From a virus: a stretch of DNA of 64,000 nucleotides. A model generated the notes under the pieces. The model worked only from the letters and a program-made list of their open reading frames with translations. It ran no database searches and was not told the origin of the DNA. Positions 1 through 64,000 of the stretch are shown here, one piece after another (within the stretch, counting starts at the first letter, position 1; every line of letters starts with the position of its first letter). The stretch is taken from positions 72,493-136,492 of IMG/VR virus record IMGVR_UViG_3300045988_061465. One strand, 5' to 3'. Position numbers and translations under genes: made by a program.

Positions 1-1065
1 TCTCTGCTTACTCTTTATAGGACTGGAATCTAAACCAAGAACAATACCAACAGATAAACCTTTACAGTCTAAACCCTCATTAGCTAACTGGACGCTATTA
101 AGCACTCCAGAACTAAGTGTGGAAAATTCTTCTATGGTTATTCTGTTTTTCTTTTTACTCTCTCTTCCAGTATAAACATATCCTATACCTATGCTTTCAG
201 CCATTTTCACATTAGCTGAAAAGGTAATGATTTTCTTATCAGACCTATACTTGATTATCTCCTTGGCTATTTCTAGCTTCTTAGCATGATTGTATATGAA
301 CTTTTTCCTACTCTGCAAAGCTCTCATGAACGCCGTAGCATGAAAAGTAATTTCCTTGAAAACTTCTTTCCTATCCAGCTTGCTGTTTTGGTTACATAGT
401 TCGTCCCTATACTTAGCCCTATTGACAAATCCGTTTGGACCTAACATACTCATAACTAAGTCAAAATCAAAGTTAAAATATTCAAAATGTTGAACAAACT
501 CCTTGTTATATTTTCTATACAAGTCTATGTCGTCCACCGTTATTATAACTTGGTATTCTGAAAAGTTTGATACCCAACCATTGGCTTTGGCTACTTCTAT
601 AGAAATATTATCAATTTCTGGACAGTATTTTTCTATGATACTGTGCTTTCCATCAAGCCTTTCTATAGTAGCAGTTAAACCAAGAATAAGTTTATATTTT
701 ACCTTAGTAAATACAGAAGAGAAAGTATCAGCAGGACATCTGTGAATTTCATCCAGAATTAGAAGGTCACAATCATACCCGTTCTTTGCCATGGAATTAA
801 TAATCCCAACTTCGACATTCAATCCATATCCCAAACTGTCTAGGATTCCAGACCATTGTTCTTGCAAAGTAGAATTTGGAACGACTACTAATACCCTGAT
901 AGAAGGATACTTAGAAATAAGTTTTCCTATAATAATAGTAGCAACCCTAGTCTTTCCATATCCAGTACAAGCAACTATTGTACCTCTTCCTTTGGACTTA
1001 ATCCACTTTTTGACGGACTCCTCCTGCCGCTCATCACGAGTGACAGGAGTAAAAAGGTCCTTCAT
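1..1065 (-). CDS. Superfamily-2 helicase (DEIH box), partial; C-terminus runs off window start
   Basis: Minus-strand ORF open from ATG at 1065-1063 (overlaps upstream stop as TAATG) to position 1. Walker A ACTGYGKT, motif II LILDEIH, motif III LGLTAT. Absent from the ORF track because there is no stop inside the window. Confidence 0.75.
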   Translation of the reverse strand, partial: MKDLFTPVTRDERQEESVKKWIKSKGRGTIVACTGYGKTRVATIIIGKLISKYPSIRVLVVVPNSTLQEQWSGILDSLGYGLNVEVGIINSMAKNGYDCDLLILDEIHRCPADTFSSVFTKVKYKLILGLTATIERLDGKHSIIEKYCPEIDNISIEVAKANGWVSNFSEYQVIITVDDIDLYRKYNKEFVQHFEYFNFDFDLVMSMLGPNGFVNRAKYRDELCNQNSKLDRKEVFKEITFHATAFMRALQSRKKFIYNHAKKLEIAKEIIKYRSDKKIITFSANVKMAESIGIGYVYTGRESKKKNRITIEEFSTLSSGVLNSVQLANEGLDCKGLSVGIVLGLDSSPIKSKQR

Positions 1066-1928
1066 TAGTCTATATTTCTAGTGATGTCCCAACCTTTAAG
1101 TTCGGCAACTTTCTTAATTTCTTCCATTTTGTCCTTCCACTGTTTGGCTTGACTTTCGCATTGATTCTGGAAGCGATAAAGAACCTTGCTCGACAACAGT
1201 CTCAACTGATCACTAGTTAAGTTTGCATATTTATCTCGTTTCAGTCTACACATCGATCTAAACTCAGCATAACTTAATCCAGTATCACAGATTTTAAGAG
1301 CAATAGAAGGATTCAAACGAAGTTCCTTACTTACCACCAAAAGTCTATTGACAGCTTTACCTGTTACAGGGTCTTTACGATACAAGTCCTTTTGCATTTC
1401 TTGCTGTGTAAACCAAAGTCCCATCTTGACAATGAAATTCAACGTCAAATGAGAGTTATCAAACAATCCCAAAGAATCCAGACAAGCGTCCATAACTAAA
1501 CTTACAGGTACTTCTCTAAACTCTACAGGGATACCATTAAGAATATTTCCAATAGGATAAACTTTAATAGCCTCATTGGTCAAAATCTCTTTATTATTCT
1601 TGATGGTAATTCTCAGGTCTTCCAAACAGCGGGTGTTTGTGTATTGTTTCTCAGCTCTAAGCCATCTAATAAGAAGCTCTGCTCGACATCTCTGTATTTG
1701 ATCGGACACTATATCTAGTAATGTTAAACGACCTGGATTCTTGGTATCCGAGTTGTACAACATTTGTTCACAGTGGTTATAGAAGCGTTTCAGCTGGTCA
1801 TAATCAGCATCCACTAACTTTATTTCCTCCTGGACTCCGTTTACTTTAGGTCCTTTCCATACATAGCTATTAACATCGTTTGCTTTATCATTCAAAGCCT
1901 CTCTCAGCTTATCTCCTAATACAGTCAT
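1065..1928 (-). CDS. hypothetical protein (287 aa)
   Basis: Long ORF on the dominant minus strand in the ORF track; no recognisable motif. Confidence 0.6.
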   Translation of the reverse strand: MTVLGDKLREALNDKANDVNSYVWKGPKVNGVQEEIKLVDADYDQLKRFYNHCEQMLYNSDTKNPGRLTLLDIVSDQIQRCRAELLIRWLRAEKQYTNTRCLEDLRITIKNNKEILTNEAIKVYPIGNILNGIPVEFREVPVSLVMDACLDSLGLFDNSHLTLNFIVKMGLWFTQQEMQKDLYRKDPVTGKAVNRLLVVSKELRLNPSIALKICDTGLSYAEFRSMCRLKRDKYANLTSDQLRLLSSKVLYRFQNQCESQAKQWKDKMEEIKKVAELKGWDITRNID

Positions 1929-1972
1929 AAATTATTCTTTAAAAATACTTCATAGTTCATCTAATTTTAATG

Positions 1973-2296
1973 TTAATCTAATAATATTTGTCCACATTCT
2001 AGAGACGGTTTTTCATGAATAAATTTCAGGAAAATTATATTCGTCTCCTTATATGGAACGAAATCTGTACCATCGTACCATTTATCAATGCCTTCTTCTA
2101 CATATCTTAGAGATACATATCCGACATCACCTAATTTCATAGAACACTGGTTCCAATTCGGAAATCGAACACACATTATGTCTTTGTAATCTAGATTATC
2201 ATATTCTAGACGTTCAAAGACATAATTTGCATAACCCATTCCGTCCTCACATTCAGCTACAAACTTAACATGGTAAGTTACTTCTTTGGTTTCCAC
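1973..2296 (-). CDS. hypothetical protein (107 aa)
   Basis: ORF track; same strand as its neighbours. Confidence 0.45.
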   Translation of the reverse strand: METKEVTYHVKFVAECEDGMGYANYVFERLEYDNLDYKDIMCVRFPNWNQCSMKLGDVGYVSLRYVEEGIDKWYDGTDFVPYKETNIIFLKFIHEKPSLECGQILLD

Positions 2297-2450
2297 ACCT
2301 CAAAGGTATTAATATCCTCGAACTTCCTGCAGCCATAAGAGGCAAAGTCCCCTTGTAGTTTGTCCATATTTGGCAAACAGGGATAGTTCTTACACCTAGT
2401 ACAGCTACGTTCAGGATGTTTATAGTGAAAACCATCTTTGTCCTTAAACA

Positions 2451-2825
2451 TTACTTCAGTAATAGGCATAATAATATTAATACACATGAGCCAGCAGCTC
2501 CATATTTGATTACGTTCTGCTTCTTCTTTAAAGACTTATTAAGACCTTCAATTGATCTATTTTTATCTTCAATTATGTTTCCATAATACAGTAACTGGAC
2601 TCTGCGAACAGAATCCGTTTTCTCCCAACTTTTGTTTATAAGTTCTAAATTAGCTATTTGACTCTTCAATAAAGGAACAGTTTCGGACAATTTCTGATGT
2701 TCAGCAAATATCAGATTAGTTGTCTTTAACTGTTCGCCGGTTATTGTAACGGTCGATGTATTCTGAGAAAAAGCACAAATTGATGCTATCAGAACTAGAC
2801 ATAATAGTAGATACTTTTTCATCAT
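2451..2825 (-). CDS. hypothetical secreted or membrane-anchored protein (N-terminal hydrophobic signal)
   Basis: ORF track; N-terminus MMKKYLLLCLVLIASICAFS resembles a signal peptide. Confidence 0.45.
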   Translation of the reverse strand: MMKKYLLLCLVLIASICAFSQNTSTVTITGEQLKTTNLIFAEHQKLSETVPLLKSQIANLELINKSWEKTDSVRRVQLLYYGNIIEDKNRSIEGLNKSLKKKQNVIKYGAAGSCVLILLCLLLK

Positions 2826-3007
2826 ACTCCTTGTCTATATATTTAATTTTCTCAACAATGGAATCATTAACTATATAAATGCTATCTCTAATGATAGAAT
2901 CCCTTACAATCTCTTGCACATTAGGAGTGCTAGGATTACTATCTCTCTTAGGGATAGACAAATATATAATTATTAATCCCATTATGACAATTAAAATATA
3001 GCAAAAC

Positions 3008-3598
3008 TTAGTCTTGTTCATTTATCTCAATACCTGCAGCCTTAGCCTCCTCTACGAGCTTAACGCATCCGACTACATCCACACCTTCCTTCGTTGCCAG
3101 TTTCACAACAAGTTTCTCATTATCAGAGAGACCTTCCACTTTAGCTTTTAGAGCTTGCTTTTTGTCGAAACGAGCTTTCATCTGATTGTAACCCTTGATA
3201 ATTCTCTCTGGATTCTCTTTAAGGAAATTAACCTCCTGTTTCAAGAAAGCCTTTACCAAAGTCTTACTAGCTACTCCTCTATCTCTAGTATAGATAGTAG
3301 GACATTTAGGGTCGTGCAAAGCTTTATTGTAGGCATTAGCTTTACCTCTCTCCTTGTCAAACGTATCAGTCGGGTGACATACACTGATACCAACAGATAC
3401 GACTCTACAAACTTCTGCGTAATCTGGATCATCTACACAGACAAATTCGTCCATTTCGTTTACCCAACCTACTGCAAGTTTGCAACCATCCTCACTCTCT
3501 TCTGGAGATTGGCTCAAAGCACACGCTACAATTTTGTGTTCCTCACCCTTAAAGTCTACAAACGAGTCAATCAAATACTCAGCTACATCCTGTTTCAT
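3008..3598 (-). CDS. hypothetical protein (196 aa)
   Basis: ORF track. Confidence 0.55.
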   Translation of the reverse strand: MKQDVAEYLIDSFVDFKGEEHKIVACALSQSPEESEDGCKLAVGWVNEMDEFVCVDDPDYAEVCRVVSVGISVCHPTDTFDKERGKANAYNKALHDPKCPTIYTRDRGVASKTLVKAFLKQEVNFLKENPERIIKGYNQMKARFDKKQALKAKVEGLSDNEKLVVKLATKEGVDVVGCVKLVEEAKAAGIEINEQD

Positions 3599-3831
3599 TT
3601 TCTACAATTTTAAAACCGTTATTAATTAAATATTCTTCTGGAGCAAACTGTAATTCGAAAAATCTATGCAATGAATAGTTTTTTCTCTTTACAGAGATTA
3701 AATTTTTCTTTTTAAGTGTAATAGGTTTATCAGAAGCATAATACTTTTCTTCCATGAGGGCTGCTCCCCATCCCCACATTTGATAAACCGAACTACAGTA
3801 GATAAACTTGTCGTGCGTATGCACAATCTGT

Positions 3832-4305
3832 CTATCCTTCTCGTAAGTCTTCCGTAAGGTCGTCATAAAATACTTGAATAGTTCTAAAGATAAATTTATT
3901 CTTTTCTGAATTGTAACATTCGTTCCAGCTACGATTTTTATAGTGGTCTAGAATTTCAGAAGCTCTTACATTATAATATATATTTCTGCAAAAGCTTTCG
4001 TCTTCATCACATTCAGCAGAATTTATTGTATAATTTCCGATGCCAATAGCGTAATGATAGTGACTTCCAGAAATTTCACTAAATCTATCTTCTAACTCAT
4101 AATCTTCGTATATTATTACTCTAAACTTGAACTTGTCCTTACTAAGAAGTTTTGCCAGGCAATATGCTACATAGCAGCACCCTCCAGCATTAATATCGTA
4201 CTCTTCATCTAGAAACCTACAAAGTTTATTCAGTCTCTCCGCTAGAATTTCTTGTACTTCCGTAGATTTGGAGTTCAATCTCCTCCTTTGCTTTTTTAAA
4301 CTCAT
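3832..4305 (-). CDS. hypothetical protein (157 aa)
   Basis: ORF track. Confidence 0.5.
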   Translation of the reverse strand: MSLKKQRRRLNSKSTEVQEILAERLNKLCRFLDEEYDINAGGCCYVAYCLAKLLSKDKFKFRVIIYEDYELEDRFSEISGSHYHYAIGIGNYTINSAECDEDESFCRNIYYNVRASEILDHYKNRSWNECYNSEKNKFIFRTIQVFYDDLTEDLREG

Positions 4306-4542
4306 CCAAGTACTTACCTAAAGTTACAATTTCATCTTTTCCGAATTTTCTTCTAACTGCATAGTGGATACATCTCTTCACTGCAGATTCTAGCAGGAAT
4401 CCATATCCTACTACCTTGAACTCTTTTCTCGGATTTTTACCACCAATATCACATAACAACTCCAAGTCGAAACGAGGAGATGAATCGTTAATTGGGGTTA
4501 ACCTGTAAAATGGACCTTCAATTACCATCTCTTTTTAAATTA

Positions 4543-5355
4543 CTATCCGCATACATCTATCACTGTTAAATTATTATTACTAGGCTTATATCCATAATCA
4601 CAATATGAATTAGTTATTATAACACGATCAAAATTGTTACACAGATTTACCAAGCCTTTGATATTTACAGCATGACAAACTATAATCTCGAATTTAGAGT
4701 CTGGATATCTTTCTTTAAGAACTTTAAGCTCTCCAAGGAATGTTCCTCCAGCGTCACACAAATCATCAATAAAAGTAAAGGTTGGATAATAACAATTAAC
4801 CTCTCTTCCAATGGAAAACTCCTTAATCTTACCAGTTTCCAAATCTCTCACCTTATTGAACACAATATGTCCCCAATTATTAGAGAGAATTTTGTACCTT
4901 TGGTAAGCTCCAGCATCTGGGAATACAATATTAGATTGAACATCTAGATGCGATTCAAAGTTAAACTTTTGAGGATAACATCTAGTTCCTAACAATCCCT
5001 TAGTTCTTTCCGAATGGGGTTCCAAAATCATAACATGACGATAATTCATAGTATTCAGGATACTACAAACCACTTTTAGAGAAAATGGTCGGTTAAAGTC
5101 CATTACTCTATCCATACGCATGGACATTAGATAGGTAATAAACAAATCCCACTCAATCTCTTGTCTATCAAGAATGTCTCCGACTTGAGTTAGAATAAAT
5201 AATTCTTCAGCAGAAGTAATTCTACATATAACCTTTACTGAATCTTTCCTATCAAATTCGTCAGGAAAACTTATCTGAGGTTCTCCGTCAGGAAATCTAG
5301 TGAGGTTATACTTAATCTCACTTTTGTCCAAGTTAATTAAGTTTAATAATTTCAT
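4543..5355 (-). CDS. ribose-phosphate pyrophosphokinase-like (Prs / possible ADPR-PP synthetase Adps)
   Basis: N-terminal FPDGE (Prs-like FSDGE) and a PRPP-binding-type motif FIDDLCDAGGT (cf. Prs VLVDDMIDTGGT). 270 aa. Confidence 0.7.
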   Translation of the reverse strand: MKLLNLINLDKSEIKYNLTRFPDGEPQISFPDEFDRKDSVKVICRITSAEELFILTQVGDILDRQEIEWDLFITYLMSMRMDRVMDFNRPFSLKVVCSILNTMNYRHVMILEPHSERTKGLLGTRCYPQKFNFESHLDVQSNIVFPDAGAYQRYKILSNNWGHIVFNKVRDLETGKIKEFSIGREVNCYYPTFTFIDDLCDAGGTFLGELKVLKERYPDSKFEIIVCHAVNIKGLVNLCNNFDRVIITNSYCDYGYKPSNNNLTVIDVCG

Positions 5356-5830
5356 CTACAACATATTTTAAAATTTCGTAACTTTCTTCTAAGCCTGCTC
5401 TATCATCCAGTAAAATATTATAATAGGACTTTTTAGAATTTGGGAATAGTCTACTACTTGTAAAGGGAGGTATGATCATATCATTGATAAGATTCCCTAC
5501 CCTCATTTGAACACACTCCACTTGTTTCTCTATAATTTTATCTTCATCTTCTTCAGTGGAAAATAAAATCATTTCAAAACCTAGCATAGTACAATGTCTC
5601 AATAAGTTGACGACACAACTATAGTCTCCTCCATTATTATGGTAGTCAAAAATAGTGTTGTCATAATCGAAAGCGACTATTAGCTTTCCGTATTTCTTAT
5701 ACTCTTCTAATAGTCGCTTCTTGCAAGCCTCTTTTCCGAATGGATGGTTAAAACTTTCCATAAAGCCCTTCATTAATTCGCTGTCTAACTTCTTTAAGAG
5801 TGTATTCCTTCTTAAGAACACCGTCTTCAA
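5333..5830 (-). CDS. HAD-superfamily phosphatase-like protein
   Basis: LIVAFDYDNTIF matches HAD motif I (hhhhDxDxT). 165 aa. Overlaps the Prs-like and NAMPT-like genes. Confidence 0.4.
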   Translation of the reverse strand: MKTVFLRRNTLLKKLDSELMKGFMESFNHPFGKEACKKRLLEEYKKYGKLIVAFDYDNTIFDYHNNGGDYSCVVNLLRHCTMLGFEMILFSTEEDEDKIIEKQVECVQMRVGNLINDMIIPPFTSSRLFPNSKKSYYNILLDDRAGLEESYEILKYVVDEIIKLN

Positions 5831-7310
5831 ATACAGTTTCTAGACAACCTCCATCCTCTACTTCAGGAGTTACTTGGTCTTCAGCATAGTAGACACCATT
5901 GACATCCTGATATACTGCAATCAGACCTTTCAAAGAGTTCTTAGTTCCATCATCAGTCTTAGGATGTTTGAATATTTCTTTCAATTCTCCATTAATTACA
6001 CAAGCAGTAGCCTTAATTGCAAATCCTAAGCTATCTCTACTTGCATACTGATATGAAAATGAACCTACTCCTAGAACAAGATTGCAAGCTGCCATATGAG
6101 CGTTCTCAAGTCGCATATAGATTTGCTTCTGACGTTCAAGAGTAATAGAATCACCATACAACAAACCTATTTTCGTACTAGGATAACGATAATCCCTAGA
6201 AGTAGTATTCCAGCCGAATATTTTACCAAGCATATAATAAGCACCATAGTATTGACCTTCTGAAACTTCTACATACTCAGCATCATCGTTAAATGGGGCA
6301 TAGCAACAATAATACTTACCCTCTTTCATCCTAGTATGGAAGTGAGGATTAGTTCTTAAACCACAAATAATATCAACAGGGTCTCCGCTATCTGGACGAA
6401 TAACTACACGTCCATCACGAGCCATAATATCCTTCTTTAATTTGGGAAGGAAGTTTTCAATAACATTCCAGAAGTCCCAAGTATCAGAAACTATAGAAAC
6501 GAACCCAGATGGATACAATTCATTAATTAATCGCTTAAAGGTTTGAAGTTCATCCTCTTCTCCGCCAGCACACATTACAGAATGTTCTGTAGCTGGAACA
6601 GTAGCAGCAATTAATTCATTGTCAGAATTTGCACCATAATATTCTTCTAGAGCAGCAATAGCTGGAATGGTCTCACTTCCAACAAACGAAGTCATATGTG
6701 CCATACCAGAAATGATAGCAGCCTCTAAACCAGCCATTCCTCTCATAGAGAAGTCATGACACAAGAAATCCAGATTTACATCTTCTGGAAATCCGGTATG
6801 TACTGCGTGTCTTTTAAGTTCCTTCTTATAGAGTCTTGCTCTAGTAGCAGAGGTGCAAGGCATCCACAGAGTACAACTAATCAAAGTCTCTAGATAATTA
6901 GTTAACCAGAAGAACTCTGACTTTGTATTAGTAATAGTCATCATGGGAACTCTGATAGGGCATACTGAACCTTCTGGCAACGCTTTAATGCGAATAGGAA
7001 GGTAACCCAAATCATACAAGGCTTCAATATGTCTATACCCTACAGATTCAATTCCCACGAAGTTGTGAACTCTTCGATAAAACATTTCTACAGCTTTCTC
7101 TTTAGGCAACTCAAAGAAATTCTTGTTAAATTCGTCAATCAAATACTTTTTAATTAAATACTGGATTCCGAATACTACAGAACCTTCAGTGGCTTCTGGA
7201 AAGTATTTGTTGCTTCTGGGAGTCCAATTACTGTAAACTTGTTCAGTACCTTCTGGGTACATTCTGTGGTGGCCCAATTTATAGCCATCTGTTGCATTAA
7301 TTATTTCCAT
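5748..7310 (-). CDS. nicotinamide phosphoribosyltransferase-like (NadV/NAMPT or Namat)
   Basis: 520 aa. N-terminal ATDGYKLGHH is the hallmark NAMPT motif (TDSYKxxH family). Lies next to the Prs-like gene. Confidence 0.75.
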   Translation of the reverse strand: MEIINATDGYKLGHHRMYPEGTEQVYSNWTPRSNKYFPEATEGSVVFGIQYLIKKYLIDEFNKNFFELPKEKAVEMFYRRVHNFVGIESVGYRHIEALYDLGYLPIRIKALPEGSVCPIRVPMMTITNTKSEFFWLTNYLETLISCTLWMPCTSATRARLYKKELKRHAVHTGFPEDVNLDFLCHDFSMRGMAGLEAAIISGMAHMTSFVGSETIPAIAALEEYYGANSDNELIAATVPATEHSVMCAGGEEDELQTFKRLINELYPSGFVSIVSDTWDFWNVIENFLPKLKKDIMARDGRVVIRPDSGDPVDIICGLRTNPHFHTRMKEGKYYCCYAPFNDDAEYVEVSEGQYYGAYYMLGKIFGWNTTSRDYRYPSTKIGLLYGDSITLERQKQIYMRLENAHMAACNLVLGVGSFSYQYASRDSLGFAIKATACVINGELKEIFKHPKTDDGTKNSLKGLIAVYQDVNGVYYAEDQVTPEVEDGGCLETVFEDGVLKKEYTLKEVRQRINEGLYGKF

Positions 7311-7323
7311 TCTAAAAATTATT

Positions 7324-7848
7324 TTAATAACTAATTGTTAATAAACTTTTCATGCCTTTACCACTAGCTAAATTCTTAAAGCACTGAGTGATAAATTCCT
7401 TCGTTTCTGGGTGGATAGCCCTAGGAGAACTTATATACTTAATCCACCAGTTATATTCTCCTTGAAAACTATTACCATTATATACTTTGCCAGCAGCCAG
7501 ATAATCACATACTAATTCCAGAGCATACTCTTTAGGCATCTTCACTGGAACACCTCCAATGTCTAGCTTAGTTACCCAGTACTCGTAATGATGTGGATTT
7601 CTTCCTCTGTGATGTAAATAAGACCTAGAATATCCTAGAATTTCTTTTTCCTTGTTTAAGGGAGATGTGTCATCATCGTAAAATTTTACAGAACGAGAGA
7701 ACTCATACCATCCGAATTTAGATAAGTCGTGCAAGATACCCTGTTTGTATAGACCTAACTGAAAACAGTAATAAGCTACCCAAAACTTATGTTTAAGTAT
7801 TCGCCTAAGATGTTTCAGTGTTATACACATACATTTAAGAATTTCCAT
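7324..7848 (-). CDS. hypothetical protein (174 aa)
   Basis: ORF track. Confidence 0.5.
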   Translation of the reverse strand: MEILKCMCITLKHLRRILKHKFWVAYYCFQLGLYKQGILHDLSKFGWYEFSRSVKFYDDDTSPLNKEKEILGYSRSYLHHRGRNPHHYEYWVTKLDIGGVPVKMPKEYALELVCDYLAAGKVYNGNSFQGEYNWWIKYISSPRAIHPETKEFITQCFKNLASGKGMKSLLTISY

Positions 7849-8168
7849 ATCTTCTTCACTATTCTAGTTAGAAAATTATTTCCTCTTAGATTGAACTTAT
7901 GTGTATATCCAGACAATTTATCTGGATTCCACACAGCATGAACTATATAGAATAAATATCCTACTGTGTATAGCATAATGTTCAGTACTGGGATAAATCC
8001 TAGGATTAGTATTACTAAAACTAGCCACACTGGAACTTTAAGGTCATAGTCTTCTTCTATATGTGGCCCACTTCTGCTATACCAATTGTAATAAACGGTT
8101 ACATGGGTATCTTTCAAGATAAGCACTGTGATGATTACCATCACAGTGCATATTACTAGATACATCAT
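7821..8168 (-). CDS. small integral membrane protein
   Basis: Two long hydrophobic stretches. ORF track. Confidence 0.45.
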   Translation of the reverse strand: MMYLVICTVMVIITVLILKDTHVTVYYNWYSRSGPHIEEDYDLKVPVWLVLVILILGFIPVLNIMLYTVGYLFYIVHAVWNPDKLSGYTHKFNLRGNNFLTRIVKKIWKFLNVCV

Positions 8169-8992
8169 TTGTTATTAGCTACGTCTTTAAATAAGGTGGG
8201 AACCTGACCATAAGTAGGAAGTTTTCCATCCCACTTCTTAATCATATCCTGCTGAACTATGAGAACTGACAAAGATGCTGAAATCTTTCTATTATATTCA
8301 GCTTCTGCATCGCCCTTAATCTTAAGAGCTTCTGCTTCTCCTTGTGCGGCTGCTACTTTCTTTTTAGCTTCTGCCTCAATAGTCTTAACTTCATTCTCTG
8401 CCTTCAAAGCCTGTTGAATTGCAGCATTCTTAGCATCAATAGAATTGACTAGCGTCTGTGGATATTGAAGACCAGAAGTCATTTGTTCAAGCTGAAAGTT
8501 TTCAGCCAAAAGTTCCTTTGACAGTCTATCTTCTATAGACTTCTCAAACTCCTCACGTTTACTTACTAGTTCATCAGTAGTATAGTTATTCAGCTGAATA
8601 CGAAAAGCATTCTTTACGTAGTTATACAAAGTAGTGTTAATTACCTCTACAATATCTTCCTTTCTATACTTCTTAAATACTTCTGGTGATTTCCCGTCAA
8701 CAATCTTCAAAGAAATTGTAGGGTCTACAGTAAACGAGGATCCGTCTTTAGCATTAATACTGAAAGGAGGATAGTCCACAGTCTGTACGAATGTCGGATA
8801 TTCGTATACAGCTGTAGTAACAGGATTGTACCATACTGCACCAGTAACAAGAGACACATCGTCTACTCCTTTACCATCTCCGTATAGATTCACCTTAATG
8901 CCTTCGTAACCAGCATCAATTCTCTCATAGCCACAACTAGACAAGCCAAACACCAAAGTTAATACACACAAAAGCTTAATAATTGTCTTCAT
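8165..8992 (-). CDS. SPFH/band-7 family lipoprotein
   Basis: Lipobox LSSCG after a signal peptide. SPFH-like core followed by an Ala/Glu/Lys-rich coiled coil (AEAKKKVAAAQGEAEALKIKGDAEAE). Confidence 0.55.
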   Translation of the reverse strand: MKTIIKLLCVLTLVFGLSSCGYERIDAGYEGIKVNLYGDGKGVDDVSLVTGAVWYNPVTTAVYEYPTFVQTVDYPPFSINAKDGSSFTVDPTISLKIVDGKSPEVFKKYRKEDIVEVINTTLYNYVKNAFRIQLNNYTTDELVSKREEFEKSIEDRLSKELLAENFQLEQMTSGLQYPQTLVNSIDAKNAAIQQALKAENEVKTIEAEAKKKVAAAQGEAEALKIKGDAEAEYNRKISASLSVLIVQQDMIKKWDGKLPTYGQVPTLFKDVANNK

Positions 8993-9188
8993 TTTCCTTA
9001 TTTAAATAATGTTTCTTAATATATTTGAATATCCTATAAACTAAACTTGGGATTGCCACTAGTAATAGTAACAACCCCAAGATATTTGCAGCATACAATG
9101 ATTCGGATAATAACCATAAGCTGACGTTGTAAATCACAACGATTAACAGAACAGCGATGAATGCCTTAATTAAGTTTTTCTCGACCAT
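8976..9188 (-). CDS. small two-helix membrane protein
   Basis: 70 aa and strongly hydrophobic. Overlaps the start of the SPFH gene. Confidence 0.35.
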   Translation of the reverse strand: MVEKNLIKAFIAVLLIVVIYNVSLWLLSESLYAANILGLLLLLVAIPSLVYRIFKYIKKHYLNKENEDNY

Positions 9189-9429
9189 AGAATAATATAT
9201 TCTCTATTGCCGCTTTTATTATACCATAGTAGTACATTATCCTCTGTAATATCTACATACGGGTCATAATAAATATACGCAGCAAACATTATGCACACAA
9301 TTATAAATGCAACCATGATTCATCGAGTTTTAATAGACCCAGGTCTGGTAGTTGCAGCCTGAAAGTCTTTTCCTTGTTTATCCCACCATGCCTGCTTTGC
9401 TTTTAACCAAGCTACTTTTTTCTTATACT

Positions 9430-10446
9430 TCATTGTTCAGAAATTATTACAATACGATTAAATTCATTATCTCCAAATTCAGTGGTAATTCCGCATCCCT
9501 TAACAACCAATTTATCCTCTGGAGCACCATAGCTAATCAGAGCCTTCTTCATAAATTCTGCCCTAGCTACAGCAAGGTTATTGTTAAACTCTTCTGGACC
9601 TTCTTCCGAAGCGTATCCCTCAATCACATAAGCTTTTCCACTATTAGAAATATAGGAAGCTAGTTCTGAGACAGCCACATTGGAAGTTTTGGAAATCTCC
9701 GAAGAATTTTGAAGGAATTGAATTTTTGGAGTCAAAAGCTCTACTTTAGTAATTTTGATTGTGTCTGTCTTAACAATTTCTACTGGTTTACGAGCCATAA
9801 GTTCCTCATTCTTGGCTCTCAACTCATTAATAGAAGCATTTAGGCTTTCAACCTCAGCATCACTATACAACTTCATAATTGGAAAGTTACCCTTGCTAGA
9901 CTTAAAGCGATAGGTAGCACCAATATAGACATTAAACTCATGATTCAGAGGAGAAGTCTTGGGAAGTAACATATACTCAGGAGTAACATTTAATGCCCAT
10001 CTATTAGAGATATTAAAGTTACATCTAACGGCTCCACGGGCGGATACATTATTATAGACATCTCCATAAGTATGATACCAACCAGCACCGACAATTAATA
10101 TAGGTTCAAACAGACGTCTATCTCCGTTATATCCACATATCAAGTTAGTAAGATTAGTAGTAACATTAGCTGTCAAATTGTGTGAATCAAAGAATGTCTT
10201 ATTTCCTTGATTCATTCCAGCTGTCATGTCTAACTCCAAGCCAAAGATAGGAGTAATTTCCTTACCAATAGCAATGTTTACTAGTACATCATTCGGTTCT
10301 GCCCAACTTCTATGGTTATCCCAGATAGTAGTTCCAACATTACCAGAAATATACCAGTTATCCTTCATACTTCCAGTCTCAACAACTTGTGCGCTAGCAA
10401 ATGCACACATTAAACACAAACAAATAATACTAAAAATTCTCTTCAT
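9430..10446 (-). CDS. OmpA-family outer-membrane protein
   Basis: Signal peptide, beta-barrel-like N-terminal half, and a C-terminal OmpA domain (AYVIEGYASEEG...NNNLAVARAE...NRIVII). Confidence 0.7.
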   Translation of the reverse strand: MKRIFSIICLCLMCAFASAQVVETGSMKDNWYISGNVGTTIWDNHRSWAEPNDVLVNIAIGKEITPIFGLELDMTAGMNQGNKTFFDSHNLTANVTTNLTNLICGYNGDRRLFEPILIVGAGWYHTYGDVYNNVSARGAVRCNFNISNRWALNVTPEYMLLPKTSPLNHEFNVYIGATYRFKSSKGNFPIMKLYSDAEVESLNASINELRAKNEELMARKPVEIVKTDTIKITKVELLTPKIQFLQNSSEISKTSNVAVSELASYISNSGKAYVIEGYASEEGPEEFNNNLAVARAEFMKKALISYGAPEDKLVVKGCGITTEFGDNEFNRIVIISEQ

Positions 10447-10462
10447 AATTAAATTAATTAAA

Positions 10463-10897
10463 TTAATCCCACCAAGTTCTCATACGTTCAAACCTAAGTT
10501 TATTGTACAAGTACCAGGCTTTTTCTCTTCTTAGATAATCTTTGAGAATTGGGGTATCCCAATTAAGGTCAGCAGCTTTAGGACAGAATCGTTTCCAGTT
10601 CTTAATGTTTATGTGCCTATCTACGAATCCTTCAGACCCAGGTCTGAAATCACAATGATAGGCAGAATCTATCTCTAGAACAATATCTAAAAGTTCTAGT
10701 GCGAGTTTTAGATTCTTTTCAACAACTTCATTACCTTCAGCAATTCTAGATACCTTGAAGTATTCATACATTCTAATTAAAGCTTGTTTCTCTAGGGAGA
10801 GAACAAAACCATAATCAAACGGATAGAACTTCATAGCCTCTTTAATGAGTCTCTTGTTTTTGTTCTTTCTTAGTTTCATATTCTTGACTTGCTTCAA
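10463..10897 (-). CDS. hypothetical protein (144 aa)
   Basis: ORF track. Confidence 0.5.
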   Translation of the reverse strand: MKQVKNMKLRKNKNKRLIKEAMKFYPFDYGFVLSLEKQALIRMYEYFKVSRIAEGNEVVEKNLKLALELLDIVLEIDSAYHCDFRPGSEGFVDRHINIKNWKRFCPKAADLNWDTPILKDYLRREKAWYLYNKLRFERMRTWWD

Positions 10898-11303
10898 CTG
10901 CTAATTTATCTGCTAAATTGTTCATTTCAGAAAAGAAATCGGAATTTGAAGTGTGTCCCTTAACCCAACAAAATTTTATGTCAGGACAAAACTGGCTTGT
11001 CTTAGCAAAAACTTTGTCATATAAGTTCCACAACTCTACATTCTTTTTTCTTTTCCATCCTTTTGTAGCACATCCTATGACATACTGAGAATCTGAATAG
11101 ATGGTAAGAGATTCTATCTTACGACTTACTGCATTAAGAGCATATATTACAGCTAACAACTCACATTTGTTGTTAGTAGTATTTGGAATCATCTTGCTAA
11201 ATTCATAGGATTTTTTCCCATCAATTACGAATACAACTCCTACTCCTCCTGTGTTTCTAGATGAACTAAAAGCTCCATCGGTAAAGACCTCTAAATTACT
11301 CAT
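10842..11303 (-). CDS. ribonuclease H (RNase HI-like)
   Basis: TDGA...CELLAVIYAL...IYSDSQYV...VKGHTSN...NNLADKLA matches RNase H catalytic motifs. Confidence 0.75.
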   Translation of the reverse strand: MSNLEVFTDGAFSSSRNTGGVGVVFVIDGKKSYEFSKMIPNTTNNKCELLAVIYALNAVSRKIESLTIYSDSQYVIGCATKGWKRKKNVELWNLYDKVFAKTSQFCPDIKFCWVKGHTSNSDFFSEMNNLADKLAVEASQEYETKKEQKQETH

Positions 11304-11691
11304 TCTGAGTATTAGTCCTGAGATTAGTTCCTAGTAGTATTGCTATCTTTAGCAGGTCGTCTTGATTATCACAAAATATATTATCCAAAATATAGTTTGC
11401 ATAATCACTTATTCTAACTCTCTTTCCTACAGCTCCATACTTCTCATTAAGCCACTTAATTTGTGGAATAAAGTCTTCCAAATTATCCCCAAGATGCCTC
11501 AAGGCTTTTCTAATAGAGACTGGAAACCACATTTTTTCTTTTATCCAATCTAAGTGACAATAACCAAAAGCAAAAGCTCTACTCAAATCCTTCTGAATGA
11601 ACTCGTCTAGCTCGAAATTTCTCTCATGCCTTCCTAATTCCTCAAAATCATCTTTTAAATCTAAACAGAACACTTCATTGAACTCAATCAT
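11296..11691 (-). CDS. hypothetical protein (131 aa)
   Basis: ORF track. Confidence 0.45.
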   Translation of the reverse strand: MIEFNEVFCLDLKDDFEELGRHERNFELDEFIQKDLSRAFAFGYCHLDWIKEKMWFPVSIRKALRHLGDNLEDFIPQIKWLNEKYGAVGKRVRISDYANYILDNIFCDNQDDLLKIAILLGTNLRTNTQNE

Positions 11692-12073
11692 CGCTCCAAG
11701 ATTCTATAACACCAACCAACTCTAGCATACCATATCTACACATAGCCTTAAATGGCCCAGTAGATATAGAAACAAATGTTGATTTGCTGTTTCTGTAATT
11801 TCTTATTACTTGCGTAAGTAAGTCTCTAGCTAGTGTTCTCAGGTCAGAAATAGATGGAACTCTATACTCTCCAGGACTTATATACATCCTCCAAGGAGAC
11901 TTTCCTACACATTTTCCATCATCGTCATATGTTCTATGACTCTTGTCCCAACTCATATATTCTAGAACCTTGTCAAAGTCAAAGTTCTCCATGATATAGT
12001 TATACTGAACATCAAGAGGTGGGGCATCACTGAAATTTCTTGTCTTCTTTACTTTCATTTTTATAACATTCAA
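11684..12073 (-). CDS. hypothetical protein (129 aa)
   Basis: ORF track. Confidence 0.45.
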   Translation of the reverse strand: MNVIKMKVKKTRNFSDAPPLDVQYNYIMENFDFDKVLEYMSWDKSHRTYDDDGKCVGKSPWRMYISPGEYRVPSISDLRTLARDLLTQVIRNYRNSKSTFVSISTGPFKAMCRYGMLELVGVIESWSDD

Positions 12074-12344
12074 CGAGACGTTGCAGGTTGGGAAGTTTGT
12101 CAGGTCTTACACTGACAATTAAACCTCCTTTCCGCAGATTGTAACTCAATTTGATTCCGCAATGATTAAGAATTTCAATAAATTCTTTCAATGCGTTACC
12201 TTTCAATACATTTCTATAGACTAGCTTCTGACCATCTTGATAACCTTCACGGTAGTATTCATTCGCAACATCGGAAATAAGCCATCGTCTAATGGGTGAG
12301 ACCCTTTCTAGGAGTTCACTAACTCTAGTTGCGATGAAATCCAT
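12027..12344 (-). CDS. hypothetical protein (105 aa)
   Basis: ORF track. Confidence 0.45.
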   Translation of the reverse strand: MDFIATRVSELLERVSPIRRWLISDVANEYYREGYQDGQKLVYRNVLKGNALKEFIEILNHCGIKLSYNLRKGGLIVSVRPDKLPNLQRLVECYKNESKEDKKFQ

Positions 12345-12349
12345 ACTTA

Positions 12350-12514
12350 CTGAATACTATCGTTAGATACTATAGAATCGACAGCAGTTGTGTCTACAAC
12401 ATTCTCAACGACTACAACAGAGTCCTCTGCAACTACAGTTGCCGGTTGAGTCTTGTGTGTGCAAGCTGACATAGCAGCAACTAACACAAAAAGCAATAGT
12501 AACTTCTTCATTTT
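12350..12514 (-). CDS. small lipoprotein (54 aa)
   Basis: Hand-translated as MKKLLLLFVLVAAMSACTHK..., a signal peptide plus lipobox. Below the ORF-track size cutoff. Confidence 0.35.
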
Positions 12515-12990
12515 CAATAATTTTAATTAGTTAAACATTTTATCTATCAAAAAAAAAGAGTGGTTCCAGTATCTGTGCTTCTCAGATACTTTCCCCACTC
12601 CTATCACTCCGAAGAGCTTGTACCGTTATTAGGTCGGCCAACCTCCCTCTTCATCTTGTTGAGAATTTGGGATAATAGTCACCAAGTTTAAAGATTACTT
12701 GTAACTGAAGCAAATGCTGAAACCCTTAACAGGGCTTCGTAACTCCTCCAACAACTTGGTTGGTGAGCTATAGTAGGAAGCTAACACGCAGGCAAAGATG
12801 AAATCAAAGTCAAAGACCTGGTCACACTAGCGAAGACTAAGACAAAGACTCTCAATAAGAGAGTAATTTCAAGATTTTTGTGAGACCAGCGAATGTGCAA
12901 GTCAGAAATCCTTAGATTTCCAAATAAAGATTCATATATTATTCCTAACGTATATATAAATTGTTAGCTTCCTACAAAAAATTCCTCTAA

Positions 12991-13905
12991 TTACTTAGAG
13001 GAGGGATCTCCTTGTTTCCTAATCTCTTCGAAAATTCCTAGAAGATTCGTTGGCAAGGTAATCTTTAGTTGAGAGATTCTCTCCTGTTCAGATGTTCTCC
13101 AGTTATTAAACTGACTTCTAAACTCTTGCATTTTAGAATTATATCTCTCATAGTCAGCCTTAAATTCTGCCACCCTGTCTTGATATTCCCTTTCTCTAGT
13201 CATATCAAGCTTGTTTACAGTCTCTTTAAGTTCTGCCTTCATAGCGTTTAGTTCTTTTTCATAAGAACGATACGTATCTTGAAGAGACATAAACATTGCA
13301 TCGACATCTTCTACCTTAATAGTTGGGTCTTGGTAATAGAGAATTAAGTCTCTACCAGTTCCTTCCTTGTAGATTGGACAGTTTTCAGCAGCATGAACAT
13401 CTTTTCTAGCTTTACTAAAAGCTCCTTTTGGGTGAATATATTTCCCATAAGTGGAAGCAAATGCTTCAAGTCTTAGGTACTTGTTTCTCTTATTGGCATC
13501 CCATGAATCCATTACCTCTTTCTCATCTGCCTTAATAGGTGAATCTGGATATTGAGGTTGTTCTGGAATTTCAACATTGTTTTCTCTAGCCCATTTTTCG
13601 ATAGAGCAAGCAGTAGTATAGGAAATCAATTCCTCCTTTTTCTTAATAGCCTCCCGCACCCAAGCACAGAAGCTATTCATTTCCGCTGACTTTTCTAAGT
13701 CGTCCTTAATAAAGTCCAGAGAAGTTTGACCTACTGTCATTAATTGCTTCTCACCACCTCCTATGGAGGCTACGGACACTTGATAGAACTTCACACTATT
13801 CAGGCGCTCAGTAGCAGCCTGAATCATTTCCTGCGCAACATTAGCATAATAGTTAGCAGATGTAGAAGTTAATCCTTCGTTTCCAAAAAATACACTTTCT
13901 TTCAT
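12991..13905 (-). CDS. hypothetical protein (304 aa, coiled-coil C-terminus)
   Basis: ORF track. Confidence 0.55.
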   Translation of the reverse strand: MKESVFFGNEGLTSTSANYYANVAQEMIQAATERLNSVKFYQVSVASIGGGEKQLMTVGQTSLDFIKDDLEKSAEMNSFCAWVREAIKKKEELISYTTACSIEKWARENNVEIPEQPQYPDSPIKADEKEVMDSWDANKRNKYLRLEAFASTYGKYIHPKGAFSKARKDVHAAENCPIYKEGTGRDLILYYQDPTIKVEDVDAMFMSLQDTYRSYEKELNAMKAELKETVNKLDMTREREYQDRVAEFKADYERYNSKMQEFRSQFNNWRTSEQERISQLKITLPTNLLGIFEEIRKQGDPSSK

Positions 13906-13933
13906 TTTTATATTCTTTAAATATTAACTGCAG

Positions 13934-14018
13934 TGACGCAGAAGGGAGTCGAACCCTCAATCCCATAAAGGGCAACGCATTTTAAGTGCGTTTCGTATAC
14001 CAGTTCCGACACTGCGCC
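13934..14018 (-). tRNA. tRNA-Leu (anticodon UAA), type II
   Basis: Acceptor GGCGCAG pairs with CTGCGTC. Anticodon loop CTTAAAA. Long variable arm. T-arm GAGGGTTCGACTCCCTT. Confidence 0.8.
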
Positions 14019-14024
14019 ATCCTT

Positions 14025-14519
14025 TTATTTACTTATGTTCTTGCCACGGTAATTATCAGTAAAAGCATGACAATTTGGACAGAGTAGTTGTAAATTCTCT
14101 ATCCTTAAATCATCCTTAATGCCATTTACATGATGTAATTCTAGAGCAATAGGTTTGCCCATCCACTCTGTATTACCACAACATTCACATTTGTACTCTT
14201 TCACACGTTCCTTTAACAATCTATCTTTTAAATGATATGTACTTCTATAAGAGGAATGTTCTATTAGAATGGATTCTAACGGTTGTGCCCCTTTTACAGG
14301 TTTGTATCTATCTCCTTGATTCCAAGCTTGTCCGGTCATGTGAGATGTATCTAAGTTAAGTTCACTAATCTTACGCTTTACAGTTTCATAGTTACTGCCA
14401 GCAGGTTTAAGTCCTAATTTTCTCATCACTTCTGCATGAGATAGACTAGTTTTTACTGCTTCAATGAATTGTTCGTCTGTCCATTTTCTCTTACTCATCC
14501 CTGTATATTTAGTACACAA
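14025..14519 (-). CDS. HNH homing endonuclease
   Basis: CECCGN...HHVNGIKDD...NLQLLCPNCH is a classic HNH motif. Confidence 0.7.
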   Translation of the reverse strand: MCTKYTGMSKRKWTDEQFIEAVKTSLSHAEVMRKLGLKPAGSNYETVKRKISELNLDTSHMTGQAWNQGDRYKPVKGAQPLESILIEHSSYRSTYHLKDRLLKERVKEYKCECCGNTEWMGKPIALELHHVNGIKDDLRIENLQLLCPNCHAFTDNYRGKNISK

Positions 14520-14721
14520 AGATAGTAATTAAATTTGAATCTACCTAATCCATTAAGTTAAAATTTGTGAACGTATGACGTGTCTACCAATTCCACCATT
14601 CGGGCATATAGTAGCTATTCTCACGAACCGCTACCGAGAGATAACCCTAAAGTATCATTTTTCTAATCTTCTTACTAGATTAGTCTCCGAATTGTTAAAT
14701 TCAAAGTTAAAAACTGTTAAC

Positions 14722-15033
14722 TTACTTAAATTGTAGACAGGTGTTAATAAACTTATCAACATCAGTTCCACAATCAATATAGTTTGGAGTAACTTTTTCA
14801 AAGTATCTTAGATTAGCTTCTGTACCAATTAACCCAAGCTCTTCAAAATCGTAACCCTCTCCATGAACATCAAAGGGCAAGCCAGGTCTAAATATCAACC
14901 AGGCTGTCCCTTCAAACTCACAACAAATACAAACTGTTAATCCGCTTTCTCTCAGTTTGTCTAAGATTTGCGGACTAACAGTCTTTAATACTACACACTT
15001 ACCCGAGTTCGGCGAGTCTCCGTTTGATTTCAT
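14722..15033 (-). CDS. hypothetical protein (103 aa)
   Basis: ORF track. Confidence 0.45.
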   Translation of the reverse strand: MKSNGDSPNSGKCVVLKTVSPQILDKLRESGLTVCICCEFEGTAWLIFRPGLPFDVHGEGYDFEELGLIGTEANLRYFEKVTPNYIDCGTDVDKFINTCLQFK

Positions 15034-15373
15034 CTTCGGACAAGCTTTCTAACTTCTCAGATTGTTTCTTAGCTAACAGTTCCGTTAAGCGAGCTTTCTC
15101 AGCAGCCTTATTCTTAGCTGTCTCTCTGTCAGCCTTCTCTTTTAGTTTATCCGTTATAATCTCCTTCACAATATTGAACTTCAATTCAAGTTCGGTATTG
15201 CTAGGAGTATCATTAGTTATGAAAGACTTTCTTGGACTCTTAGCTAGTTCCTCATCATAAGAAACAGCTAATTTATCCAATACTGGCAGGCTCAAGTCCC
15301 ACAAATCTTCTACACTCAGATTACCTTTACTAGTTGCGAAACGCAACTTCATTTTTGACGCTTGTTTAAACAT
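14999..15373 (-). CDS. hypothetical charged coiled-coil protein (124 aa)
   Basis: ORF track. Confidence 0.45.
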   Translation of the reverse strand: MFKQASKMKLRFATSKGNLSVEDLWDLSLPVLDKLAVSYDEELAKSPRKSFITNDTPSNTELELKFNIVKEIITDKLKEKADRETAKNKAAEKARLTELLAKKQSEKLESLSEDEIKRRLAELG

Positions 15374-15375
15374 AA

Positions 15376-17391
15376 TTAGAAAATGATTTTAAATGATTTA
15401 TTATCAACTTTTACAACAACATCATTGTGTGATGTGCTAGAAAATCCCAATCCACTTAACTGGTCATCACTGTACTCAGCTTTTGCTCTAGAACCAAGAG
15501 CTTCAAACACTCTTCTATGCTCCTTTTCAAGGTCAGCTCTCAGATATTCATTAAAGAAACCTCTAACAGGATCTGGATTCTTGCATCCATCTATCATAAA
15601 GAACAGATGCTTATTTCCTATAGCGTTGCCTTCCCAATGATTAGGAGAGAACATAATACAAGAAACCTTCTGGAATTTCATTGTATCAATTCCCCACTCG
15701 TTAGTAGATTTGAACGATGTAGAACCCTCTTTAATGGTAGGAGTCATGGAAATGTTTCTTTGTCCATCAACATGGATACGAGCAACTTCAACATATTCAT
15801 CGTTCGGAACTACTTTTCCATACTGGAATTTGTGAAGTTCTCCATTAATCTCAATTTCCATTTCGAAACCAAAATCAATACTTTCTCTCTTATTGAAGTT
15901 GTGCACTCTTACCACATAATCTCCCGGTCTTAGTCTGCTAGGGTCTGTCCATATGATGTTCTCAACAGCATCTCTAGTTTTTCCAGAACCCGCGTTCATG
16001 TCAACATCAAGAGTCCCTCCAGTATGACCAGTTTTACTTCCAAAATAGATTTCTCTTCCACTAGGCTCGGTTACATGAAGGTCAAGGTCATCATAGTTAA
16101 ACCAGTGAAGAGAGCATCTCATGAAGCCGTCTACATTTCCACCAGCAGCCTTTACCTTCTCCTTGAAAGAATCAGCTACAGAACCATTATAAACCCAAGC
16201 AAAGTTGTTATTCCACTTAAACAACTGTCCAGCATCCGGATTTTCAGGAGCAGTCAGAGTAACAAAGTTGGGAATGTGTCTGTTCTCTACCAAGATAGAA
16301 ACCTCCTTAGCTCCCGGAAGTATATTCTTGACAAAGGCATCAGCAGAAACCTCTTGGGCTTTAGTAAACTCTTTTGGATTTACTGTAGAAGTCTCAGAGA
16401 GCATATCAAACATTCCTCCCTTCATCTTTGCTCTAGTATCTCTATTTACGAATAGAACATCATTCACAGAAATATCTTCCACATGAGCATGACGACGAGG
16501 AAGTGCATCAGTAAGACCTAGCTCTTCTACCTTCTTCTGAGCAGCTTCAATTTGCTTCTTAGTGATAAGAGCAGTAGGTCTTTTATAGTTAGAAGGAGCC
16601 ATGATATTTTCATATGCTCTTACGGCTTTCTCCAGATCTACACCATTGCTTAGGTCAATAAGTAAAGTTCCCATAGCCGTATTTCTAATCTTAGCTATAG
16701 GAGACTTAAAGTTTAACCAGCAATAGTTAGTTCTTACTTCTGGACTCAGAGTTTGAGCAGTAACTAGTGTTCTTCTAAATTCCTCCAAACTCTTCAAGAA
16801 CTCCGCACCTCTATAGAGATTGTTTCCTTCTATAAGCTCAATAACAGTTTCAACTGCCTCCAGCTTAAGCTCACTGATAGAGCGTTCAAATACCCCAGCT
16901 CTTGCTCTGACATCTCCCCTGTAACCGGCAGCAGAGTCAAAACCATGAACTCGCCTGTTGAATTTGAAGTTATTCGGAATAGTTACGTACAGATGTGTCC
17001 AAGTTCTGGTTGTTCCATCAGGAAGCAATTGAACATTATGGTCACAACCATGAAATTCATTCACATCTTGAATAAAGACGTCTCCTATTCCAGCTTCCTT
17101 AACTAATTTGGCTAAAGCCTGTGCTGTTTTCTCATATCCAGGAGTATGCACATCATCCCAGAATGTTTTAATCTTATACGTTTGAGGGTCAATCGCTACA
17201 ACTTTACCATAATGCCGGATAAAAGATTTACAGGCATTGCAGTTATGGTCTTGTCTAATAGTTTCATCTTCAAACGACAGAAGATAGCCCATCCAAAGGA
17301 GGTCTTTATCAACATTAGCAACAAACAGGTTTTCTGCAATCATATTGTTGAAAGCAGCTTCTACATCTTTCTTAAAATTCTTAAATTCCAT
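15376..17391 (-). CDS. large hypothetical protein (671 aa)
   Basis: Longest early ORF. No motif I can name with confidence. Confidence 0.65.
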   Translation of the reverse strand: MEFKNFKKDVEAAFNNMIAENLFVANVDKDLLWMGYLLSFEDETIRQDHNCNACKSFIRHYGKVVAIDPQTYKIKTFWDDVHTPGYEKTAQALAKLVKEAGIGDVFIQDVNEFHGCDHNVQLLPDGTTRTWTHLYVTIPNNFKFNRRVHGFDSAAGYRGDVRARAGVFERSISELKLEAVETVIELIEGNNLYRGAEFLKSLEEFRRTLVTAQTLSPEVRTNYCWLNFKSPIAKIRNTAMGTLLIDLSNGVDLEKAVRAYENIMAPSNYKRPTALITKKQIEAAQKKVEELGLTDALPRRHAHVEDISVNDVLFVNRDTRAKMKGGMFDMLSETSTVNPKEFTKAQEVSADAFVKNILPGAKEVSILVENRHIPNFVTLTAPENPDAGQLFKWNNNFAWVYNGSVADSFKEKVKAAGGNVDGFMRCSLHWFNYDDLDLHVTEPSGREIYFGSKTGHTGGTLDVDMNAGSGKTRDAVENIIWTDPSRLRPGDYVVRVHNFNKRESIDFGFEMEIEINGELHKFQYGKVVPNDEYVEVARIHVDGQRNISMTPTIKEGSTSFKSTNEWGIDTMKFQKVSCIMFSPNHWEGNAIGNKHLFFMIDGCKNPDPVRGFFNEYLRADLEKEHRRVFEALGSRAKAEYSDDQLSGLGFSSTSHNDVVVKVDNKSFKIIF

Positions 17392-17607
17392 TTTTAAATC
17401 TATTAAGTGTTCAACTTTTTGTTCATTTCTCCCTCTAAATTCCTAAGAGTTTCTATACTCTCCTCATAGAACTTATCCTTACCTAATTCACAAACTTTGT
17501 AATTAGATAATATTTGCTGGAATCGCAAATGTGGACTACATTCTATGATTTGAGCTAGTCTAGTTAAAATCTTAAAGTTAGCTTGTTCTCTAAGCTTAAT
17601 ATCTTTT

Positions 17608-18105
17608 TCAATCTGAGCTTCCATACTTGTTAATAATATCTAACTCTAATTCTTTAACTTTACTCTCATATAGAGAATCTTCGGCATATCCAATCCTATC
17701 TAGGAATCTATAATAGTCCTCTTCTGGATCGTACCTACTTAGAATAAATTGCTTATAAGCAAATACACAGCTTATCCAACTGTCAAACTTGAAATAGGAC
17801 ATCGTTCTTGAATTATACAATCCGAACAAATTATTGTTGTCCTTACAAAGTTTAGACTTGAAGTTACCAGATTCTAGAACAGCTTGAGCTGTTATAATAG
17901 CAGGGCTTGGGAAATCATAGTGTTTAAGGGTATTATACAATACTTCCTCATTCACCTCCTCCATCAAATAGAATGGGTGTTCCGGCATCAGCATAATTTT
18001 CTCCTCTGGAAACCTCGCAGAATGTATCCAGTGATGCAAAGAATAACCAGTTGCAAATCCGAATACAATACTAATCATTAAAATAATTAAAACTCTCTTT
18101 TTCAT
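17608..18105 (-). CDS. GH73-family peptidoglycan hydrolase (glucosaminidase-like), membrane-anchored
   Basis: N-terminal transmembrane segment. AIITAQAVLESGNFKSKL resembles the GH73 LESGWG motif. Confidence 0.55.
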   Translation of the reverse strand: MKKRVLIILMISIVFGFATGYSLHHWIHSARFPEEKIMLMPEHPFYLMEEVNEEVLYNTLKHYDFPSPAIITAQAVLESGNFKSKLCKDNNNLFGLYNSRTMSYFKFDSWISCVFAYKQFILSRYDPEEDYYRFLDRIGYAEDSLYESKVKELELDIINKYGSSD

Positions 18106-18398
18106 ATCTCAATAGAATTAATAAATCTTGCATCATTACATGGTTGATAAGCAACTTTATCAAGTTCTGGGACATAGACTATATAATAGTAATCAAAGAA
18201 TTGGTTATTATCTTCGAACCCTATAATTATCCCTTTATGTCCACTATCTATCACACAGTCTCTAAATAAATACTTTGAAAGATCTTGGCGAATGTCATCA
18301 TGGCCTGCCTGTAGAGCTGATATACCCCAGTAGGAGGTATTTGTACCCCTAACTTCATTTCCTAATAAGTCCTTATCGTATGAAATCTCAGTAATCAT
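18102..18398 (-). CDS. hypothetical protein (98 aa)
   Basis: ORF track. Confidence 0.4.
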   Translation of the reverse strand: MITEISYDKDLLGNEVRGTNTSYWGISALQAGHDDIRQDLSKYLFRDCVIDSGHKGIIIGFEDNNQFFDYYYIVYVPELDKVAYQPCNDARFINSIEI

Positions 18399-18721
18399 GA
18401 TGTTTTCTCAGGCTTATCCTTTTCTATGTTAACTACTATCATAAGCTCGGAATTAGGATTCTCACGATTCTTCGCCTTCCTAGCATCTTCTTCGGTATCA
18501 TACTGACCTATAATGAATGGGATATTATTTCTACACTTAATCAGGTAGTATTCCTTCATTTTTCAATTCCAAAATAACTCTTTAATAATTCTATATTCCC
18601 TTCCTTAAGATGTCTTATAATAGCTTTTCTCTCCTTTTCATAGAGAATAATCTTGCTTTCTAAGATACTTATCTTATGGTTGAAATTATTTTCATATTCT
18701 TCCAGAGCTTCGGTAATGACT

Positions 18722-19174
18722 TTAATCGCAGTACAATCCTTCATCATACTCTTCGTTATAATAGTCCTCGCTTCCACTATCGTCTCCGATAGGATTCTCC
18801 CAGCCATACTTTTCCGCAGTAGCCTTAAATAATGGCAATCCATACATAGCATAGTTATCCTCTGGATAATCCTCCAAGCCTTCCTCAAGAACTCTATTCC
18901 ATCTAAGAACTACAGCAAACATCAGACTTGCAGAAATACCTCTCTTGTTAAGGGCTTTTTCAAATCCGAACTCTACATCTTCTTTAAGTTGGGAAAGAAC
19001 ATTCTCTCTAGTCCACTCTTTGGGTTCGGGATAAGGTTCATCGCTATTCCACTTAAAACCTATTTTCTCTAACTGTTCTTGTGTAAGAAATTGAGCCAAT
19101 CTAACTCCAAATCTATCATCAAGAAATACAGACCATTCTTCGTAATTGTTCACAATTTCATCTAATGTTTTCAT
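18722..19174 (-). CDS. hypothetical acidic protein (150 aa)
   Basis: ORF track. Confidence 0.45.
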   Translation of the reverse strand: MKTLDEIVNNYEEWSVFLDDRFGVRLAQFLTQEQLEKIGFKWNSDEPYPEPKEWTRENVLSQLKEDVEFGFEKALNKRGISASLMFAVVLRWNRVLEEGLEDYPEDNYAMYGLPLFKATAEKYGWENPIGDDSGSEDYYNEEYDEGLYCD

Positions 19175-19500
19175 TATAATTTAGATAAGTAAATGTTTTG
19201 AGGATATTCGTTAAATACTAGTAGAGTTACTGGACAAATCCAAACTCTATCGTTATAATTCTTACTCTTACACAAGTAAGTAGCTCCATTCTCATCTTCT
19301 TCAATCTTAGATAGAACAATCTTAGCTACAGGAGGATCAACCATCTGCAACCTAACAAATCTATCATCAAGAGAATCAAGAAGATCGTCAGCCCCGCCAA
19401 CCATAACTAGCTCCTCTGGGCTTCCATCGAAATCTGGCCACCAATAAAACCAGACTCCTCCCACTTTTACAAATTCAAATGTTTTTCGCATTAAACACAA
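19174..19500 (-). CDS. hypothetical protein (108 aa)
   Basis: ORF track. Confidence 0.45.
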   Translation of the reverse strand: MCLMRKTFEFVKVGGVWFYWWPDFDGSPEELVMVGGADDLLDSLDDRFVRLQMVDPPVAKIVLSKIEEDENGATYLCKSKNYNDRVWICPVTLLVFNEYPQNIYLSKL

Positions 19501-19551
19501 ATTAAATTAAACAAAAAATACCCCAACAACTTTCGCTGCTGGGGTACATAG

Positions 19552-19623
19552 TAACGCCAACGGGATTCGAACCCGTATGCCAAGAATGAAAATCTTGTAT
19601 CCTAACCCTTAGATGATGGCGCT
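19552..19623 (-). tRNA. tRNA-Glu (anticodon UUC)
   Basis: Acceptor AGCGCCA pairs with TGGCGTT. Anticodon stem CAAGA/TCTTG with loop TTTTCAT. T-arm ACGGGTTCGAATCCCGT. Confidence 0.75.
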
Positions 19624-19630
19624 ATCCAGA

Positions 19631-20302
19631 TTACGCAATAAGACTATAAGCCTCTTGCAGTAATTTAATAGTTGGAGTCTTATGATTATCTACAACAATT
19701 ATTTTGTAAATGTTCAAAAACTCATTGTAAGTCAATGAAGTACAAGTTAAGAAAATCTGGACATCCTCATTTATAGAGCCATTACTTAACCCTAGGTCTA
19801 CTTTTACCATGCTAGGTAATGTTCCAATCTGAGAAATATCCCAAGTTGATTTAGCTCTTCTTAATACTTCTCTCTGCTTTGCAGTAAGATTTTTCTCCTT
19901 CAATCTGGATTCAATAATATTTCCATCAAATTCTAAGGAATTTGCGTCTGGATTTGTATTATTTAAAGCCATTTGAATCTTCTGTACAGCAGAATCTTTC
20001 GGTTTTGGTGCAGAAGTAACAGACTCTTTAAGTCCTTTCATTATTTGCAATGACGGAATAAAATCCTTGATTTGGTTAGCGTTCCAAACTAGAAATTTTC
20101 CAGGACTGTCTTTAGTAGTTACTATATACTTAGTTCCTCCATTATAAGGAACAAGAATGTGCAAATCTGCATCACTATTTTTACTCCAATGGTCTGATAC
20201 TCGTATTTTTACATTACCTATAACAAAATAACGAGAAACAGTGGTTTCAGCTTCGATAATCTCGGAAGCTGTCGCTAATAAATACTTTTCTAATCTAGTC
20301 AT
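19631..20302 (-). CDS. hypothetical protein (223 aa)
   Basis: ORF track. Confidence 0.55.
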   Translation of the reverse strand: MTRLEKYLLATASEIIEAETTVSRYFVIGNVKIRVSDHWSKNSDADLHILVPYNGGTKYIVTTKDSPGKFLVWNANQIKDFIPSLQIMKGLKESVTSAPKPKDSAVQKIQMALNNTNPDANSLEFDGNIIESRLKEKNLTAKQREVLRRAKSTWDISQIGTLPSMVKVDLGLSNGSINEDVQIFLTCTSLTYNEFLNIYKIIVVDNHKTPTIKLLQEAYSLIA

Positions 20303-20325
20303 ATAATTAATCTAATTAATAATAG

Positions 20326-20398
20326 ATCCCCCACTCGGATTCGAACCGAGGTCACAAGATTACAAATCTAGTGTTCTGACCAACTAAACTACAGGGGA
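20326..20398 (-). tRNA. tRNA-Thr (anticodon UGU)
   Basis: Acceptor TCCCCTG pairs with TGGGGGA (two G-U pairs). Anticodon loop TTTGTAA. T-arm CTCGGTTCGAATCCGAG. Confidence 0.65.
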
Positions 20399-20540
20399 AT
20401 ATAGTGGAGATTTCCACTATTTACTAATTCTAACCTCTGCGGGAATATACTCATTAGTAAAAGTTTCTAGGTTTTACTTCGGGAACCATTAACCTTGTGC
20501 TTACTGTCGGGGACCGCATCCGTATCCATCCAGAAGCCTT

Positions 20541-20578
20541 GCCGAGACTGGGGGATTCGAACCCCAACCTTCACAGTG
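20541..20578 (-). other. orphan tRNA 3' fragment (T-arm plus acceptor 3' strand) directly downstream of tRNA-Asp
   Basis: GGTTGGGGTTCGAATCCCCCAGTCTCGGCA has a T-arm and an acceptor 3' strand. No matching 5' half is present. Confidence 0.5.
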
Positions 20579-20650
20579 CCGAGAGTACCAGACTCGAACT
20601 GGTGACCTTCGCATAGACAGTGCGCTATTCTACCACTGAACTAACCCTCG
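20579..20650 (-). tRNA. tRNA-Asp (anticodon GUC)
   Basis: Acceptor CGAGGGT pairs with ACTCTCG. D-arm TAGTTCAGTGGTAGAATA is Asp-like. Anticodon loop CTGTCTA. Confidence 0.65.
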
Positions 20651-20661
20651 GTGTAACTGGA

Positions 20662-21213
20662 TTACTCCAGACCAATTAAACCCTTCTCTAACATAATATG
20701 GTGATTCGGACATAACCATACTAAATTATTCTCATTGTTAATCTCTTTAATAAGAGTGTCTTCGTCAAATTCTAATATTCCTTTAAGATGATGTACTTCA
20801 AGTATTGCATCAAATTCATGATTATGACAATATTGGCATACTTTCTCACGTTCGGAACTTTCTAATACTCTACGAGCATTAGTCCTTATTTCTTGACATT
20901 TAGATGATAAGTACTTCTGCCCAGATGTATAATAACCTAATGTTTTGTTACCAATTCCATTAAGTTCTTCCCAGCAACTACGACACATTTCTGAATCTTT
21001 ATGCTTAGGTTTACCACATCTAGGACATATCTTGTTTTCATCGTGCTTTATCCTACCTCTATTATTGTAAGAAGCAGCACACGAATGACTACAAAACTGT
21101 TTCTTCCTCACATCTGCGACCCTCTGATTATCTAGTACTTCGATTACCTTACCACATTCCTTACAGTGGTTAGGATTCTCATAATACAATTTAAGAGATT
21201 GTTCTCGATTCAC
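20662..21213 (-). CDS. HNH endonuclease with Cys-rich zinc-binding region
   Basis: CKECG...CPRCG...HHLKGILEFDED...NLVWLCPNHH is an HNH motif. Confidence 0.65.
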   Translation of the reverse strand: MNREQSLKLYYENPNHCKECGKVIEVLDNQRVADVRKKQFCSHSCAASYNNRGRIKHDENKICPRCGKPKHKDSEMCRSCWEELNGIGNKTLGYYTSGQKYLSSKCQEIRTNARRVLESSEREKVCQYCHNHEFDAILEVHHLKGILEFDEDTLIKEINNENNLVWLCPNHHIMLEKGLIGLE

Positions 21214-21277
21214 AGATAAGTTTAATTAATTTTAATGACAGTGTGATATGCAAGCCATTACACCACAGCCTCGATAT

Positions 21278-21481
21278 TTAATCCCAGTACCATATTTCTC
21301 TACTCATAGCAAATCTCATAGATACTTTTCCTTCTAACTTTTTAAACCATTTCTTATGTCTAAAGAATTGAAATCTACATTTTCCTTTACGACCTCCACA
21401 AACGTGGTATCTCCATCTTCTATTATGCGGATTTCTACCCATTTGTTTTCTAGTCATTTTCCATTTCTTTCCGTAACTCAT
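21278..21481 (-). CDS. small highly basic protein (67 aa)
   Basis: ORF track; Lys/Arg-rich. Confidence 0.35.
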   Translation of the reverse strand: MSYGKKWKMTRKQMGRNPHNRRWRYHVCGGRKGKCRFQFFRHKKWFKKLEGKVSMRFAMSREIWYWD

Positions 21482-21531
21482 AATATATCATTTAAGTAGG
21501 GCTAATCAGACTTGAACTGATAACCTCCACA

Positions 21532-22080
21532 TCATAGCGCAATTACTCCTGCGTGAATTTCTCTGTGACACCTACAACAGAGAAGTATACATTTATCTAC
21601 CTCTTTCTTTAAAAGTTCTATAGGTTTGTGCTACCCAGATAATGAGAAATCTTTCTCGCTTGGGTCGAGGTGATGAAAGTCTAATGCTTCATTACATCTA
21701 TTATAGCCGCATATCTAACACTTTCCACCTTTATACTCGACTAGTTCCTATTTTGTACGCTTTCTATATTCTTTAACGTTGTCGTAGCCAGTTTTAGGAG
21801 TTATCTTTTTGCTTACTATAACGTTTCGAAGTCTATTATAGGATATTCCAGAGAGTCTCGCAACCTCTTTTATGTTACCTATTTCGTCATACATTTTCTA
21901 AACTTCTATAATTTTCTCTGGAGTTAGCTCAACTATCTTTTGGCATAATCCAAATTCTTTACAGATATTAGAAACAGAACCTTTTCCAATAGACAATTCT
22001 TCAGATATTTTATCATAAGAATATCCATTTTCTCTAAGAACTTTTACTTGTTGTTTGATTTGTTCAGAAATTTTCTACAT
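21532..22080 (-). CDS. HTH plus HNH endonuclease-like protein with 5 in-frame TAG codons (TAG-containing gene inside the early region)
   Basis: Hand translation of the minus strand gives M[TAG]KISEQIKQQVKVLRENGYSYDKISEELSIGKGSVSNICKEF...CGYNRCNEALDFHHLDPSEKDFSLSG[TAG]HKPIELLKKEVDKCILLCCRCHREIHAGVIAL, ending at TGA. The HNH motif is intact only if TAG is read through. Confidence 0.6.
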
Positions 22081-22097
22081 ATTATTTACAGTATTAG

Positions 22098-22169
22098 TTG
22101 GGAAGGACAGAGTTGAACTGCCGTCTAGAAATTATCAGTTTCTTGTTCTAACCGTTAAACTACATCCCA
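22098..22169 (-). tRNA. tRNA-Ile (anticodon GAU)
   Basis: Acceptor TGGGATG pairs with CTTCCCA (one mismatch). Anticodon stem AGAAA/TTTCT with loop CTGATAA. T-arm GGCAGTTCAACTCTGTC. Confidence 0.6.
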
Positions 22170-22179
22170 ATATTATTGA

Positions 22180-22210
22180 TGTGGTGCTCTAACCAGTTGA
22201 GCTATAGCCC
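22180..22210 (-). other. orphan tRNA 5' fragment (acceptor plus D-arm only)
   Basis: GGGCTATAGCTCAACTGGTTAGAGCACC is a perfect acceptor 5' strand plus D-arm. No matching anticodon or T-arm or acceptor 3' strand follows. Confidence 0.45.
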
Positions 22211-22299
22211 TATTTCTCTTTGTATCACCATGCAAGTGCACATTTACAAGCGTCTTTATATCAGGACACTTCCCGTGCCAGGAATTGCTACAAAGAGTG

Positions 22300-22853
22300 T
22301 GGACCTAACGGGAGTCGAACCCGTGTCCAAACAACCCTTATTACAAGGATAACGTGCGTCTCATTTTTATTACATCAGCTAGTGAGTTCTAGCATTTAGA
22401 TAGTTTTACTAGATTTACTCTGAACTACACTATCGGAGTTCCAGAAACTAGTTTACAAACCACCAAACTGGGGCTGACCGAAGTCAACTCTCCACCACCT
22501 ACTTTTTAACGCTAAAATAGGAAAACGAGTGTTTGTGGTGAGTCAACCACGCAGGCACACATCCCTTCTGTTTAAAGACAACGGAGATTCAGTCTTACTA
22601 ACTCTTAGAGTGTTCTGATTAAAGATATACCACGGATTACCGTCCGCACGCCATTAGCGATATACCTAACCTCTTCTGTTTCTAGGTCTCTCCAGTAACC
22701 CGACTTGATTAATAGCGTCTATTAATAAGCCAGCAGCTTAGGCTGCCATTCTTACAGGTGCAATTTCTGCAGTTATTTGTTTTCGTCGTTTAAAGAGATT
22801 GCGCTCTACACGTCCTTATAATTTGTAATCGCCTGTCAAATCCAAGTAGGCCC
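22300..22853 (-). ncRNA. ssrA: tmRNA (SsrA), about 554 nt, candidate tag peptide AEIAPVRMAA
   Basis: 5' end GGGCCUACUUGGAUUUGACAGGCG (cf. E. coli GGGGCUGAUUCUGGAUUCGACGGG). 3' end GGACACGGGTTCGACTCCCGTTAGGTCCA forms a T-arm plus acceptor. Acceptor GGGCCTA/TAGGTCC gives a G3-U70 wobble and A73, the alanine identity elements. An internal mini-ORF reads GCA GAA ATT GCA CCT GTA AGA ATG GCA GCC TAA (plus coordinates 22738-22770). It is preceded by AAACAAAUAACU, resembling the E. coli resume context AAAAAAUAGUC. Confidence 0.7.
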
Positions 22854-23072
22854 ATATAAATAAAATAATTACTAGGTTCGTGTCTTTTTCACTGATTCCG
22901 CCACATTGAGGCTACCAATGTGTGTCCCTGGGCATTACTGTTTTCTTCAGCCAACTATGTAATTATTCTATTAGAGTTTACACTGTTTAAGTATTTCTCT
23001 AGTTATTATTCCATCACTAGCAAGAGAATTTAATTTCTCTAAATCAAATTCACTAGGATTGTTGTATTACAC

Positions 23073-23498
23073 TCATAACTTAGGAACATCAGAACGATTA
23101 TCATGATAACCTTCGTCTCCAACAAGTTGAGCCAGACAACCATGCATATAAGGAACAAGCTCAGGTTTCTCCTTATAACATCTGTATAGCATCCAACTCA
23201 TGCTCATGGAGTTTCCACTATGACCATTATCAAAGTATGGAAGTTTATCTTTAATAGCCTCAATCAGCTCAAACAAGCTAGGATATTTCTCATAGAAGGC
23301 TTTACATTCCTCCAGACTCATTTCTTTGAAATATTCAGCAAATGATAAAGCCTGTCTTATACAAGCCATTTCATAATCGAATAGGTCATTTTCTTCAAAT
23401 GTACCATCACTAGCTTCAACGAACAAACGATTGAAACGTTCAATTCTCTCCTGAAATTCTTTCGGAAGAGATTCCTTTGTAAGATTCTTGAAATCCAT
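23073..23498 (-). CDS. hypothetical protein (141 aa)
   Basis: ORF track. Confidence 0.5.
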   Translation of the reverse strand: MDFKNLTKESLPKEFQERIERFNRLFVEASDGTFEENDLFDYEMACIRQALSFAEYFKEMSLEECKAFYEKYPSLFELIEAIKDKLPYFDNGHSGNSMSMSWMLYRCYKEKPELVPYMHGCLAQLVGDEGYHDNRSDVPKL

Positions 23499-23529
23499 AA
23501 TCTAATTTTAATTGTTAAAAATAACTTAG

Positions 23530-23602
23530 TAGCGGGAGTCGGATTCGAACCGACGACCTTCAGGTTATGAGCCTGACTAGCTACCTCTGCTATCATCCCG
23601 CG
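23530..23602 (-). tRNA. initiator-type tRNA-Met (anticodon CAU)
   Basis: CGCGGGATGATAGCAGAGGTAGCTAGTCAGGCTCATAACCTGAAGGTCGTCGGTTCGAATCCGACTCCCGCTA closely parallels E. coli tRNA-fMet, including the unpaired 1-72 position (C1/T72). Confidence 0.7.
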
Positions 23603-23812
23603 ATATTACAAATGCTTTTTAATTAGTTTACAATGATTATACTCTCCTCCCCATCTAATAGGAAACTCTTTTTCCTTAGCCTCTTTATACTTCTCTGCCT
23701 GTTTCTTGTCTAAGAAGATTTGACAATCAGTTTCATAATTTTGAGGAGCGTTAGCTGGGTGATGATTTACTACAACTACATATACTTTCATAATTTTTTA
23801 AATAAAGTTTGT

Positions 23813-23884
23813 GGACACGCAGGGACTCGAACCCTATCTTCCGGTGTGCAAAACCAGCGCTCTAGCCATTTGAGCTAACGGCCC
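23813..23884 (-). tRNA. tRNA-Ala-like (anticodon UGC); acceptor stem pairs poorly, possible pseudogene
   Basis: D-arm TAGCTCAAATGGCTAGAGC. Anticodon stem CTGGT/ACCGG with loop TTTGCAC. T-loop GGTTCGAGTCC. The 5' strand GGGCCGT is not matched by the 3' strand CGTGTCC. Confidence 0.4.
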
Positions 23885-24979
23885 ATTTTTGGGATTTTCT
23901 TTTTAATTGGTGACATACCCATAAATTTCCACTGTTAAGATTCCACAACTTAACAATACCAGATAAGTTTTTTTGTTTGAATCATGTTCTAGTAGCATAA
24001 GTCCGCAACCATGCTACTCTCTCAGTTCATCGACTATCGGTTCTCGTGTCAGAAAAGGTCTTTATGATTCCGCAGGGACTGGCTTCAACTTAAACCCCGA
24101 ATGGATTTTTACCTTGCCAGGTCAGGATATTATTACGTTTCTAGCACTCTGAATTGATTTAGCCTGTTTAATCTTATAATCACGAACTACTTCTTTCATA
24201 TAAGAGTTAAATTCCTTCATGTCTTTCCATGAAATCTCATTAGCTAGTTTTGGAGTTTGAAACATTTTGTACTTTTCTAATAGGTCTTTCATTTCTCTCT
24301 TTAGTTTTCAAAGCGTTTTCACACGCTTGTTTCTTCATTACATATGGACAATCACAATTTCCATTGTAATACCAACAGCAATATTCACACTGATGCATAT
24401 ATTTAAATCATAAAAAGAAAGGCAAGGAGATGTCTTTCGACTGCCTTTCCGAACCATAACTATATAAATATATAACTATTACTACTCTCCTCAAAACCCT
24501 CCTAAGTTTCTCACAGTAACAATTTTAAGAATAGCGTAATGGGGATGCACATCATACGGAATTGTTACGTAACCGTATAGCTCAGTGCCGAGCTGCTAAT
24601 ACACACTTGCTTCCCTACAACTGTATTAGTTCCTTGTTTTTAGCTGAACAATAAAATTATCCAATCCAGTAACAAGCAAATCTGCTAAGCAATCATTTAA
24701 CGTCTATTACTTGAGACGAATAATTTATTACTGAAATTATTAACAGCGTAATCTTTCATTAGGTAAGTTTCTAATTCTTAATAAGCCCGATTTCTCGGTG
24801 GTAAACTCTTTACCAGTTAAAGACCTAACTAATGAATTACGATATGGATACTAGCCGTTTCTATTCCATTATTGCGTACTACGTTGCTAGCTAACGTCTT
24901 GGCTACTCTCTTCCTCACATCTGCCAAAAATTTGCTGGATTAATATTACCTACAAAGTAGGGAGGATTCAGCAAAAAGG

Positions 24980-25064
24980 CGTATGGTGCAGGATTCGAAC
25001 CTGCGATGGGATTTCTCACGGTGGGTTAACAGCCCACTGCCGTCGGCCACTTGGCTAACCATAC
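24980..25064 (-). tRNA. unusual tRNA with anticodon GUU (Asn-type) and a 16-nt variable region, discriminator G
   Basis: Acceptor GTATGGT/ACCATAC is perfect. Anticodon stem GTGGG/CCCAC with loop CTGTTAA. T-arm GCAGGTTCGAATCCTGC. Variable region CGTGAGAAATCCCATC. Confidence 0.55.
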
Positions 25065-25304
25065 AATTAATTTTCTCCACGGGTGTAGATAAGTACCCCT
25101 TTGGTACTTACCTTTTAGTAGTATCTTTACTCTAGACCTCTGTAGGGAGGTGGAATAGTTCCAGAAACTAACCATGTATAGCTCTTAGAACTCTGTTCAA
25201 AATACCACTTAGCAGCTTTCTTCACAACATTAATTACTTTCTTCATAACATCAAAGTTTAAAATTGTTAATAATTAATCTAATTCAGAGCCACAAAAGGA
25301 GTTT

Positions 25305-25385
25305 TGTTGCGGAGGTAGGATTCGAACCGTTTATGACGATTTCTAGGTTATGAGCCTAGCGAGATGACCGCTTCTCTACTCCACG
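25305..25385 (-). tRNA. tRNA-like element with CAU anticodon arm; non-canonical T-arm, possible pseudo-tRNA
   Basis: Perfect anticodon arm CTAGG CTCATAA CCTAG and a GGTTCGAATCC T-loop. I could not pair the T-stem or acceptor stem canonically. Confidence 0.3.
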
Positions 25386-25522
25386 ATATTGGTAGCTACT
25401 TTACATCCGCTACCCAGGGATGCCTCTATTACCAGTGAGGCACGGACTATTCTAACCGTATAGCACGACTGGTTGGTAACGTCTCCAGATACGGCATTTA
25501 GACTGAAAATGTCGAAACAGTG

Positions 25523-25596
25523 ACTCGGTGGTCAGATTCGAACTGACGAACTAAGGATTTGCAGTCCTAGCCATTAAACCACTCTGGTACACCGAG
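25523..25596 (-). tRNA. tRNA-Cys (anticodon GCA)
   Basis: Acceptor CTCGGTG/CACCGAG is perfect. Anticodon loop CTGCAAA. T-arm GTCAGTTCGAATCTGAC. Confidence 0.65.
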
Positions 25597-25601
25597 ATTT
25601 G

Positions 25602-25682
25602 TTCCGATTAAAGGATTTGAACCCCTGACCTCCCACCAATGCCTTATAGTTGTGGGCGCTCTGCCAACTGAGCTAAATCGGA
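25602..25682 (-). tRNA. tRNA with aberrant 15-nt anticodon loop (AACTATAAGGCATTG); pseudogene or non-canonical decoder
   Basis: Acceptor TCCGATT/AATCGGA, D-arm TAGCTCAGTTGGCAGAGC and T-arm AGGGGTTCAAATCCTTT are all canonical. Anticodon stem CCCAC/GTGGG encloses 15 nt instead of 7. Loop positions 3-5 read CTA. Confidence 0.4.
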
Positions 25683-25688
25683 ATATTG

Positions 25689-25760
25689 AGTAGGTAATGA
25701 GAATCGAACTCACATCCTCGGCATGGCAAGCCGATGCACTAACCATTGTGCTATACCTAC
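25689..25760 (-). tRNA. tRNA-Gly (anticodon GCC)
   Basis: Acceptor GTAGGTA/TACCTAC is perfect. Anticodon stem TCGGC/GCCGA with loop TTGCCAT. Confidence 0.75.
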
Positions 25761-25765
25761 AAATG

Positions 25766-25840
25766 TGCAGATAGAGAGACTCGAACTCTCCCCTTCAGAT
25801 TGGAAGTCTGACGTGCTCAAACCATTAACACCACATCTGC
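25766..25840 (-). tRNA. tRNA-Gly (anticodon UCC)
   Basis: Acceptor GCAGATG/TATCTGC. Anticodon stem TCAGA/TCTGA with loop CTTCCAA. T-arm GAGAGTTCGAGTCTCTC. Confidence 0.7.
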
Positions 25841-25878
25841 ATAAGGAGAGTTATACGATACTCTCCTAAAACGCTATC

Positions 25879-26220
25879 TTAAGATAGTAATTCCTGCGCC
25901 TCAATCTCGCCGATTATTTTAGTAACCGCAATCTTGAACGGATTTCCCTTAGTTTTGTCAAACAGATGTACATCACGTACCTCGTCAACCTTGTCAGGAA
26001 CATTCACCTTTCTTTTCCCTCTCTCTATGGTCTTCCAAGTGATGACTTCGCACCGTTTCACGTCATAAACGCTATCGTTGCGGTCTACATAGACCCTGAA
26101 GAAGTTCTTCTTATGCTTCACAATCTCAACTCTTTTAAAGTTTTTGATGTTAGCATGAAATTTCAAATCGCATTTTCCGTTAGGTAAGAAAATCAATTCT
26201 GCCATAATGATACTCCGCAT
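25879..26220 (-). CDS. hypothetical protein (113 aa)
   Basis: ORF track. Confidence 0.5.
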   Translation of the reverse strand: MRSIIMAELIFLPNGKCDLKFHANIKNFKRVEIVKHKKNFFRVYVDRNDSVYDVKRCEVITWKTIERGKRKVNVPDKVDEVRDVHLFDKTKGNPFKIAVTKIIGEIEAQELLS

Positions 26221-26341
26221 AGTCGGAGATTCAAAGTTAAACTATGTTAATTCCAGTCTTTCGTCTGGCACTCCACCTCGTTTTAACCAATAGCTACTGT
26301 TCTTCACTACTTGAGCTAAGCTCTAAACTGGGATAAAGGTA

Positions 26342-26725
26342 TTATTCTATATAAATAAATGGTTTTCCAAATTCTTGCCTGAAAGACTCAAACCAGCCTT
26401 CCATTTCCTCATCACTATCAAAATAGATAGACTCATCATGTCTCTCCGAGAACTCTAGAATAATATGCGGCTTCTGATATACTATTCCGTCCTTGTAGAA
26501 AGATGTTCTCTTATTAATTGATTCGAGCATCCCTTTCTCAGAGTAAGTCCCAAAGCATGGGTCTAGAAGATACCAATAGTCAGTATGTCTTTTCCAGAAT
26601 AAGAATTTAGTATCTGCTATTTTATGCTCCCATTCTGGATGTTTTCTAGTTTTAAAAACTAGTATCCTCCTTATTAAATTTCCATTAATATATTTATCCA
26701 TAATTAATCCCAATATTCTGGACAA
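26342..26725 (-). CDS. hypothetical protein (127 aa)
   Basis: ORF track. Confidence 0.5.
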   Translation of the reverse strand: MSRILGLIMDKYINGNLIRRILVFKTRKHPEWEHKIADTKFLFWKRHTDYWYLLDPCFGTYSEKGMLESINKRTSFYKDGIVYQKPHIILEFSERHDESIYFDSDEEMEGWFESFRQEFGKPFIYIE

Positions 26726-27117
26726 TCATCTGTCATTAATAATCCCTTCTCGCATAGACCTCCATCATAGAATATGCATGATGAGCATGAAAGATTGTCT
26801 CTGGACTCATATTCCTGAATACCTTCCTGAATATCTTTCTTAGCCTTATATCTATCTTTTCTATTCTCTTTCTTGTATTCGTATTGCATCATCTTACTTC
26901 TGTAAGGAGAAGTGCAATTCTTAAGCATTTTAGCATACTTAGAATCATTAAGAAAATCTGTAATTGATTCACAAACTCTAACCGAACCAAAAGTAAATCG
27001 TGTTCTATAATCTTTAATTCCTTTTATTGGAACATAAAATTCCTTATAAGAATTGTAGATTTTTTTAGCTCTAGAAATCCACTTTCTTTTAGAAAGCTCT
27101 CTTCTTAATTTTCTGTC
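26704..27117 (-). CDS. hypothetical Cys-rich protein (start trimmed to MDRKLRREL...)
   Basis: The N-terminal part of ORF-track entry 26704..27351 is a translation of the tRNA gene at 27141-27214 (VGSNPTP is the T-arm translated). The start is moved to the internal Met. Confidence 0.45.
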   Translation of the reverse strand, partial: DRKLRRELSKRKWISRAKKIYNSYKEFYVPIKGIKDYRTRFTFGSVRVCESITDFLNDSKYAKMLKNCTSPYRSKMMQYEYKKENRKDRYKAKKDIQEGIQEYESRDNLSCSSCIFYDGGLCEKGLLMTDDCPEYWD

Positions 27118-27140
27118 CATAGGCAAATAAATTAGTGTAG

Positions 27141-27214
27141 AATCTGGAGTGGGATTCGAACCCACGAAACACGGTTTTGCAGACCGTCCCCTTAGACCAC
27201 TCGGGCATCCAGAC
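27141..27214 (-). tRNA. tRNA-Cys (anticodon GCA), second copy with Tyr-like D-arm
   Basis: Acceptor GTCTGGA/TCCAGAT. Anticodon stem ACGGT/ACCGT with loop CTGCAAA. T-arm GTGGGTTCGAATCCCAC. Confidence 0.55.
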
Positions 27215-27219
27215 ATAAA

Positions 27220-27243
27220 GGGGAGACTAGCTCCCCAGTTTTT
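27220..27243 (-). terminator. GC-rich hairpin (GGGGAG...CTCCCC) immediately downstream of the AAA+ ATPase gene
   Basis: A perfect 6-bp GC stem in an AT-rich context, followed on the minus strand by TTTAT and on the plus strand by TTTTT. Confidence 0.4.
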
Positions 27244-28426
27244 AAAGTACCAAAGAATCGTATCTTCCTGTACGATACAGAGATGGTTTACTGTTAGGAT
27301 CTTTAATCCAATAGTAGTTAATTTCGTTACCGTCCTTAGTAACAACAACATTTAACTTCTTGTCGATAGCGATAATCTCGTCATCGTAGAAGTCGTCTCC
27401 TACCTTAAGATTGCTGAACTTGGTAGAAGAATAGATAAAGTTATACGACAGGCTGTGGAAGTTATGACGACGATACTCATAATATTCGTTGAGGGCTTTT
27501 CTTTCCTCTATAGTACAATTATCCTCGTCATTAACAATAGGCTTAGGTATAGGATTATTAAATCTCTCAACAGCCTTGGAGAAATTTTCAATAGAGAACT
27601 TATTCTTGTCCTGCTCAATTTCTCCAGTGTAAGCGTAACCTCTGATACAAGAATACTCATACTCATTAGTTACTACGTTGAAGAAACTCTTAGCCTTTTT
27701 CAAACCTTCAATTCCATGAATGTTAACTTCATTAACTATAGTTTTGAGAATATCAATAGTTGATATAGTCAAAGAATCAATGAAGTCAAGTAAATCTTGA
27801 CGTGCTTCTGGAACCTCCAGGGCATCGTCTAGATATTCGTTTACAACCTTCAAATCAAGATTTTCAAACTTCTTGACATAGCGGATTCTAGACGGACGTC
27901 CTACCATATTCTCGTTGATAGACATTGCATTAGTAGTCAACAAGAACACCTTACGATACTTGGAGTTATAAACTCCATCCATAATTTGGAGGATTGTAGA
28001 ATCCGATTCGCTGAAGTTCTTTTCAAACTCGTCTAGGAAGAGAACACAATCTCCCTCAATGCCAGAGAGAAACTCAATCATAGATTGATTATGGTCTCCC
28101 ATATCCTTTACGATAATAACAGGAAGGTTCAACTTATTAGCTAATTCTTTAGCTGTGACAGTCTTTCCAGTACCTTTTGTACCAGTAAGCATGATTCCCA
28201 AGTTTCCTTCTGTGTTATTATAAGTTTTGATTACATGGTCTATGAAATCTTCCTGCAGTCCATACATCTTATACGGAAATACGAACTTGTCTGCATACTT
28301 ATCCAGGTGATAACCTGTCATTGTCAGATTAATACTGTAAATACCAACCGGAAGAGATTCCGAAACCTTGTAACCTGAGCCTACTTGGGTGTATGTAGAC
28401 TCAGAACACATCCAAACTTTGTTCAT
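27242..28426 (-). CDS. AAA+ ATPase
   Basis: Walker A GTKGTGKT and Walker B VLFLDEFE. 394 aa. Confidence 0.7.
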   Translation of the reverse strand: MNKVWMCSESTYTQVGSGYKVSESLPVGIYSINLTMTGYHLDKYADKFVFPYKMYGLQEDFIDHVIKTYNNTEGNLGIMLTGTKGTGKTVTAKELANKLNLPVIIVKDMGDHNQSMIEFLSGIEGDCVLFLDEFEKNFSESDSTILQIMDGVYNSKYRKVFLLTTNAMSINENMVGRPSRIRYVKKFENLDLKVVNEYLDDALEVPEARQDLLDFIDSLTISTIDILKTIVNEVNIHGIEGLKKAKSFFNVVTNEYEYSCIRGYAYTGEIEQDKNKFSIENFSKAVERFNNPIPKPIVNDEDNCTIEERKALNEYYEYRRHNFHSLSYNFIYSSTKFSNLKVGDDFYDDEIIAIDKKLNVVVTKDGNEINYYWIKDPNSKPSLYRTGRYDSLVL

Positions 28427-28644
28427 TTCTTTATTTTTAATTGTTATTTAATATGAATGTTCTGAAACATTCAGTTAATTAAAGTTCTCCACTGTTGATA
28501 AGTTCTTTAGCCTTATTCATTCCAGCTTCGTAAGCCTCCACAACATACTGTATAGCAGTTTTTGAATCAATTTGATTCATGGAATTGCTATTGTCTACCA
28601 ATTCTTGAATAATTTCACTTAACTCTTTCATAATCTATAATTGA

Positions 28645-28726
28645 ATAAAAGTTGTAGGGTAGGAGGGACTCGAACCCTCACACATTTCTGTACTAGATCC
28701 TAAGTCTAGCGCGTCTACCAATTCCG
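28645..28726 (-). tRNA. tRNA-Leu (anticodon UAG), type II
   Basis: GGGGTAGTGGCGGAATTGGTAGACGCG...CTTAGGA...GAGGGTTCGAGTCCCTCCTACCCTA parallels E. coli tRNA-Leu. Confidence 0.75.
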
Positions 28727-28740
28727 CCACTACCCCAAAG

Positions 28741-29190
28741 TTACAATTCCCTGTCTCTTATTTTCTCAGCCATAGCACACATTTCTTGATAATACTTGAC
28801 TACTTTATTGAACAATTCTTCAGGAACTATTGTACACTTTTCACTTCCCTGTCCAGGAAGCCATTGACGATTTATCATTCTCTTCTTTTCAAGACTTATT
28901 CTAGTTGTATTACTGTCTATGAAGACCTCATAGAAATCTTCTTTAACATCTTCTCTAAAGGCAGTAATATCTTTAGTTATCTTAAAATAACCAAATGATT
29001 GTCCATTGAAGTTTATTTGAAAGCATTTTCCCTCAAAACTTTTTAGAAGTTGATTATTTTCTTCTTCTTTTAGTCTCCTTCTTTCTGCTTCCTCTCTAGT
29101 GATATTATCTAAATATTCACAATACTCTTGAAGAGAACAGCCAGGATGTTTCCTGGCATATTCTTTCATTGGACTTTCTCTTGACCACAT
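28741..29190 (-). CDS. hypothetical protein (149 aa)
   Basis: ORF track. Confidence 0.5.
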   Translation of the reverse strand: MWSRESPMKEYARKHPGCSLQEYCEYLDNITREEAERRRLKEEENNQLLKSFEGKCFQINFNGQSFGYFKITKDITAFREDVKEDFYEVFIDSNTTRISLEKKRMINRQWLPGQGSEKCTIVPEELFNKVVKYYQEMCAMAEKIRDREL

Positions 29191-29597
29191 TATTTCACTA
29201 ATTTTAGTTCACAGCAAATGTTGAGTTTAGGAATAGAAATCCACTCACATATTCCATTGCTATCAACTGGTTTTCCTCCATTGATTGTACAAATAGTAAT
29301 ATGTGGTTTGGCATTTGCACAAGGCAAGTCTGGTATAGTAACTCTAAAAGCTATTGCTTTGTTAGAGAAACCTATTCCATTTACTTCTACCATCCATGAT
29401 TCATCAATCTTCTTTACAAGAGAGTCATATATCTCTTTATCGTTTTGATTTTTGTGGAGTAGAGTACAATGGTCTAGGTATAAAGTACTTCCTCTTTGAA
29501 GGACCAGATTAGTTATAATAGGATTAGCAAAAATGATTTTCATAAGCTCATTCCTATTATGTTCATTTAAAAACAATCCAAAATACTGATAATCCAT
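29190..29597 (-). CDS. 2H phosphoesterase superfamily protein (LigT / Acb1-like)
   Basis: Two H-x-T-x motifs, HCTLLH and HITICT, separated by about 80 residues in a 135-aa protein. Confidence 0.45.
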   Translation of the reverse strand: MDYQYFGLFLNEHNRNELMKIIFANPIITNLVLQRGSTLYLDHCTLLHKNQNDKEIYDSLVKKIDESWMVEVNGIGFSNKAIAFRVTIPDLPCANAKPHITICTINGGKPVDSNGICEWISIPKLNICCELKLVK

Positions 29598-29801
29598 ATT
29601 TTACAAATCTAACGTTAGTAATTCTAAATTGTGGGAGTGTATTCAGATTCGAACTGAATGTATGCTATTATTTTACCCATATTCACATACACAGGTGTTT
29701 ATTTTCTATCTTTCGATGTTAGTAAACTGAACTAGTATTGTTTACCCTTTATTTTCAGTATACCTGCTCTAGATTTCCGTTTATTTCTAGTACACTCCAA
29801 G

Positions 29802-29875
29802 TGGACCCAGAGGGCTTTGAACCCCCGACCTTCAGATTATGAGTCTGCTGCTCTGACCAACTGAGCTATGGGTCC
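29802..29875 (-). tRNA. tRNA with CAU anticodon (elongator Met or Ile-lysidine type)
   Basis: Acceptor GGACCCA/TGGGTCC is perfect. D-arm TAGCTCAGTTGGTCAGAGC. Anticodon loop CTCATAA. T-arm GGGGGTTCAAAGCCCTC. Confidence 0.7.
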
Positions 29876-30151
29876 AGATTTAGTCTCACTATCGTAGGAC
29901 TATAAGCTTCCAACGTCCGACTGGCTACGGAAGGTTATTTACCGGTCTAATAACCTATTCTACTACTTTTCTATAATTCTCTTTATCCATAATTATATAA
30001 TTTAGAAATACAGCCTTACTACCCCTATGTTCCTAGTTATTCTTTAGCTAGCTTTAGATTATTACTAGGTAATACCGCAACGGATTTATTCAGCTGACTT
30101 TACCGCCTCTTGGTATGCAAGGCTAGGTCTCCCTAGCGAAGCTGTATTTAG

Positions 30152-30223
30152 TTGGGCTACCAGGACTCGAACCTGGACTCTCAGAATCAAAATCTGATGT
30201 GACTACCATTACACCATAGCCCA
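30152..30223 (-). tRNA. tRNA-Gln (anticodon UUG)
   Basis: TGGGCTATGGTGTAATGGTAGTCACATCAGATTTTGATTCTGAGAGTCCAGGTTCGAGTCCTGGTAGCCCAA has a U1-A72 pair and a Gln-like architecture. Confidence 0.75.
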
Positions 30224-30285
30224 GTTTAACTTAGCTATTCTCTCGAACCGTTAAGCCCATATTTACCATGAAAACACACAATGCG

Positions 30286-30360
30286 TGGGAACGCCGAGAA
30301 TTGAACTCAAGCCTAGGGTTTTTCAGACCCTCGTGCAACAACCACCTACACCACATTCCC
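30286..30360 (-). tRNA. tRNA-Phe (anticodon GAA)
   Basis: Acceptor GGGAATG/CGTTCCC. Anticodon stem AGGGT/ACCCT with loop CTGAAAA. Confidence 0.65.
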
Positions 30361-30610
30361 ATGTCCGTTTAATATATATAGGCATAGAAGAAGTAAACGG
30401 ATAAAACCTTCGTTCTATGGAAAGAGTCCCAAAGCAAGTTATACACTAAGTAATATGTTACGCACATATCAAAGCGACTTCAACAGACTTATGTCTACTA
30501 GCATTGTACACTACTAATAGAGTTTTGTTGGACCGTCCCTCAACCACCGCATCATATACTGACGTAAGGGGTCTACGCAGTCAATAGCCTACTCTGTGCA
30601 CTTTCAGCTA

Positions 30611-30847
30611 TCATTGTAATTTTAATACTTTTTTGTTCCACCAGTTAGTTAAATCTTGTAAAGAAAACTTAAATTCTTCCTCAAACTTTTCTACTGGAAC
30701 AGTTTCATCTCCTAATTCTATTGCCCATCTCCAGCAAGCTTCTGTTTCAGCTACGTCAATAGGCTCCTCCATTAGCCAAGTATCATCCATAAGCATATCA
30801 AGAAATGACTTATGAAAAGACTTAAATATTTCAATTCTTTCTTCCAT
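30611..30847 (-). CDS. hypothetical protein (78 aa)
   Basis: ORF track. Confidence 0.4.
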   Translation of the reverse strand: MEERIEIFKSFHKSFLDMLMDDTWLMEEPIDVAETEACWRWAIELGDETVPVEKFEEEFKFSLQDLTNWWNKKVLKLQ

Positions 30848-30863
30848 AGTACATTTTATTAAG

Positions 30864-30949
30864 CGGAGGCAGCTGGATTCGAACCAGCGGGACCCGAAGG
30901 CCCTCCGTCTTAGCAGGACGGTGGTTTAAGCCACTCACCCATACCTCCA
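30864..30949 (-). tRNA. tRNA-Ser (anticodon GCU), type II
   Basis: Acceptor GGAGGTA/TGCCTCC. Anticodon stem CCGTC/GACGG with loop CTGCTAA. Long variable arm. T-arm GCTGGTTCGAATCCAGC. Confidence 0.7.
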
Positions 30950-31010
30950 AATTGCGAAGGGGCTTTTGTTATACTTTACTATTGAAATTGTAAAGCCCCT
31001 TCGCTGTGAA

Positions 31011-32984
31011 TTACTTCACTTCTTCAAACTCAGTTGTTTCGGCTTTCTTCTCCTCCAACTCTTTCTTGCCAAGAATACTTTTCAGTGTATCAGCGAAAGG
31101 TATAGAGCGAAGCAAGTCGAACGCAGGATTCAAGTTCTCAGCAGTTTTAGCCATGAAGTTACCAGCGGTATTCTCGTTACCATAAACAGTAACCTGTCCA
31201 AGGTGAACGTGTTCAAACATCTGAGCAGATGCTTCTGCAATACCTGTCAACTGGTCAACTGTCTTATACTGAACCACCATTTCCGGAGTCAAGCCAGATT
31301 CAATCATCTTCTGGACTGCCAGAGCGGGAGCCATTTCAATAGCCTGGACTTTATCAGCCTCAGCCATTAAAGATGCTCTCTTACCCTCAGCTTCAGCAAG
31401 CAGTTTCTTTCTTGTACCTTCAGCTTCGGCTTCTAGCTGCAACTTTGTAGCATTTGCTTTAGCTTCTGCTTCTTTCAGAATTTCAGCAGCCTTGGCTTCT
31501 GCCTCAAGTACGGCTTTCTGCTTAACGGCTTCTGCCTCAATTGTGATACGTTCCTTCTCCTTTTGAGCGGGAACAATCGTCTCAGCATGAAGCTTAGCTT
31601 CCATAGCCAATGCAGCTGCTTCGTTTACTTCCAGTTGCTTTTCTTGCTTGGTTTTCTCGATAGTCATTTGAGCTTCTACCTTAGAAGTTCCTGCTACCTT
31701 TTCAGCTTCAGCCTTAGCTTTCTCGGCTTCTCCCTTAGCTTTAGAGACTTCAATTGTAGCATTTTGTTCTGCCACTCCTGCAATCTTATCAGCTTCGGCT
31801 GCCTTTACACGCTTGTCTGACTCATACTTAGCAACTGCAGCTTCCTGTTCGTTAATTGCCTTTTGCGTCTCAGCTTCCTGTTTTTGTTTAGCCTGAGCAA
31901 TACGAGTTTGTTTCTCTGCTTCTGCTTCTGCTTTCTTAGAGTCAGCTTCTGCTTTAGCCTTAGCTACATTAGCCTCAGCCAGTGATTCAGACTCTGCTCT
32001 ATTAGAATCGGCTTCTGCTTGAGCTTTAGCTATAGCTGAAATTTTCTCAGCTTCTGCTTTAGCTTTCTCCGATTCTGCTGCGGTATTAGCTTTAGCAATA
32101 TTGGCAGCTTGCTCAGCTTTCTGATTAGCAATACCTGATTGCTTATTCTTCTCAGCTTCTGCAAGTTTGATTTCTTTCTCCTGGTTAATCTCTGCCACAC
32201 GAACCTCTTGCTCTTGTCTAGTCTGAGCAACAGTAGTTTCACGCTCTTTCTCAGCGTCTGCTACAGCAATTTCACGTTGTTTGTTGGTTTCTGCAATCTG
32301 AATATCTCCTTTCTTCTTCTCTTCTGCAATGTCAGCCTGTGCCTGAGCAAGAGCTTTAGTTGCAGCTTTCTGACCTAGATTCTTGATATAGTTTGCATCA
32401 TCCGAAATATCAGCATTGTTAATGTTGATAATACTGAAACCTACCTTATTCAACTCGGTCTCAATATTCTCCTTAGCTTTGCCAATAAACTTGATTCTAT
32501 CAGCATTAATTTCCTCAATCGTCATTGTAGCCATTAAGCTTCTCACTTCACCAATGAGAATATCCTTGATTTGGTCTGAGATTTCAGAAGTTTTAGCTGT
32601 TAAGAATCTACTTGCAGCATTTTGCATTAATGTTTGAGTAGTTCCAATACCAGTGGTCAATGTTACAGGAATAGTTACCTTAATCATTTGACTGGAAACA
32701 CCAGTAACATTTACTTGAATTTGGATAGGTTTCAAGGACATTTTAGCCCAGTCTTGAATTACTGGCATTACGAATGTACCTCCACCATGAATGATTTTGG
32801 ACGGCAGAATAACTTCCTCCGACTTTCCAGTCTTCTCGTTAACTACCTTTTTCTTACCAGCCTTACCAAATACAACCAAGATTTCATCACTAGCACACTT
32901 ACGATACCGTGACAAAAGTCCAATAAAGGTTAAAACTACTAGCAATACAATAACACCTGCTACAATAAGAGTTTCTGTTGTCAT
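31011..32984 (-). CDS. flotillin-like SPFH-domain protein (YqiK family) with very long Ala/Glu/Lys coiled coil
   Basis: 657 aa. N-terminal transmembrane segment, then an SPFH core, then about 350 residues of AEAEK/AKAEAE repeats. Confidence 0.65.
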   Translation of the reverse strand: MTTETLIVAGVIVLLVVLTFIGLLSRYRKCASDEILVVFGKAGKKKVVNEKTGKSEEVILPSKIIHGGGTFVMPVIQDWAKMSLKPIQIQVNVTGVSSQMIKVTIPVTLTTGIGTTQTLMQNAASRFLTAKTSEISDQIKDILIGEVRSLMATMTIEEINADRIKFIGKAKENIETELNKVGFSIININNADISDDANYIKNLGQKAATKALAQAQADIAEEKKKGDIQIAETNKQREIAVADAEKERETTVAQTRQEQEVRVAEINQEKEIKLAEAEKNKQSGIANQKAEQAANIAKANTAAESEKAKAEAEKISAIAKAQAEADSNRAESESLAEANVAKAKAEADSKKAEAEAEKQTRIAQAKQKQEAETQKAINEQEAAVAKYESDKRVKAAEADKIAGVAEQNATIEVSKAKGEAEKAKAEAEKVAGTSKVEAQMTIEKTKQEKQLEVNEAAALAMEAKLHAETIVPAQKEKERITIEAEAVKQKAVLEAEAKAAEILKEAEAKANATKLQLEAEAEGTRKKLLAEAEGKRASLMAEADKVQAIEMAPALAVQKMIESGLTPEMVVQYKTVDQLTGIAEASAQMFEHVHLGQVTVYGNENTAGNFMAKTAENLNPAFDLLRSIPFADTLKSILGKKELEEKKAETTEFEEVK

Positions 32985-33001
32985 CTTTTAAAAATTCTTT
33001 T

Positions 33002-33520
33002 TTAGTTAAAATAATACTTTCCATTCTCAAATTTAGAAATTACCACACGAGTACCAACCATATATCCCATTTTTGGGACTTCTGGATAGGCCACAATTTC
33101 CTCAGAACCTCCATTTACTTCAATAGTAATGAAGAAATGGTTTTCACAAGGGACTGTGATAATCCCAACCCTTCCAATCAAGGCTTCACCCTCTTCTGGA
33201 ATAACTTGATGCTGGAGTTTTAAACAGAGTTTATATAAGTAGTAAAGTATAACCACGAAAAGAATACCGCATACTAATGCGATTAGATAATCATACCATT
33301 CTACAGAATGAGATACGGACTGCTTAACACAAAGCCATCCACTAACTCCCATTATAAAATGGACTAATCCCTTAAATGAGACAATATCACTCACATTCAT
33401 ATCTAGTTCTCCATCCAAATCAACATCTAAGTCAGTGTCTCCACCAAACCAAGATAAGATGAATTGAACTAGAAAAATACCATATGAAATGGCTGCCAAA
33501 AGATAATACACTTCACTCAT
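33002..33520 (-). CDS. NfeD-like membrane protein (partner of SPFH/flotillin)
   Basis: Multiple transmembrane helices, then a C-terminal soluble beta-rich domain (GRVGIITVPCENHFFITIEVNGGSEEIVAY...VVISKFENGKYYF). Adjacent to and co-oriented with the flotillin-like gene. Confidence 0.5.
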   Translation of the reverse strand: MSEVYYLLAAISYGIFLVQFILSWFGGDTDLDVDLDGELDMNVSDIVSFKGLVHFIMGVSGWLCVKQSVSHSVEWYDYLIALVCGILFVVILYYLYKLCLKLQHQVIPEEGEALIGRVGIITVPCENHFFITIEVNGGSEEIVAYPEVPKMGYMVGTRVVISKFENGKYYFN

Positions 33521-33747
33521 CTCTTACAATATTTACAATCTGGGTCATGAACTACTCCACTGGTTCTAGATCTTTCATATCCCTCAGTAAACTTAATGTA
33601 ATAATGATTTTTGTACCGAAAGTGAATCACAGCGTCAAACGGAATGATTCCATCTGGAACACTCTTTGTTGCCTCTGACTCAAGAGTCGGTCTAGAACAG
33701 CTACACAATAGAGCCAACCCCAATGAAATAATTGTTAACTTTTTCAT
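33517..33747 (-). CDS. small lipoprotein (76 aa)
   Basis: Signal peptide plus lipobox LLCSCS. Confidence 0.4.
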   Translation of the reverse strand: MKKLTIISLGLALLCSCSRPTLESEATKSVPDGIIPFDAVIHFRYKNHYYIKFTEGYERSRTSGVVHDPDCKYCKR

Positions 33748-33771
33748 AATCTAATTTATTAATTAAAATAG

Positions 33772-33845
33772 CATAGGATAAAGGATTCGAACCCTTACTT
33801 TCGGTTTTGGAGACCGACGTGCTAACCGTTAAACACCAATCCTAT
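33772..33845 (-). tRNA. tRNA-Trp (anticodon CCA)
   Basis: Acceptor ATAGGAT/ATCCTAT. Anticodon stem TCGGT/ACCGA with loop CTCCAAA. T-arm AAGGGTTCGAATCCTTT. Confidence 0.7.
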
Positions 33846-33851
33846 ATGTTG

Positions 33852-33903
33852 CGGAAGGACAGGGATTCGAACCCTGGGGACGTGTTACCGCCCGACGGTT
33901 TTG
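33852..33903 (-). other. orphan tRNA 3' fragment (T-arm plus acceptor 3' strand) directly downstream of tRNA-Ser(UGA)
   Basis: CAGGGTTCGAATCCCTGTCCTTCC. Its acceptor 3' strand TCCTTCC resembles the TGCTTCC of the upstream tRNA-Ser. Confidence 0.45.
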
Positions 33904-33995
33904 AGGAAGCAGTGGGACTCCAACCCACACATCGCTTTTACACGATTACTGGTAGTTTTCAAGACTACTGCCTTAGCAATTAGGCTTATACTTCC
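33904..33995 (-). tRNA. tRNA-Ser (anticodon UGA), type II with TTGGAGT T-loop
   Basis: Acceptor GGAAGTA/TGCTTCC. Anticodon stem GTAGT/ACTAC with loop CTTGAAA. Long variable arm with an ATCG/CGAT stem. T-arm GTGGGTTGGAGTCCCAC. Confidence 0.55.
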
Positions 33996-33996
33996 A

Positions 33997-34389
33997 TTAC
34001 AATGAAACTTTATATTTGTCCCATTTATCCGTGAGAGTTAGAGTACTTTTAACTGTAATCTCACTTGAAGGAATCTCATACATATCACCGTTGACTACTA
34101 CAATAAATAATATATCACATGTAGAATTATCAAAGTGTCTAATCTTTGATTGTCCAGAAGAGCCACCACAATTCTTTAATAGAACTTCGTAGTTGCCACT
34201 CTTTGATAGGCATTGAGTAGTTTTAACAGAAACTCTCTTCAACCCATCTTTATCTATTGCTATATCATACTTTTGAGTATCATTTAAAGGAATCAGGACA
34301 GGAATACAATTAGTTGTATAATAAGCTATAGCCCTGCCCAACCCTAAATTGCCTTGATGTGATTTGTAGTCGCTTTCCCAAGCGTTCAT
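33997..34389 (-). CDS. hypothetical protein, possibly PD-(D/E)XK-like (130 aa)
   Basis: ORF track. A weak D...D/ExK-like pattern (YDIAIDKDGLKRVSVKT). Confidence 0.4.
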   Translation of the reverse strand: MNAWESDYKSHQGNLGLGRAIAYYTTNCIPVLIPLNDTQKYDIAIDKDGLKRVSVKTTQCLSKSGNYEVLLKNCGGSSGQSKIRHFDNSTCDILFIVVVNGDMYEIPSSEITVKSTLTLTDKWDKYKVSL

Positions 34390-34552
34390 TTACATAACAT
34401 TAAAGTTTCTAACTATTCATCTAACCGTTGCAATAAACCTGACTCTGCCACCCTTCCAAAAGCTAGTCTTATGACTAGCTAAAAATCATACTAAGAAGCA
34501 ATATTACACAGAATATAGCTGGAATACACCAGCCTATAGCTTGGACTGCTCC

Positions 34553-35032
34553 TCAGCTAAACATGCATATCATTGATGCTATAAAGAATACAATTCCTGT
34601 TAGAACACAGACCCATCCTCCAACATCATCTGCATTGTCAGATAGTTTGCTTTTTCCTATTATAGCAAAATAAATACATAGAATAAGTAAAATAAAGCCT
34701 ACTATCAATCCAGCAATTTCTTTATATAACAATTTCCATACTACAATAGTAATAGCTGTTTGTCCTAAATCTGATTCTGATATTCGTATAGCCGAATCTT
34801 CTACAGCTTTAAGAGTTTCATTAACCGCTACTCCTATTTCTTTACCTAAATTGGCATATTCAGAAACTTCCTTTATTTCACCCTTTATAGCTTTCTCTGT
34901 TGTTATCTTCTCGATTTGAGTTCTAGTTTCACTAGGCAACTTATCATAATCTTCTTGTGATATAGTTATCTGAGAAAAAGCTGCTACGCTCATCCAGAGC
35001 ATAGCAAGCATAAGTACAAGGAACTTTTTCAT
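34553..35032 (-). CDS. membrane protein (signal peptide plus C-terminal transmembrane helices)
   Basis: ORF track. Confidence 0.45.
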   Translation of the reverse strand: MKKFLVLMLAMLWMSVAAFSQITISQEDYDKLPSETRTQIEKITTEKAIKGEIKEVSEYANLGKEIGVAVNETLKAVEDSAIRISESDLGQTAITIVVWKLLYKEIAGLIVGFILLILCIYFAIIGKSKLSDNADDVGGWVCVLTGIVFFIASMICMFS

Positions 35033-35580
35033 TAGTCAAGCCATTCAAATTCTTTACCTTTAAAATGTCTTGCAAAACAAGCATCAAATACTAGCTTTCC
35101 AAACTGAGTTGACACATATTTGGCAATCTCTTCAGATTTGCACACAAGCATCCCAACATCGGAATAGGCAAAGCCGACGTCATTGCGAGAATAGAAATCG
35201 CCAAGACCCGCAATGCCACCAAGAATCGCAAGGCCGCCCACCAACGCGAATTTCTCGCCCTGATAACGGAAGTGTCCAATGACCTCTGCATCTTTCGGCA
35301 CCGATTTCATTCTAAAGAACCGAACCCGAGGATACCATACAGTTCCAGTTAATAGATTGAACTTATGCTTTTCATTCAGCGCATCCAGAATTGTTTGCAA
35401 CTTAGCTAGAGAACTTACGGACCTATTATAGCTAACAACATATCCAAGATAGTCTCTAGCGTCCTCATAGGTCTTTATTCGTCCCATAATATTCTCTGGA
35501 ACAATTTCAACATTACCTGTTTTGGCATTGTAGATAGGCTTGTAGCCATCTGGACATTCAATTTCAATAGTTCTTTTCAT
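35032..35580 (-). CDS. small protein carrying a second DGR variable repeat (VR2) near its C-terminus
   Basis: 182 aa. Residues EKFALVGGLAILGGIAGLGDFYSRNDVGFAYSDVG are encoded by a 96-nt GC-rich segment homologous to the DGR template repeat. Confidence 0.6.
   Translation of the reverse strand: MKRTIEIECPDGYKPIYNAKTGNVEIVPENIMGRIKTYEDARDYLGYVVSYNRSVSSLAKLQTILDALNEKHKFNLLTGTVWYPRVRFFRMKSVPKDAEVIGHFRYQGEKFALVGGLAILGGIAGLGDFYSRNDVGFAYSDVGMLVCKSEEIAKYVSTQFGKLVFDACFARHFKGKEFEWLD
35151..35246 (-). repeat. DGR variable repeat 2 (VR2), remote from the RT
   Basis: The reverse complement aligns over 96 nt with the TR at 62190-62285. About 30 differences sit at TR adenines. One differs at a TR thymine, and the first 4 nt do not match. 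Confidence 0.6.
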
Positions 35581-35609
35581 TTGTTATAATATTTAATAAA
35601 ACATGGTTT

Positions 35610-35685
35610 GGGTGTTATAGCGGATTCGAACCGCTGACCTCTACAGCCACAATGTAGCGTTCTGACCAACTGAACTAATAACACC
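35610..35685 (-). tRNA. tRNA-His (anticodon GUG)
   Basis: Acceptor GGTGTTA/TAACACC with discriminator C. Anticodon stem CTACA/TGTAG with loop TTGTGGC. Confidence 0.7.
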
Positions 35686-35691
35686 ATCAAA

Positions 35692-36144
35692 TTATTCGAA
35701 TAGCGGCAACAACTTATTTCCTAGTATCTTCACCGCTTTCTGTACATCAGCTATGGTTCTAAAATAAACAACACCTGGATATTTTACGTTTTGGTGCATA
35801 ACGACGTACACTCCTTTTATATCAGTTTCCGCCTTTCCAAATAGGGAAGAACCTTTTCCAAGAAAATAACCAGTATTACCCTCTGTTTTGCTCCATCCTT
35901 TATTTAGATAGTTAGCGGTTAGTTGTAGAATGGCCAGAGAAGCAAGTTGTTCTGATGCACTTTTAGGTAATGCTGATATAGTCCACTTTTCTGATTCTAA
36001 TACTTCTAGAAAAGAGGGAATTAGCATTTCTTCACTAAAAGCGGTAAGAGCTAATTTCTTCAAGTCTTCATTACCACTTTCGTACCATTCGCGTGCCTGC
36101 TCCAAAGTTACTTCAAGGCAGGCTTTTGTTTTAATTCTGTTCAT
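35692..36144 (-). CDS. hypothetical protein (150 aa)
   Basis: ORF track. Confidence 0.5.
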   Translation of the reverse strand: MNRIKTKACLEVTLEQAREWYESGNEDLKKLALTAFSEEMLIPSFLEVLESEKWTISALPKSASEQLASLAILQLTANYLNKGWSKTEGNTGYFLGKGSSLFGKAETDIKGVYVVMHQNVKYPGVVYFRTIADVQKAVKILGNKLLPLFE

Positions 36145-36408
36145 CTTATTTATTAGTTTTTAATAGACACCAATCTGGAATTAATACCTTTTTCGTAAGG
36201 TCTTAACATTCCCTCAATTAGTTTATTCTCAGACTCCTTACAGAGTGCTTTCTCGTCATTGAACCAGTCGTTAGGGTCAGGAACAATTAAGCAGTGCGGA
36301 CATTCTCTACACTACTTAATTTCTTTTTGGAATATCACACTAGTACCAGATTTCTGGTAAGTATCCTTCTCCATATTCATACGTTATCATTTTGTATTTA
36401 TTTAAAGG

Positions 36409-36603
36409 TTAAACTAGTTTCCATCCTTCACTCCAATATGACTCCTGTCTATCCATCCAGAATAGTGAAGGGTCAACCATTATACCATCCTCAAATACAT
36501 ATAAACCATTGGAGTTCATACTTACCCATTCATCAGGTCCGAAATACCTATGTCTTACTTTCTTTCCTTCAGACATAGCTTTAATTGCTTTTTCTTTTGT
36601 CAT
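36409..36603 (-). CDS. hypothetical protein (64 aa)
   Basis: ORF track. Confidence 0.35.
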   Translation of the reverse strand: MTKEKAIKAMSEGKKVRHRYFGPDEWVSMNSNGLYVFEDGIMVDPSLFWMDRQESYWSEGWKLV

Positions 36604-36622
36604 AATCTAATTAATTATAGTG

Positions 36623-36706
36623 TGGGATTGGGAGGACTTGAACCTCCAGTCTCAAAAGAGAGCAGATTTACAGTCTGCGCGGCTACCAATTACCGGTTAC
36701 AATCCC
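36623..36706 (-). tRNA. tRNA-Tyr (anticodon GUA), type II
   Basis: Acceptor GGGATTG/CAATCCC. Anticodon stem GCAGA/TCTGC with loop CTGTAAA, identical to the E. coli tRNA-Tyr arm. T-arm GGAGGTTCAAGTCCTCC. Confidence 0.7.
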
Positions 36707-37053
36707 GAATCGACCTAGTAGAGAACCCTGGTTTCCTCATTTAAATATGACTAACCTATATGCAGTGGGTATACATATTTCTAAAATCCATATCCTAGGT
36801 CTCGCTAATAGAGTTTTATTCATAGACAGATTTATAATAATCTATCCAATAGTCTGCTTCCATATCTTCGAAGATTTCTTTAAGTTCTTCATCAGATAAT
36901 CCTTCGTATTTGTCTTCCATAAGTATAATACAAACATTATATAGCTGAGTTTTTCTTTGAACCAATCTAATATCGAATACTCATGATAACACTCCCACAG
37001 TGAGTTATACTCTTCATTATCTAGATTACTACAGTATTTAAGATAACCTTTCA

Positions 37054-37425
37054 TTATATCTTTCTTCTATTAAATAGTCTAAAATATTCGTCAGAGTATA
37101 CATTACATAAATCCTTATACTTTTTTGGCATAGGATAATCAAAGTCATCAAATGCAGATTCTTTAATAAATCCATCATAGAGAGCCATGTTTGCTGTAGT
37201 AACAGCAATATTACAATTGCGCTTCTTTCCCCAGTCAACAATGCTATTCATAACACTATTAAAGTATTCTGTATCATTATCAACCTGTAGGTAAATTTCC
37301 ACTCTGCAAATTGCAGGATTTTTGAATCCTTGTTTACCTTGTCTAAGAGTTATCTTAGATACGAAATTCAAGTCTAGCAAATCTGCTATTCTATCCTTAG
37401 CTACAATTCTAGAAATTCTTATCAT
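37054..37425 (-). CDS. hypothetical protein (123 aa)
   Basis: ORF track. Confidence 0.45.
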   Translation of the reverse strand: MIRISRIVAKDRIADLLDLNFVSKITLRQGKQGFKNPAICRVEIYLQVDNDTEYFNSVMNSIVDWGKKRNCNIAVTTANMALYDGFIKESAFDDFDYPMPKKYKDLCNVYSDEYFRLFNRRKI

Positions 37426-37453
37426 CTTTTGGTAATATTATTTTACATAATTG

Positions 37454-37537
37454 TGGGATAGGTAGGATTCGAACCTACTAAGCCTAAAGGCAACGGATTT
37501 ACAGTCCGTCCCAACTCTCCAACTTTGGCGCTATCCC
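37454..37537 (-). tRNA. tRNA-Tyr (anticodon GUA), second copy, type II
   Basis: Acceptor GGGATAG/CTATCCC. Anticodon stem ACGGA/TCCGT with loop CTGTAAA. T-arm GTAGGTTCGAATCCTAC. Confidence 0.65.
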
Positions 37538-37746
37538 ATAAAAACAATTAACAGATTTGTTCTAATTAACATAACTACTACAATTCTTCCTCTTGGCACC
37601 CCAAGTCCTCTAGTAGCTAATAGCCGCACTAGTGCGTGGTAACAATTTTAAGGAACTCACCTCTGTTAATTGGAGTAATCAGGGATTCATCTACGTAGGC
37701 ACCCAATAGACATTATCTATTCTACTAGTGAATGGTGATTACTTCG

Positions 37747-37819
37747 TCTGGATAGTGTGGCTCGAACACACGACCTCTGCATCCCAAATGCAGCGTTCTA
37801 CCTACTGAACTATATCCAG
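37747..37819 (-). tRNA. tRNA-Pro (anticodon UGG)
   Basis: Acceptor CTGGATA/TATCCAG. Anticodon stem CTGCA/TGCAG with loop TTTGGGA. T-arm GTGTGTTCGAGCCACAC. Confidence 0.7.
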
Positions 37820-37964
37820 GTGTAAGTATGTGTTTCACAACAAATACTCACTGCGTAAGAAAAAGAAAAATTCAAGAAAATCAAATTTTATCTATCTTAG
37901 AAAAGGTGTAATTTAATCTATCTAAAGATATAATACAATCTTTAGCAAAATTAATTCCCTTTGT

Positions 37965-38345
37965 CTAATTATTAGCAGGAGGTTCTTCTCTAATAGTAAT
38001 AGAATTTCTATTGGCTACATCGCATTCAGGGAATACATAAATATTATGAAGGTCACAACATATCATAATATCTACTTCTTCCTCATCATACTTATGAATA
38101 GTTCCCTTGTTATAATTATTACTTGTTAGGCTAAAACTCAAAGAATTATTTACAGTTTTACTAGCTGTAGTTTTCACCTGGGTTTTATAAAACTTTTTAT
38201 TGTAATATATAACAAAGTCAAATGGAAGATTATCAGACATAGGCAGAAGAATGTCTAAACCATATTTTGATAATTCCCCTATAGCTATACGTTCACCAAT
38301 TTCTCCAAGCTATTTTTTGTTTTTTAATTCGTCTACATTTATCAT
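37965..38345 (-). CDS. YraN/PD-(D/E)XK-like small nuclease; upstream start at 38345 requires read-through of an in-frame TAG
   Basis: The ORF track gives 37965..38240. Extending upstream adds M INVDELKNKK[TAG]LGEIGERIAIGELSKYGLDILLP, a conserved-looking GE-rich N-terminus typical of this fold. If TAG is sense, the 3' end may instead extend to a TGA near 37878. Confidence 0.4.
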
Positions 38346-38366
38346 AATTTTAAGTGTTTATAATAG

Positions 38367-38437
38367 TTCTCCCTAAGAGAGTCGAACTCTTGTCTTCTGA
38401 TTAAAAGTCAGAAGCTCTACCGTTGAGCTAAGGGAGA
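38367..38437 (-). tRNA. tRNA-Lys (anticodon UUU)
   Basis: Acceptor TCTCCCT/AGGGAGA. Anticodon stem TCTGA/TCAGA with loop CTTTTAA. Confidence 0.7.
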
Positions 38438-38444
38438 ATAACTG

Positions 38445-38516
38445 TCTTCCCTCCCAGATTCGAACTGGGATTAGAGGCTTAGAAGGCCACTGTTCTATCC
38501 GTTGAACTAAGGGAAG
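38445..38516 (-). tRNA. tRNA-Arg (anticodon UCU)
   Basis: Acceptor CTTCCCT/AGGGAAG. Anticodon loop CTTCTAA. The stem has one T-T mismatch. T-arm CCCAGTTCGAATCTGGG. Confidence 0.55.
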
Positions 38517-38568
38517 TAATAGTCCACTATTATACACAGCAGACTATCAAGATTGTAGTTAATAATTG

Positions 38569-39528
38569 TTAAATCTTCTCTTCGGAAATAAGAGCATTAC
38601 CGCACGTTATTCTGTCAGCATCTTCTTCTTTAGACGGAACAAATACGATAACATCCCAACCTTCTTCAAGTAAAGGCTGTTCGAATTGACGATAAACATT
38701 ATAATCAGAGTAGCCAGTTACTTCAAAACCATTCTCAACTGCAGATGCAGTTTCATGAATAGGAGTTATTTTCACAATAAACTTCTCTTTATCGAAAAGT
38801 CTAGATAACTCCTTTGCATCCAGAATAGTCTGTGCAGTAACTGGGAAATTCAACGTATACTTTCTACCTTTTGGCATAGGTAAACGATTAGCCATTTCAG
38901 AAATAGTAGCTAATGAATGACTTTTGTTGTCAAATAGCTCTCTTCTCTGTTCATCATCAGTAGAATTTATTGAGAATTGAAGACCTGCCTCACCCCCGTA
39001 GAAATCATTCTTGATTCCACACCAAGTTTGTATGAAGTTCTCTAGTTTTCTATTAGCTCTAGGAAGCATAGTAGAAACTACTGGATGGACAGTCTTAGCT
39101 ATCAATCCACAACTCTTTACTACTTCTTTTAGAACAATCCCAAATGCTAGTACATTATCATTCCAAGTTGGCTCTCCCATTCTTGCGAAATGCACGTTGA
39201 ATCTGTCAGTATTCCTAACAGTTTCATTCTTGATAATGTTTCTTATTTGCCATTCCATCTCTTCAATAGAAGCGTTTCCATAGAATCCAAATTTCGGAAC
39301 ATCACAGAACTTGCATTTCATCGGACAACCTTTCTGGGTAGAAATGGTTGCAACCCACTTCTTACTAAGGTCAACTTCAGTATTAGCTACCCCATTAATC
39401 TCCTTAGTTAATCCTAGGAAATTAGCTTTGATGTTGTTCTCTTTCCCATAGTCTCCTACGGTTAGAAATTCAAGTTTATGTTCTGTATCAACATAAATCT
39501 TTCCTGTGTGAGTAAGTATTGTCTTCAT
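38569..39528 (-). CDS. radical SAM domain protein
   Basis: CPMKCKFCDV matches the CxxxCxxC radical-SAM cluster motif. 319 aa. Confidence 0.6.
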   Translation of the reverse strand: MKTILTHTGKIYVDTEHKLEFLTVGDYGKENNIKANFLGLTKEINGVANTEVDLSKKWVATISTQKGCPMKCKFCDVPKFGFYGNASIEEMEWQIRNIIKNETVRNTDRFNVHFARMGEPTWNDNVLAFGIVLKEVVKSCGLIAKTVHPVVSTMLPRANRKLENFIQTWCGIKNDFYGGEAGLQFSINSTDDEQRRELFDNKSHSLATISEMANRLPMPKGRKYTLNFPVTAQTILDAKELSRLFDKEKFIVKITPIHETASAVENGFEVTGYSDYNVYRQFEQPLLEEGWDVIVFVPSKEEDADRITCGNALISEEKI

Positions 39529-39808
39529 TGTTCTTCAATTGCCTTCCAAATGATAATTAATATTATGAATACTACTATATAGGTCATGGTACAATCCTCC
39601 AATCCAATCTATTCATCACTATTCTGAATTTGTTAGCTTCTGACCAGCTACGGAAAGACCTAACGATCTTCCCGTAACTGTCCAATAGATAATATTTCAT
39701 ACTTAACTAGCTCTCCATTGATATGAATTGTACAAAGGATTATATTACCTATAATAATCATGGTTTCCACCATGATTATCTCACCGTTTATTTCGATGAT
39801 TCTTCTCA

Positions 39809-40060
39809 TTATTGCCATAAACTAAATACTTTTTTTGTTAATGGATAGTTTCCTCTCCACTTTGTTGCATACTTAAATATACGAGAATCGCCTGTACGAC
39901 GCCAAGTAGATCGAAATAGCGGGAATAAAATCGCCATAACGACAAGTCCAAATACTAGAACAATGAAAGTTAAACCTTTCAGTATATGTTCTAATAACCA
40001 AACGGGCAAAGTAATGCCCCATCTAACAATTGCTAATAAATCTTCCATATTAGTTCTCAA
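39809..40060 (-). CDS. small membrane protein (83 aa)
   Basis: ORF track. Confidence 0.35.
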   Translation of the reverse strand: MRTNMEDLLAIVRWGITLPVWLLEHILKGLTFIVLVFGLVVMAILFPLFRSTWRRTGDSRIFKYATKWRGNYPLTKKVFSLWQ

Positions 40061-40283
40061 TTATCAGAGTGCTATGGGCTCTCAATTCCTCTTCCGAAAT
40101 CGGAATTAATTCTCCAAATACTCTTATGTATTTTTGTTCTTTAATTACTAATGATGTGGTAATTTCAGTGATTACCTCGATGTTAGCATTGTGCCATCTC
40201 TTTAAATACTGAGAATGTATTCTTCTAGACAATTCATAATTGTCTGAGGATGCAATTCTCGAAGCTTTGAATCTTTTTCTCAT
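40050..40283 (-). CDS. hypothetical protein (77 aa)
   Basis: ORF track. Confidence 0.35.
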   Translation of the reverse strand: MRKRFKASRIASSDNYELSRRIHSQYLKRWHNANIEVITEITTSLVIKEQKYIRVFGELIPISEEELRAHSTLIIEN

Positions 40284-40480
40284 GGTTTTCTTTTTAATTC
40301 GTTAAATCTTTTTCTTGCTAATGTTCCATTCACAAATGTTTCTGTAACTGTTCTAATGCCTTCTATGTGAATGGTATACTCGAAGGCGTGGTTTCCAGTG
40401 AGAGTTATCACTCTTCCCCATGAATCTGTAAATCTTGCACGAACAGTAGAAGTGCAATGTAATCTGTTGAATTTTCTCAT
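40280..40480 (-). CDS. hypothetical protein (66 aa)
   Basis: ORF track. Confidence 0.35.
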   Translation of the reverse strand: MRKFNRLHCTSTVRARFTDSWGRVITLTGNHAFEYTIHIEGIRTVTETFVNGTLARKRFNELKRKP

Positions 40481-41240
40481 TTTTCTTTTCTTTTTAATTG
40501 TTGCATTTTACACCTAAAACTTACTCACGTTATATCTAATTAGATATTAAAACCTATCTAAGTCCTTACGGGCAAGGTATCGAGTATTGTAAGAAACTGG
40601 TGCCCTCAATGTCTTGGGAAGTTATTGAGTTTTTGATTAATAGCTCTTGTACGCATTACATGTCTAGAGCCATGACAAAACCTAATTTAATAGGACGCTG
40701 GTAATAAAAATTCGTAATAAATTAAAATAATAAATAAAAATAAAAATAATAATCAGGCGCATTTACTTCTTGGTTATGCTATTGATGCTTCTCCTGAGCA
40801 GAGCCAATATTATATGACGTTATTGGCTATTTACGTCTATTCCCCTATTCTGCTATTAGGTTGGTTGCCTTATTGTGAGTCCTGGAATAGCGCGAACCTA
40901 ACGCTATAAATCTCACAGTCTACTTCATTTCCATAACTTATCCAAGTAGACGAAGGTTACCCAATCAGTATTGGGACAATCACAGCGGCGTTTATTTATA
41001 CTCGTCCCGTACGAGTTTAACAAAAAAATGTCAGGAATAGGTAATCACCTGACTATGAGCTCGGAAGCCAACTGCTCTTTGTAGGAAACTCATCCTCAGC
41101 ACACGTTTTGCTTCAATACCCGAAACGTAGAAAGCACATTTAATGACGGTTACTAACTTCCCTCCTATCTACCGACAAGTTCAGAGTTTCGTCTAGGTCT
41201 CATCAGATGGTATTTTATACTCTCCTAGGTTGAGTTTTAA

Positions 41241-41274
41241 AAATATCCCCACCGCTGTGGGGATAAAAAATGAA
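41241..41274 (-). terminator. 8-bp GC hairpin (ATCCCCAC-CGCT-GTGGGGAT) followed on the minus strand by ATTTTTAAAA
   Basis: The only strong GC hairpin in the 1.8-kb ORF-free region. Could terminate leftward transcription from 42302-42994. Confidence 0.4.
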
Positions 41275-42301
41275 CACTATCAAAAGACCTTCCTGTGCCA
41301 CTCTCCTTTGAATTGTTTCACAACAATTACATAGTCTCTGGGCGTACTCATTATAGTCTCCAATAATACACAACAATAGTTCCCTACTCCGGACTTGAAC
41401 CAGAATCTTCTCCTTTAGAGGGAGATATACTGACTTGTACTAGTAGGGAAATACTCCACCTGCCTAAGCTCCTTATGGGAGCTGTAGGCTATCTAGAATA
41501 AGATGGAGAGTTATTTAGATAGTTTCCTATGCTATCTACGTTACCAACGTTCACTAAGAATATAGGTAGCTAATCCATATTCTTGCGACTGAGTTCGAGG
41601 TAGGAAATATACCCTTATGAGGTACCCTCTTATCAGCTAGCCTTATTTTAATCTAGCGGCTTATACTAGGCAACTTCTAAATAAATAAAATGCATAACTA
41701 TAAATGATATGCTTTGGTCTACTGGCATATCAGCAGTACTTCATAATATTGCTATAAGCGACCAACCCTATAGCTCAATCCTCTTGTAATAGTGTTTAAG
41801 TTTGCGAATATACACATTACAATCGTAGCAGTTATTTTCGGATATTTGGGCTATCTGCGTAACCCCGCTTTTGTTGCCTTAACAGGCTAAATGTTAGAGT
41901 AAATAATCATTTGTAGTATGAGTTATAAAACTCGTCCTACTGGCGATTTTTTGAAAACTGGAAAAAGTCGGAAAATTGGGTGCTGACGTTGTGGACAATT
42001 ATTCTCCTTACTCTCCATATTTTCACGTGAAACATACACGATTTTACTAGAAATGATAGTCTTTCCTATCAGCCAGACATAAAACTAAAACTACTACAAA
42101 AGTTAACTCGGTTTTTGATTTTTTTGTTTTGTTGTTGATTTCTCCGTTGACCAATGTTCCAATGATGGAGTTCATATGGGCATTTTATTTTAACTCATAA
42201 TACCTTAGAGCTGCACGTTTGACTTATTTTAAATCTCGTTGTGCGCTGAGATTACAATTAGATTCTGCCACTCTCACTTATTTATACACGAGAGAGTCGT
42301 G

Positions 42302-42496
42302 TTAATCTACAAAGACAATTCTTATTACTTTTGGAATGTCTTCTTCTGACTTTTGATAAGTCATAATCCATGCTTCAGAAGTTTTACAATAAACTCTGTC
42401 CGCTTTGAGATTTAACTTTTCTCCAGTCTTTGGGTCATAGATTGCTCCCCAGCTATACAAACACTTTTTCGTTCTGAACTTTTTTCTCGTGTCCAT
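42302..42496 (-). CDS. hypothetical protein (64 aa)
   Basis: ORF track. Confidence 0.35.
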   Translation of the reverse strand: MDTRKKFRTKKCLYSWGAIYDPKTGEKLNLKADRVYCKTSEAWIMTYQKSEEDIPKVIRIVFVD

Positions 42497-42547
42497 AACT
42501 ACAAAGACTATTTGTATATAAAAGAAAGGGGATTTCTCCCCAATCTT

Positions 42548-42994
42548 TTACTCGTAATCCTCAACCTCAAGTTTGTAAGTTCTTTTGGTATAAGCCGGAA
42601 CTTCTCCGTGTGCTTCGATGTCCTCAGAGGTGACGCTTTTAACCACAAATGTTACTTTGTGGTCTATGCACCAAACAAGGAAATTAGCGTTTTCCAAAGG
42701 AGTGGAACCGATAGCGGGAGCTTTATCGTCGATAGTTACGCCGGCGAAGTGTTTAGCTCCGATTGATGCACCACTGTTAGTTGTGAAAGTGATAGGCACG
42801 AACCTTGCTTGTCCTTCTCTTTGTGTGTTGTTTGCCAGTTCCATCTTATTCATAGCAACAATCTGGAACTTATCGCCTTTCTTCAAGCCGACAACAACTG
42901 AACGTTCGTTACCTTCCAAACCTAATGAGTTTACCACTGATTTAGCACGTTCTTCTACGCTGAGATTACTGTTCTTTAATTCTTCGAGTGTCAT
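42548..42994 (-). CDS. hypothetical protein (148 aa)
   Basis: ORF track. Confidence 0.55.
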   Translation of the reverse strand: MTLEELKNSNLSVEERAKSVVNSLGLEGNERSVVVGLKKGDKFQIVAMNKMELANNTQREGQARFVPITFTTNSGASIGAKHFAGVTIDDKAPAIGSTPLENANFLVWCIDHKVTFVVKSVTSEDIEAHGEVPAYTKRTYKLEVEDYE

Positions 42995-43268
42995 AATACT
43001 AAAAATTTTTAATTTGTTAATACTGTGAGTTACTTTTGTTTTTGTTTTAGTTTTATATCAATATACAGGGGGGGGACTAAAGGGGTTGTAGGCCGGCTCT
43101 ATAGCCACTATGTTAATTTTACATGTATAGTTTATGATAAAAGCCCGGTCTGTTATAAAAATATTAACATTAGAAGCATATTCCTGATTTTGAAATTTTA
43201 ACTTTACCCCTCAGGATATTTTGAGTAATCTAGCATAGATAAATATTGAACAATTAAATTGATTAAAA

Positions 43269-44120
43269 ATGAAAAGAAATCTAAATTTATTATTTGCGAT
43301 AATAAACGCATACAAAGGAAAAGAAGATTTAGCTCACTTTAGTACTTGTGAACTAAATAAAAAGTTCGGAATATCAAAAAATGATATTCCTAAGATGTTA
43401 AAAGAATTAGTAGATCTAAATTATGTAGAGAATCATACTATTAACGGTTTTTACAATAGATATAAAATTTTAAAGGATTATCCATGTCCAAACTTTATAT
43501 TAAATGAAAAATTAACTAACGCTCAAAAGGGATTCTTGTTAAGATGTATAGAGCAGAATATAACAGAAGATTTATCTAGAAAAGAAATAGCTAGAAGAGT
43601 AAATGGGAATGAAAACTGCGGAAATTTAAAAAGAACAATAGATGGAATATTACGAGTTTATAATAACGAGTCTTCAATATTTGGAATACTAAATAATTAT
43701 TCATATATTTCTTTGATTCCAGAGAATGCGGTTTATATAGAAAATAAAGGGTATCGATCAATTACCTCCCAAGAAAAAGCACATAAAAAATCTGAAACAC
43801 AATCAGAGAAAATTGCAAAACATTTAAGATATAAATCAGAAAATAGAGCAAAGAAAAGTTCTAGATATATAGAATATTCAATTACTGAAGATTATATTGA
43901 ATCATTATTATTAAAGCAAGAATATAAGGATTATTATACTGGATTAATTCCAGAAAATTACGAAGATTACTCAATAGATAGAATAGATAGTAATTTGGGG
44001 TACGTAGAAGGAAATATTGTTATCACAACTACCAGAGTAAATGTTGCTAAGAATGATATGACCACAGAAGAATTTAAAAAATTAATTTCTGATTTATATA
44101 ATAATATTTCTAATTTCTAA
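43269..44120 (+). CDS. HNH_3-type homing-endonuclease-like DNA-binding protein
   Basis: The C-terminal SIDRIDSNLGYVEGNIVITTTRVNVAKND matches the HNH_3 pattern (DRID...N...N.K). First long plus-strand gene. Standard code. Confidence 0.5.
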   Translation: MKRNLNLLFAIINAYKGKEDLAHFSTCELNKKFGISKNDIPKMLKELVDLNYVENHTINGFYNRYKILKDYPCPNFILNEKLTNAQKGFLLRCIEQNITEDLSRKEIARRVNGNENCGNLKRTIDGILRVYNNESSIFGILNNYSYISLIPENAVYIENKGYRSITSQEKAHKKSETQSEKIAKHLRYKSENRAKKSSRYIEYSITEDYIESLLLKQEYKDYYTGLIPENYEDYSIDRIDSNLGYVEGNIVITTTRVNVAKNDMTTEEFKKLISDLYNNISNF

Positions 44121-44282
44121 ATTCCGAATTTATTAAACCCCCAGGGGGCTATTTATATAAAGTACCTGTACCCATTTACGGATAACTAAATGAAATATGT
44201 ATAATATTAGAATTAGAATTTTTTAACTTTGTATTTAACTCTTCAGAAGGTATTGTTGTATATAACTAAAAAAGAAACAATT

Positions 44283-44684
44283 ATGATTACAGACTTAGAA
44301 ACATTACTAAATTAGGACGAGTTTAAGAATCTCGTTGATGCAATTAATAAGAACTAGGAGTATTATCTATCAAGTAATGGTCTAACCATTAAAGCGGAAT
44401 CTACAGATGATTCTTTATTCTTATTAATATCTTATGAAAGATAGAAAGAGGAAAGCTGTCTAGCTAATGAAGAAGTAGGCAAATTCCAAAAATACTTAGA
44501 ATCTTTAGATGATGATTTATTTATAGATGTCTGCGAATATCTAGGAGAGTCCGAATTGAATAAAATTCAAGAATGTTTGGAAAGTGGAAAATTGGAATCA
44601 GTAAGAGCTGGGATTACTAAATTCAGAATGGCATTATCTAATGTGGTAACTATGAAAATAGAACAACTGAAAGCATATGTATGA
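44283..44684 (+). CDS. hypothetical protein with 3 in-frame TAG codons (133 aa)
   Basis: Hand translation MITDLETLLN[TAG]DEFKNLVDAINKN[TAG]EYYLSS...SYER[TAG]KEESCLANEE...KAYV, ending at TGA. Confidence 0.5.
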
Positions 44685-44821
44685 ACAAATAGCTCAAATA
44701 AGAATACTTCTTGCTAATGTAAATGCAACTATGTAGGCTTTATTTCACGAAAACGAACAGCTAAGGAAAGAACTAGAGAAATTGGCAGCGGAGAATAAAT
44801 CTCTAAAAGAGAAATAAATAC

Positions 44822-44893
44822 TGCCCTATGGTGTAATGGTTAGCACAGATGACTCTAAATCATTTAGTCTGGGTTCGAATCCTAGTAGGGCAA
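44822..44893 (+). tRNA. amber-suppressor tRNA-Gln (anticodon CUA)
   Basis: TGCCCTATGGTGTAATGGTTAGCACAGATGACTCTAAATCATTTAGTCTGGGTTCGAATCCTAGTAGGGCAA. Acceptor TGCCCTA/TAGGGCA is perfect. Anticodon stem GATGA/TCATT with loop CTCTAAA has U33, C34-U35-A36 and A37. It is a close paralogue of tRNA-Gln(UUG) at 30152-30223 and the only tRNA on the plus strand. Confidence 0.8.
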
Positions 44894-44911
44894 CGCCAAA
44901 AATTAATAGTT

Positions 44912-45139
44912 ATGATAAATTTAAATGAGAATTATGCTGTAACTCCAACAGGAGTTAAGACCCTTATTATTGAAGAGGGAGATGATTGGAATAAAGTTTG
45001 CGATAAGGTAGTTGGATGTAGATTTGATTACATATTTGTGCCTCAAGAATTTGAGAATCAAGCCTGCTACTTTCTTCCACAAATAAGTATTCAAGGAAAG
45101 CAGATAGGTAAGATATGTACTTATAAAGTAGTGAAATGA
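44912..45139 (+). CDS. hypothetical protein (75 aa; ORF-track start moved downstream of the tRNA)
   Basis: ORF track 44849..45139 overlaps the tRNA. First ATG after the tRNA is used. Confidence 0.4.
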   Translation: MINLNENYAVTPTGVKTLIIEEGDDWNKVCDKVVGCRFDYIFVPQEFENQACYFLPQISIQGKQIGKICTYKVVK

Positions 45140-45450
45140 AACAGTGTGCAGTCGTATTGAATGGTAATGATGTTGTCAAAGTTTCTAATTTAAAAAGAAA
45201 GTATGACAAAATAATGAGTAATCCCAATATGAAAATATTGGAAGAATGTGATAAAGAAATGCTAGATGAGAAATACAACTACTGGAATAGAACATTAAAT
45301 AGAAATATAGAAGAGGAGAAAAATGAGGAAGCAAAACTTCATCATTTTAGGAATCCAAAAACAGGTTGCACTATAGCAAGTATCTATCCAGATTTAGAGG
45401 AATGTAAATCATATATAAAAGACTGGATGGATTATGTTAAACTTGACTGA
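45136..45450 (+). CDS. hypothetical protein (104 aa)
   Basis: ORF track. Confidence 0.45.
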   Translation: MKQCAVVLNGNDVVKVSNLKRKYDKIMSNPNMKILEECDKEMLDEKYNYWNRTLNRNIEEEKNEEAKLHHFRNPKTGCTIASIYPDLEECKSYIKDWMDYVKLD

Positions 45451-45618
45451 TAAATACAACGAACTAACTAAGCCAAATTTAAAAGAGTTATCTGAAACTA
45501 TACTCTTAGCAGCAGAATCTTTAATTGAGATTGTTGCAGAAGAAGGAAAACAAAATGAACAATGGTTTCTAGATTACCTAGATGAATTAAATAGACTAAG
45601 TGTGATATACTAAAATAT

Positions 45619-45855
45619 ATGGATAAAGAATTTAAATTTGAAGTCTTTATTAACGGCCAACTAATAAATACGATAAAAGCTGGATATTTAGAAAGTACAC
45701 TTAGAAGTGTTCCAGAGAATAAATCATTACTGATTGATATATGGAATGTAGTTGACAATTCAGTTAGAAATCTAATTAAAAATGGACTATATAAAGACAC
45801 TACACTAGAAAAAGCAATAATTGATAATACATTTGAGGGATATGATAGACTTTAA
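45619..45855 (+). CDS. hypothetical protein (78 aa)
   Basis: ORF track. Confidence 0.4.
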   Translation: MDKEFKFEVFINGQLINTIKAGYLESTLRSVPENKSLLIDIWNVVDNSVRNLIKNGLYKDTTLEKAIIDNTFEGYDRL

Positions 45856-46057
45856 AAAGACATTGACAAACTTACATAATGAATTTCCAGAATTTGACTT
45901 GGATACATTATTTAAAATACTAGATGCTATAGTAGAAACTTCTACTCCTACAATAACCATCCCAAGTGGTATTAGATAGCCATCAGACAAACCTTGGTGG
46001 GAGGATGGTATAAATAGAATCACTTGTACTTATGATACAAAGTATGATGTTAAATAA
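45842..46057 (+). CDS. hypothetical protein with 1 in-frame TAG (71 aa)
   Basis: Hand translation MIDFKKTLTNLHNEFPEFDLDTLFKILDAIVETSTPTITIPSGIR[TAG]PSDKPWWEDGINRITCTYDTKYDVK. Confidence 0.4.
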
Positions 46058-46059
46058 AA

Positions 46060-46096
46060 ATAGGCGAACCTAATCTCTAGGCTCGCCTATTTTGTT
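46060..46096. terminator. bidirectional intrinsic terminator (ATAGGCGAACC...GGCTCGCCTAT plus TTTTGTT, or TTTTTATTT on the other strand)
   Basis: A 10-bp stem with one mismatch, a 9-nt loop and T-runs on both strands. Sits between convergent genes. Confidence 0.6.
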
Positions 46097-46286
46097 ATAT
46101 AATATAGTACCAATCAGTTCTCTCCATGACTCCTTTTTCTCTAAGCTATTTGTTATCCAAATGATAATCCCCATTTCTAAAATTCAATTCCTATTTATTA
46201 TAATCCCAATAGAAATATCCTCTCCAGCCTGGAAGTAAGAGAGTGCGACCAGTAGCCGCATATAAAGTTGCTTTGTTATAGTCCAT
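46095..46286 (-). CDS. small hypothetical protein with 2 in-frame TAG codons (63 aa)
   Basis: Minus-strand hand translation MDYNKATLYAATGRTLLLPGWRGYFYWDYNK[TAG]ELNFRNGDYHLDNK[TAG]LREKGVMERTDWYYII. Confidence 0.4.
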
Positions 46287-46361
46287 GTTACTTTTTAAAT
46301 ATAAATAGTAAATATAGATATATTCTTAATACAATCTCTTTAATGCACTTAATAATGTTTT

Positions 46362-46703
46362 TCATCGTTTCTTAGTTTTAATAAATCCATAAGTTCCTTT
46401 CTTTAATCTAGTAGTGGGAATCCATCCATTATCTAGAATAGACCTATGCCCACTCGGTTTATGTATCTTAGCCCCATCTTCGTGTTTCCATTTAGAAGCA
46501 TTTCTAGCAAAATTAGCTCGCTTCTTCTAAAGAGGGGTAGCGTTAGGATTGTTTAGTACGTGCTTAGCGTGTTCTTGTACAGATTCTCCTGCTGCCTTGG
46601 CAGATGCTGTAAATTTGCCTCTGTTCTTCTCTTTAATGTGAATGCCCGATCCATTTTTGAAAATTGGACACCCGAATGTTGTAATTTTCTTACTGTTAGA
46701 CAT
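46362..46703 (-). CDS. hypothetical basic protein with 1 in-frame TAG (113 aa)
   Basis: Minus-strand hand translation MSNSKKITTFGCPIFKNGSGIHIKEKNRGKFTASAKAAGESVQEHAKHVLNNPNATPL[TAG]KKRANFARNASKWKHEDGAKIHKPSGHRSILDNGWIPTTRLKKGTYGFIKTKKR. Confidence 0.45.
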
Positions 46704-46817
46704 TTTTAATATAATGTATTATTTATTGATTTGTATCTTACAAAGAATATTAATATACTTGAAAAGTATCAAATAAATATAGATAAATGTGATAAATGAT
46801 TAAATGAATTATGACTA

Positions 46818-47732
46818 ATGGACAAAAGTAAAATTACAAAACAAAATGGGAACATAGCTTTTGAGGAAGAAGCTCATATTTATTATGATGTTACAAAGCC
46901 AGAACAGAAGTTTATATCTGTAACGACTTTAATTCATTCTTTCACCCAACCATTTGATAAGGAGTTCTGGTCAGCATATAAAGCACTAGAGAAACTCTTA
47001 CCTAAAGAAGATTGGGCTATAGAAAAAAAGTCTTTGTTGAACACTAAGAAATTTGATAAAGTTCTACTTGAACTTCATAACATTACAGAAGACGAGTTTA
47101 ATAAAGAGCAACAAGCTATCTTAGATGCTTGGGATTTAGAGAATAGAAACTCATGCGAGAGGGGAACTAAAATCCATGCAGATTTGGAAAACTCTTTCTA
47201 TAAAAAGAAACAGAACATAGACCTTAGTAAATATCAAATAGGTGGCAAGTTCGAGTGTATAAAAGACCACAATGAATTAGACTTAGAGAATGGTGTATAT
47301 CCTGAGTATTTAATATCTAGAGTATCGGATGATGGAAAGCTAAGAATAGCAGGACAGATTGACTTATTAGTTAAAAGGGGAAATAAGATAATTATAGGAG
47401 ACTGGAAGACCAATAAGAAAATAGAAACTAAGAGTTTCTTCAATTCTAAAACCAAAACTTCTGTTAAGATGAAATATCCTCTAAATAATTTAGATGATGT
47501 TAATTACTGGCACTATACTTTACAATTAAGTACTTATGCTTGGATGATTCAAAAGAAAAATCCAGAGTTTGAAATAGAGGATTTGGTTTTGGTACATTTC
47601 GACCATAATGACAATATGACAGTATATCATTTACCATATCTAAAAGATGAGGTTATAAAAATGCTAGCCTTCTATAAGAAGGAATCTATATTGGCAGAAA
47701 ATAAAAGAAAACGTCAACGTATTGAATATTAA
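46818..47732 (+). CDS. PD-(D/E)XK family nuclease (Cas4/RecB-like exonuclease fold)
   Basis: IAGQIDLLVKRGNKIIIGDWKTNK has the D...(D/E)xK pattern. 304 aa. Q-rich but with no TAG, so standard code. Confidence 0.5.
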   Translation: MDKSKITKQNGNIAFEEEAHIYYDVTKPEQKFISVTTLIHSFTQPFDKEFWSAYKALEKLLPKEDWAIEKKSLLNTKKFDKVLLELHNITEDEFNKEQQAILDAWDLENRNSCERGTKIHADLENSFYKKKQNIDLSKYQIGGKFECIKDHNELDLENGVYPEYLISRVSDDGKLRIAGQIDLLVKRGNKIIIGDWKTNKKIETKSFFNSKTKTSVKMKYPLNNLDDVNYWHYTLQLSTYAWMIQKKNPEFEIEDLVLVHFDHNDNMTVYHLPYLKDEVIKMLAFYKKESILAENKRKRQRIEY

Positions 47733-47734
47733 TT

Positions 47735-47950
47735 ATGACACTAGAGGAAATAGAAGAAAGATTTGAGATATGTAGACGCTGCCCAATATGTGATCAAGAT
47801 AATGGATTATGTAATGGGCATTTGTATCTAAATCCAAAGAATAATGATATAAGTATAAGCCCTAAAGAAGGGTATATAAAGGGATGTGGATGTTTACTAG
47901 AGAAGAAGATTCCAAACGAAAAGAAACATTGTCCAGCAGGGAAATGGTAA
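47735..47950 (+). CDS. small zinc-ribbon protein (71 aa)
   Basis: CRRCPICDQDNGLCNGH...CGCLLEKKIPNEKKHCPAGKW. Confidence 0.4.
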   Translation: MTLEEIEERFEICRRCPICDQDNGLCNGHLYLNPKNNDISISPKEGYIKGCGCLLEKKIPNEKKHCPAGKW

Positions 47951-48267
47951 TTTATGGAACTCCTATATTATATAAACCAGATAAGCATTATATACTTACT
48001 GTCATAAACAGGGAAACAAAGGAGGAAAAAGATATGATATGGAAGTGGATTAAAGCAATATTTACTAAACCTTTAACAATATTGAAAAGTATATATTTCA
48101 ATATATTCGGAATAAATCAAGATTTGGCAACCAAAAGATTAAAAATTTGTGACGCTTGTTCCCATAAACTACAAACATCTGTTGGGGAAGTGTGTGATGA
48201 ATGTGGTTGTATATTAGAGAATAAAACAAGAATTGAAGATGAACATTGTGATTTATGTAAATGGTAA
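47884..48267 (+). CDS. Cys-rich protein (127 aa)
   Basis: CDACSHK...CDECGCILE...CDLCKW. Overlaps the previous gene in another frame. Confidence 0.4.
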   Translation: MWMFTREEDSKRKETLSSREMVIYGTPILYKPDKHYILTVINRETKEEKDMIWKWIKAIFTKPLTILKSIYFNIFGINQDLATKRLKICDACSHKLQTSVGEVCDECGCILENKTRIEDEHCDLCKW

Positions 48268-48275
48268 AATGAATT

Positions 48276-48878
48276 ATGGAAACTTTAAGAACAGAATTAA
48301 ACAGTAACGAAAAACTAGCACTATCATTAACTGGAATGGAAGGTATAGGAGAACATTTTATTTTAAATGGAGAGGCTGCAGACCAAACATTATTAAGAGA
48401 AAAACAAGAGAAGTTTAATACCGCAGTAGATGAGTTAGAAGATAAATTCTCCAAACATAATCAGGCACTAGAGGATTACGCTAAGTCATTATCTAACGAT
48501 ATGAATGGACTTGAAATTATGCCGATGTATGGGTATGCATTAATTAAACCTTTTGAACAAAACCCATTCCAAAAAATAAAAACTACTAAAAGTGGTCTTA
48601 TTACTGATTTAGGTGGATTTACTCCTACTTATAAATCTAATGAGACTGGAGAAATTGAAGAAGAACAACAATTTATTAAGGTAGGAACTGTGATAGAAGT
48701 AGGACACAAGTGTGAGTTCTTGAAGCCTGGAGATATTGTATTTTATACAATAGCTAGTGAATGTATGGTTCCATTCTATAAACTGGGATTTGTAGTAGTT
48801 AATGAGAATAGAATCATGGCTGTAGTTAATGAGAAACTAACTGAAAGAAGAGACGAATTGAAGCATGGAAACAATTGA
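48276..48878 (+). CDS. protein with GroES-like co-chaperonin C-terminal domain
   Basis: LIKPF...KTTKSGLITDLGG...KVGTVIEVGH...KPGDIVFYT...ENRIMAVVNE follows the GroES/T4 gp31-like pattern. Confidence 0.45.
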   Translation: METLRTELNSNEKLALSLTGMEGIGEHFILNGEAADQTLLREKQEKFNTAVDELEDKFSKHNQALEDYAKSLSNDMNGLEIMPMYGYALIKPFEQNPFQKIKTTKSGLITDLGGFTPTYKSNETGEIEEEQQFIKVGTVIEVGHKCEFLKPGDIVFYTIASECMVPFYKLGFVVVNENRIMAVVNEKLTERRDELKHGNN

Positions 48879-49089
48879 TGAAAAAGTTTATTTTAAGCCT
48901 GGGGATTGTGTTACTTTACGGTAGTGTAAAGTAATGCACTCTCCAGTTATGCTTGTTCTAAGAAGAGAAGCAGCTTTATTTAAAGATAACCAAGGATTAC
49001 GAGGACTAAGATGTAGATGGTTTACTGATTCTGGATTAATGCAGGAAGCAGTATTTAATACAAAGGATTTAATTAAAGTAGAAGAGTAA
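48865..49089 (+). CDS. DUF2158 (YodC)-like small protein with 1 in-frame TAG
   Basis: Hand translation METIDEKVYFKPGDCVTLR[TAG]CKVMHSPVMLV...GLRCRWFTDSGLMQEAVFNTKDLIKVEE, which matches the FKxGDxVxL...P.M.V...C.WF pattern. Confidence 0.5.
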
Positions 49090-49661
49090 TGGCTAATTAG
49101 GAAGAATTACAGAAGGCATTCATGGCATACTTGATACAAGATGCCCAAGCACAGGGAATACAATTACAATCAGAGCAAGATTTATAGGCTTACGCCGAAT
49201 AGCTTGGAGAAGATGGAATTAAAGCTAAGTATCAAGAATTTATGTAGAAGATGCAAGGTGGAATTATGGCTAGACTTGGGGCTAAACTAGAATACTATAA
49301 AAAATTAAAAGGAGTATGCCCAGAAGGAGAGGAACTTGTTTATTTTAAACAGGGAGGAAGAATCTGCAAAGCTTGCCAAAAAGCATAGAAAGGAACTAAG
49401 GTTACTAAGAAAGCTAATGAAGTTGACAAATTCAAGGCTGTAAGAGCTTAGTATAAAAAGGATATGAAATCTGCAAAGGATGAAGCATCTAGAGATTCTG
49501 TATCTATTAATAAATATAATGACTAGGAGGTCATGGCAAATAAGGGACACAAAGGAAACTTTAAAAATGGAAAATGGGTTCCAGATAGAACAAAATATGC
49601 TAAGAAAGATGCTTGTGGTTCTAAAATGAAAGTAAGTAAATGCGGTTCTAAAATGAAATAA
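49089..49661 (+). CDS. hypothetical protein with 7 in-frame TAG codons (190 aa)
   Basis: MAN[TAG]EELQKAFMAYLIQDAQAQGIQLQSEQDL[TAG]AYAE[TAG]LGEDGIKAKYQEFM[TAG]KMQGG... Reading TAG as Gln gives natural Q-rich helices. Ends ...GSKMKVSKCGSKMK then TAA. Confidence 0.55.
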
Positions 49662-49691
49662 AAAGATTAAAGATGTTAATGTTAATGATTG

Positions 49692-50258
49692 ATGAGTATG
49701 AATGTATTTAATTATAACACTTTAACTAAATAGTTAGAAATAAATGAACCAGAGCTTCTTCTAGTTAAAGAGTTTAAGGCTTTGATACAGAGAGATAAAT
49801 CTGTTGACAAGGAACGAGTAACTAGAGAATTATCTTACATTTATCTAGCTATTGATTGGAAGAGTCCTTATAGCCAATATTCAGAACATGAAAGACATGA
49901 TGAAGCTATTAGTGACTCTGGACTATCTGAATCCGAATTTAATGACCCGTTATTCAGGGAAGCCTGTAGAAAATACCGAGCATTGTAGGATTCTAACAAA
50001 TCAATAAAACTTCTAGAAGCAGCTAAAAGAGCGGCTGACTAGTTTATTGATTATTTTGATACTATAGTAGATTTAAATGAACGTGATAATAATGGCAAAC
50101 CCGTCTTTCAAGCTGAAAAGGTAATGAAAGAGATGGCTACTCTTCATAAAGTTCATGAAGAATTAGTAACACTAGAAGAGCAGGTTAAGAAAGAGCTTAC
50201 AGAACAATCTACTGTAAGAGGTGGAGCTACAGACGGCTTTGACCCAGGAGACTTTTAA
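49692..50258 (+). CDS. hypothetical protein with 3 in-frame TAG (candidate small terminase subunit by position only)
   Basis: Continuous frame MSMNVFNYNTLTK[TAG]LEINEPELLLVKEFKALIQRDKSV...RKYRAL[TAG]DSNKSIKLLEAAKRAAD[TAG]FIDYFD...GFDPGDF then TAA. Immediately upstream of TerL. Confidence 0.4.
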
Positions 50259-50260
50259 TT

Positions 50261-52621
50261 ATGCCTAGAAAGAAAAAAATATTACCTGAAGAAATCTAGA
50301 ATATAGTAGATTAGGTAAGAGAGAAAGAACAAAAAGAGGATGCCAAAGAAGCTAGAGAACTAGTATAGAAGATAAGAGAGGAAAGGGGCAAAAATGCTGA
50401 TTATTGGGATGTAAAAAGAGGAGATAAGATAGAGGTATTTGACCCTACTTTATCTTATGAAATAACTGGATATAGACCAATAGATGAAACACATGGTCTT
50501 GACTTCGACCCAGATTGGTTTACTGAGACCAGAGAAGTATATAGAAAAACTGGAAAGTATTGTCCATATCTAAAAGATAGTAAGAGATATAATGAGTTTT
50601 GGAAGGAATAGTATAGAAGATGTAAATATGGAATGACTGTTAATGGTTATACAATTACTGGAGATAACTATTTCTTCCTAAACTTCTACTAGCTTCCTAT
50701 TATTGATGATAACAAAGCATCTGGAGAAGGAACAAGTAGTGACTTTCCTATATTTTTCGCATCTCATTATATGTTCTTTCATTATCTATAGATGGCTAGA
50801 GTTCTGCATAAACACGCAGCTCTCATGAAAGCTCGTTCTATTGGATTCTCTGAAATAAATGCATCCTTATCTGCAAGAATGTATTCAGTAATCAGAAGAA
50901 GCAGAGTAATGATTACCTGTTTTAATGATACTTTCCTTAAAGGTACTTTTAGTAAGTTTGATAATGCTTTAACATTCTTGAATACTTGTACAGGAGGAGG
51001 ATTCTTCAAACTACGTTTGATTGACCAAGACTTAAGAAAGAAGTCCGGTAAACAGATTAAGGTAAACGGGCAGTTTGAGGATGTTGGGTTTAAATCAGAA
51101 GTAGTTGGAATAAACGGAGCTAAGGCATCTAATATTCGTGGAGACCGTGTTGACTTATTAATATATGATGAAGCAGGGTCTTGGCCTGGACTAGATACTG
51201 CTGTAGTGCAGGGACAAGAGCTTTGTGAAGTTCAAGGTAAACCTCGTGGAACAATGTTATTTGGAGGTACTGGTGGTGATATGGGTGCTCCATTAGCAGG
51301 TCTTAAGAAGATATATTATAATCCAAAAGCTTACAAAGTTCTTCCATTTAGACACAATTATACACAGGATGGGACTACTATTGAAAGTGGGTTCTTCATT
51401 CCATATTTTGTCTAGTCTCTAAATTCAGAATACATGGACCATAGAGGTGTATGTAATACAGTAGAATATAAGAAGTATCTATAGGAAGAGCGCGACAATT
51501 TATTAGCAGTTCCAGATGACTATCTAAAGAAGTGTGCCGAACGATGTTGGAATGCAGAAGAAGCATTTAATCTTGAAGGTGTTAACAAGTTCAACAAGAT
51601 TCTTATTGCAGACCAATTAGCTAATATAAGACTTAAGAAAATAGGACCAAGACCAGAATCTGGATACATAGACTATTTCTATAAAAATAATAAACACACC
51701 TAGGATAATATAGATGGTTTTAAATGGATTCCTAATATTAACGGAAAAGTAAAAATACTTGAACATCCTGTATGGTCTGATTTGTATAAAGAGTAGATGG
51801 ATAAACTTAGATAGGAAGCTGAGGAAAGGGGAGAAGAATTTGAATCTCCAGCGTATAAAGAAATGCGTGATTTATATGTTGCAGGAATAGATGGTATTGA
51901 TATAGGAGCTAGTCAAACTTCAAAAGAAACAAGAGATCCTTCTGATTTCTGTATAACTATAAAAAGAAGAGCATTTGGTCTAAACGAACCGTAGTATGTT
52001 GCTATGTATAAAGACAGACCTAATGACATTAGAGAAGCCTATAAAATAGCCATGTGTTTAGCTAGATACTATAATTGTAGAATAAACATAGAAGCTACCC
52101 GTGTAGGTATGATTACCTGGGCTAGAGAAAAGGGTTGTTTAAACTACTTTATGAAAAGACCTAGAGCTACTCTAACAGACGTTAAGAATGGAACTACTAA
52201 ATAGTATGGAACACCTGCTACCAAAACCATTATAGAACAACATACTGATTTGACAGCAGCCTTTATTGAGGATTTCTGTCATACTATATGGTTTGAAGAA
52301 ATGTTAGACCAATTTACTGGATATAATGATGAGAATAAAGGTAAATTCGATATTGTAGCCGCTGTGGGAATGACAGAATTGGCAGACTAGGAATTGTCAG
52401 GAAGATAGCCAGTGCTTGTTGAAAAAGAAGTTGAACAATTCCAAGATTATGGTTATTATTACGACGAGAGGGGAATCAAAAGATTTGGGGTTATACCAAC
52501 TTCTAAGACTTTTGAAACTAACATACAAAAAAATGAATACGATGACCCATACAGAATTGAAACAAGTGATCCTAGGTTATATGAGAGACTTGTACAAAAT
52601 GGAATACGTAGGTGGGCTTGA
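50261..52621 (+). CDS. terL: terminase large subunit (TerL) with about 16 in-frame TAG codons
   Basis: A single frame links ORF-track pieces 50792..51415, 52004..52204 and 52412..52621 across TAGs. Contains ...YFFLNFY[TAG]LPIIDDNKASGEGTSSDFPIFFASHYMFFHYL[TAG]MARVLHKH..., the ATPase-like DLLIYDEAGSW and a nuclease-domain C-terminal half. Ends at TGA. Confidence 0.7.
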
Positions 52622-52877
52622 AATTCAGAACCTAGATCCAGTTGGTTATAAGGTATCATTTAACTTTGATAGGTCAGAGATGCCTTTAGTCATTATAGCT
52701 GATTTACCTGATGAAGAATTTCTCCCATTTATAAAGGAAGAATTAAGAAGTAGGAAGTTACAAAGAGTTAAATACTATAATGCAACTAAACTTCCTCCAG
52801 AACAGCATAATTTATGTTATGAAAGAAAAAGAACTAATAGACAAGACGAACGAGGCTATTGCGGAGCTTGTATATGA
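52542..52877 (+). CDS. small standard-code protein overlapping TerL 3' end (start uncertain)
   Basis: ORF track 52416..52877. Internal starts at 52542 and 52599 are more plausible. Cys-rich C-terminus. Confidence 0.35.
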   Translation: MTHTELKQVILGYMRDLYKMEYVGGLEIQNLDPVGYKVSFNFDRSEMPLVIIADLPDEEFLPFIKEELRSRKLQRVKYYNATKLPPEQHNLCYERKRTNRQDERGYCGACI

Positions 52878-54990
52878 TAAGTACGAATTATAGAAAGCCT
52901 ATAATTACTACAACGGGAAGAGAGACCCAGAATAGTTTCGTTACCTGGAAGAAAACTTCGGAATAGGTAGTCCTACTTCTGTAGAATTTACACCATTACT
53001 AAAGAAGCACGTAGATGCTCTAGTAGGGGAATATCTAGGAACCCCTATCCTTCCGAAGATTTCTTGTAAGGATTCAGATACCATTAGTAATATCACCAGA
53101 GAAAAATAGTTGGAAATAACTAAAGGGATAGTTAAATTTCTTAGAGACCATTTAAGTAATTCTATTCTGAAATTTATCGACGGAAAAGATATTACAGATA
53201 AAGCCGTGAAGACTTAGTTAGATAAAATTATTCAAGACATTGATTAGTCTTTTATTTCTCAATATGAGATAGCTGCATAGAATATTATTCATTATATCAT
53301 GCAGTCTAGAGAAACCGATTTAATAACTAAACTCCGATAGTTACTTACAGATTTATTAATTACTGGCTATACATTTTTCAGAGTAAAATCATCATCTTCT
53401 GGAACTAACATAGAAATAGAAGTTCTGAATCCTTTAAATACTTTCGTAGATAGGAATCCAGAATCTCCATATGTTAAAAATTCGTATAGAGTAGTAGTTA
53501 GAAAATGGATGAGTAAAAGCTAGATATTAGCTAAATATGGAAAAGAAATCTCTAGAGAAGATTTGAAAAGACTAAAAGATGAATGGAGAGCTGATGATTC
53601 AGCTGCAGTTTATAGAAGAGTTTATGGCGACACTTGTACTATAGTAAATGAAGACTAGAATCATGAAACTATTCCTGGATACCCAGATAATGAATATAGT
53701 GCTCATAGATTTTAGTTAATTCCTGTTTATGATGTAGAGTGGATAGAAACTGATGACGATTTTGTAATGTAGAGATACAATACCATTAGAATTGGAGAAG
53801 AAATATATATTCTGAGAGGTCTGGACAAGACTGTTATGAGGTCAAAAGATAATCCTAATTTCTGCTCTTTGTCTGTAAATGGGGTATATTTCTTAAATCG
53901 TTCTCAACAACCATACTCCCTGATATTAAAATGTGCACATCTATAGGATAGATATGACTTGTTAAATTATTATAGGGACAACCTGATAGCTAACAGTGGT
54001 ACTGCTGGAGTAATCATGGATATGTCATTGCTTCCTACTAACCTAGGCGTAAAATGGCCAGAAAGAGTGTAGAAATGGTTAGCATACAAGAAGGGTGGTA
54101 TCATGTGGATTGATTCCACTTAGGAGGGAAGAAATGATGGAGCGCAAGCACCTAACTAGATATACAATGGATTTGATGATACCTTAAAAGCTTAGGCTGT
54201 ATAGGCTATTGAATTAGCAATTCAATCAGTAGAACAAACTACATCATCTATAACTGGAGTATTTAGAGAAAGATTAAATGGAATAGAAACTCACGATGCT
54301 GTAACTAATATTAAGCAAGGTGTTACTAACTCTTACATAGTAACCAAGCATTATTTCTAGTAGATGGATCTAATCACTTGTGAGATATTATTGGATAGTC
54401 TAAACTAGGCTAAAATAACATATAAGAAAGGATTGACTGGTACTATTATACTTGGAGATAAATACTAGCAGATATTTACAGCACTTCCAGAATATTTTAC
54501 GGTTACTGATTATGACATCCATATAACTTCTAGCTCCGAAGTAATGGAAGATTTACAAACTATTAAAGCTATTATTCCAGAGTTTGTTAAAAGTCAGCAA
54601 ATGGATCCTGACATCATATTTGAAGCACTAACTGCTAAGAGTCTTACAGACCTTAAATACAAGGTTAAGAAAGCAGTATAGATTCGTAAAGAAGAAAACA
54701 ATTAGCTATAGTAGCTATAGGAAAAATTGGAAGAAACTTCACAATAGGCATAGCAGTTACAGCAAGAACTATAGAAAGCTTAGTAGAAGATAGAAAGTTT
54801 GGATGAGTAGAGATTAGGATTAGAATAGCAGAAAATGTAGTTAGAATATAAGGTTAACTGGCTCAAAGCTCAATCTGATTCTACATATAAAGATAGACAA
54901 ATGGATATAGAAGAAAAGAGAACTGAAATAGAGTTGGCTTAGCTTCATGATGGAAATCCATATAATGACAAAATAAGACAAATACATTAA
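52819..54990 (+). CDS. portal protein with about 35 in-frame TAG codons
   Basis: 723-codon frame MKEKELIDKTNEAIAELVYDKYEL[TAG]KAYNYYNGKRDPE[TAG]FRYLEENFGIGSPTSVEFTPLLKKHVDALVGEY... The C-terminal coiled coil becomes LQQLQEKLEETSQQAQQLQQELQKAQQKIESLDEQRLGLEQQKMQLEY if TAG is Gln. Position after TerL fits a portal. Confidence 0.65.
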
Positions 54991-54991
54991 T

Positions 54992-55726
54992 ATGGCAACT
55001 GGAACAATTGTATATAATAAGGATTAGCAATAGATTTATCCTATTTCAGATGGTTCGGTAATTATTAGTAATGCTTCTGGTTCCAAATCAAATGTGGAAG
55101 AAGATTTAAAGAAACTATTTAAATAGGTGTCAGACCTTTCTGGTTCTAGTGAGGCGGTAAATAATATTATTATTAAGATTCATTACTTACCTGCTGATAC
55201 TGCTGACGAATCTGAGATAAAATTATCTAATAAATAGTGGACTGATACTTTTGAACTTCCGACTGAGGAGAATCCATACATCTGGAAAAGAACTAAATTT
55301 ACTTTCTAGGGAGCTGACGAATCTCAGGGAACTACTATTTATGAGATTGTAGCAAGTGATGTTTCTACTGTTATTTAGAATATATACACTAGAACTGAGG
55401 GAATAACTCCAGTTATTGAGTATAAGTAGAAAACAGATGAGGAGGGAAATCCTCTATATGTAGATTCGGAAGGACATGAAACAACAACTGTTACTCCAAC
55501 TAAAGCATATGACTATAATTATTATTGGAATGGGGAACCAGCTGGTAAGTTAAATAGTCTACCACCGACTCCTGAAGGTTAGTCATATACATGGACAGAC
55601 TATCCTCAAGATATTAGTTTATCATTTAGTTCAGTTTTTATGTCTAGACGTATACGACAAGAAGGTAAGTGGAAACCATTTTCTACCCCTGCTCAATATG
55701 GTCAATGGCCTACTACTGAGTCTTAA
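54992..55726 (+). CDS. structural protein with 8 in-frame TAG (244 aa)
   Basis: Hand translation MATGTIVYNKD[TAG][CAA][TAG]IYPISDGSVII...GKWKPFSTPAQYGQWPTTES then TAA. Confidence 0.5.
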
Positions 55727-55745
55727 TTATTATAATATGGAATTT

Positions 55746-56465
55746 AGTATTGATATACATACCCAGATTAACGGGGAAATAACTATTGAAGACTTTTCAA
55801 AGGAATATGGATAGTATATTGATGAAGATTTAGAGGTAGTAACTTCCTATGATTCTTATAAGTATAGTGAAAGTGCTACCCTAAATACTATCATAAAAGT
55901 TAGTATAGGAGATGCTACTTTGATAGACGTACTTCTCAATGACCATACAGAGGATTTAGACTCTTGTACATTTAAGGTAAAAGAAGATGGATATTATGTA
56001 GTAGACCACATAATTCTTCCTAATATGAAATGGTATGAAAATTCATCTGATGAATACAAGGAGTATTATGAAACTATCTATATAACTGATGGGGAGAAAC
56101 TATATAAAGAAGTAGATGGAGAGCTAGAGGAATGTACTGTAAAAGAAATCCTTGAAAGAAATATAGAAGGAACTACTATCAAAAAATGTAAGGTAGATGT
56201 GTTCTTTACAGGAAATCTACAATAGTGTTATATTAACTACTGTAAGAAACTCTTTGACTCTTTATTAAATAAGTGTTTAACTAGAGAACATGATGCAGAT
56301 ATATTTGCAAGAGATTTTATCTGGATGACACTTAATATTATAGATTATTTAATAGGCTTTAAACAATTCATGGAAGCTGAAAGATTGTTAGCAATGTTCC
56401 GCACTTGCGGTGGATTCTGTGACAATCACCATGAACATAAACGTATAGGTTGTGGATGCTCTTAA
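55746..56465 (+). CDS. structural protein with 3 in-frame TAG and a Cys/His-rich C-terminus (239 aa)
   Basis: Links ORF-track 55920..56225 across TAGs. Ends ...FRTCGGFCDNHHEHKRIGCGCS then TAA. Confidence 0.5.
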
Positions 56466-56620
56466 AAGAAAGGCTATTAAAAGGTATGAGGATTTCCTTA
56501 AAAGGGTTAGAAAGGGATATAGACCAGATTATTAGGATATTTTGAATCTAATTTGTTTTATTAACCTACCCGTAAAATTAGATAATCACGAATTTATTAA
56601 ATAGCAATTATTGAATCATA

Positions 56621-58210
56621 ATGATACAGCCTATTTACACTTCGGTAAGCAATGCTGATATAAAGCCTTGTGGAAAGAAAGGACATTTAATAAAAAGTGA
56701 ACCTATACCTCTCCTAAGAAATAACTATCTTGGAGAATATAGAACTGAATTAGAAAGAGCTAAGGTTAGAAAGAATCTAGGTATTGCTGATGAGTAGAGT
56801 CTTCTTTGGGGAAATATAGAAGGAACTATAGAAGCCTAGAAAGATTTAGTATAGTACATAGAATAGAAATGGACTTATACTAGTGATGTTGCAGAGAATA
56901 TCAATACTGTAAAAGATGCCTTAGATTATGCTTTATTCTTTATAAGTTAGTACAAAGCTAATACAGAAGAAATAGAGGAAATAAAAGTTGATATAAGTAA
57001 TATCAGAACTTCTATTACTGTACTTAGGGAAGAACTTGAAGAAGAAATTGAATCTAACAGAACTGGCATAAACAATCTTTCTGAGAAAATAATCGAGATT
57101 AATGAGGCAATAGAGGATATTAACGAGTCTATCAAAAATATAGATGTCGACAAAAACATCTAGAATTGGATAACTAATAGTCTAAGAAACTCCAAAACCA
57201 TAGAAATAAAGGATGATAATACTCTAGAAGTAATTCTATCCTAGTAGGAGGATAACGCAATACATCTTATTTAGTAGGAAATTCCTCCAGTAGAGGAGGA
57301 AGGAGAGCCTTCCACAGTAGTCCTACCTGGAATATATGTAAAAGACCTGGAACCATCTCTAACAGAGGTAAAGGAAGAAGTTAAGGGAGTATAGGAAGCT
57401 TAGAAGACCACTGATTCTAAAGTAGATTCTAATACTGAGAATATCACAAATATATAGACAAGTTTAGAAACTATAGCTACTTATCAAACTGAACTTCCAG
57501 ATGCTACTACTTCTACTGTTATTCAAGGAACTACAGTCGAAAAATTGAAAGGAAAGCCGTTTAATGAGATTATAGATACTCTATTATTTCCTACTGTTGT
57601 TAGAGATTTGGTTTATCCTTAGTTGTATTATAGTTTTACCTCTTAGATTGTGGAGGTAGGATCCGCTTTACTTACTCCTACTTTAACATTTATAAAAAAT
57701 GATGCTGGAGAGGAAACTAGTAGAGAAGAAACTATTACCTATAATGACTCTCCTGTAGAATCTGAAACATATGATTCTATCGGTGTTTATGTGCATTCTG
57801 GTACTGTAAATTATGCTGCTGGAGAATATCTTATTAACAATAAAGGAGAAGTTACAGACAAGAGAGTGGAAGCTGGTTCAATATCAACTACAGCATAGGT
57901 GACTGCTACCTACCCTTGGTATTCTGGTAATACAGATAGTTTAATCAAATAGAGTCTTGTTCCATTTGGACAATTTTCTGGAATTATTACATTTTCATTA
58001 AGTGGAAAGGCTATTATAAAATTACCTGGAAGTAATACTTAGCTAAATTCATTTACAGTAGATGGAGGACTAGGATACCTAAATGTTGATTTAAGTGGCT
58101 GGGAAACTTCTACCGAATAGATAAATGGATTTCCTTATAAAGTATGGACTAAGAAGGATACTTATTCTTCAGCATTGCCTCATCAAATTAACTTTACTTT
58201 ATCACAATAA
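56621..58210 (+). CDS. tail fiber or other structural protein with about 25 in-frame TAG (529 aa)
   Basis: Links ORF-track 57650..57898 into one frame MIQPIYTSVSNADIKPCGKKGHLIK...INFTLSQ then TAA. Has a central coiled coil and a beta-rich C-terminus. Confidence 0.55.
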
Positions 58211-60075
58211 TGGCATTTAAATATACAGGTGATGCTACATTAGGTGTTGCTTTAACCGTAGAAACTCCTAAACCTCTTGATAATAGAACAGTAGTCAATA
58301 ATTTAGACGAATTATATTCTATTCCGGAGAAATATGCTTATCAAGGCATGACCGTTTCAAATATAGATAACGGAAATATTTATATGTTAGTAGATAAGTC
58401 TAAGATTAAATACAAAGAAGGTTGGAAAGCTTCTTATGAATCTATTTAGATAATCACCTGTACAGAGGCTGAATATAAGGAATGGTCTGAGAATACCACA
58501 GAAGATTTTAAACCTATAGACGAAGGTAAAACATATCTTCATGCAGAAACATATTATTATATATATGAAGACAGCCTAGATGATGATTAGTTTTATTTAT
58601 CAGCAGAATGGGGTAAAAAGATAGAGGAATAGTTGAAATAGAAAGCTCTAAATACTACTGTCGTATAGATTAGAACGGATTTAGACTAGACAATCTCTAA
58701 CCTTTCCAAGTATGCTACCCTTGAAGAATTAACTGAGAATTATGCCCCTAAAACTGACCTAGATTTAGAGAACCCAGAATCCTTGTTATCTAAAGCCTTA
58801 TCTAACCATTATACTAAGGAAGAAACTGATGACATATTTGTTACCAAAGAAAGTCTTAGAGGAGAAGGAATGGAAGGAGATGATTTTGTCTTTGTTACAA
58901 AGAAATAGTATGACGAAGACCAATAGGCTATTCAAGATGAGCTAGATAAGACTTTAAAGGTAGATGGGGACGGTTCGCTAGAAAGTATTACTGTAGGATA
59001 GATAAAGTCTCCAGCAGAAGGAGAGGATTAGCTAGTAGTAGATGTTAAATCTGATGGATTGTTTGTTGGAGAAGACCAATTCGCCATGATGTCAGATGTT
59101 CCTAATCTGGTTACATTAACTGAAGAGGAATATTTAAGACTGGTAGAAGAAGAGGCTATAGAACCTGACACATATTACTATGTGTATGATGTAACAAATG
59201 ATGCTAAAGTCTATATTACTAAGGAGTATTTAGATCAAAATTACCATACTACACATCAGTATTAGTCCTGGGTTGCTACTAATTATTACTCAAAGACATA
59301 GATTGATGAAATTGTTTCTGGTTTATAGAAACTAGGAAGCTACGTTACTACAGAAGATATTAAAGCATACTACACTAGCTCGTAGGTAGATGAAAAGTTT
59401 CTTACAAAAGAAAATGCTCAATCTACATACGCCACTCAATAGTCATTAACTGACCTTTCCAATTAGATAGCAGAGGAGTATGTGACAAAAGAAAGTTTGA
59501 GAGGAGATTCTCCCGAAACCGGTGATGACGATTTTATATTTGTTACCTAGAAGAAATATTAGGAAGATTAGGATGCCGCTTCTAAGGAATTTAGTACAGA
59601 GCTTCTGAAATCAACCTCTATAGAAACTTCTGATATTACTATTTAGAAAATTGTCGAAAAAGAAGTACAATAGGGAATAACTGGAGAAAGTTCAGAAGAT
59701 GAAACAACTGGACAGACTATTGAAAGTTCTGTTAAACTTACTACAGAAGACGATAGATTATTAGCATCTGGAAAGCAAGTTGCTCTTACAGAAGAGGTTC
59801 CTAAATTGGTATGTCTTCCACAAACAGATTATGATGACCTAGTTGAAAATAATAGGACAGAGAACGATACGTACTATTGTACTTATGGAGAAAAAGATAT
59901 ATAGGATACAGGATATGTCAGAAGTGAATATCTAACAGAACGTTACTATACAAAAGCTGAGGTGGAAGGATTAATAAAGGCTGCTGTAGACGAATTGTAG
60001 AAGAAAATAGATGCAATATAGCCTGGTTCTGGTAACGTACAGGTAGATGGAGAAAATGAACAATTAATATTTTAA
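58210..60075 (+). CDS. tail-fiber-like protein with internal repeats (about 621 aa, about 30 in-frame TAG)
   Basis: Links ORF-track 58210..58449 and 59059..59265. Repeated modules FVTKESLRG(E/D)...DDF(V/I)FVT(K/[TAG])K[TAG]Y(D/[TAG])ED[TAG].A. Confidence 0.55.
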
Positions 60076-60291
60076 ATAGTATGGGAACAATTTGGGTTGA
60101 AGGGTAGTTTAAGAACTCAGCAAAACCAGTAAAAGTTGTTGGAGGAAATGTAGGAGGATCTGGAATAGACCCAGATACATTAAAGAACTACGCTACCAAG
60201 GCTGAACTGTAGAAAGCTGTTGAAGACTTAACTGCCTCCATAGAAAAAATAGATCATAATGTAGAAGAAGAAACTTTAATAATACAATAAT

Positions 60292-62112
60292 ATGGCAGCT
60301 ATCAAATCTATAAAGGTTGGAGAAACCGTATATGACTTAAAGGCTACCTATGATGGCTCTGGAAATGCTATAGATTAGACATACGCAAAATCTAGTGCCA
60401 TTCCAACTAAAGTGTCTTAGTTATAGAATGATGAAAATTATTTAAAGGAACACTAGGATATAAGTGGTTTAGCTACTAAAACGGAGTTGGAAGGTAAGGT
60501 AGATAAAGAATTAGGAAAAGGACTTTCTGAAGCTAATTACACAAAAACTGAAAAACAGAAACTTAGTGGTATTGCAGATAATGCAAATAATTATGTACAC
60601 CCAACTACTTCTGGAAATAAACACATACCTGCTGGAGGAGCACTTGGATAGATTTTAACCTTTTCTGAAGATGGGACTGCATAGTGGGCAGATACTAGTA
60701 CTAAGTTAGAGGAACAATTTGATGCTCTTAATACTGCTTGGGAAGAATTACAAAAAGAACAATAGAGTCTAAGCAAACAAGTCACAGAGTTAAGCAGTAA
60801 CGTAGACTTATACTCTTATGGGGTAGAATGGGATATTACCGTATCTTCTCCTATCCTTACTAGAATAGGAAACCCACTGTTACATAAATCCCTTCCTATT
60901 TAGTCTGCTTACAGAGGATGTGTAGCAAATAACGGTGTGGTAAATTACTATTTATATCCGGACGATTGGGCTTACAAAGAAGATAGGAGTACTCCTTCTG
61001 TGCTTGATGGAACCGACGGGACTGTAAGAGTCCATACTCCTAAATTTTATGGTAAATCAGGCTCTAATGGAAATAAAAGATGGGTTAGAATTTCTCTAGT
61101 AAAGCTTGATGATTCGTGGGCGGAAATACCAGAACTATTAATTGACGCATATAGAAATACAGTTGACAATACTGTGTCAGAAACCCCTAAAGCTGTGTCC
61201 GTGGTCAATACTACAGAAGCATTTAGAGGCGGTGGAAATAGAGCACAATTCGATGAGTATCTAACTACTAAACTTGATACCAAAGATGCTTTTAGAAGCG
61301 ATTTAGGAAAACCTAGAACTAATGTTTCTAGAGCTAATATGAGAACTTATGCCACAAATGCAGGCTCTGAATTATTGTGTTATGAATATTATAAATGGAT
61401 ATTCTACTGGAACTATGTAATAGAATACGCTAACTTTAACTCTCAGGCTGCCTATAATGCTGAGCTTACTTCTGATGGTTATCGTCAAGGAGGACTTGGT
61501 CCTGGAGTTACAGACTGGAGTAACTCTGCTACAAGTTGGTCTGGATATAATGGAACCTATCCTATTACTCCATGTGGTTATTGTAATGATATTGGTAACT
61601 TCACTGGAATCAAAGATTTAGTTATTCCAGAATGTACTGCAACAAACGGAACAGATACAGTAGCGACTAAGACATTTAAAGTTCCAAGATGGAGAGGTTT
61701 TGATAATCCATTTGGAGATATTTGGACAAACCTAGATGGAGTAGTTATTCAAAGAACTGCGGCAAATGAAATCAGTAGTGTATATACTACTACAAACAAG
61801 GAAGAGTTTACTGACGTAATTGGCGACAAGACTATAGCAGGATATGAGGTAGTACAAGATGGATACATTAAAGAGTTTGACTTGGGAGAGACAGCAGAGA
61901 TTATACCATCTTCTTGTACTGGAGCTTCAACTACAACTTATATGTGTGATTACCACTATTGCAACGCTAGCTCTACAGCGCTTCGCACGCTACTGGTGGG
62001 CGGCCGTGCGGTTGATGGTGGCGGTGCGGGTCTTGGCTATTTCGGTTCTTACTGTGGCGTCGGCGATGCCGATTCCAATGTTGGGTTCAGGACTCTAAAC
62101 AGAGTATCTTAA
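60292..62112 (+). CDS. tail fiber, DGR target; C-terminal C-type-lectin/FGE-like variable domain ending ...NVGFR
   Basis: The N-terminus carries a phage tail-fiber-type motif (KSSAIPTKVS[TAG]L[TAG]NDENYL...ANYTKTEKQKLSGIADNANNYVHPTTSGNKHIP). Links to ORF-track 60937..62112. The last 35 codons are the GC-rich VR1. Confidence 0.7.
61990..62085 (+). repeat. DGR variable repeat 1 (VR1) at the 3' end of the tail-fiber gene
   Basis: Aligns over 96 nt with the TR. All about 31 mismatches sit at TR adenines. About 65 percent GC in an AT-rich genome. Encodes LVGGRAVDGGGAGLGYFGSYCGVGDADSNVGFR. Confidence 0.8.
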
Positions 62113-62189
62113 GATATAAAATATAGAAATCGATTTAGATATAAATCGTAGGATATTACTTCTAAAAACCGTTGGTTGGCAAAAAAGAA

Positions 62190-62285
62190 CTACTAGTAGG
62201 CAGCAATGCGAATAATGGTAGCAATGCAGGTCTTAGCTATTTCAATTCTAACAATGACGTCAGCAATGCCAATTCCAATGTTGAG
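62190..62285 (+). repeat. DGR template repeat (TR), Asn-codon-rich
   Basis: ctactagtaggcagcaatgcgaataatggtagcaatgcagg... In the VR frame it encodes LVGSNANNGSNAGLSYFNSNNDVSNANSNVE, with adenines in AAY/AGC codons. It sits in the intergenic gap between the tail fiber and the RT. Confidence 0.8.
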
Positions 62286-62428
62286 TTATTATATATTTAG
62301 AACAATTTATTTTATTTTTTTTTAGTTTGTTAAGTGATATCCTTGCCTCTAGGCAAAAGACAACGTAGTGTTAAATGAAGGGTGTTAGTAGGTTAAATCT
62401 CGAAAGCTTCCGATGAAATATATAAAAA

Positions 62429-63652
62429 TTGAAACGTGTAGGATATTTGCACGAACGAGTGTATGATTTGAAAAACATCGAATTAGCTGATGATAAGGCT
62501 AGAAGAAATAAGTCAATTCGATGTGGTATTAAGTAGCATGATAAGAATAGATTAGAAGAAAATAAGGAATTATCAGACAAATTAAAATAGCTAATCTATT
62601 AGACTTCTGAATATAGTACATTTATAATATATGAGCCTAAAGAAAGATTAATCTTTAGACTTCCATATTACCCTGATAGAATCACTCATCACGCTATAAT
62701 GAATATTATGGAACCTATCTGGACCAGCATTTTTATAGATTAGACATATTCCTCTATAAGAAATAGAGGGATTCATAAGGTAGAGTGTGATTTATTCAAG
62801 GTATTGTAGAAATACCCAGATGAAACTAAATACTGCCTAAAAATGGATATAAGAAAATTTTATCCATCTATAACACATGACATCCTGTATGAGATGTTGT
62901 AGAAGAAAATAAAGGATAAGAAACTGTTAAGTCTATTGAAGGAAATAATATATTCAGCCAAAGGAGTTCCTATTGGGAACTATCTATCATAGTTCTTTGC
63001 AAATTTATATCTGACATATTTTGACCACTGGATAAAAGAGGAGTTAAAATGTAAGTACTACTTTCGATATGCTGACGATATTGTGATTCTTGGTAATGAC
63101 AAGAATTATTTGAGAAATGTATTAGTATCTATAAAACTGTATTTAAAACAAGTTCTTAATTTAGAATTAAAACCTAACTACTAGATATTTCCAGTAGAAA
63201 GTAGAGGAGTAGATTTTGTAGGCTACAAATTTTACCACACTCACGTTCTATTAAGAAAATCTATAAAAATGAGAATGTTTAAGCTTATAAATCTATATAA
63301 GCAAAATAAGATTGATAGAGAAGAATTGGAAAGAAGAATGAGATCTTATTTCGGATGGATGAAATTCTGTAATTCTAAGAATTTGTTGAAAAAGATAGAA
63401 ACTTTGACTGGTTTGAAGTTCTCAAATTGGAATGGAAAGGAAGTCAATATATCTAAGTTTTATAATAAATATATTCACATTATAGAGGTAGTTGATTATC
63501 ATAGCCATTTTAGAGTGCACTTTATGTATAACAACAAACCCTATTATTTTAAAAGCAAGAATAAGAAATTACATTATTCTTTGATTAGATACAAATTTCC
63601 TATAAATTTTAAAGTAACACCTTATGTTAGAACCGAATAGAATACAAACTGA
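62429..63652 (+). CDS. DGR reverse transcriptase, 9 in-frame TAG codons
   Basis: Hand translation contains TFIIYEPKERLIFRLPYYPDRITHHAIMNIMEPIW (RT motifs 1-2), MDIRKFYPSITHDIL (motif 3), GVPIGNYLS[TAG]FFANLYL (motif 4, where the DGR-RT-conserved Q of the SQ dipeptide is encoded by TAG), YFRYADDIVILGND (motif 5 YADD) and FVGYKFYHTHVLLRKSIKMR (thumb). Start is TTG at 62429 or GTG at 62459. Ends at TGA. ORF-track 63269..63640 is its C-terminal piece. Confidence 0.8.
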
Positions 63653-64000
63653 TATTTGTCCTCAAATAATTCAAAAACTTGGAAATGGAACATATTATTA
63701 TAACTATGATATATAGGAATCTAATATTTTAGTTTTAAATGAGGAAAATCAAGAAAAAAAAGAAACTAGTTATAATTTTATACAAGTTTTAATAACTGGA
63801 TAGCCTAATTATAAAGATTGCGTTAAAGCAGTAATTAGAAGTTTTCTTACTATTGATGAAGAATTTGATTTAATTAATTCTTACAACAGCTATTCAGAAA
63901 ATCTTATAGATGATTTTGAAATTGTTAATTAGTATAAAGAATATTTAAACTTATTAAAATAGATTAAAACTAAAGTTAAAGATGACTTTACTAAATTATG
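63624..64000 (+). CDS. TAG-containing ORF of unknown function, partial (runs off window end)
   Basis: ATG at 63624 overlaps the RT 3' end. Frame MLEPNRIQTDICPQIIQKLGNGTYYYNYDI[TAG]ESNILVLNEEN... has at least 3 in-frame TAG and no TAA/TGA up to position 64000. Confidence 0.3.

Follow-up and report, generated by a model that had tools for sequence, protein, structure and literature searches.

The stretch analysed here (the window, 64,000 nucleotides) is part of a gut phage genome of ~190 kb that is partially recoded from TAG to Gln (code 15). Within its early minus-strand block lies a tRNA array, which contains the following gene:

21532-22080, minus strand: putative HTH plus HNH homing-endonuclease ORF of 182 codons, with TAG at codons 2, 61, 111, 122 and 150, ending in TGA

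The ORF has no internal TAA or TGA and is open only when all five TAGs are read, as an earlier note on this DNA had claimed; in 20,000 shuffles of the region, not one stayed clear of TAA and TGA over 182 codons. The motif FHHLDPSEKDFSLSG-TAG-HKPIELLKKEVDKCILLCCRCHREIH, which the same note had given as an HNH motif spanning a TAG, was found exactly in this frame. The glutamine codons comprise five TAG, four CAA and no CAG (56% TAG), a usage of the late type. In the encoded protein HTH_23 scored above the Pfam cut-off, and HNH (E 0.009) and HNH_2 (E 0.015) gave weak matches under their curated cut-offs. That it is probably an HNH nuclease is judged from homologs and from a conserved Cys/His pattern: C121, C124, H136, H137, C168, C171, H172, H176 and Q61 are invariant across 37 homologs, and public records label relatives of the protein as HNH endonuclease. 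There are 1,968 homologs, many of them full length across the TAG sites, where Q is conserved, and of 80 diverse viral loci with a member of this family, 72 have tRNA genes within 1.2 kb. The DNA of homologs also carries TAGs, at positions that differ between more distant homologs, while M-TAG at codon 2 is retained in 85% and 97% relatives; the TAG statistics for this family describe a handful of loci, as close TAG-containing relatives were under-recovered by confirmation under the standard code (one close locus, L177). The retention of M-TAG, together with the lack of CAG, could mean that TAG has been selected here rather than reached by drift.

The HNH gene forms part of an insertion that splits a resident tRNA gene:

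21536-22171, minus strand: whole insertion of about 636 nt (tRNA-Ile plus HNH gene), inside the anticodon loop of the resident tRNA-Ile(GAU)
22097-22169, minus strand: cassette tRNA-Ile(GAU), called by ARAGORN (Rfam tRNA, 64.2 bits), the presumed replacement of the split resident gene
22172-22211, minus strand: 5' remnant of the resident tRNA-Ile(GAU), with acceptor strand, D arm, 5' anticodon-stem strand and the mutated loop TCAATAA (versus CTGATAA)
21497-21535, minus strand: 3' remnant of the resident tRNA-Ile(GAU), with ATGA, 3' anticodon-stem strand, variable loop, T arm and acceptor strand; identity with the intact L004 gene is 97.5%

Nucleotides 32-34 are all changed in the 5' remnant, and the TGA stop of the HNH ORF falls within what is left of the split tRNA's anticodon loop. 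The empty site was found in the relative MT836666.1, which has an uninterrupted tRNA-Ile(GAU) (...CCACA CTGATAA TGTGG...) with which the two halves in the window align at 94% and 97.5%. The exact empty junction is present in 19 viral (IMG/VR) contigs and the filled junction in two; the cassette is 99.9% identical in IMG/VR contig 056908 (L177). ARAGORN called a tRNA when the two halves were joined manually, and a custom scan found exactly two split tRNAs in the window; the intron mode of ARAGORN had detected the other one, a split tRNA-Ser, and missed the split tRNA-Ile. The cassette tRNA-Ile, the only tRNA-Ile(GAU) within the 64-kb window, shares the anticodon loop of the resident gene (CTGATAA) on an entirely different anticodon stem, and its homologue in L005 and L007 differs from it by compensatory base-pair changes in the acceptor and T stems. 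In L007-L009 the cassette order is permuted (HNH gene, then tRNA-Ile), again within a split tRNA-Ile.

The second split tRNA and a further nuclease gene of the array involve another family:

33997-34389, minus strand: PF11645-type nuclease gene of 130 codons, TAG-free, inside the split tRNA-Ser(UGA)
33903-33995, minus strand: cassette tRNA-Ser(UGA), the only tRNA-Ser(UGA) within the window
34423-34457, minus strand: 5' remnant of the resident tRNA-Ser(UGA), whose gene is intact in the empty-site relatives L258, L263 and L266
33851-33902, minus strand: 3' remnant of the resident tRNA-Ser(UGA), with loop TCAAA versus TGAAA
37881-38345, minus strand: PF11645 (I-Ssp6803I-type PD-(D/E)XK) homing-endonuclease gene of 154 codons, with TAG at codons 12 and 127
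38366-38516, minus strand: tRNA-Lys(UUU) and tRNA-Arg(UCU) of a divergent allele B, accompanying the PF11645 gene at 37881-38345

At the tRNA-Ser site, relatives display an empty state, a filled state and an older copy whose 5' remnant has decayed and whose 3' remnant is deleted. The nuclease at this site (PF11645, E 5e-9, 36.6 bits; cut-off 26.1) has no TAG among four Gln codons, and its 85% homolog in L267 has three TAGs. The HNH_2 gene at 20662-21213 likewise has no TAG (0/6 Gln codons).

A gene resembling YraN had been reported in the earlier note at 37965-38345. The gene is real; it extends over 37881-38345, position 37965 being its second TAG and not the gene end. The label was not borne out: at E<=0.01 the Pfam scan gave only PF11645 (E 8e-24, 84.7 bits against a cut-off of 26.1, residues 9-136) and no match to the YraN family, with which the product has in common that both are small PD-(D/E)XK-fold proteins (YraN/UPF0102), and PDB 2ost was the only structural match. 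In the PF11645 alignment Q127 is invariant, and 22 of 26 rows have Q at position 12. This gene is present in some relatives and absent from others, and its copy is flanked by intact tRNA genes. Allele B of tRNA-Arg and tRNA-Lys accompanies either the PF11645 gene or a remnant of it from which the ORF has been deleted (as in L021 and L036); where the gene is lacking, the two tRNAs are of allele A and the flanks are otherwise 98-100% identical.

We next set these genes against codon usage in the window, which falls into two blocks that diverge near a ~42-kb switch in GC skew and coding strand. The early minus-strand block comprises 56 standard-code ORFs (9,528 codons) with 261 Gln codons (CAA 156, CAG 105) and no internal TAG, in agreement with the earlier claim that most of these genes are TAG-free; TAG occurs there only as the terminator of three ORFs. 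The late plus-strand block (48865-64000; 13 ORFs, 4,690 codons) has 133 TAG, 76 CAA and 25 CAG codons, so that TAG makes up 57% of its Gln codons; at least one TAG is present in 13 of 13 ORFs, with 15 in the terminase gene and 35 in the portal gene. By these codon counts TAG-free status is statistically meaningful, and the objection that TAG-free genes have too few Gln codons fails. Between and around the two blocks lie:

41379-41449, minus strand: suppressor tRNA(CUA) number 1, at the end of the minus-strand block with the higher coordinates, with a RAGATH-14 RNA on one side and a hammerhead-like motif on the other
44283-44684, plus strand: conserved gene of 133 codons with three TAGs, directly upstream of suppressor tRNA number 2
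44822-44894, plus strand: suppressor tRNA(CUA) number 2, its D arm similar to that of the phage tRNA-Gln(UUG)
46095-46286, minus strand: small conserved gene of 63 codons with two TAGs; position 47 in relatives is TAG in 34, CAA in 4 and CAG in 1
46362-46703, minus strand: small conserved gene of 113 codons with one TAG; position 59 in 80 relatives is TAG in 13, CAG in 34 and CAA in 33
46818-48878, plus strand: TAG-free cluster encoding an exonuclease, a zinc-ribbon protein and a GroES-like protein, with 21 Gln codons

Both tRNA(CUA) genes lie near the ~42-kb switch. Were transcription to start at this switch, each unit would have a tRNA(CUA) gene close to its head, and suppression could begin early. 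The two small minus-strand genes need TAG to be read, as previously suggested, and are conserved. The cluster at 46818-48878, described before as Q-rich yet TAG-free, is indeed free of TAG (0/21 Gln codons, P about 2e-8 at the late-gene TAG rate), and its Gln content of about 3% of codons is not Q-rich. TAG-free and TAG-containing genes are thus interleaved over 42.5-49 kb, and TAG-bearing genes sit amid TAG-free neighbours in the tRNA array, supporting the view that TAG use goes gene by gene, independent of position or strand.

Several lines of evidence identify the amino acid. In the HNH-family alignment TAG61 falls at an invariant Q and TAG122 at a Q/E position; in the PF11645 family TAG127 falls at an invariant Q, and the QVK motif has an invariant Q that the window encodes by CAG and L022 and L011 by TAG. 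The small genes swap TAG with CAA or CAG among relatives, and suppressor tRNA(CUA) number 2 resembles tRNA-Gln. Together these show that TAG is read as Gln in this phage.

Most other TAG-containing early ORFs in a naive list proved to be N-terminal over-extensions, nested frames, overlaps with RNA genes or ORFs with TAG as their stop. Five candidates were over-extended (2451-2867, 5333-5854, 11296-11733, 17403-17687 and 25879-26439), three had TAG as their true stop (3832-4305, 4543-5355 and 36842-37054), and two overlapped RNA genes (20299-20719 and 40722-41910). The candidate at 36153-36380 (75 codons, one TAG) had no Pfam match. Both clear exceptions in the early block are homing-endonuclease genes in the tRNA array, and both are present or absent among relatives that are 95-100% identical.

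We propose that relaxed selection, acting together with nuclease-tRNA cassettes of a home-and-rescue type, is probably the best explanation of these observations as a whole. Genes needed before suppression would be kept free of in-frame TAG, and genes not needed early would drift to about 57% TAG among their Gln codons. The HNH gene and its tRNA-Ile(GAU) form one mobile cassette (~640 nt), a copy of which has entered the resident tRNA-Ile(GAU) at its anticodon loop. The resident gene would thereby be left as two dead halves, with the cassette tRNA taking its place. As read solely from where the cassette lies, this loop region would be the target of the HNH nuclease. The cassette tRNA-Ile, with the same anticodon loop and different stems, would presumably escape cutting, and the spare gene would do what a self-splicing intron does by splicing. 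The PF11645 nuclease and its tRNA-Ser(UGA) have likewise split the resident tRNA-Ser(UGA), and the third nuclease (37881-38345) is inherited along with divergent alleles of tRNA-Arg and tRNA-Lys, a pattern known from intron-less homing. Such selfish nucleases would reach late-type TAG usage because they have no early function for the phage, so that CAG-to-TAG changes are not removed. The two TAG-free nucleases of the array (0/4 and 0/6) imply that the lack of constraint is not uniform and that TAG is not obligatory for such elements. That the full-length TAG-bearing nucleases need TAG decoding, as the earlier note had argued, is a direct consequence of their sequence, and they would be translatable only in cells with an active phage tRNA(CUA).

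Two alternatives deny that these are intact nuclease genes beside dead tRNA genes. The frames could be pseudogenes decaying in a standard-code region: each TAG-containing ORF is broken under the standard code, homing-endonuclease genes commonly decay, and the remnants in L021 and L036 have lost their ORF. However, TAG is the only 'stop' in these frames. Ten nuclease ORFs from the window and its relatives contain no internal TAA or TGA and no frameshift (pooled TAG 30/62 Gln codons, 48%); both the HNH and the PF11645 frames have full-length homologs (>1,900 homologs for the HNH gene, with catalytic residues conserved), and their TAGs stand at conserved Q positions, invariant ones among them, with TAG exchanging for CAA or CAG. 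Together with the shuffling result, this effectively refutes the pseudogene reading. Alternatively, the split tRNAs could be intron-containing genes that still give a functional tRNA, the nuclease being an intron ORF like I-Ssp6803I in tRNA-fMet. Group I introns of bacterial tRNA genes classically sit in the anticodon loop, the founding member of PF11645 is intron-encoded, and the ends of the insertion in the window can pair over 8 bp (CCACATCA/TGATGTGG). The same pairing was considered as a bulge-helix-bulge or trans-assembly signal and dropped, as the empty site shows it to be the anticodon stem plus a chance extension. We regard an intron as highly improbable, given that no group I or group II intron matched at E<=1 with permissive filters and that Rfam searches, at the gathering threshold and at E<=1 (the latter over 13-46 kb), detected neither an intron nor a ribozyme within the cassettes and gave no match to the tRNA halves. 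The insertions of 636 and 515 nt are nearly filled by ORF plus tRNA, no choice of tRNA-Ile junction restores a normal loop (all give C33 with anticodon AAU or UAU), a complete tRNA with the resident gene's anticodon is present in both cassettes, and one half is lost or degraded in older copies (L005, L267).

A different question is why the nucleases contain TAG. The earlier note saw an adaptive timing lock, in which TAGs are selected and hold the nuclease back until the code switch, as Borges et al. (bioRxiv 10.1101/2021.08.26.457843) proposed for Agate phages; the proposed benefits are waiting for replicated or co-infecting targets, or avoiding cutting during early transcription of the tRNA array. 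A TAG at codon 2 would halt translation just after Met and is conserved in the 85% and 97% relatives, the HNH gene uses TAG to the exclusion of CAG, TAG stands at invariant functional Q positions, and in TGA-recoded phages the recoded intron endonuclease of an early gene is statistically enriched for the recoded codon (Borges et al.). On the other hand, the TAG share of the nucleases (56% in the HNH gene, 48% pooled) is not above the 57% of late genes, the TAGs shift position between more distant homologs, the tRNA-Ser-associated nuclease lacks TAG in the window while its 85% homolog has three, the HNH_2 gene has none, and both tRNA(CUA) genes lie close to the strand switch. We therefore consider selection for delay rather unlikely; relaxed selection accounts for the TAGs in the nucleases at least as well as their being withheld until late.

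A bolder reading joins the two ideas. The tRNA arrays would hold natural home-and-rescue drives, in which the nuclease hits the anticodon stem-loop and a spare tRNA recoded in its stem is immune; the TAGs, including that at codon 2, would add a genetic-code lock, the nuclease being made only in cells converted by a TAG-suppressing phage. We offer this as speculation and think it unlikely in this full form.

The two clear early exceptions, being selfish mobile genes, offer a natural control for telling adaptive recoding from recoding that is just tolerated. Pipelines that annotate under the standard code will break TAG-containing nuclease genes and miss split tRNAs. The cassettes may also represent a third route, besides introns and inteins, by which a homing endonuclease enters an essential gene without harm to its host, namely by bringing a spare copy, and they would help to explain the shuffling and spread of phage tRNA arrays. 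In the literature searched, which was covered in part, we found nothing on point for a homing endonuclease that carries a replacement tRNA.

Partial TAG-to-Gln recoding of late phage genes was reportedly described by Ivanova in 2014 and by Yutin in 2021. Borges et al. described TAG-to-Gln recoding in late genes of crAss-like, Lak and other gut phages, proposed that recoding acts as a translational timer, and noted preferential recoding of a homing endonuclease carried by an early gene, for which they predicted a delay. Gene-wise stop recoding, including a delayed homing endonuclease, is thus already published, and there is little new in the earlier observation of it. Like those phages, the present one has tRNA(CUA) genes, TAG-rich structural and packaging genes, and replication and early genes in the standard code. 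Their endonuclease, however, belongs to a group I intron of a TGA-to-Trp phage (Agate), whereas here the recoding is TAG-to-Gln and the nucleases are intron-less, lie in a tRNA array and have a TAG share not above that of late genes.

I-Ssp6803I (PF11645, PDB 2ost) is a PD-(D/E)XK homing endonuclease of the group I intron in the Synechocystis tRNA-fMet gene. The products of 37881-38345 and 33997-34389 belong to the same family, and an element in a tRNA anticodon loop is common to both systems. I-Ssp6803I cuts the anticodon region of the intron-less tRNA gene. Unlike its intron, the cassettes gave no match to an intron ribozyme, and the damage to the tRNA gene would be made good by a full spare copy instead of by splicing. 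Free-standing homing endonucleases, T4 SegB among them, occur in phage tRNA clusters (cited in PMC8421152), and also in Felix O1-like phages. As with SegB, an endonuclease gene lies between tRNA genes and neighbouring alleles are co-inherited, here as the module of tRNA-Arg, tRNA-Lys and PF11645 nuclease; SegB, in contrast, is a GIY-YIG enzyme between intact genes, whereas two cassettes here split a tRNA gene and supply a replacement with the same anticodon. Synthetic 'home-and-rescue' and 'cleave-and-rescue' drives, engineered with Cas9 in insects, direct a nuclease against an essential gene and provide a cleavage-resistant copy. The cassettes would share this drive logic as a natural phage element, with a rescue copy that is presumably immune.

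ORFs were listed with TAA and TGA as the sole stops and then reduced to non-overlapping gene sets. A minus-strand block extends from position 1 to ~42 kb, where the GC skew switches, and a plus-strand block begins at ~42.5 kb, with the large terminase and portal among its genes from ~49 kb; the close IMG/VR relatives are contigs of 178-193 kb. In the late block (plus-strand genes, 48865-64000), 13 ORFs of 4,690 codons contained 133 TAG, 76 CAA and 25 CAG codons, TAG accounting for 57% of Gln codons and occurring at least once in every ORF. The early block comprised 56 standard-code ORFs (9,528 codons; 156 CAA and 105 CAG) with no internal TAG, which was the terminator of three of them (3832-4305, 4543-5355 and 36842-37054, all on the minus strand); one of these has TAA immediately after its TAG, and suppression would lengthen two of the three by ~34-35 codons. 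Most other early ORFs that appeared to contain TAG in the naive list were artefacts (over-extended N-termini, TAG as the true stop, nested frames or RNA genes).

The earlier note had proposed that TAG use is a property of the single gene, and this was the case. Two small minus-strand genes said to need read-through are real and conserved: position 59 of 46362-46703 is TAG in 13, CAG in 34 and CAA in 33 of 80 relatives, and position 47 of 46095-46286 is TAG in 34, CAA in 4 and CAG in 1; 44283-44684 and 45842-46057 were likewise conserved, their TAG positions swapping with CAA or CAG. The cluster at 46818-48878, encoding an exonuclease, a zinc-ribbon protein and a GroES-like protein, none with virion functions, has no TAG and 21 Gln codons (P ~2e-8), so that its lack of TAG cannot be put down to too few Gln codons. 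Three further ORFs were noted: a candidate 75-codon gene at 36153-36380 (minus strand), with TAG in frame once, at codon 23, and a CxxC...C motif, for which a family search gave no match; a small ORF at 36409-36603 (minus strand) with a weak, below-cut-off match to a Tad2-like (Thoeris anti-defence 2) domain (E 0.003); and, between the two blocks, a TAG-free protein at 43269-44120 (plus strand) with an N-terminal HTH and a C-terminal endonuclease VII/HNH-like domain (PHROG E 1e-18).

The early region does contain TAG-bearing genes, as had been observed, and one of them lies inside a tRNA gene:

22297-22853, minus strand: phage tmRNA (73 bits, full-length model)
22211-22180, minus strand: 5' half of a split tRNA-Ile, just upstream of tRNA-Ile(GAU), read from the flanks
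22097-22169, minus strand: cassette tRNA-Ile(GAU), which differs from the resident, split tRNA-Ile
21532-22080, minus strand: HNH ORF, 182 codons, TGA stop, TAG at codons 2, 61, 111, 122 and 150
21531-21497, minus strand: 3' half of the split tRNA-Ile, beginning one base past the HNH stop codon

The HNH ORF is intact only when its five TAGs are read; it has no internal TAA or TGA, and none of 20,000 shuffles was open over such a length. Its Gln codons (five TAG, four CAA, no CAG) follow late-type usage. A database search yielded 1,968 homologs, and many of these were full length; in an alignment of 37, the Cys/His pattern of HNH nucleases and Q61 (TAG in the window) were invariant, and TAG122, within a KGGKC-x-ICGY motif, lay opposite Q or E. 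Pfam supported the N-terminal HTH, the HNH score being sub-threshold. The DNA of four homologs also carries in-frame TAGs at partly different positions (codons 2, 61, 122 and 129 in an 85% relative; 24, 48 and 111 in a 68% relative; seven TAGs in a 65% relative) and no internal TAA or TGA. This pattern is characteristic of a sense codon rather than of a decaying gene. Judged from these comparisons the ORF is a real gene, and the objection that it is a pseudogene fails.

The relative MT836666.1 has an unbroken tRNA-Ile(GAU) at this site (...CCACA CTGATAA TGTGG...), to which the halves in the window are 94% and 97.5% identical, indicating that the ~636 nt between them, with the cassette tRNA-Ile(GAU) and the HNH gene, were inserted into the anticodon loop. 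ARAGORN recognized the joined halves as a tRNA whichever loop was assumed; no choice of junction restored a normal loop, and no intron ribozyme was detected with Rfam in or around the cassettes. The exact junction was empty in 19 IMG/VR contigs and filled in 2, and the cassette (21536-22171) is 99.9% identical in another contig, 056908. A more distant relative has a permuted cassette (HNH, then tRNA-Ile), likewise within a split tRNA-Ile, and another has lost the 5' half. The cassette tRNA, the sole tRNA-Ile(GAU) within the window, shares its anticodon loop with the resident, whereas its anticodon, acceptor and T stems are entirely different; compensatory pair changes separate the stems of different cassette copies, indicating that it is under selection as a tRNA.

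tRNA arrays are the home of the HNH family as a whole: of the 80 diverse viral loci that carry it, 72 have tRNA genes within 1.2 kb, and the gene directly adjoins a tRNA or overlaps one in Felix O1-like and phiM12-like phages. The nearest named homolog beyond this phage group is in crAss-like phage cr130_1. The cassettes of cr130_1 (~2410-2490 of its locus) and of loci L184, L185 and L010 (~1410-1485) from other viral genomes contain a non-canonical companion RNA of 76-83 nt, with an acceptor stem, a T arm and no D arm, and a long arm tipped by an Ile-type anticodon loop (UAU or GAU); it was not called by ARAGORN, and its folding z-score was only ~-2.

Several differences surround the cassette in the window. 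The tmRNA directly upstream of the split tRNA-Ile differs from that of contig 056908 in the length of its internal region, and two indels flank the cassette (minus strand): one of 220 nt (21275-21495), with a 67-codon, very basic ORF (21278-21481), is absent from MT836666.1 and contig 056908, and an 83-nt inverted-repeat element (22215-22297), lying between the tmRNA and the 5' tRNA half, is missing from contig 056908. Another HNH-type gene, at 20662-21213 (minus strand; Pfam HNH_2, E 1e-4), adjoins tRNA-Asp; it has no TAG among six Gln codons and no sequence kinship to the HNH gene, and is 99% conserved in a relative without the cassette.

In a scan of the window for unpaired tRNA halves, exactly two split tRNAs emerged, tRNA-Ile and tRNA-Ser(UGA). 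The latter and one other locus contain nucleases of another family, PF11645, that of the homing endonuclease I-Ssp6803I:

34457...33851, minus strand: split tRNA-Ser(UGA), holding a PF11645 gene and then a divergent tRNA-Ser(UGA)
33997-34389, minus strand: PF11645 nuclease gene within tRNA-Ser
33903-33995, minus strand: divergent cassette tRNA-Ser(UGA)
37881-38345, minus strand: PF11645 homing-endonuclease gene, 154 codons, TAG at codons 12 and 127

Relatives show the tRNA-Ser(UGA) site in three states: intact without the insertion, filled as in the window, and an older form, its 5' remnant having diverged and its 3' remnant having been lost by deletion. Such decay is strong evidence for dead halves whose work is done by the cassette tRNA. 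The nuclease has no TAG in the window and three in an 85% homolog. The remnant loops of both split tRNAs are altered, CTG to TCA at positions 32-34 in Ile (22172-22179, minus strand) and G35 to C in Ser (33898-33902, minus strand), the remnants being 94-100% conserved elsewhere; these changes may represent immunisation of the target site.

The gene at 37881-38345 had been described as YraN-like and placed at 37965-38345. It is real and its TAGs fall at conserved Gln positions (Q127 invariant; position 12 Q in 22 of 26 sequences), as is also seen at the invariant Gln of the QVK motif, CAG in the window and TAG in two relatives. The label and span do not stand: the sole Pfam match is PF11645 (E 8e-24, covering both TAGs), the sole PDB match is 2ost, the I-Ssp6803I structure, and position 37965 is the second TAG, not a gene boundary. 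The gene lies outside any tRNA and co-travels with divergent tRNA-Arg(UCU) and tRNA-Lys(UUU) alleles; in relatives whose flanks are 98-100% identical, the alleles differ and the nuclease is missing, and two relatives have kept the linked alleles with the nuclease ORF deleted. This pattern is that of intron-less homing with co-conversion, which PMC8421152 describes for T4 SegB. Between the two tRNAs, some relatives have a different insertion of ~500 nt (L019, L025, L033 and L040, ~5090-5598) or ~240 nt (L029-L031), which matches neither nuclease family and is probably a further mobile element at this hotspot.

Why these nucleases contain TAG is most simply explained by relaxed constraint. Genes required before tRNA(CUA) builds up would be purged of TAG, and selfish nucleases, escaping this purge, would drift to the unconstrained level. 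TAG makes up 56% of Gln codons in the HNH gene and 48% (30/62) in ten pooled nuclease ORFs, against 57% in late genes, its positions differ between homologs, and some copies are TAG-free, all of which fit relaxed constraint. Alternatively, TAG might be adaptive, delaying or locking nuclease synthesis, as Borges et al. (bioRxiv 10.1101/2021.08.26.457843) proposed for TGA-recoded phages in which an early gene carries a recoded intron endonuclease; here just two features, the conserved TAG at HNH codon 2 and the absence of CAG from that gene, support such a role. Under either reading, the reading frames imply that the TAG-bearing nucleases cannot be made without suppression, a need that the earlier note had recognized. 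The interpretation in that note was borne out in part, its idea that the homing endonuclease would be withheld until late being a conjecture about timing. The two suppressor tRNA genes are among the 29 tRNA genes of the window (ARAGORN and Rfam), nearly all on the minus strand at 13.9-41.5 kb; they are listed here with the RNA elements near the first of them:

41379-41449, minus strand: tRNA(CUA) (ARAGORN/Rfam)
44822-44894, plus strand: tRNA(CUA) (ARAGORN/Rfam)
41505-41678, minus strand: RAGATH-14 RNA (166.7 bits)
41171-41236, minus strand: RAGATH-1 hammerhead-like motif (54.2 bits, slightly below the 56.3 cut-off)
40774-40951, minus strand: RAGATH-7, weak match

Both tRNA(CUA) genes are close to the divergence point of the two blocks, the ~42-kb strand switch. 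The minus-strand copy is flanked by the RAGATH-14 RNA and the hammerhead-like motif, and ribozyme cleavage may free it from its transcript; the RNA cluster (40774-41678) lies just inside the switch, where the minus-strand block reaches its highest coordinates.

The nuclease cassettes are insertions polymorphic in the population, and the TAG-bearing nuclease ORFs are intact only with TAG as Gln, with TAG at conserved Gln positions. We infer that each nuclease would cut the resident tRNA gene in the region of its anticodon stem-loop and that the cassette would be copied in by repair from a cassette-bearing genome; the cassette tRNA, presumably spared from cutting by its different stems, would make good the lost function. 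Cutting, copying-in and a resistant spare tRNA would together follow a home-and-rescue drive logic.

Two-tier TAG use is established knowledge, and a recoded homing endonuclease in the early region is an already published idea; the present case adds one more instance, differing in phage group, code and kind of element. The interest of the finding rests on the cassette architecture, a nuclease with a same-anticodon spare tRNA in the anticodon loop, of which we found no description in the searchable literature. The cassettes are a variant of known tRNA-associated homing endonucleases, namely SegB, whose gene lies between tRNA genes, and I-Ssp6803I, encoded in an intron of a tRNA gene.

Follow-up and report, generated by a model that had tools for sequence, protein, structure and literature searches.

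Phage-encoded tmRNAs are a known class of RNAs: they have been described in huge phages (PMC7162821) and in phage G, where the gene measures 308 nt (PMC12484599), a two-piece ssrA is present in Melnitz and in pelagimyophages (PMC9004378), and mycobacteriophages encode tmRNAs as well, including the DS6A form that lacks a CDS (PMC11915505). These virus-borne ssrA genes were found with ARAGORN, are of ordinary or short length, and usually reside beside many phage tRNA genes; the roles proposed for them are to sustain translation or to tag host proteins. In a census, about 2.3% of phage genomes were found to carry a tmRNA gene, and the tmRNA of Melnitz-like phages was described as "common but not defining" (PMC9004378). 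The gene described here stems from a 64,000-nt stretch of viral DNA (positions 72,493 to 136,492 of IMG/VR record IMGVR_UViG_3300045988_061465; hereafter the window) and is a genuine phage tmRNA that represents a long-form variant of this RNA class. It is likewise a virus-borne ssrA among phage tRNA genes, likewise accessory, and the same roles can be proposed for it. In contrast to the described phage genes, however, the clade to which it belongs is about 1.5 times the normal length and is invisible to ARAGORN. The gene is in one piece and not permuted, unlike the two-piece ssrA of Melnitz and the pelagimyophages, it keeps the full tag that is missing from the DS6A form, and no riboswitch was detected inside it, again unlike Melnitz.

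The window belongs to a tailed phage, with genes for a large terminase, a portal protein and tail components, and with 28 tRNAs. The large terminase has relatives in crAss-like phages, and the source phage, a Zeta-type crAss-like phage of about 190 kb from the human gut, has features that fit the Zeta group of PMC7886860. The tmRNA gene is located inside the phage genome, as opposed to host sequence bordering a prophage; its homologues are also found in viral tRNA arrays, and the same-strand order tRNA-Met, tmRNA, tRNA-Ile, tRNA-Asp is conserved. Directly downstream, the window carries the tRNA-Ile(GAU) gene (22097–22169, minus strand), a conserved neighbor that in most relatives is 7–127 nt away.

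A sequence-only reading of the window had proposed a phage tmRNA at 22300–22853, and these positions indeed hold, on the minus strand, a complete one-piece gene of 554 nt that extends from G1 to the discriminator A73, as judged from RF00023, from homologues, and from ARAGORN run on a shortened form. Comparison with the Rfam tmRNA covariance model bore the proposal out: RF00023 matches 22297–22853 end to end (model positions 1–374) with 73 bits, above the gathering score of 47 (E 1.9e-26). This score is modest by comparison with PMC11915505, in which only scores above 140 bits, obtained with older models, counted as strong. The relatives score between 55 and 112 bits, with the exception of a subgroup (L356-type) that reaches just 26.9 bits and thus falls below the gathering score. 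The model for permuted two-piece tmRNAs (RF04321) gave 23.9 bits against a gathering score of 47, and the gene is colinear.

The two ends of the gene, about 550 nt apart, form the seven-base-pair acceptor with G3·U70 and A73 that had been read from the sequence. Its 5' strand, GGGCCUA (RNA 1–7; 22847–22853, minus strand), holds G3 and pairs with 22301–22307, yielding G1-C72, G2-C71, G3·U70, C4-G69, C5-G68, U6-A67 and A7-U66. The 3' portion of the domain (22300–22324, minus strand) consists of the T-arm ACGGG-UUCGACU-CCCGU (22324–22308), the acceptor 3' strand UAGGUCC (22307–22301), and A73 (22300). The G3·U70 wobble and the A73 discriminator are the predicted alanine identity elements; both are invariant in 55/55 distinct genes despite seven acceptor-stem and 11 T-stem variants, where full complementarity of the acceptor and the T-stem was a criterion by which the underlying set of 67 loci was selected. 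The 3' CCA is not encoded, and ACAC comes after the acceptor stem. With the standard bacterial tmRNA (SsrA, RF00023), the gene shares the tRNA-like domain closed by its ends, G3·U70, A73, a long helix 2, GGAC before the T-arm, and the 5' motif GGAUUUGAC, through which the resemblance of its 5' region to the tmRNA consensus, noted earlier, is upheld. It differs in that the bacterial acceptor usually begins with GGGG and the phage acceptor with GGGC, in its position in a phage tRNA array, and in the missing CCA.

Helix 2 is formed by a 5' strand (RNA 19–46; 22808–22835, minus strand) and a 3' strand (RNA 497–526; 22328–22357, minus strand), a pairing provided by folding and covariation, and comprises the segments 19–27/518–526, 33–41/505–513 and 42–46/497–501. 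Within the first two of these, compensatory changes occur at 11 of 17 pairs that are 97–100% canonical across 54 long-form genes, and helix 2 played no role in the selection of the sequences for this covariation set. Since the gene is conserved on 67 viral contigs and shows covariation, it is real, far beyond chance.

The tag reading frame (22738–22770, minus strand; RNA 84–116) reads GCA GAA AUU GCA CCU GUA AGA AUG GCA GCC UAA, with the resume codon GCA at 22770–22768, the ten codons AEIAPVRMAA, and the stop codon UAA at 22740–22738. This is the mini-ORF with an Ala-Ala end and a resume context that had been pointed out beforehand, and the Rfam alignment agrees with it: the context upstream of the resume codon, AACAAAUAACU|GCA, aligns to the Rfam resume-codon region with high posterior probability. 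The stop codon is placed in the loop of helix 5, a hairpin (GCAGC-CUAA-GCUGC; RNA 108–121; 22733–22746, minus strand) derived with RNAalifold that is paired in 100% of the 54 genes. An A-rich resume context followed by GCA, a 10-codon Ala-Ala tag, and a stop codon in the helix 5 loop are likewise traits of the standard bacterial tmRNA, from which the gene is set apart by the tag ending …VRMAA. Across the clade, eight in-frame N-terminal tag variants of 9–10 codons occur, and every one of them ends in VRMAA. The tag had been called non-canonical; the VRMAA ending stands, yet the tag is only mildly so, since its length and its Ala-Ala end are usual. Indeed, ten codons is the commonest tag length (PMC11915505), and other -MAA tags occur among the other virus-associated tmRNAs that we compared. 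As stop codons of the tag, the long forms use TAA in 44 cases, TGA in three, and TAG in none.

The excess length of about 200 nt that had been claimed for this RNA is present: 54 of the clade genes are 515–598 nt long, against about 300–450 nt for the standard bacterial tmRNA, and 34 other virus-associated tmRNAs sampled measure 300–445 nt (median about 352 nt). The additional nucleotides sit downstream of helix 5 and ahead of the 3' strand of helix 2, in a middle domain of about 375 nt (RNA 122–496; 22358–22732, minus strand) in which conserved islands alternate with variable hairpins and indels. In typical tmRNAs, the PK2–PK4 region takes up about 180–200 nt, and the Rfam alignment of the window gene must accommodate two insertions in this region, 101 and 156 nt long. 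Helices with compensatory changes are found in the middle domain at 128–134/140–146, 390–397/448–455 and 402–406/442–446. Folding supported the tRNA-like domain and helix 2, and it left the pseudoknots less clear. PK1, the most important pseudoknot of the E. coli tmRNA, appears reduced to a simple hairpin: the RNAalifold consensus places AGAG-CGCAAU-CUCU at its position (RNA 47–60; 22794–22807, minus strand), and a second PK1 stem is not evident, the modeled PK1 stem being marked as non-canonical in the Rfam alignment. Further downstream the RNA is structured, and canonical PK2–PK4 were not mapped there by folding with a method blind to pseudoknots. Subgroup-by-subgroup folding of the middle domain produced plausible local hairpins and no defensible PK2–PK4 architecture. 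An all-versus-all search for conserved or covarying helices on the MAFFT family alignment (614–759 columns) was swamped by G·U-rich matches that arise by chance, since the alignment of the variable middle does not follow structure.

Introns could be an obvious source of additional length, as intron-form tmRNA genes carry a group I intron in the TΨC loop (PMC11915505) and Zeta-type phages have been reported to be intron-rich (PMC7886860). Such genes are likewise longer than the standard, but the window gene has an intact TΨC loop. Its T-loop UUCGACU is uninterrupted, so that a T-loop intron of the kind reported in PMC11915505 is not present; furthermore, neither a group I intron nor any other Rfam family matched within the gene (E ≤ 1). 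An intron or a single insertion is also at odds with the lack of an internal ORF and with the distribution of the indels: intron-form genes differ by the presence or absence of one block, whereas the long-form clade displays many small indels dispersed over many sites.

Gene length alone is the reason why ARAGORN misses this clade. Of the first 34 contigs, the program overlooked the gene on 31, and for the remaining three it reported a wrong tag. The native window gene was missed as well; after at least 150 nt of the middle had been deleted in silico, however, ARAGORN called it with the tag AEIAPVRMAA*. ARAGORN is the tmRNA caller of Pharokka and of the huge-phage surveys. Because it rejects long genes and because one subgroup falls below the Rfam gathering score, censuses of phage tmRNAs are probably too low for large gut phages.

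In total, 67 viral contigs carry a gene of this clade, with at least 55 distinct genes among them; most of the contigs come from human-gut phages of 100–190 kb that resemble the "Zeta" crAss-like group. Identity to the window gene across relatives amounts to 96–98% in the functional ends, to 64% in the middle, and to about 33–36% in the flanks. This pattern bears on the idea that the gene is a decaying relic, either of a host ssrA or of an ssrA fragment from a prophage attachment site. Integration into tmRNA genes is common, and prophages can contain ssrA fragments (PMC9004378); moreover, some relatives do without the gene, and CCA is unencoded. Nevertheless, the full-length gene preserves both of its ends, helix 2 and the tag, its helices are kept by compensatory substitutions across 54 diverged genes, and its functional parts are conserved far above the flanks. 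It also resides within the tRNA array of a seemingly lytic crAss-like genome, with no integrase seen in the window. Nor is the gene particularly similar to a GENNYALAA-type tmRNA, which we take to be Bacteroides-like and which served as the stand-in when the gene was compared with host ssrA. We consider a relic of this kind highly improbable.

Capture of a host gene, an origin that had also been contemplated for this RNA, finds no footing in the same comparison: the window gene is no closer to the GENNYALAA-type tmRNA than to unrelated ones. A scan of bacterial genomes with the T-arm and acceptor was uninformative in this respect, since about 109 of the 124 matches listed are ordinary tRNAs and none has a tmRNA-like 5' end. 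The nearest relative is instead the tmRNA of another phage, L218 (IMGVR_UViG_3300010163_001427), a short form of 311 nt with the tag ANNEVRMAA and an RF00023 score of 112 bits. The two genes have a homologous tag core with 20 identical nt (GAAGUAAGAAUGGCAGCCUA) and the same helix 5, and the short form likewise heads a phage tRNA cluster. It differs from the window gene in being about 245 nt shorter, in its detection by ARAGORN, in its acceptor GGGGAUG, and in the stop codon of its tag, which is UAG and not UAA or UGA. This contrast in stop codons between the short and the long forms is a hint that involves a single short-form gene and related sequences. Pairwise alignment of L218 with the window gene is confined to the tag core, the T-arm region and a single weak 8-nt anchor, too little to locate the expansion with respect to the short form.

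The phage reassigns UAG, as had been stated before: its late genes, at 49–64 kb of the window, recode TAG and contain as many as 35 in-frame TAGs each, and two suppressor tRNA(CUA) genes are present (41379–41449, minus strand; 44822–44894, plus strand). This raises the possibility that the tmRNA is a dedicated helper of the code switch that clears UAG stalls or UAG-ended products before the suppressor tRNA accumulates. The late-gene recoding and the two tRNA(CUA) genes speak for it, as do four further long-form loci in which a tRNA(CUA) lies a few kb or less from the tmRNA, the lack of TAG among the long-form tag stops, and the observation that stalls at unassigned UAG codons are resolved by tmRNA in RF1-free E. 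coli (PMC6207430). Yet among 38 relatives defined by anchors, at least six have lost the gene. At least four sister contigs (_056969, _065173, _048622 and _065177), three of which are 186–193 kb long, carry an identical anticodon arm of the suppressor tRNA, traced with that of the second tRNA(CUA) gene, and contain neither tmRNA end anywhere on the contig. The tmRNA is consequently an accessory gene that is inessential to the code switch, and a link between tmRNA and TAG recoding is plausible without being obligatory, because these sister genomes keep the suppressor tRNA without a tmRNA. In addition, L218, with the same VRMAA core, resides in a phage region in which TAG serves as a stop (a locally standard code); the clade therefore predates TAG recoding or is independent of it.

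Mechanistic considerations point in the same direction. tmRNA acts on stalled ribosomes whose A site is empty or that have come to the 3' end of an mRNA, and termination by RF1 at TAG releases the product normally, so that such a product is not a tmRNA substrate. The suggestion of the sequence-only reading that the RNA clears products of premature TAG termination therefore does not hold. Tagging of UAG-paused phage late proteins, moreover, would hurt the phage. Taken as a dedicated function, help with the code switch thus seems unlikely to us. What can be defended as plausible is a rescue of ribosomes that have read through TAG to the end of an mRNA, or of those stalled at an unserved UAG. Readthrough of stops to the mRNA end by suppressor tRNAs feeds tmRNA, according to the account of Ueda 2002 given in PMC3985003.

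We regard the gene as the selectively maintained ssrA of a Zeta-type phage, an accessory gene that most likely would add ribosome-rescue capacity during infection, and we are fairly confident in this reading. The pathway that we envisage starts with transcription together with the phage tRNA cluster from a minus-strand block that uses the standard code and is presumably expressed early or in the middle of infection. A scan for sigma-70 promoters and intrinsic terminators around the gene returned counts at chance level, with the tmRNA's own hairpins as the sole terminator-like matches. The transcript would be trimmed like a tRNA and would then receive its CCA post-transcriptionally, after which the host alanyl-tRNA synthetase would add alanine by virtue of G3·U70 and A73. 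Together with host SmpB, the charged tmRNA would enter ribosomes stalled without a usable A-site codon; an SmpB-like ORF was not found by tblastn with an approximate E. coli SmpB probe in the window and in 531 kb of family loci, which are parts of genomes. The ribosome would resume at GCA, append (A)AEIAPVRMAA and terminate at UAA, whereby it would be freed and the product would bear an Ala-Ala-ended tag. Demand for such rescue should increase as host mRNAs are broken down and as suppressor tRNAs push ribosomes past TAG to the ends of mRNAs. As the gene has been lost in some relatives, any benefit to the phage would be conditional.

Instead of adding capacity, the RNA might modulate trans-translation of the host, competing for AlaRS, SmpB and stalled ribosomes, with a different tag that evades or redirects host proteolysis, or with a dampening effect on rescue. 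The last five residues of the tag are strictly conserved and unlike the common …ALAA and …AVAA endings of our comparison set; the big extra domain could change interactions with the ribosome or SmpB; and expression in E. coli of the CDS-less tmRNA from mycobacteriophage DS6A inhibits the cell's own tmRNA (PMC11915505). The window gene, however, has kept the full tag frame, the canonical Ala-Ala end and the stop codon. The complete frame makes productive tagging likelier than mere competition, and we view a modulator as quite improbable.

A more ambitious and rather doubtful proposal is that the gene encodes a phage-specialized trans-translation device, in which the VRMAA tag and the extra domain of about 200 nt would be adapted to a lifestyle with suppressor tRNAs. 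Such a device might mark UAG-readthrough host proteins for destruction and spare the phage late proteins; alternatively, its extra domain might sense or regulate when rescue is allowed. If this proposal were true, the repeated loss of the gene would reflect host-dependent costs.

A tmRNA in Zeta-type crAss-like phages is not mentioned in PMC7886860 or in the stop-codon-recoding preprint, and in the literature that we searched we found no earlier report of a conserved ribosome-rescue RNA in these phages. Zeta-type phages account for 13–18% of crAss-like reads (PMC7886860) and rank with the abundant human-gut viruses, which is why a rescue RNA in them matters. Sister phages with and without the tmRNA that share the suppressor tRNA, together with the short form, make the link between recoding and ribosome rescue directly testable.

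The minus-strand gene at 22300-22853 carries the ends, acceptor stem, T-arm and tag of a tmRNA, as the sequence-only reading had observed, and its assignment as a phage tmRNA is likewise supported. The 5' start GGGCCUACUUGGAUUUGACAGG and the 3' end …GGACACGGGUUCGACUCCCGUUAGGUCCA provide the two strands of a 7-bp acceptor stem that contains G3·U70 and is followed by A73; a canonical T-arm lies 5' of the 3' strand of this stem, and no CCA is encoded. The proposed comparison with the Rfam tmRNA models yielded a match to RF00023 of 73 bits (gathering score 47; E 1.9e-26), which spans 22297-22853 from the first to the last model position. A permissive Rfam search of the region revealed no competing RNA family, and the permuted-tmRNA model reached 23.9 bits, a value under its threshold. 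The A-rich tract and the resume codon are placed with high posterior probability by the model alignment; consequently, the tag is read in the frame GCA GAA AUU GCA CCU GUA AGA AUG GCA GCC UAA as AEIAPVRMAA. Its stop codon is located in the loop of the hairpin GCAGC-CUAA-GCUGC.

The phage harboring this gene (GC content of the window ~35%) has a genetic code split by strand, with TAG-recoded structural and late genes at 49000-64000 (+) set against the region at 1-42000 (-). The plus-strand late genes, which from ~49 kb encode the large terminase, portal, tail protein and a reverse transcriptase, each contain 2-35 in-frame TAGs and make sense only when this codon specifies an amino acid. On the minus strand, the block from 1 to 42 kb holds the tmRNA and 26 of the tRNAs; its long ORFs are free of in-frame TAG, and it also nearly avoids TAG as a stop codon, with 2 among 43 (against 34 TAA and 7 TGA). 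On either side of the strand switch lies a tRNA(CUA) gene, one per strand. The reverse transcriptase gene (62429-63652, +; PHROG 1423, E 2.8e-112; 9 in-frame TAGs) adjoins the tail-protein gene and may be a diversity-generating retroelement located among the recoded late genes. Auxiliary genes of the early block encode a nicotinamide phosphoribosyltransferase (5748-7310, -; PHROG 448, E 3.5e-182), a 657-aa SPFH/Band 7-domain protein (31011-32984, -; Pfam E 1.3e-19), and a product whose match to radical-SAM proteins is weak and under the Pfam cut-off (38569-39528, -).

The terminase shares 42-45% identity with unannotated phage records from human faeces, against 26-29% with crAss-like phages of Bacteroides, Azobacteroides and Flavobacterium. 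Together with the related contigs, mostly 100-192 kb in size and derived from a human-gut dataset, the window matches features of the "Zeta" crAss-like group of Yutin et al., whose genomes of 145-192 kb combine TAG→Gln or TGA→Trp recoding of late genes with numerous introns and a large set of tRNAs that includes suppressors (PMC7886860). The terms "tmRNA", "transfer-messenger" and "ribosome rescue" are absent from the text of that description, as is "tmRNA" from the text of the stop-codon-recoding preprint; among GenBank phage records, the gene is matched by two unannotated fragments only.

Exact-match scans of IMG/VR recovered the 3' end of the tmRNA on 34 contigs, its invariant 5' end on 33, and the tag core GTAAGAATGGCAGC…GCTG at 83 loci, ~8 of which are chance matches in high-GC coding DNA. 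Structural extraction, for which a T-arm and a fully complementary acceptor stem were required, yielded 55 distinct genes from 67 loci; 54 of these are 515-598 nt long (the long form), and one, L218 on IMGVR_UViG_3300010163_001427, is a short form of 311 nt. All 55 possess A73 and G3·U70, with seven acceptor-stem and eleven T-stem variants among them. Complementarity of the acceptor and T-stems was a selection criterion and hence is not independent evidence for a conserved structure; helix 2, unlike these stems, is. Among the 54 long genes, compensatory changes affect six of the eight pairs in its segment 19-27/518-526 (97.4% canonical) and five of the nine in segment 33-41/505-513 (100% canonical). 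Among 22 closer genes, no variation is seen in the hairpin at the PK1 position, in helix 2 or in the tRNA-like domain, and several middle-domain helices display compensatory changes; the 50 doubly-changed cells, against 17.4 expected and with none of 500 shuffles as high, are biased in favor of the structure, as it was derived from the same alignment. In 25 relatives with flanks, identity to the window amounts to 96-98% in the functional ends, 64% in the middle and ~33-36% in the flanks.

Every tag in the family ends in VRMAA, preceded in frame by AEIAP-, ATYSE-, AAYSE-, ANTS-, ATTS-, AERSD-, GNTE- or ANNE-. The tags comprise 9-10 codons, ten being the commonest length among tmRNAs (PMC11915505). 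Endings in -MAA are unusual but not unique, as ANNFATDMAA and …ELAMAA are found in other virus-associated tmRNAs. Since the VRMAA codons form the 5' strand of helix 5, their conservation may partly be due to RNA structure. Among 47 tabulated long-form genes, the tag stop is TAA in 44, TGA in three and TAG in none, whereas that of the short-form L218 gene, located in a phage region reading TAG as stop, is TAG. This contrast would be in keeping with adaptation to the suppression of UAG, but amounts to no more than a hint, since a single short-form gene and related sequences underlie it.

The long-form clade lies well outside the size range of other virus-associated tmRNAs, which we sampled through the tmRNA-specific motif GGAC directly 5' of the T-arm (34 full-length genes, 300-445 nt, median ~352). 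The Rfam alignment of the window gene accommodates the PK2-PK4 region only by insertions of 101 and 156 nt, and only a hairpin occupies the PK1 position; length variation among the relatives consists of many scattered small indels. A known intron is ruled out as the source of the extra length: the TΨC loop, the sole known site of tmRNA introns (PMC11915505), is intact, and the Rfam search gave no intron family match. ARAGORN, also proposed as a check, did not call a tmRNA at the window locus. The call appeared once 100 nt of the middle were deleted in silico, and after deletion of at least 150 nt the reported tag was exactly AEIAPVRMAA and stop; thus, gene length accounts for the miss, and a second algorithm, applied to the shortened gene, agrees on ends and tag. 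Of the first 34 loci, ARAGORN called only the three shortest genes (515-518 nt), each with a spurious tag, and none of 19 further loci; it called 33 of the 34 comparison tmRNAs, the exception being the 445-nt gene. Rfam scores fall from 112 bits for the short form to 55-82 bits for most long forms; the 598-nt L356 type, at 26.9 bits, does not reach the gathering score (47) and would also escape default Rfam annotation. The L356 gene (8725-9322, -) belongs to a subgroup with the divergent 5' end GGGCCAUACAUGGAAUUGAUUCAUGAUGAC…, with similar genes at the related loci L347, L357 and L349. As the phage surveys consulted all rely on ARAGORN for tmRNAs (PMC7162821, PMC9004378 and PMC12484599 among them), the long-form clade is likely missing from them.

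With regard to origin, the window tmRNA resembles a 393-nt tmRNA that encodes GENNYALAA, which we take to be a Bacteroides-type tag, no more than it resembles unrelated tmRNAs (~63% identity over the conserved ends). Outside the long-form clade, its nearest relative is the L218 phage tmRNA; the two share 20 identical nucleotides in the tag core. Descent within a phage lineage of tmRNAs seems more likely than recent capture from a host. A weak test of the window and 531 kb of family loci revealed no SmpB-like ORF, and promoter and terminator scans gave chance-level results. Co-transcription and tRNA-type processing are suggested by the fixed position of the tmRNA gene in an array of tRNA genes on the same strand, where tRNA-Ile can follow after only 7 nt.

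A strong RAGATH-14 match (41505-41678, -; 166.7 bits, gathering score 149.1) precedes the suppressor tRNA(CUA) at 41379-41449 by 55 nt on the same strand, which suggests a structured RNA coupled to this tRNA, perhaps with a processing or regulatory role. In the related locus L330, a twister-P1-like match (4090-4154; E 1.3e-8; 51.6 bits, under the gathering score of 67.2) lies upstream of the tmRNA and stops 40 nt before its 5' end; L337 holds another twister-like match, and RAGATH-34 RNAs above the gathering score occur within ~2 kb of the tmRNA in L356 (7097-7194) and L337, the two L337 elements being at 9604-9704 and 3210-3280. Self-cleaving RNAs may help to process tRNA/tmRNA arrays. Odd calls for tRNA-Ser with anticodon ACU (25601-25682, -), an 80-nt tRNA-Met (25306-25385, -; Rfam only 37.6 bits) and an 87-nt tRNA-Asn (24978-25064, -) may reflect inserted sequence or non-standard tRNAs.

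A tRNA-Ala(UGC)-like gene at 23812-23884 (-) scores 39.5 bits with the Rfam tRNA model and is not called by ARAGORN; no canonical tRNA-Ala was called within the window. By our parsing, its acceptor stem has only G1-C72, G2-C71, G3·U70 and C4-G69, followed by three mismatches, and alone it forms no cloverleaf fold. Even so, the window and 20 related loci share it over its full length at 100% identity, and 38 contigs carry its first 31 nt exactly. It may be an oddly structured tRNA or a minihelix-like RNA recognised by AlaRS, or have some other identity. Located ~1 kb upstream of the tmRNA, this gene served as a tmRNA-independent anchor and retrieved 38 contigs. Compared with window positions 20325-23602, four loci (L159, L161, L169 and L172) lack a 3.2-kb block comprising ORF141, the tmRNA, tRNA-Ile, intervening ORFs and tRNA-Asp; the breakpoints lie inside tRNA-Met and tRNA-Thr, and the flanks are 76-98% identical to the window. 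In L157, the tmRNA alone is missing, and L022 (6680-6752) carries a chimera that joins the tRNA-Ala-like gene to the final 26 nt of the tmRNA, consistent with deletion between the two T-loops. Recombination between conserved T-arms of adjacent tRNA genes appears to reshape the array. Rfam detected no tmRNA in any of these six loci.

Exact-match scans found neither tmRNA end anywhere on the sister contigs _056969, _065173, _048622 and _065177, all four of which keep an identical suppressor-tRNA anticodon arm. The tmRNA is consequently accessory, and the suppressor-tRNA lifestyle is possible without it. The functional proposal of the sequence-only reading, which tied the tmRNA to UAG reassignment, is only partly supported. 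A mechanistic link is plausible: suppressor-driven readthrough leads to non-stop complexes handled by tmRNA (Ueda 2002, as cited in PMC3985003), and in RF1-free E. coli, ribosomes at unserved UAG codons are resolved by tmRNA (PMC6207430). Its targets, however, would not be "products of premature TAG termination", since a product once released is no longer a tmRNA substrate.

Phage tmRNAs are a known class (PMC7162821, PMC11915505, PMC9004378, PMC12484599), and the window tmRNA is hence not a new kind of element. What is new is a large clade of long-form tmRNAs with a distinctive conserved tag in abundant gut phages, a clade that the usual caller systematically misses and for which natural tmRNA-plus and tmRNA-minus sister genomes exist.

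What the first reader, a model, noticed from the sequence alone, without database searches (positions are those of the whole stretch)
44822..44893. Amber-suppressor tRNA-Gln(CUA) at the head of the late gene module
A canonical 72-nt tRNA on the plus strand has anticodon loop CTCTAAA, giving anticodon CUA, which reads UAG. All other tRNAs in the window are on the minus strand. Its acceptor stem, D-arm and discriminator are nearly identical to the phage's own tRNA-Gln(UUG) at 30152-30223. It therefore looks like a Gln isoacceptor whose anticodon mutated from UUG to CUA. Every long gene downstream (TerL, portal, tail fibers, DGR RT) contains many in-frame TAG codons and terminates at TAA or TGA. 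This matches genetic code 15 (TAG to Gln), which has been described for some large gut phages. The suppressor sits apart from the main tRNA array and is co-oriented with the TAG-containing genes. That placement suggests its expression is tied to late transcription and acts as a translational timing switch.
Basis: partly seen in the sequence, partly recalled or inferred. Interest (0 to 1): 0.85.

Follow-up and report, generated by a model that had tools for sequence, protein, structure and literature searches.

The report
Phage amber-suppressor glutamine tRNA, code 15
A large crAss-like gut phage carries a tRNA that reads the stop codon TAG as glutamine, which lets it translate its TAG-filled virion genes; this is real, but it is a well-described feature of this phage group.

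Summary
A cloverleaf tRNA with anticodon CUA lies at 44822-44893 (+). It is the only plus-strand tRNA of 28 in the window.

Reading TAG as sense raises plus-strand ORF coverage downstream from 26% to 83%. TAG means glutamine:
- In the portal gene, 26 of 35 TAG positions align with Gln in a standard-code relative (P about 3e-22).
- One TAG in the DGR reverse transcriptase sits at the family's SQ-motif glutamine.
- The tRNA's closest annotated relatives are tRNA-Gln genes.

Three corrections:
It follows a RAGATH-14 RNA. Its counterparts in relatives carry CUA, UUA or CUG.
- The tRNA is not a recent copy of the phage's own tRNA-Gln(UUG), to which it is 73% identical. It belongs to an older suppressor family shared with other crAss-like phages and resembles a CUG-type tRNA-Gln.
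- It is not strictly at the head of the recoded genes. Two conserved TAG-containing ORFs lie upstream in the same tightly packed gene array, five TAG-free ORFs follow, and the heavily recoded block starts 4.2 kb downstream.

The timing-switch idea is a published, unproven hypothesis that this sequence neither proves nor refutes. TAG-to-Gln recoding with suppressor tRNAs in Zeta-group crAss-like phages is already known.

The parts
44822..44893 (+). SupA: amber-suppressor tRNA, anticodon CUA, Gln-type body (U1-A72, discriminator A73, no encoded CCA)
   Evidence: ARAGORN; Rfam tRNA 66.5 bits; cloverleaf fold; covariation in relatives; conserved upstream of TerL in most recoded related loci; best annotated matches are tRNA-Gln
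41380..41449 (-). SupB: second CUA tRNA, unrelated in sequence to SupA (67% identity), short D loop, U1-A72, A73.
   Evidence: ARAGORN; Rfam tRNA 54.3 bits; cloverleaf MFE and centroid; orthologues in relatives carry CUA, UUA or CUG anticodons
41505..41678 (-). RAGATH-14 RNA, 55 nt upstream of SupA's partner SupB on the same strand. It explains the spurious 'ORF' at 41551-41910 with 8 TAGs.
   Evidence: Rfam RF03145, 166.7 bits (gathering score 149.1); the same arrangement 26-31 nt upstream of SupB in L005, L006, L014, L022 and L042
41244..41265 (-). Terminator-like hairpin (9 bp, then a T run) about 115 nt downstream of SupB
   Evidence: fold of 41240-41379 (-)
41171..41236 (-). RAGATH-1 hammerhead-like ribozyme, just below the curated threshold
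   Evidence: Rfam RF03152, 54.2 bits against a gathering score of 56.3; a relative (L002) scores 69.3 bits
44283..44684 (+). Conserved 133-aa ORF with 3 in-frame TAG, upstream of SupA in the same gene array
   Evidence: conserved over its full length in relatives, with TAG exchanging for Gln codons
44677..44817 (+). Conserved 46-aa ORF with 1 in-frame TAG; overlaps the previous stop and ends 4 nt before SupA
44912..45450 (+). Two overlapping TAG-free ORFs (75 and 104 aa) that start 18 nt after SupA
   Evidence: TAG-free in all relatives; no Pfam family
46818..48878 (+). Three TAG-free plus-strand ORFs (a PD-(D/E)XK nuclease and two of unknown function) between SupA and the recoded block
49089..63652 (+). 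TAG-recoded structural block with 130 in-frame TAGs in 10 genes. Includes TerL 50261-52621 (15 TAG), portal 52780-54990 (35), tail proteins, DGR target 60292-62112 (8) and DGR RT 62429-63652 (9). TAG makes up 38-82% of Gln codons per gene. All stops are TAA or TGA.
   Evidence: TAG = Gln
30151..30223 (-). The phage's sense tRNA-Gln(UUG) in the main tRNA array; 73% identical to SupA
13933..38516 (-). Main array of 26 sense tRNAs interspersed with standard-code genes
   Evidence: minus-arm ORF stops are TAA 32, TGA 9, TAG 3
21532..22080 (-). HNH homing-endonuclease-like gene with 5 in-frame TAG, inside the otherwise standard-code minus arm

Best explanation
SupA (44822-44893, +) is a phage-encoded amber-suppressor tRNA with a glutamine-type body.

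**Proposed mechanism**
1. It is transcribed as part of the densely packed plus-strand gene array. It lies in a 94-nt gap between ORFs.
2. It is cut out by host RNase P and 3' processing enzymes.
3. CCA is added, because none is encoded.
4. It is charged with glutamine, as the E. coli supE tRNA-Gln(CUA) is.
5. It then competes with release factor 1 at UAG. This allows full-length translation of the virion, packaging and DGR genes from 49 kb onward, in which about half of all Gln codons are TAG.

**Second suppressor**
A second CUA tRNA, SupB, lies on the opposite strand behind a RAGATH-14 RNA. It probably adds to the suppressor pool. Its body also tolerates a Gln CUG anticodon in one relative.

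**Consequence**
Genes on the minus arm avoid TAG both in frame and as a stop codon, so they can be read by the unmodified host machinery. Virion proteins can therefore only be completed once suppressor tRNA has accumulated.

**Shown here**
- The tRNA and its conservation.
- TAG read as sense.
- TAG means Gln.
- The Gln-type tRNA body.
- The uneven distribution of TAG across the genome.

**Inferred**
- Charging by GlnRS.
- Co-transcription and processing.
- Competition with RF1.
- Any role in timing.
For: **The tRNA is real and conserved**
- (97.8% paired, 11 compensatory pairs).
- A CUA tRNA lies on the TerL strand 5.2-9.6 kb upstream of TerL in most recoded related loci. There are 12 distinct sequences and the anticodon never changes.

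**TAG is read as sense**
- ORF coverage rises from 26% to 83%. From TerL onward it rises from 21% to 92% in the window, and by similar amounts in relatives.
- PHROG matches to TerL, portal, tail protein and RT appear only on the read-through ORFs.

**TAG means Gln**
- In the TerL family, 60% of alignment columns that contain Gln also contain TAG. The figures are 26% for Glu, 17% for Lys, 7% for Tyr and 0% for Trp.
- The substitution profile of TAG fits Gln best (mean log-likelihood -2.26, against -3.37 for Glu).
- Three related loci use the standard code (L056, L049, L054). In them, 74 of 147 window TAG positions align with Gln.
- For the portal: 26 of 35 in L056 (P 3e-22) and 20 of 35 in L049 (P 2e-13).
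- In the RT, TAG occupies the Gln of 'IGxxxSQ': 'PIGNYLS-TAG-FFANLY' aligns with 'PIGSLTSQLFANVY' of the Bordetella DGR RT, 8ub7.

**The tRNA body is Gln-type**
- The top full-length matches in GenBank phages are annotated tRNA-Gln.
- One of them is the sense tRNA-Gln(CUG) of mycobacteriophage Wildcat, 82% identical with the same acceptor stem and D arm.
- The U1-A72 or U1-G72 first pair is kept in all versions.

**Placement**
- In the crAss-like phage cr60_1 the homologous CUA tRNA is 258 nt upstream of TerL on the same strand.
- The same holds in MT836720, at about 316 nt.

**TAG is avoided elsewhere**
- Of 44 minus-arm ORFs, 32 end in TAA, 9 in TGA and 3 in TAG.

**Literature**
- Code 15 in phages with suppressor tRNAs: Borges et al. 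(10.1101/2021.08.26.457843), Yutin et al. (PMC7886860) and the Zeta-group survey (PMC12386605).
- Proteomic confirmation in crAss-like phages: Peters et al. (PMC9523058).
Against: - Charging, processing and suppression efficiency are all inferred.
- E. coli GlnRS identity elements are only partly present. U1-A72, G2-C71 and U35 are there. Position 3-70 is C-G, not G-C, and the discriminator is A73, not G73 (sequence; the rules are recalled from the E. coli literature).
- With two CUA tRNAs present, the sequence cannot say which one does the decoding.
- No release factor, GlnRS or amidotransferase gene was found among 30 window ORFs. There is therefore no 'code-change module' in the window.

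Against a clean timing switch:
- TAG-containing ORFs lie upstream of SupA.
- TAG-containing genes occur in the minus arm.
- SupB sits at the head of the minus arm.
- A putative glucosaminidase on the minus arm has no TAG.
Confidence: 0.88

Rival explanations
1. Promoter-timed switch. SupA is expressed only with late transcripts, so its appearance acts as an on/off gate for the late genes.
For: - SupA is co-oriented with the recoded block and sits apart from the main tRNA array.
- Homologous CUA tRNAs lie directly upstream of TerL in cr60_1 and MT836720.
- The hypothesis is published (Borges et al., 10.1101/2021.08.26.457843; Yutin et al., PMC7886860).
Against: - Two conserved TAG-containing ORFs precede SupA in what looks like the same transcription unit, so some TAG decoding is needed before or together with its transcription.
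- A second CUA tRNA lies at the head of the opposite arm, with its own terminator-like hairpin.
- Five TAG-free ORFs and a minus-strand insert separate SupA from the recoded block.
- The promoter scan finds no excess of promoter-like sites (40 found, 43.3 expected). Nothing in the sequence fixes the time of expression.
Confidence: 0.35
2. Threshold model. Both suppressors are made throughout infection. UAG read-through rises gradually as they accumulate and outcompete RF1. Delay of virion proteins is a by-product of concentration, not of a dedicated late promoter.
For: - There are two suppressor genes on opposite arms flanking the divergent region.
- TAG-containing genes are scattered outside the late block.
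- Kienbeck et al. (PMC10879173) propose such a concentration-based alternative.
Against: There are no expression data. The strong concentration of TAG in structural genes (38-82% of Gln codons) fits either model.
Confidence: 0.35
3. Anti-host or anti-competitor weapon. The main benefit of the suppressor is to corrupt host proteins, or those of co-infecting elements, by reading through their TAG stops. On this view the TAG codons in phage genes are a tolerated consequence.
For: - Proposed by Yutin et al. (PMC7886860) and in the Zeta-group paper (PMC12386605). The latter reports Zeta phages that keep a CUA tRNA without any recoding.
- The window's own genes almost never end in TAG (3 of 44 minus-arm ORFs, 0 of 20 in the plus-arm region).
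Against: In this phage, TAG makes up about half of all Gln codons in essential virion genes and is conserved across relatives. Decoding the phage's own genes is therefore indispensable, whatever else the tRNA does.
Confidence: 0.15
4. SupA inserts an amino acid other than Gln, for example Glu, Lys or Trp. Alternatively SupA is inactive and SupB does the decoding.
For: - A73 and C3-G70 differ from the E. coli Gln identity set.
- At large evolutionary distance (TerL representatives at 26-46% identity) the TAG columns are variable. Glu, Gln and Lys profiles fit about equally (-2.88, -2.91, -2.92).
- Some lower-ranked blastn matches of SupA are annotated tRNA-Trp or tRNA-Arg.
Against: - At moderate distance the signal for Gln is decisive.
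- The best matches are tRNA-Gln.
- SupA's anticodon is invariant and its stems co-vary, which argues against a pseudogene. SupB's anticodon, by contrast, varies among relatives.
Confidence: 0.05

Closest known systems
Code-15 (TAG to Gln) crAss-like phages of the Zeta group (Yutin et al. 2021, PMC7886860; Zeta-group survey 2025, PMC12386605)
   Same: - TerL's nearest annotated relatives are Crassvirales terminases, at 26-29% identity.
- Related contigs are mostly 163-195 kb.
- The window has 28 tRNAs including CTA suppressors, GC of about 35%, a DGR, homing endonucleases, and TAG recoding concentrated in structural genes.
- This matches Table 1 of PMC12386605, for example cthgQ11 (188,977 bp, 27 tRNAs, CTA, amber, DGR+).
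   Different: - No record in the GenBank phage collection is closer than about 68% DNA identity over TerL and portal, so identity with a named genome could not be shown.
- The papers I read do not describe two CUA tRNAs per genome.
- They also do not mention the RAGATH-14 neighbour. I did not read their supplements.
Suppressor tRNA(CUA) genes of Suoliviridae crAss-like phages cr60_1 and cr7_1, annotated tRNA-Gln in RefSeq
   Same: - 84-86% identical to SupA.
- Same acceptor stem (UGCCCUA) and D arm, and same CUA anticodon.
- In cr60_1 the tRNA is on the TerL strand just upstream of TerL.
   Different: - In the window's lineage, 5.4 kb of other genes separate the tRNA from TerL (5.2-9.6 kb in relatives).
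- cr60_1 encodes the 3' CCA; SupA does not.
E. coli supE (glnV) amber suppressor, tRNA-Gln with anticodon CUA
   Same: A Gln tRNA whose anticodon differs from CUG by a single change (G36 to A). It still inserts Gln at UAG. This comparison is recalled knowledge, not tested here.
   Different: - supE is a weak suppressor mutation in a cellular gene.
- SupA is a conserved phage gene that serves hundreds of sense TAG codons.
- SupA's discriminator and its 3-70 pair differ from E. coli tRNA-Gln.
Theta-ribozyme-associated suppressor tRNAs of recoded gut phages (Kienbeck et al. 2024, PMC10879173)
   Same: Amber-suppressor tRNAs in code-15 gut phages, with structured or catalytic RNAs next to the tRNA proposed to control its maturation.
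   Different: - No HDV-like ribozyme was detected next to either tRNA (E up to 1; folds).
- Instead, SupB has a RAGATH-14 RNA on its 5' side and a hammerhead-like motif about 140 nt downstream on its 3' side.
'Code-change module' of Jade phages (Borges et al., 10.1101/2021.08.26.457843): suppressor tRNA plus tRNA synthetase plus release factor upstream of lysis genes
   Same: A suppressor tRNA placed upstream of, and co-oriented with, recoded late genes.
   Different: No synthetase or release factor was found among 30 window ORFs scanned.

Membership tests
tRNA (Rfam RF00005) | Cloverleaf with acceptor, D, anticodon and T arms, supported by score and covariation | tested here: met
   66.5 bits against a gathering score of 29; ARAGORN; 97.8% paired with 11 compensatory pairs in relatives
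Amber-suppressor tRNA | Anticodon CUA in a 7-nt loop with U33 and A37 | tested here: met
   The loop is CUCUAAA. It is invariant in all SupA versions.
Amber-suppressor tRNA | Actually decodes UAG in vivo | not testable with these tools
   Supported only indirectly: 130 in-frame TAGs in conserved essential genes
tRNA-Gln (bacterial GlnRS identity set, as known from E. coli) | Weak 1-72 pair (U1-A72) | tested here: met
   U1-A72 in the window; U-A or U-G in all versions
tRNA-Gln (bacterial GlnRS identity set, as known from E. coli) | G2-C71, G3-C70 and discriminator G73 | tested here: not met
   G2-C71 is present, but 3-70 is C-G and the discriminator is A73. The window's own sense tRNA-Gln(UUG) also has A73, so the E. 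coli rule may not apply in this host.
tRNA-Gln (bacterial GlnRS identity set, as known from E. coli) | Sequence kinship with accepted tRNA-Gln genes | tested here: met
   The top full-length matches are annotated tRNA-Gln. Wildcat tRNA-Gln(CUG) is 82% identical with the same acceptor stem and D arm. The closest tRNA within the window is Gln(UUG) at 73%.
Genetic code 15 (TAG = Gln) phage | In-frame TAG in conserved genes; full-length homologous ORFs only when TAG is read through; stops are TAA or TGA | tested here: met
Genetic code 15 (TAG = Gln) phage | TAG positions align with Gln in homologues that use the standard code | tested here: met
   74 of 147 positions overall. Portal: 26 of 35 (P 3e-22). 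RT: the SQ-motif Gln. Codon exchange within the TerL family.
Genetic code 15 (TAG = Gln) phage | Gln found at TAG sites in peptides | not testable with these tools
   Done for other crAss-like phages by Peters et al. (PMC9523058), not for this one
Crassvirales, Zeta-group crAss-like phages | crAss-type TerL and portal | tested here: met
   tblastn of TerL: the best annotated hits are Crassvirales terminases at 26-29% identity. PHROG terminase and portal families match.
Crassvirales, Zeta-group crAss-like phages | Genome of 145-192 kb, crAss-type major capsid protein, multisubunit RNA polymerase, placement in the Zeta clade by phylogeny | not tested
   Only indirect: contigs of close relatives are mostly 163-195 kb. 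MCP and RNAP lie outside the window or were not examined, and no tree was built.
Theta-ribozyme-associated tRNA-Sup | Minimal HDV-like ribozyme with its cleavage site within 5 nt of the tRNA 3' end | tested here: inconclusive
   No HDV-like Rfam family at E up to 1 in 40-50 kb. The 3' flanks are AT-rich with no such fold. I did not confirm that Rfam models detect theta ribozymes.
Code-change module (tRNA-Sup + aaRS + RF) | A synthetase and a release factor encoded next to the suppressor | tested here: not met
   None among 30 ORFs scanned with Pfam. The rest of the genome was not available.

The most novel reading that the evidence does not exclude
This phage lineage keeps two unrelated amber-suppressor tRNAs on either side of the divergent control region.

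SupB forms a fixed unit with a RAGATH-14 RNA 26-55 nt upstream, followed by a terminator-like hairpin and a hammerhead-like motif. Its anticodon differs among near-identical genomes: CUA, UUA (fixed in one sub-lineage although TAA remains a stop) and CUG.

The most novel reading is that RAGATH-14 is a cis-acting processing or regulatory element that gates maturation of SupB. This would be a 5'-side counterpart of the theta ribozymes. SupB would then be the regulated, tunable component of the code switch, and SupA the constitutive one.
Probability: 0.12. Interest if true: 0.6.

Novelty: already known. Interest (0 to 1): 0.3.

Why it matters
For annotation, this window must be translated with table 15. 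Otherwise the terminase, portal, tail and DGR genes fall apart into fragments.

Biologically it is one more well-documented case of a phage that rewrites the host's genetic code for its virion genes. It does not change the picture drawn since 2014.

Three details may be useful to specialists:
- The suppressor belongs to an old tRNA-Gln(CUG)-like family shared across crAss-like families, often next to TerL.
- This lineage carries a second suppressor with a variable anticodon.
- That second tRNA is physically linked to an orphan structured RNA, RAGATH-14, whose function is unknown.

Tried and rejected
- **Masked TerL in the representative search.** At 26-46% identity the TAG columns are too variable to separate Gln, Glu and Lys. 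I therefore switched to codon-level comparison with closer relatives and with standard-code relatives.
- **Database proteins alone.** The 120 closest TerL proteins show Q at most TAG positions. This is circular, because the genes fetched for those proteins do not translate to them under table 11 ('translates_to_query: no') and hold 18-21 TAG codons. I replaced it with DNA-level analysis.
- **Synthetase, release factor or amidotransferase.** None found in 30 window ORFs.
- **HDV-like or theta ribozyme next to the tRNAs.** None found.
- **Sigma-70-type promoters around SupA.** No more sites than in shuffled sequence (40 against 43.3), so this is uninformative.
- **Is RAGATH-14 generally linked to tRNAs?** Among 26 RAGATH-14-like sites in viral contigs, 14 are followed by a tRNA (13 CUA, 1 CUG). 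All of those I could cross-check are contigs of this phage lineage. The other 12 lack one, and several of them lie on shorter contigs of 67-100 kb. The link is therefore not general.
- **Does the UUA version of SupB go with TAA recoding?** No. TAA stays a stop in those relatives.
- **Literature on RAGATH-14.** Searches found nothing on its function.
Full report
**1. The observation**

ARAGORN finds 28 tRNA genes in the window. One, at 44822-44894 on the plus strand, has anticodon CTA. Rfam's tRNA model places it at 44822-44893 with 66.5 bits, E 4.5e-13. Its minimum-free-energy fold is a cloverleaf.

It has U1-A72, discriminator A73 and no encoded CCA. I call the two SupA (plus strand) and SupB (minus strand).

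**2. TAG is a sense codon downstream**

Over 44-64 kb, plus-strand ORFs of at least 100 aa cover the following fractions:
- 26% with table 11.
- 83% when TAG is read through.
- 28% when TGA is read through.
- 39% when TAA is read through.

The read-through ORFs match PHROG families for large terminase (1.4e-61), portal (6e-48), tail protein (7e-85) and reverse transcriptase (3e-112).

In-frame TAG counts are TerL 15, portal 35, the four tail and unknown proteins 8-24, and RT 9. TAG makes up 38-82% of Gln codons in these genes. All stops are TAA or TGA.

The minus arm (1-42 kb) behaves differently. Coverage hardly changes with TAG read-through. Its 44 ORFs end in TAA (32), TGA (9) and TAG (3).

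**3. TAG means glutamine**

*Why database proteins were not enough.* The closest TerL proteins in the database show Q at TAG positions. The genes fetched for those proteins do not translate to them under table 11 and hold 18-21 TAG codons. I therefore worked at the DNA level.

*TerL family.* In a codon alignment of 50 distinct TerL genes from related contigs:
- 60% of columns that contain Gln also contain TAG. The figures are Glu 26%, His 22%, Lys 17%, Tyr 7% and Trp 0%.
- The partners of TAG (Q 36%, E 18%, K 9%) mirror those of ordinary Gln codons (Q 43%, E 11%, K 11%).
- Mean log-likelihood is -2.26 under the Gln profile and -3.37 under Glu, the next best.

*Standard-code relatives.* Three related loci use the standard code in this region: L056, L049 and L054. 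They have 81% coverage with table 11 and no TAG in TerL. Against them:
- 74 of 147 aligned window TAG positions are Gln.
- In the portal, 26 of 35 are Gln in L056 and 20 of 35 in L049. Binomial P is 3e-22 and 2e-13 against the subject's own Gln frequency.

*The DGR reverse transcriptase.* One TAG falls on the Gln of the 'IGxxxSQ' motif. 'PIGNYLS-TAG-FFANLY' aligns with 'PIGSLTSQLFANVY' of the solved Bordetella DGR RT (8ub7).

*Very distant homologues.* At 26-46% identity the TAG columns are too variable to discriminate.

**4. What kind of tRNA SupA is**

Within the window its closest relative is tRNA-Gln(UUG) at 30151-30223, but identity is only 73%. The next closest is Arg at 68%. The 5' half of the D arm is shared. 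Two acceptor pairs and the whole anticodon stem differ.

Against GenBank phages, the best full-length matches are annotated tRNA-Gln:
- Two are CUA tRNAs of crAss-like phages cr60_1 and cr7_1, at 84-86% identity with the same UGCCCUA acceptor stem.
- One is the sense tRNA-Gln(CUG) of mycobacteriophage Wildcat, at 82% identity with the same acceptor stem and D arm.

SupA is therefore a member of an old Gln(CUG)-like suppressor family shared among crAss-like phages. It is one change (G36 to A) from a CUG anticodon. It is not a recent mutant copy of this phage's UUG isoacceptor.

In most recoded related loci a CUA tRNA lies on the TerL strand 5.2-9.6 kb upstream of TerL. There are 12 distinct sequences and the anticodon is invariant. 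The stems co-vary: 97.8% paired, 11 pairs with double changes, and 0 of 500 shuffles as high.

**5. Local anatomy**

The plus-strand arm begins at 43269, after a divergent region at about 41.9-43.2 kb where the GC skew also flips. The order of features is as follows:

| Coordinates | Feature | In-frame TAG |
|---|---|---|
| 43269-44120 | HTH protein | 0 |
| 44283-44684 | 133-aa ORF | 3 |
| 44677-44817 | 46-aa ORF, overlaps the previous stop, ends 4 nt before SupA | 1 |
| 44822-44893 | SupA | n/a |
| 44912-45139 | 75-aa ORF, starts 18 nt after SupA | 0 |
| 45136-45450 | 104-aa ORF, overlaps the previous one | 0 |
| about 45.4-46.7 kb | short minus-strand insert | 1 in the one ORF judged real (46362-46703) |
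| 46818-48878 | three ORFs, including a PD-(D/E)XK nuclease | 0 |
| 49089 onward | heavily recoded block | 130 in 10 genes |

The four small ORFs flanking SupA are conserved in relatives. TAG exchanges with Gln codons in the two upstream ORFs, and no TAG ever appears in the two downstream ORFs.

SupA sits in a 94-nt gap. No more sigma-70-like promoter sites were found than in shuffled sequence. The simplest reading is co-transcription with its neighbours followed by nucleolytic release. This is an inference.

In cr60_1 and MT836720 the homologous tRNA lies about 260-320 nt upstream of TerL on the same strand. Linkage to the packaging and structural module therefore appears ancestral. In the window's lineage it has been loosened by inserted genes.

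**6. The second suppressor**

SupB (41380-41449, minus strand; 54.3 bits) folds as a cloverleaf in both the MFE and centroid structures. It is only 67% identical to SupA.

It lies 55 nt downstream of a RAGATH-14 RNA at 41505-41678, which scores 166.7 bits against a gathering score of 149.1. After SupB come a terminator-like hairpin (41265 to 41244) and a RAGATH-1 hammerhead-like motif (41171-41236, 54.2 bits against 56.3).

The RAGATH-14-to-tRNA arrangement recurs in relatives with a 26-31 nt gap. RAGATH-14-like sites on other, mostly shorter contigs lack a tRNA.

Orthologues of SupB carry several anticodons:
- CUA in most.
- UUA in one body type, found in nine loci.
- CUG in one (L045).
- Damaged loops in three (L010, L011, L029).

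In the UUA carriers, TAA is still a stop and TAG is still sense. The CUG version suggests that this body is also accepted as tRNA-Gln. This is an inference.

**7. Mechanism and timing**

The best-supported mechanism has four parts:
- Phage-made Gln-tRNA(CUA) competes with RF1 at UAG.
- Virion, packaging and DGR proteins can be completed only when suppressor tRNA is present.
- Standard-code genes, which avoid TAG, are translated regardless.
- A few homing-endonuclease-like genes in the minus arm also carry TAG. One is the HNH gene at 21532-22080 with 5 TAG. This resembles the recoded intron endonuclease noted by Borges et al.

Whether the delay comes from a late promoter or from gradual accumulation cannot be decided from sequence. 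Three things argue against a simple 'tRNA first, recoded genes after' layout: the upstream TAG-containing ORFs, SupB on the opposite arm, and the TAG-free ORFs after SupA.

No synthetase, release factor or amidotransferase was found among 30 ORFs.

**8. Comparison with what is known**

- TAG-to-Gln recoding of late genes with phage suppressor tRNAs is described for crAss-like phages. [quoted passage not shown]
- Borges et al. show it is widespread in gut phages and propose it as a regulator of late and lytic genes (10.1101/2021.08.26.457843).
- Peters et al. verified it by proteomics (PMC9523058).
- The 2025 Zeta-group survey lists genomes of 176-189 kb with 23-27 tRNAs, a CTA suppressor, amber suppression and a DGR (PMC12386605).

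The window fits this description. TerL's nearest annotated relatives are Crassvirales terminases, and related contigs are mostly 163-195 kb. The finding is therefore correct but already known in kind.

**9. Verdict**

Gln suppressor and code 15: yes. Origin from the phage's own UUG tRNA: no. Strict head-of-module placement and a timing switch: not established.
- Interest is low to moderate. The only possibly new details are the second suppressor with a variable anticodon and its link to RAGATH-14.

Noticed in passing
It is unrelated in sequence to SupA. Among close relatives its anticodon is CUA, UUA or CUG, and the loop is damaged in three loci (L010, L011, L029).
   Followed up: yes
window 41505-41678 (-): A RAGATH-14 RNA (166.7 bits, above Rfam's threshold) lies directly upstream of SupB. 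The pairing recurs in relatives with a 26-31 nt gap, but RAGATH-14-like sites in other phages lack a tRNA. I found no literature on the function of RAGATH-14.
   Followed up: partly
window 41171-41236 (-) and 40774-40951 (-): A RAGATH-1 hammerhead-like motif (54.2 bits, just under the 56.3 threshold) and a weak RAGATH-7 match (25.5 bits) lie downstream of SupB. A relative (L002:654-740) has a hammerhead above threshold. The region 40.7-41.7 kb looks like a cluster of non-coding RNAs.
   Followed up: no
L005, L015, L016, L020, L021, L043, L046, L047, L051 (SupB position): One sub-lineage has a UUA (ochre-type) anticodon fixed in SupB. Yet TAA remains the main stop codon and is not read as sense in those phages. 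Why an ochre suppressor is kept there is unexplained.
   Followed up: partly
window 61990-62087 and 62190-62287 (+): DGR variable and template repeat pair (98 nt, 77% identity). The template's A positions are substituted in the copy at the C-terminus of tail protein 60292-62112, just upstream of the RT at 62429-63652.
   Followed up: partly
window 21532-22080 (-), 37881-38345 (-): Two genes in the otherwise standard-code minus arm carry in-frame TAGs. One is an HNH endonuclease-like gene with 5 TAG. The other is a 154-aa ORF with 2 TAG that looks like a nuclease by eye only (not scanned). Recoding is not confined to the structural arm.
   Followed up: partly
L045, L053 (TerL) and protein P0003: Some relatives have TerL interrupted by an insertion. 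P0003 (1131 aa) carries Pfam homing-endonuclease/LAGLIDADG-type domains (PF05204, PF05203, PF14528), which I read as an intein. This fits the high intein and intron load reported for Zeta-group phages.
   Followed up: no
window 29190-29597 (-): A small ORF inside the tRNA array matches the phosphodiesterase domain of tRNA ligase (PF08302, 5e-08). It may be a tRNA repair function.
   Followed up: no
window 9430-10446 (-), 5748-7310 (-), 8165-8992 and 31011-32984 (-), 17608-18105 (-): Auxiliary genes on the minus arm: an OmpA-like outer-membrane beta-barrel protein (suggests a Gram-negative host), a nicotinamide phosphoribosyltransferase, two SPFH/Band 7 proteins, and a glucosaminidase (possible lysin) with no TAG.
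   Followed up: no
L025 (IMGVR_UViG_3300045988_113697): This relative has 24 TAG codons in TerL and homologues of the ORFs that flank SupA. ARAGORN finds no tRNA in the 10 kb upstream of TerL. The suppressor may lie elsewhere or be too divergent to detect.
   Followed up: no
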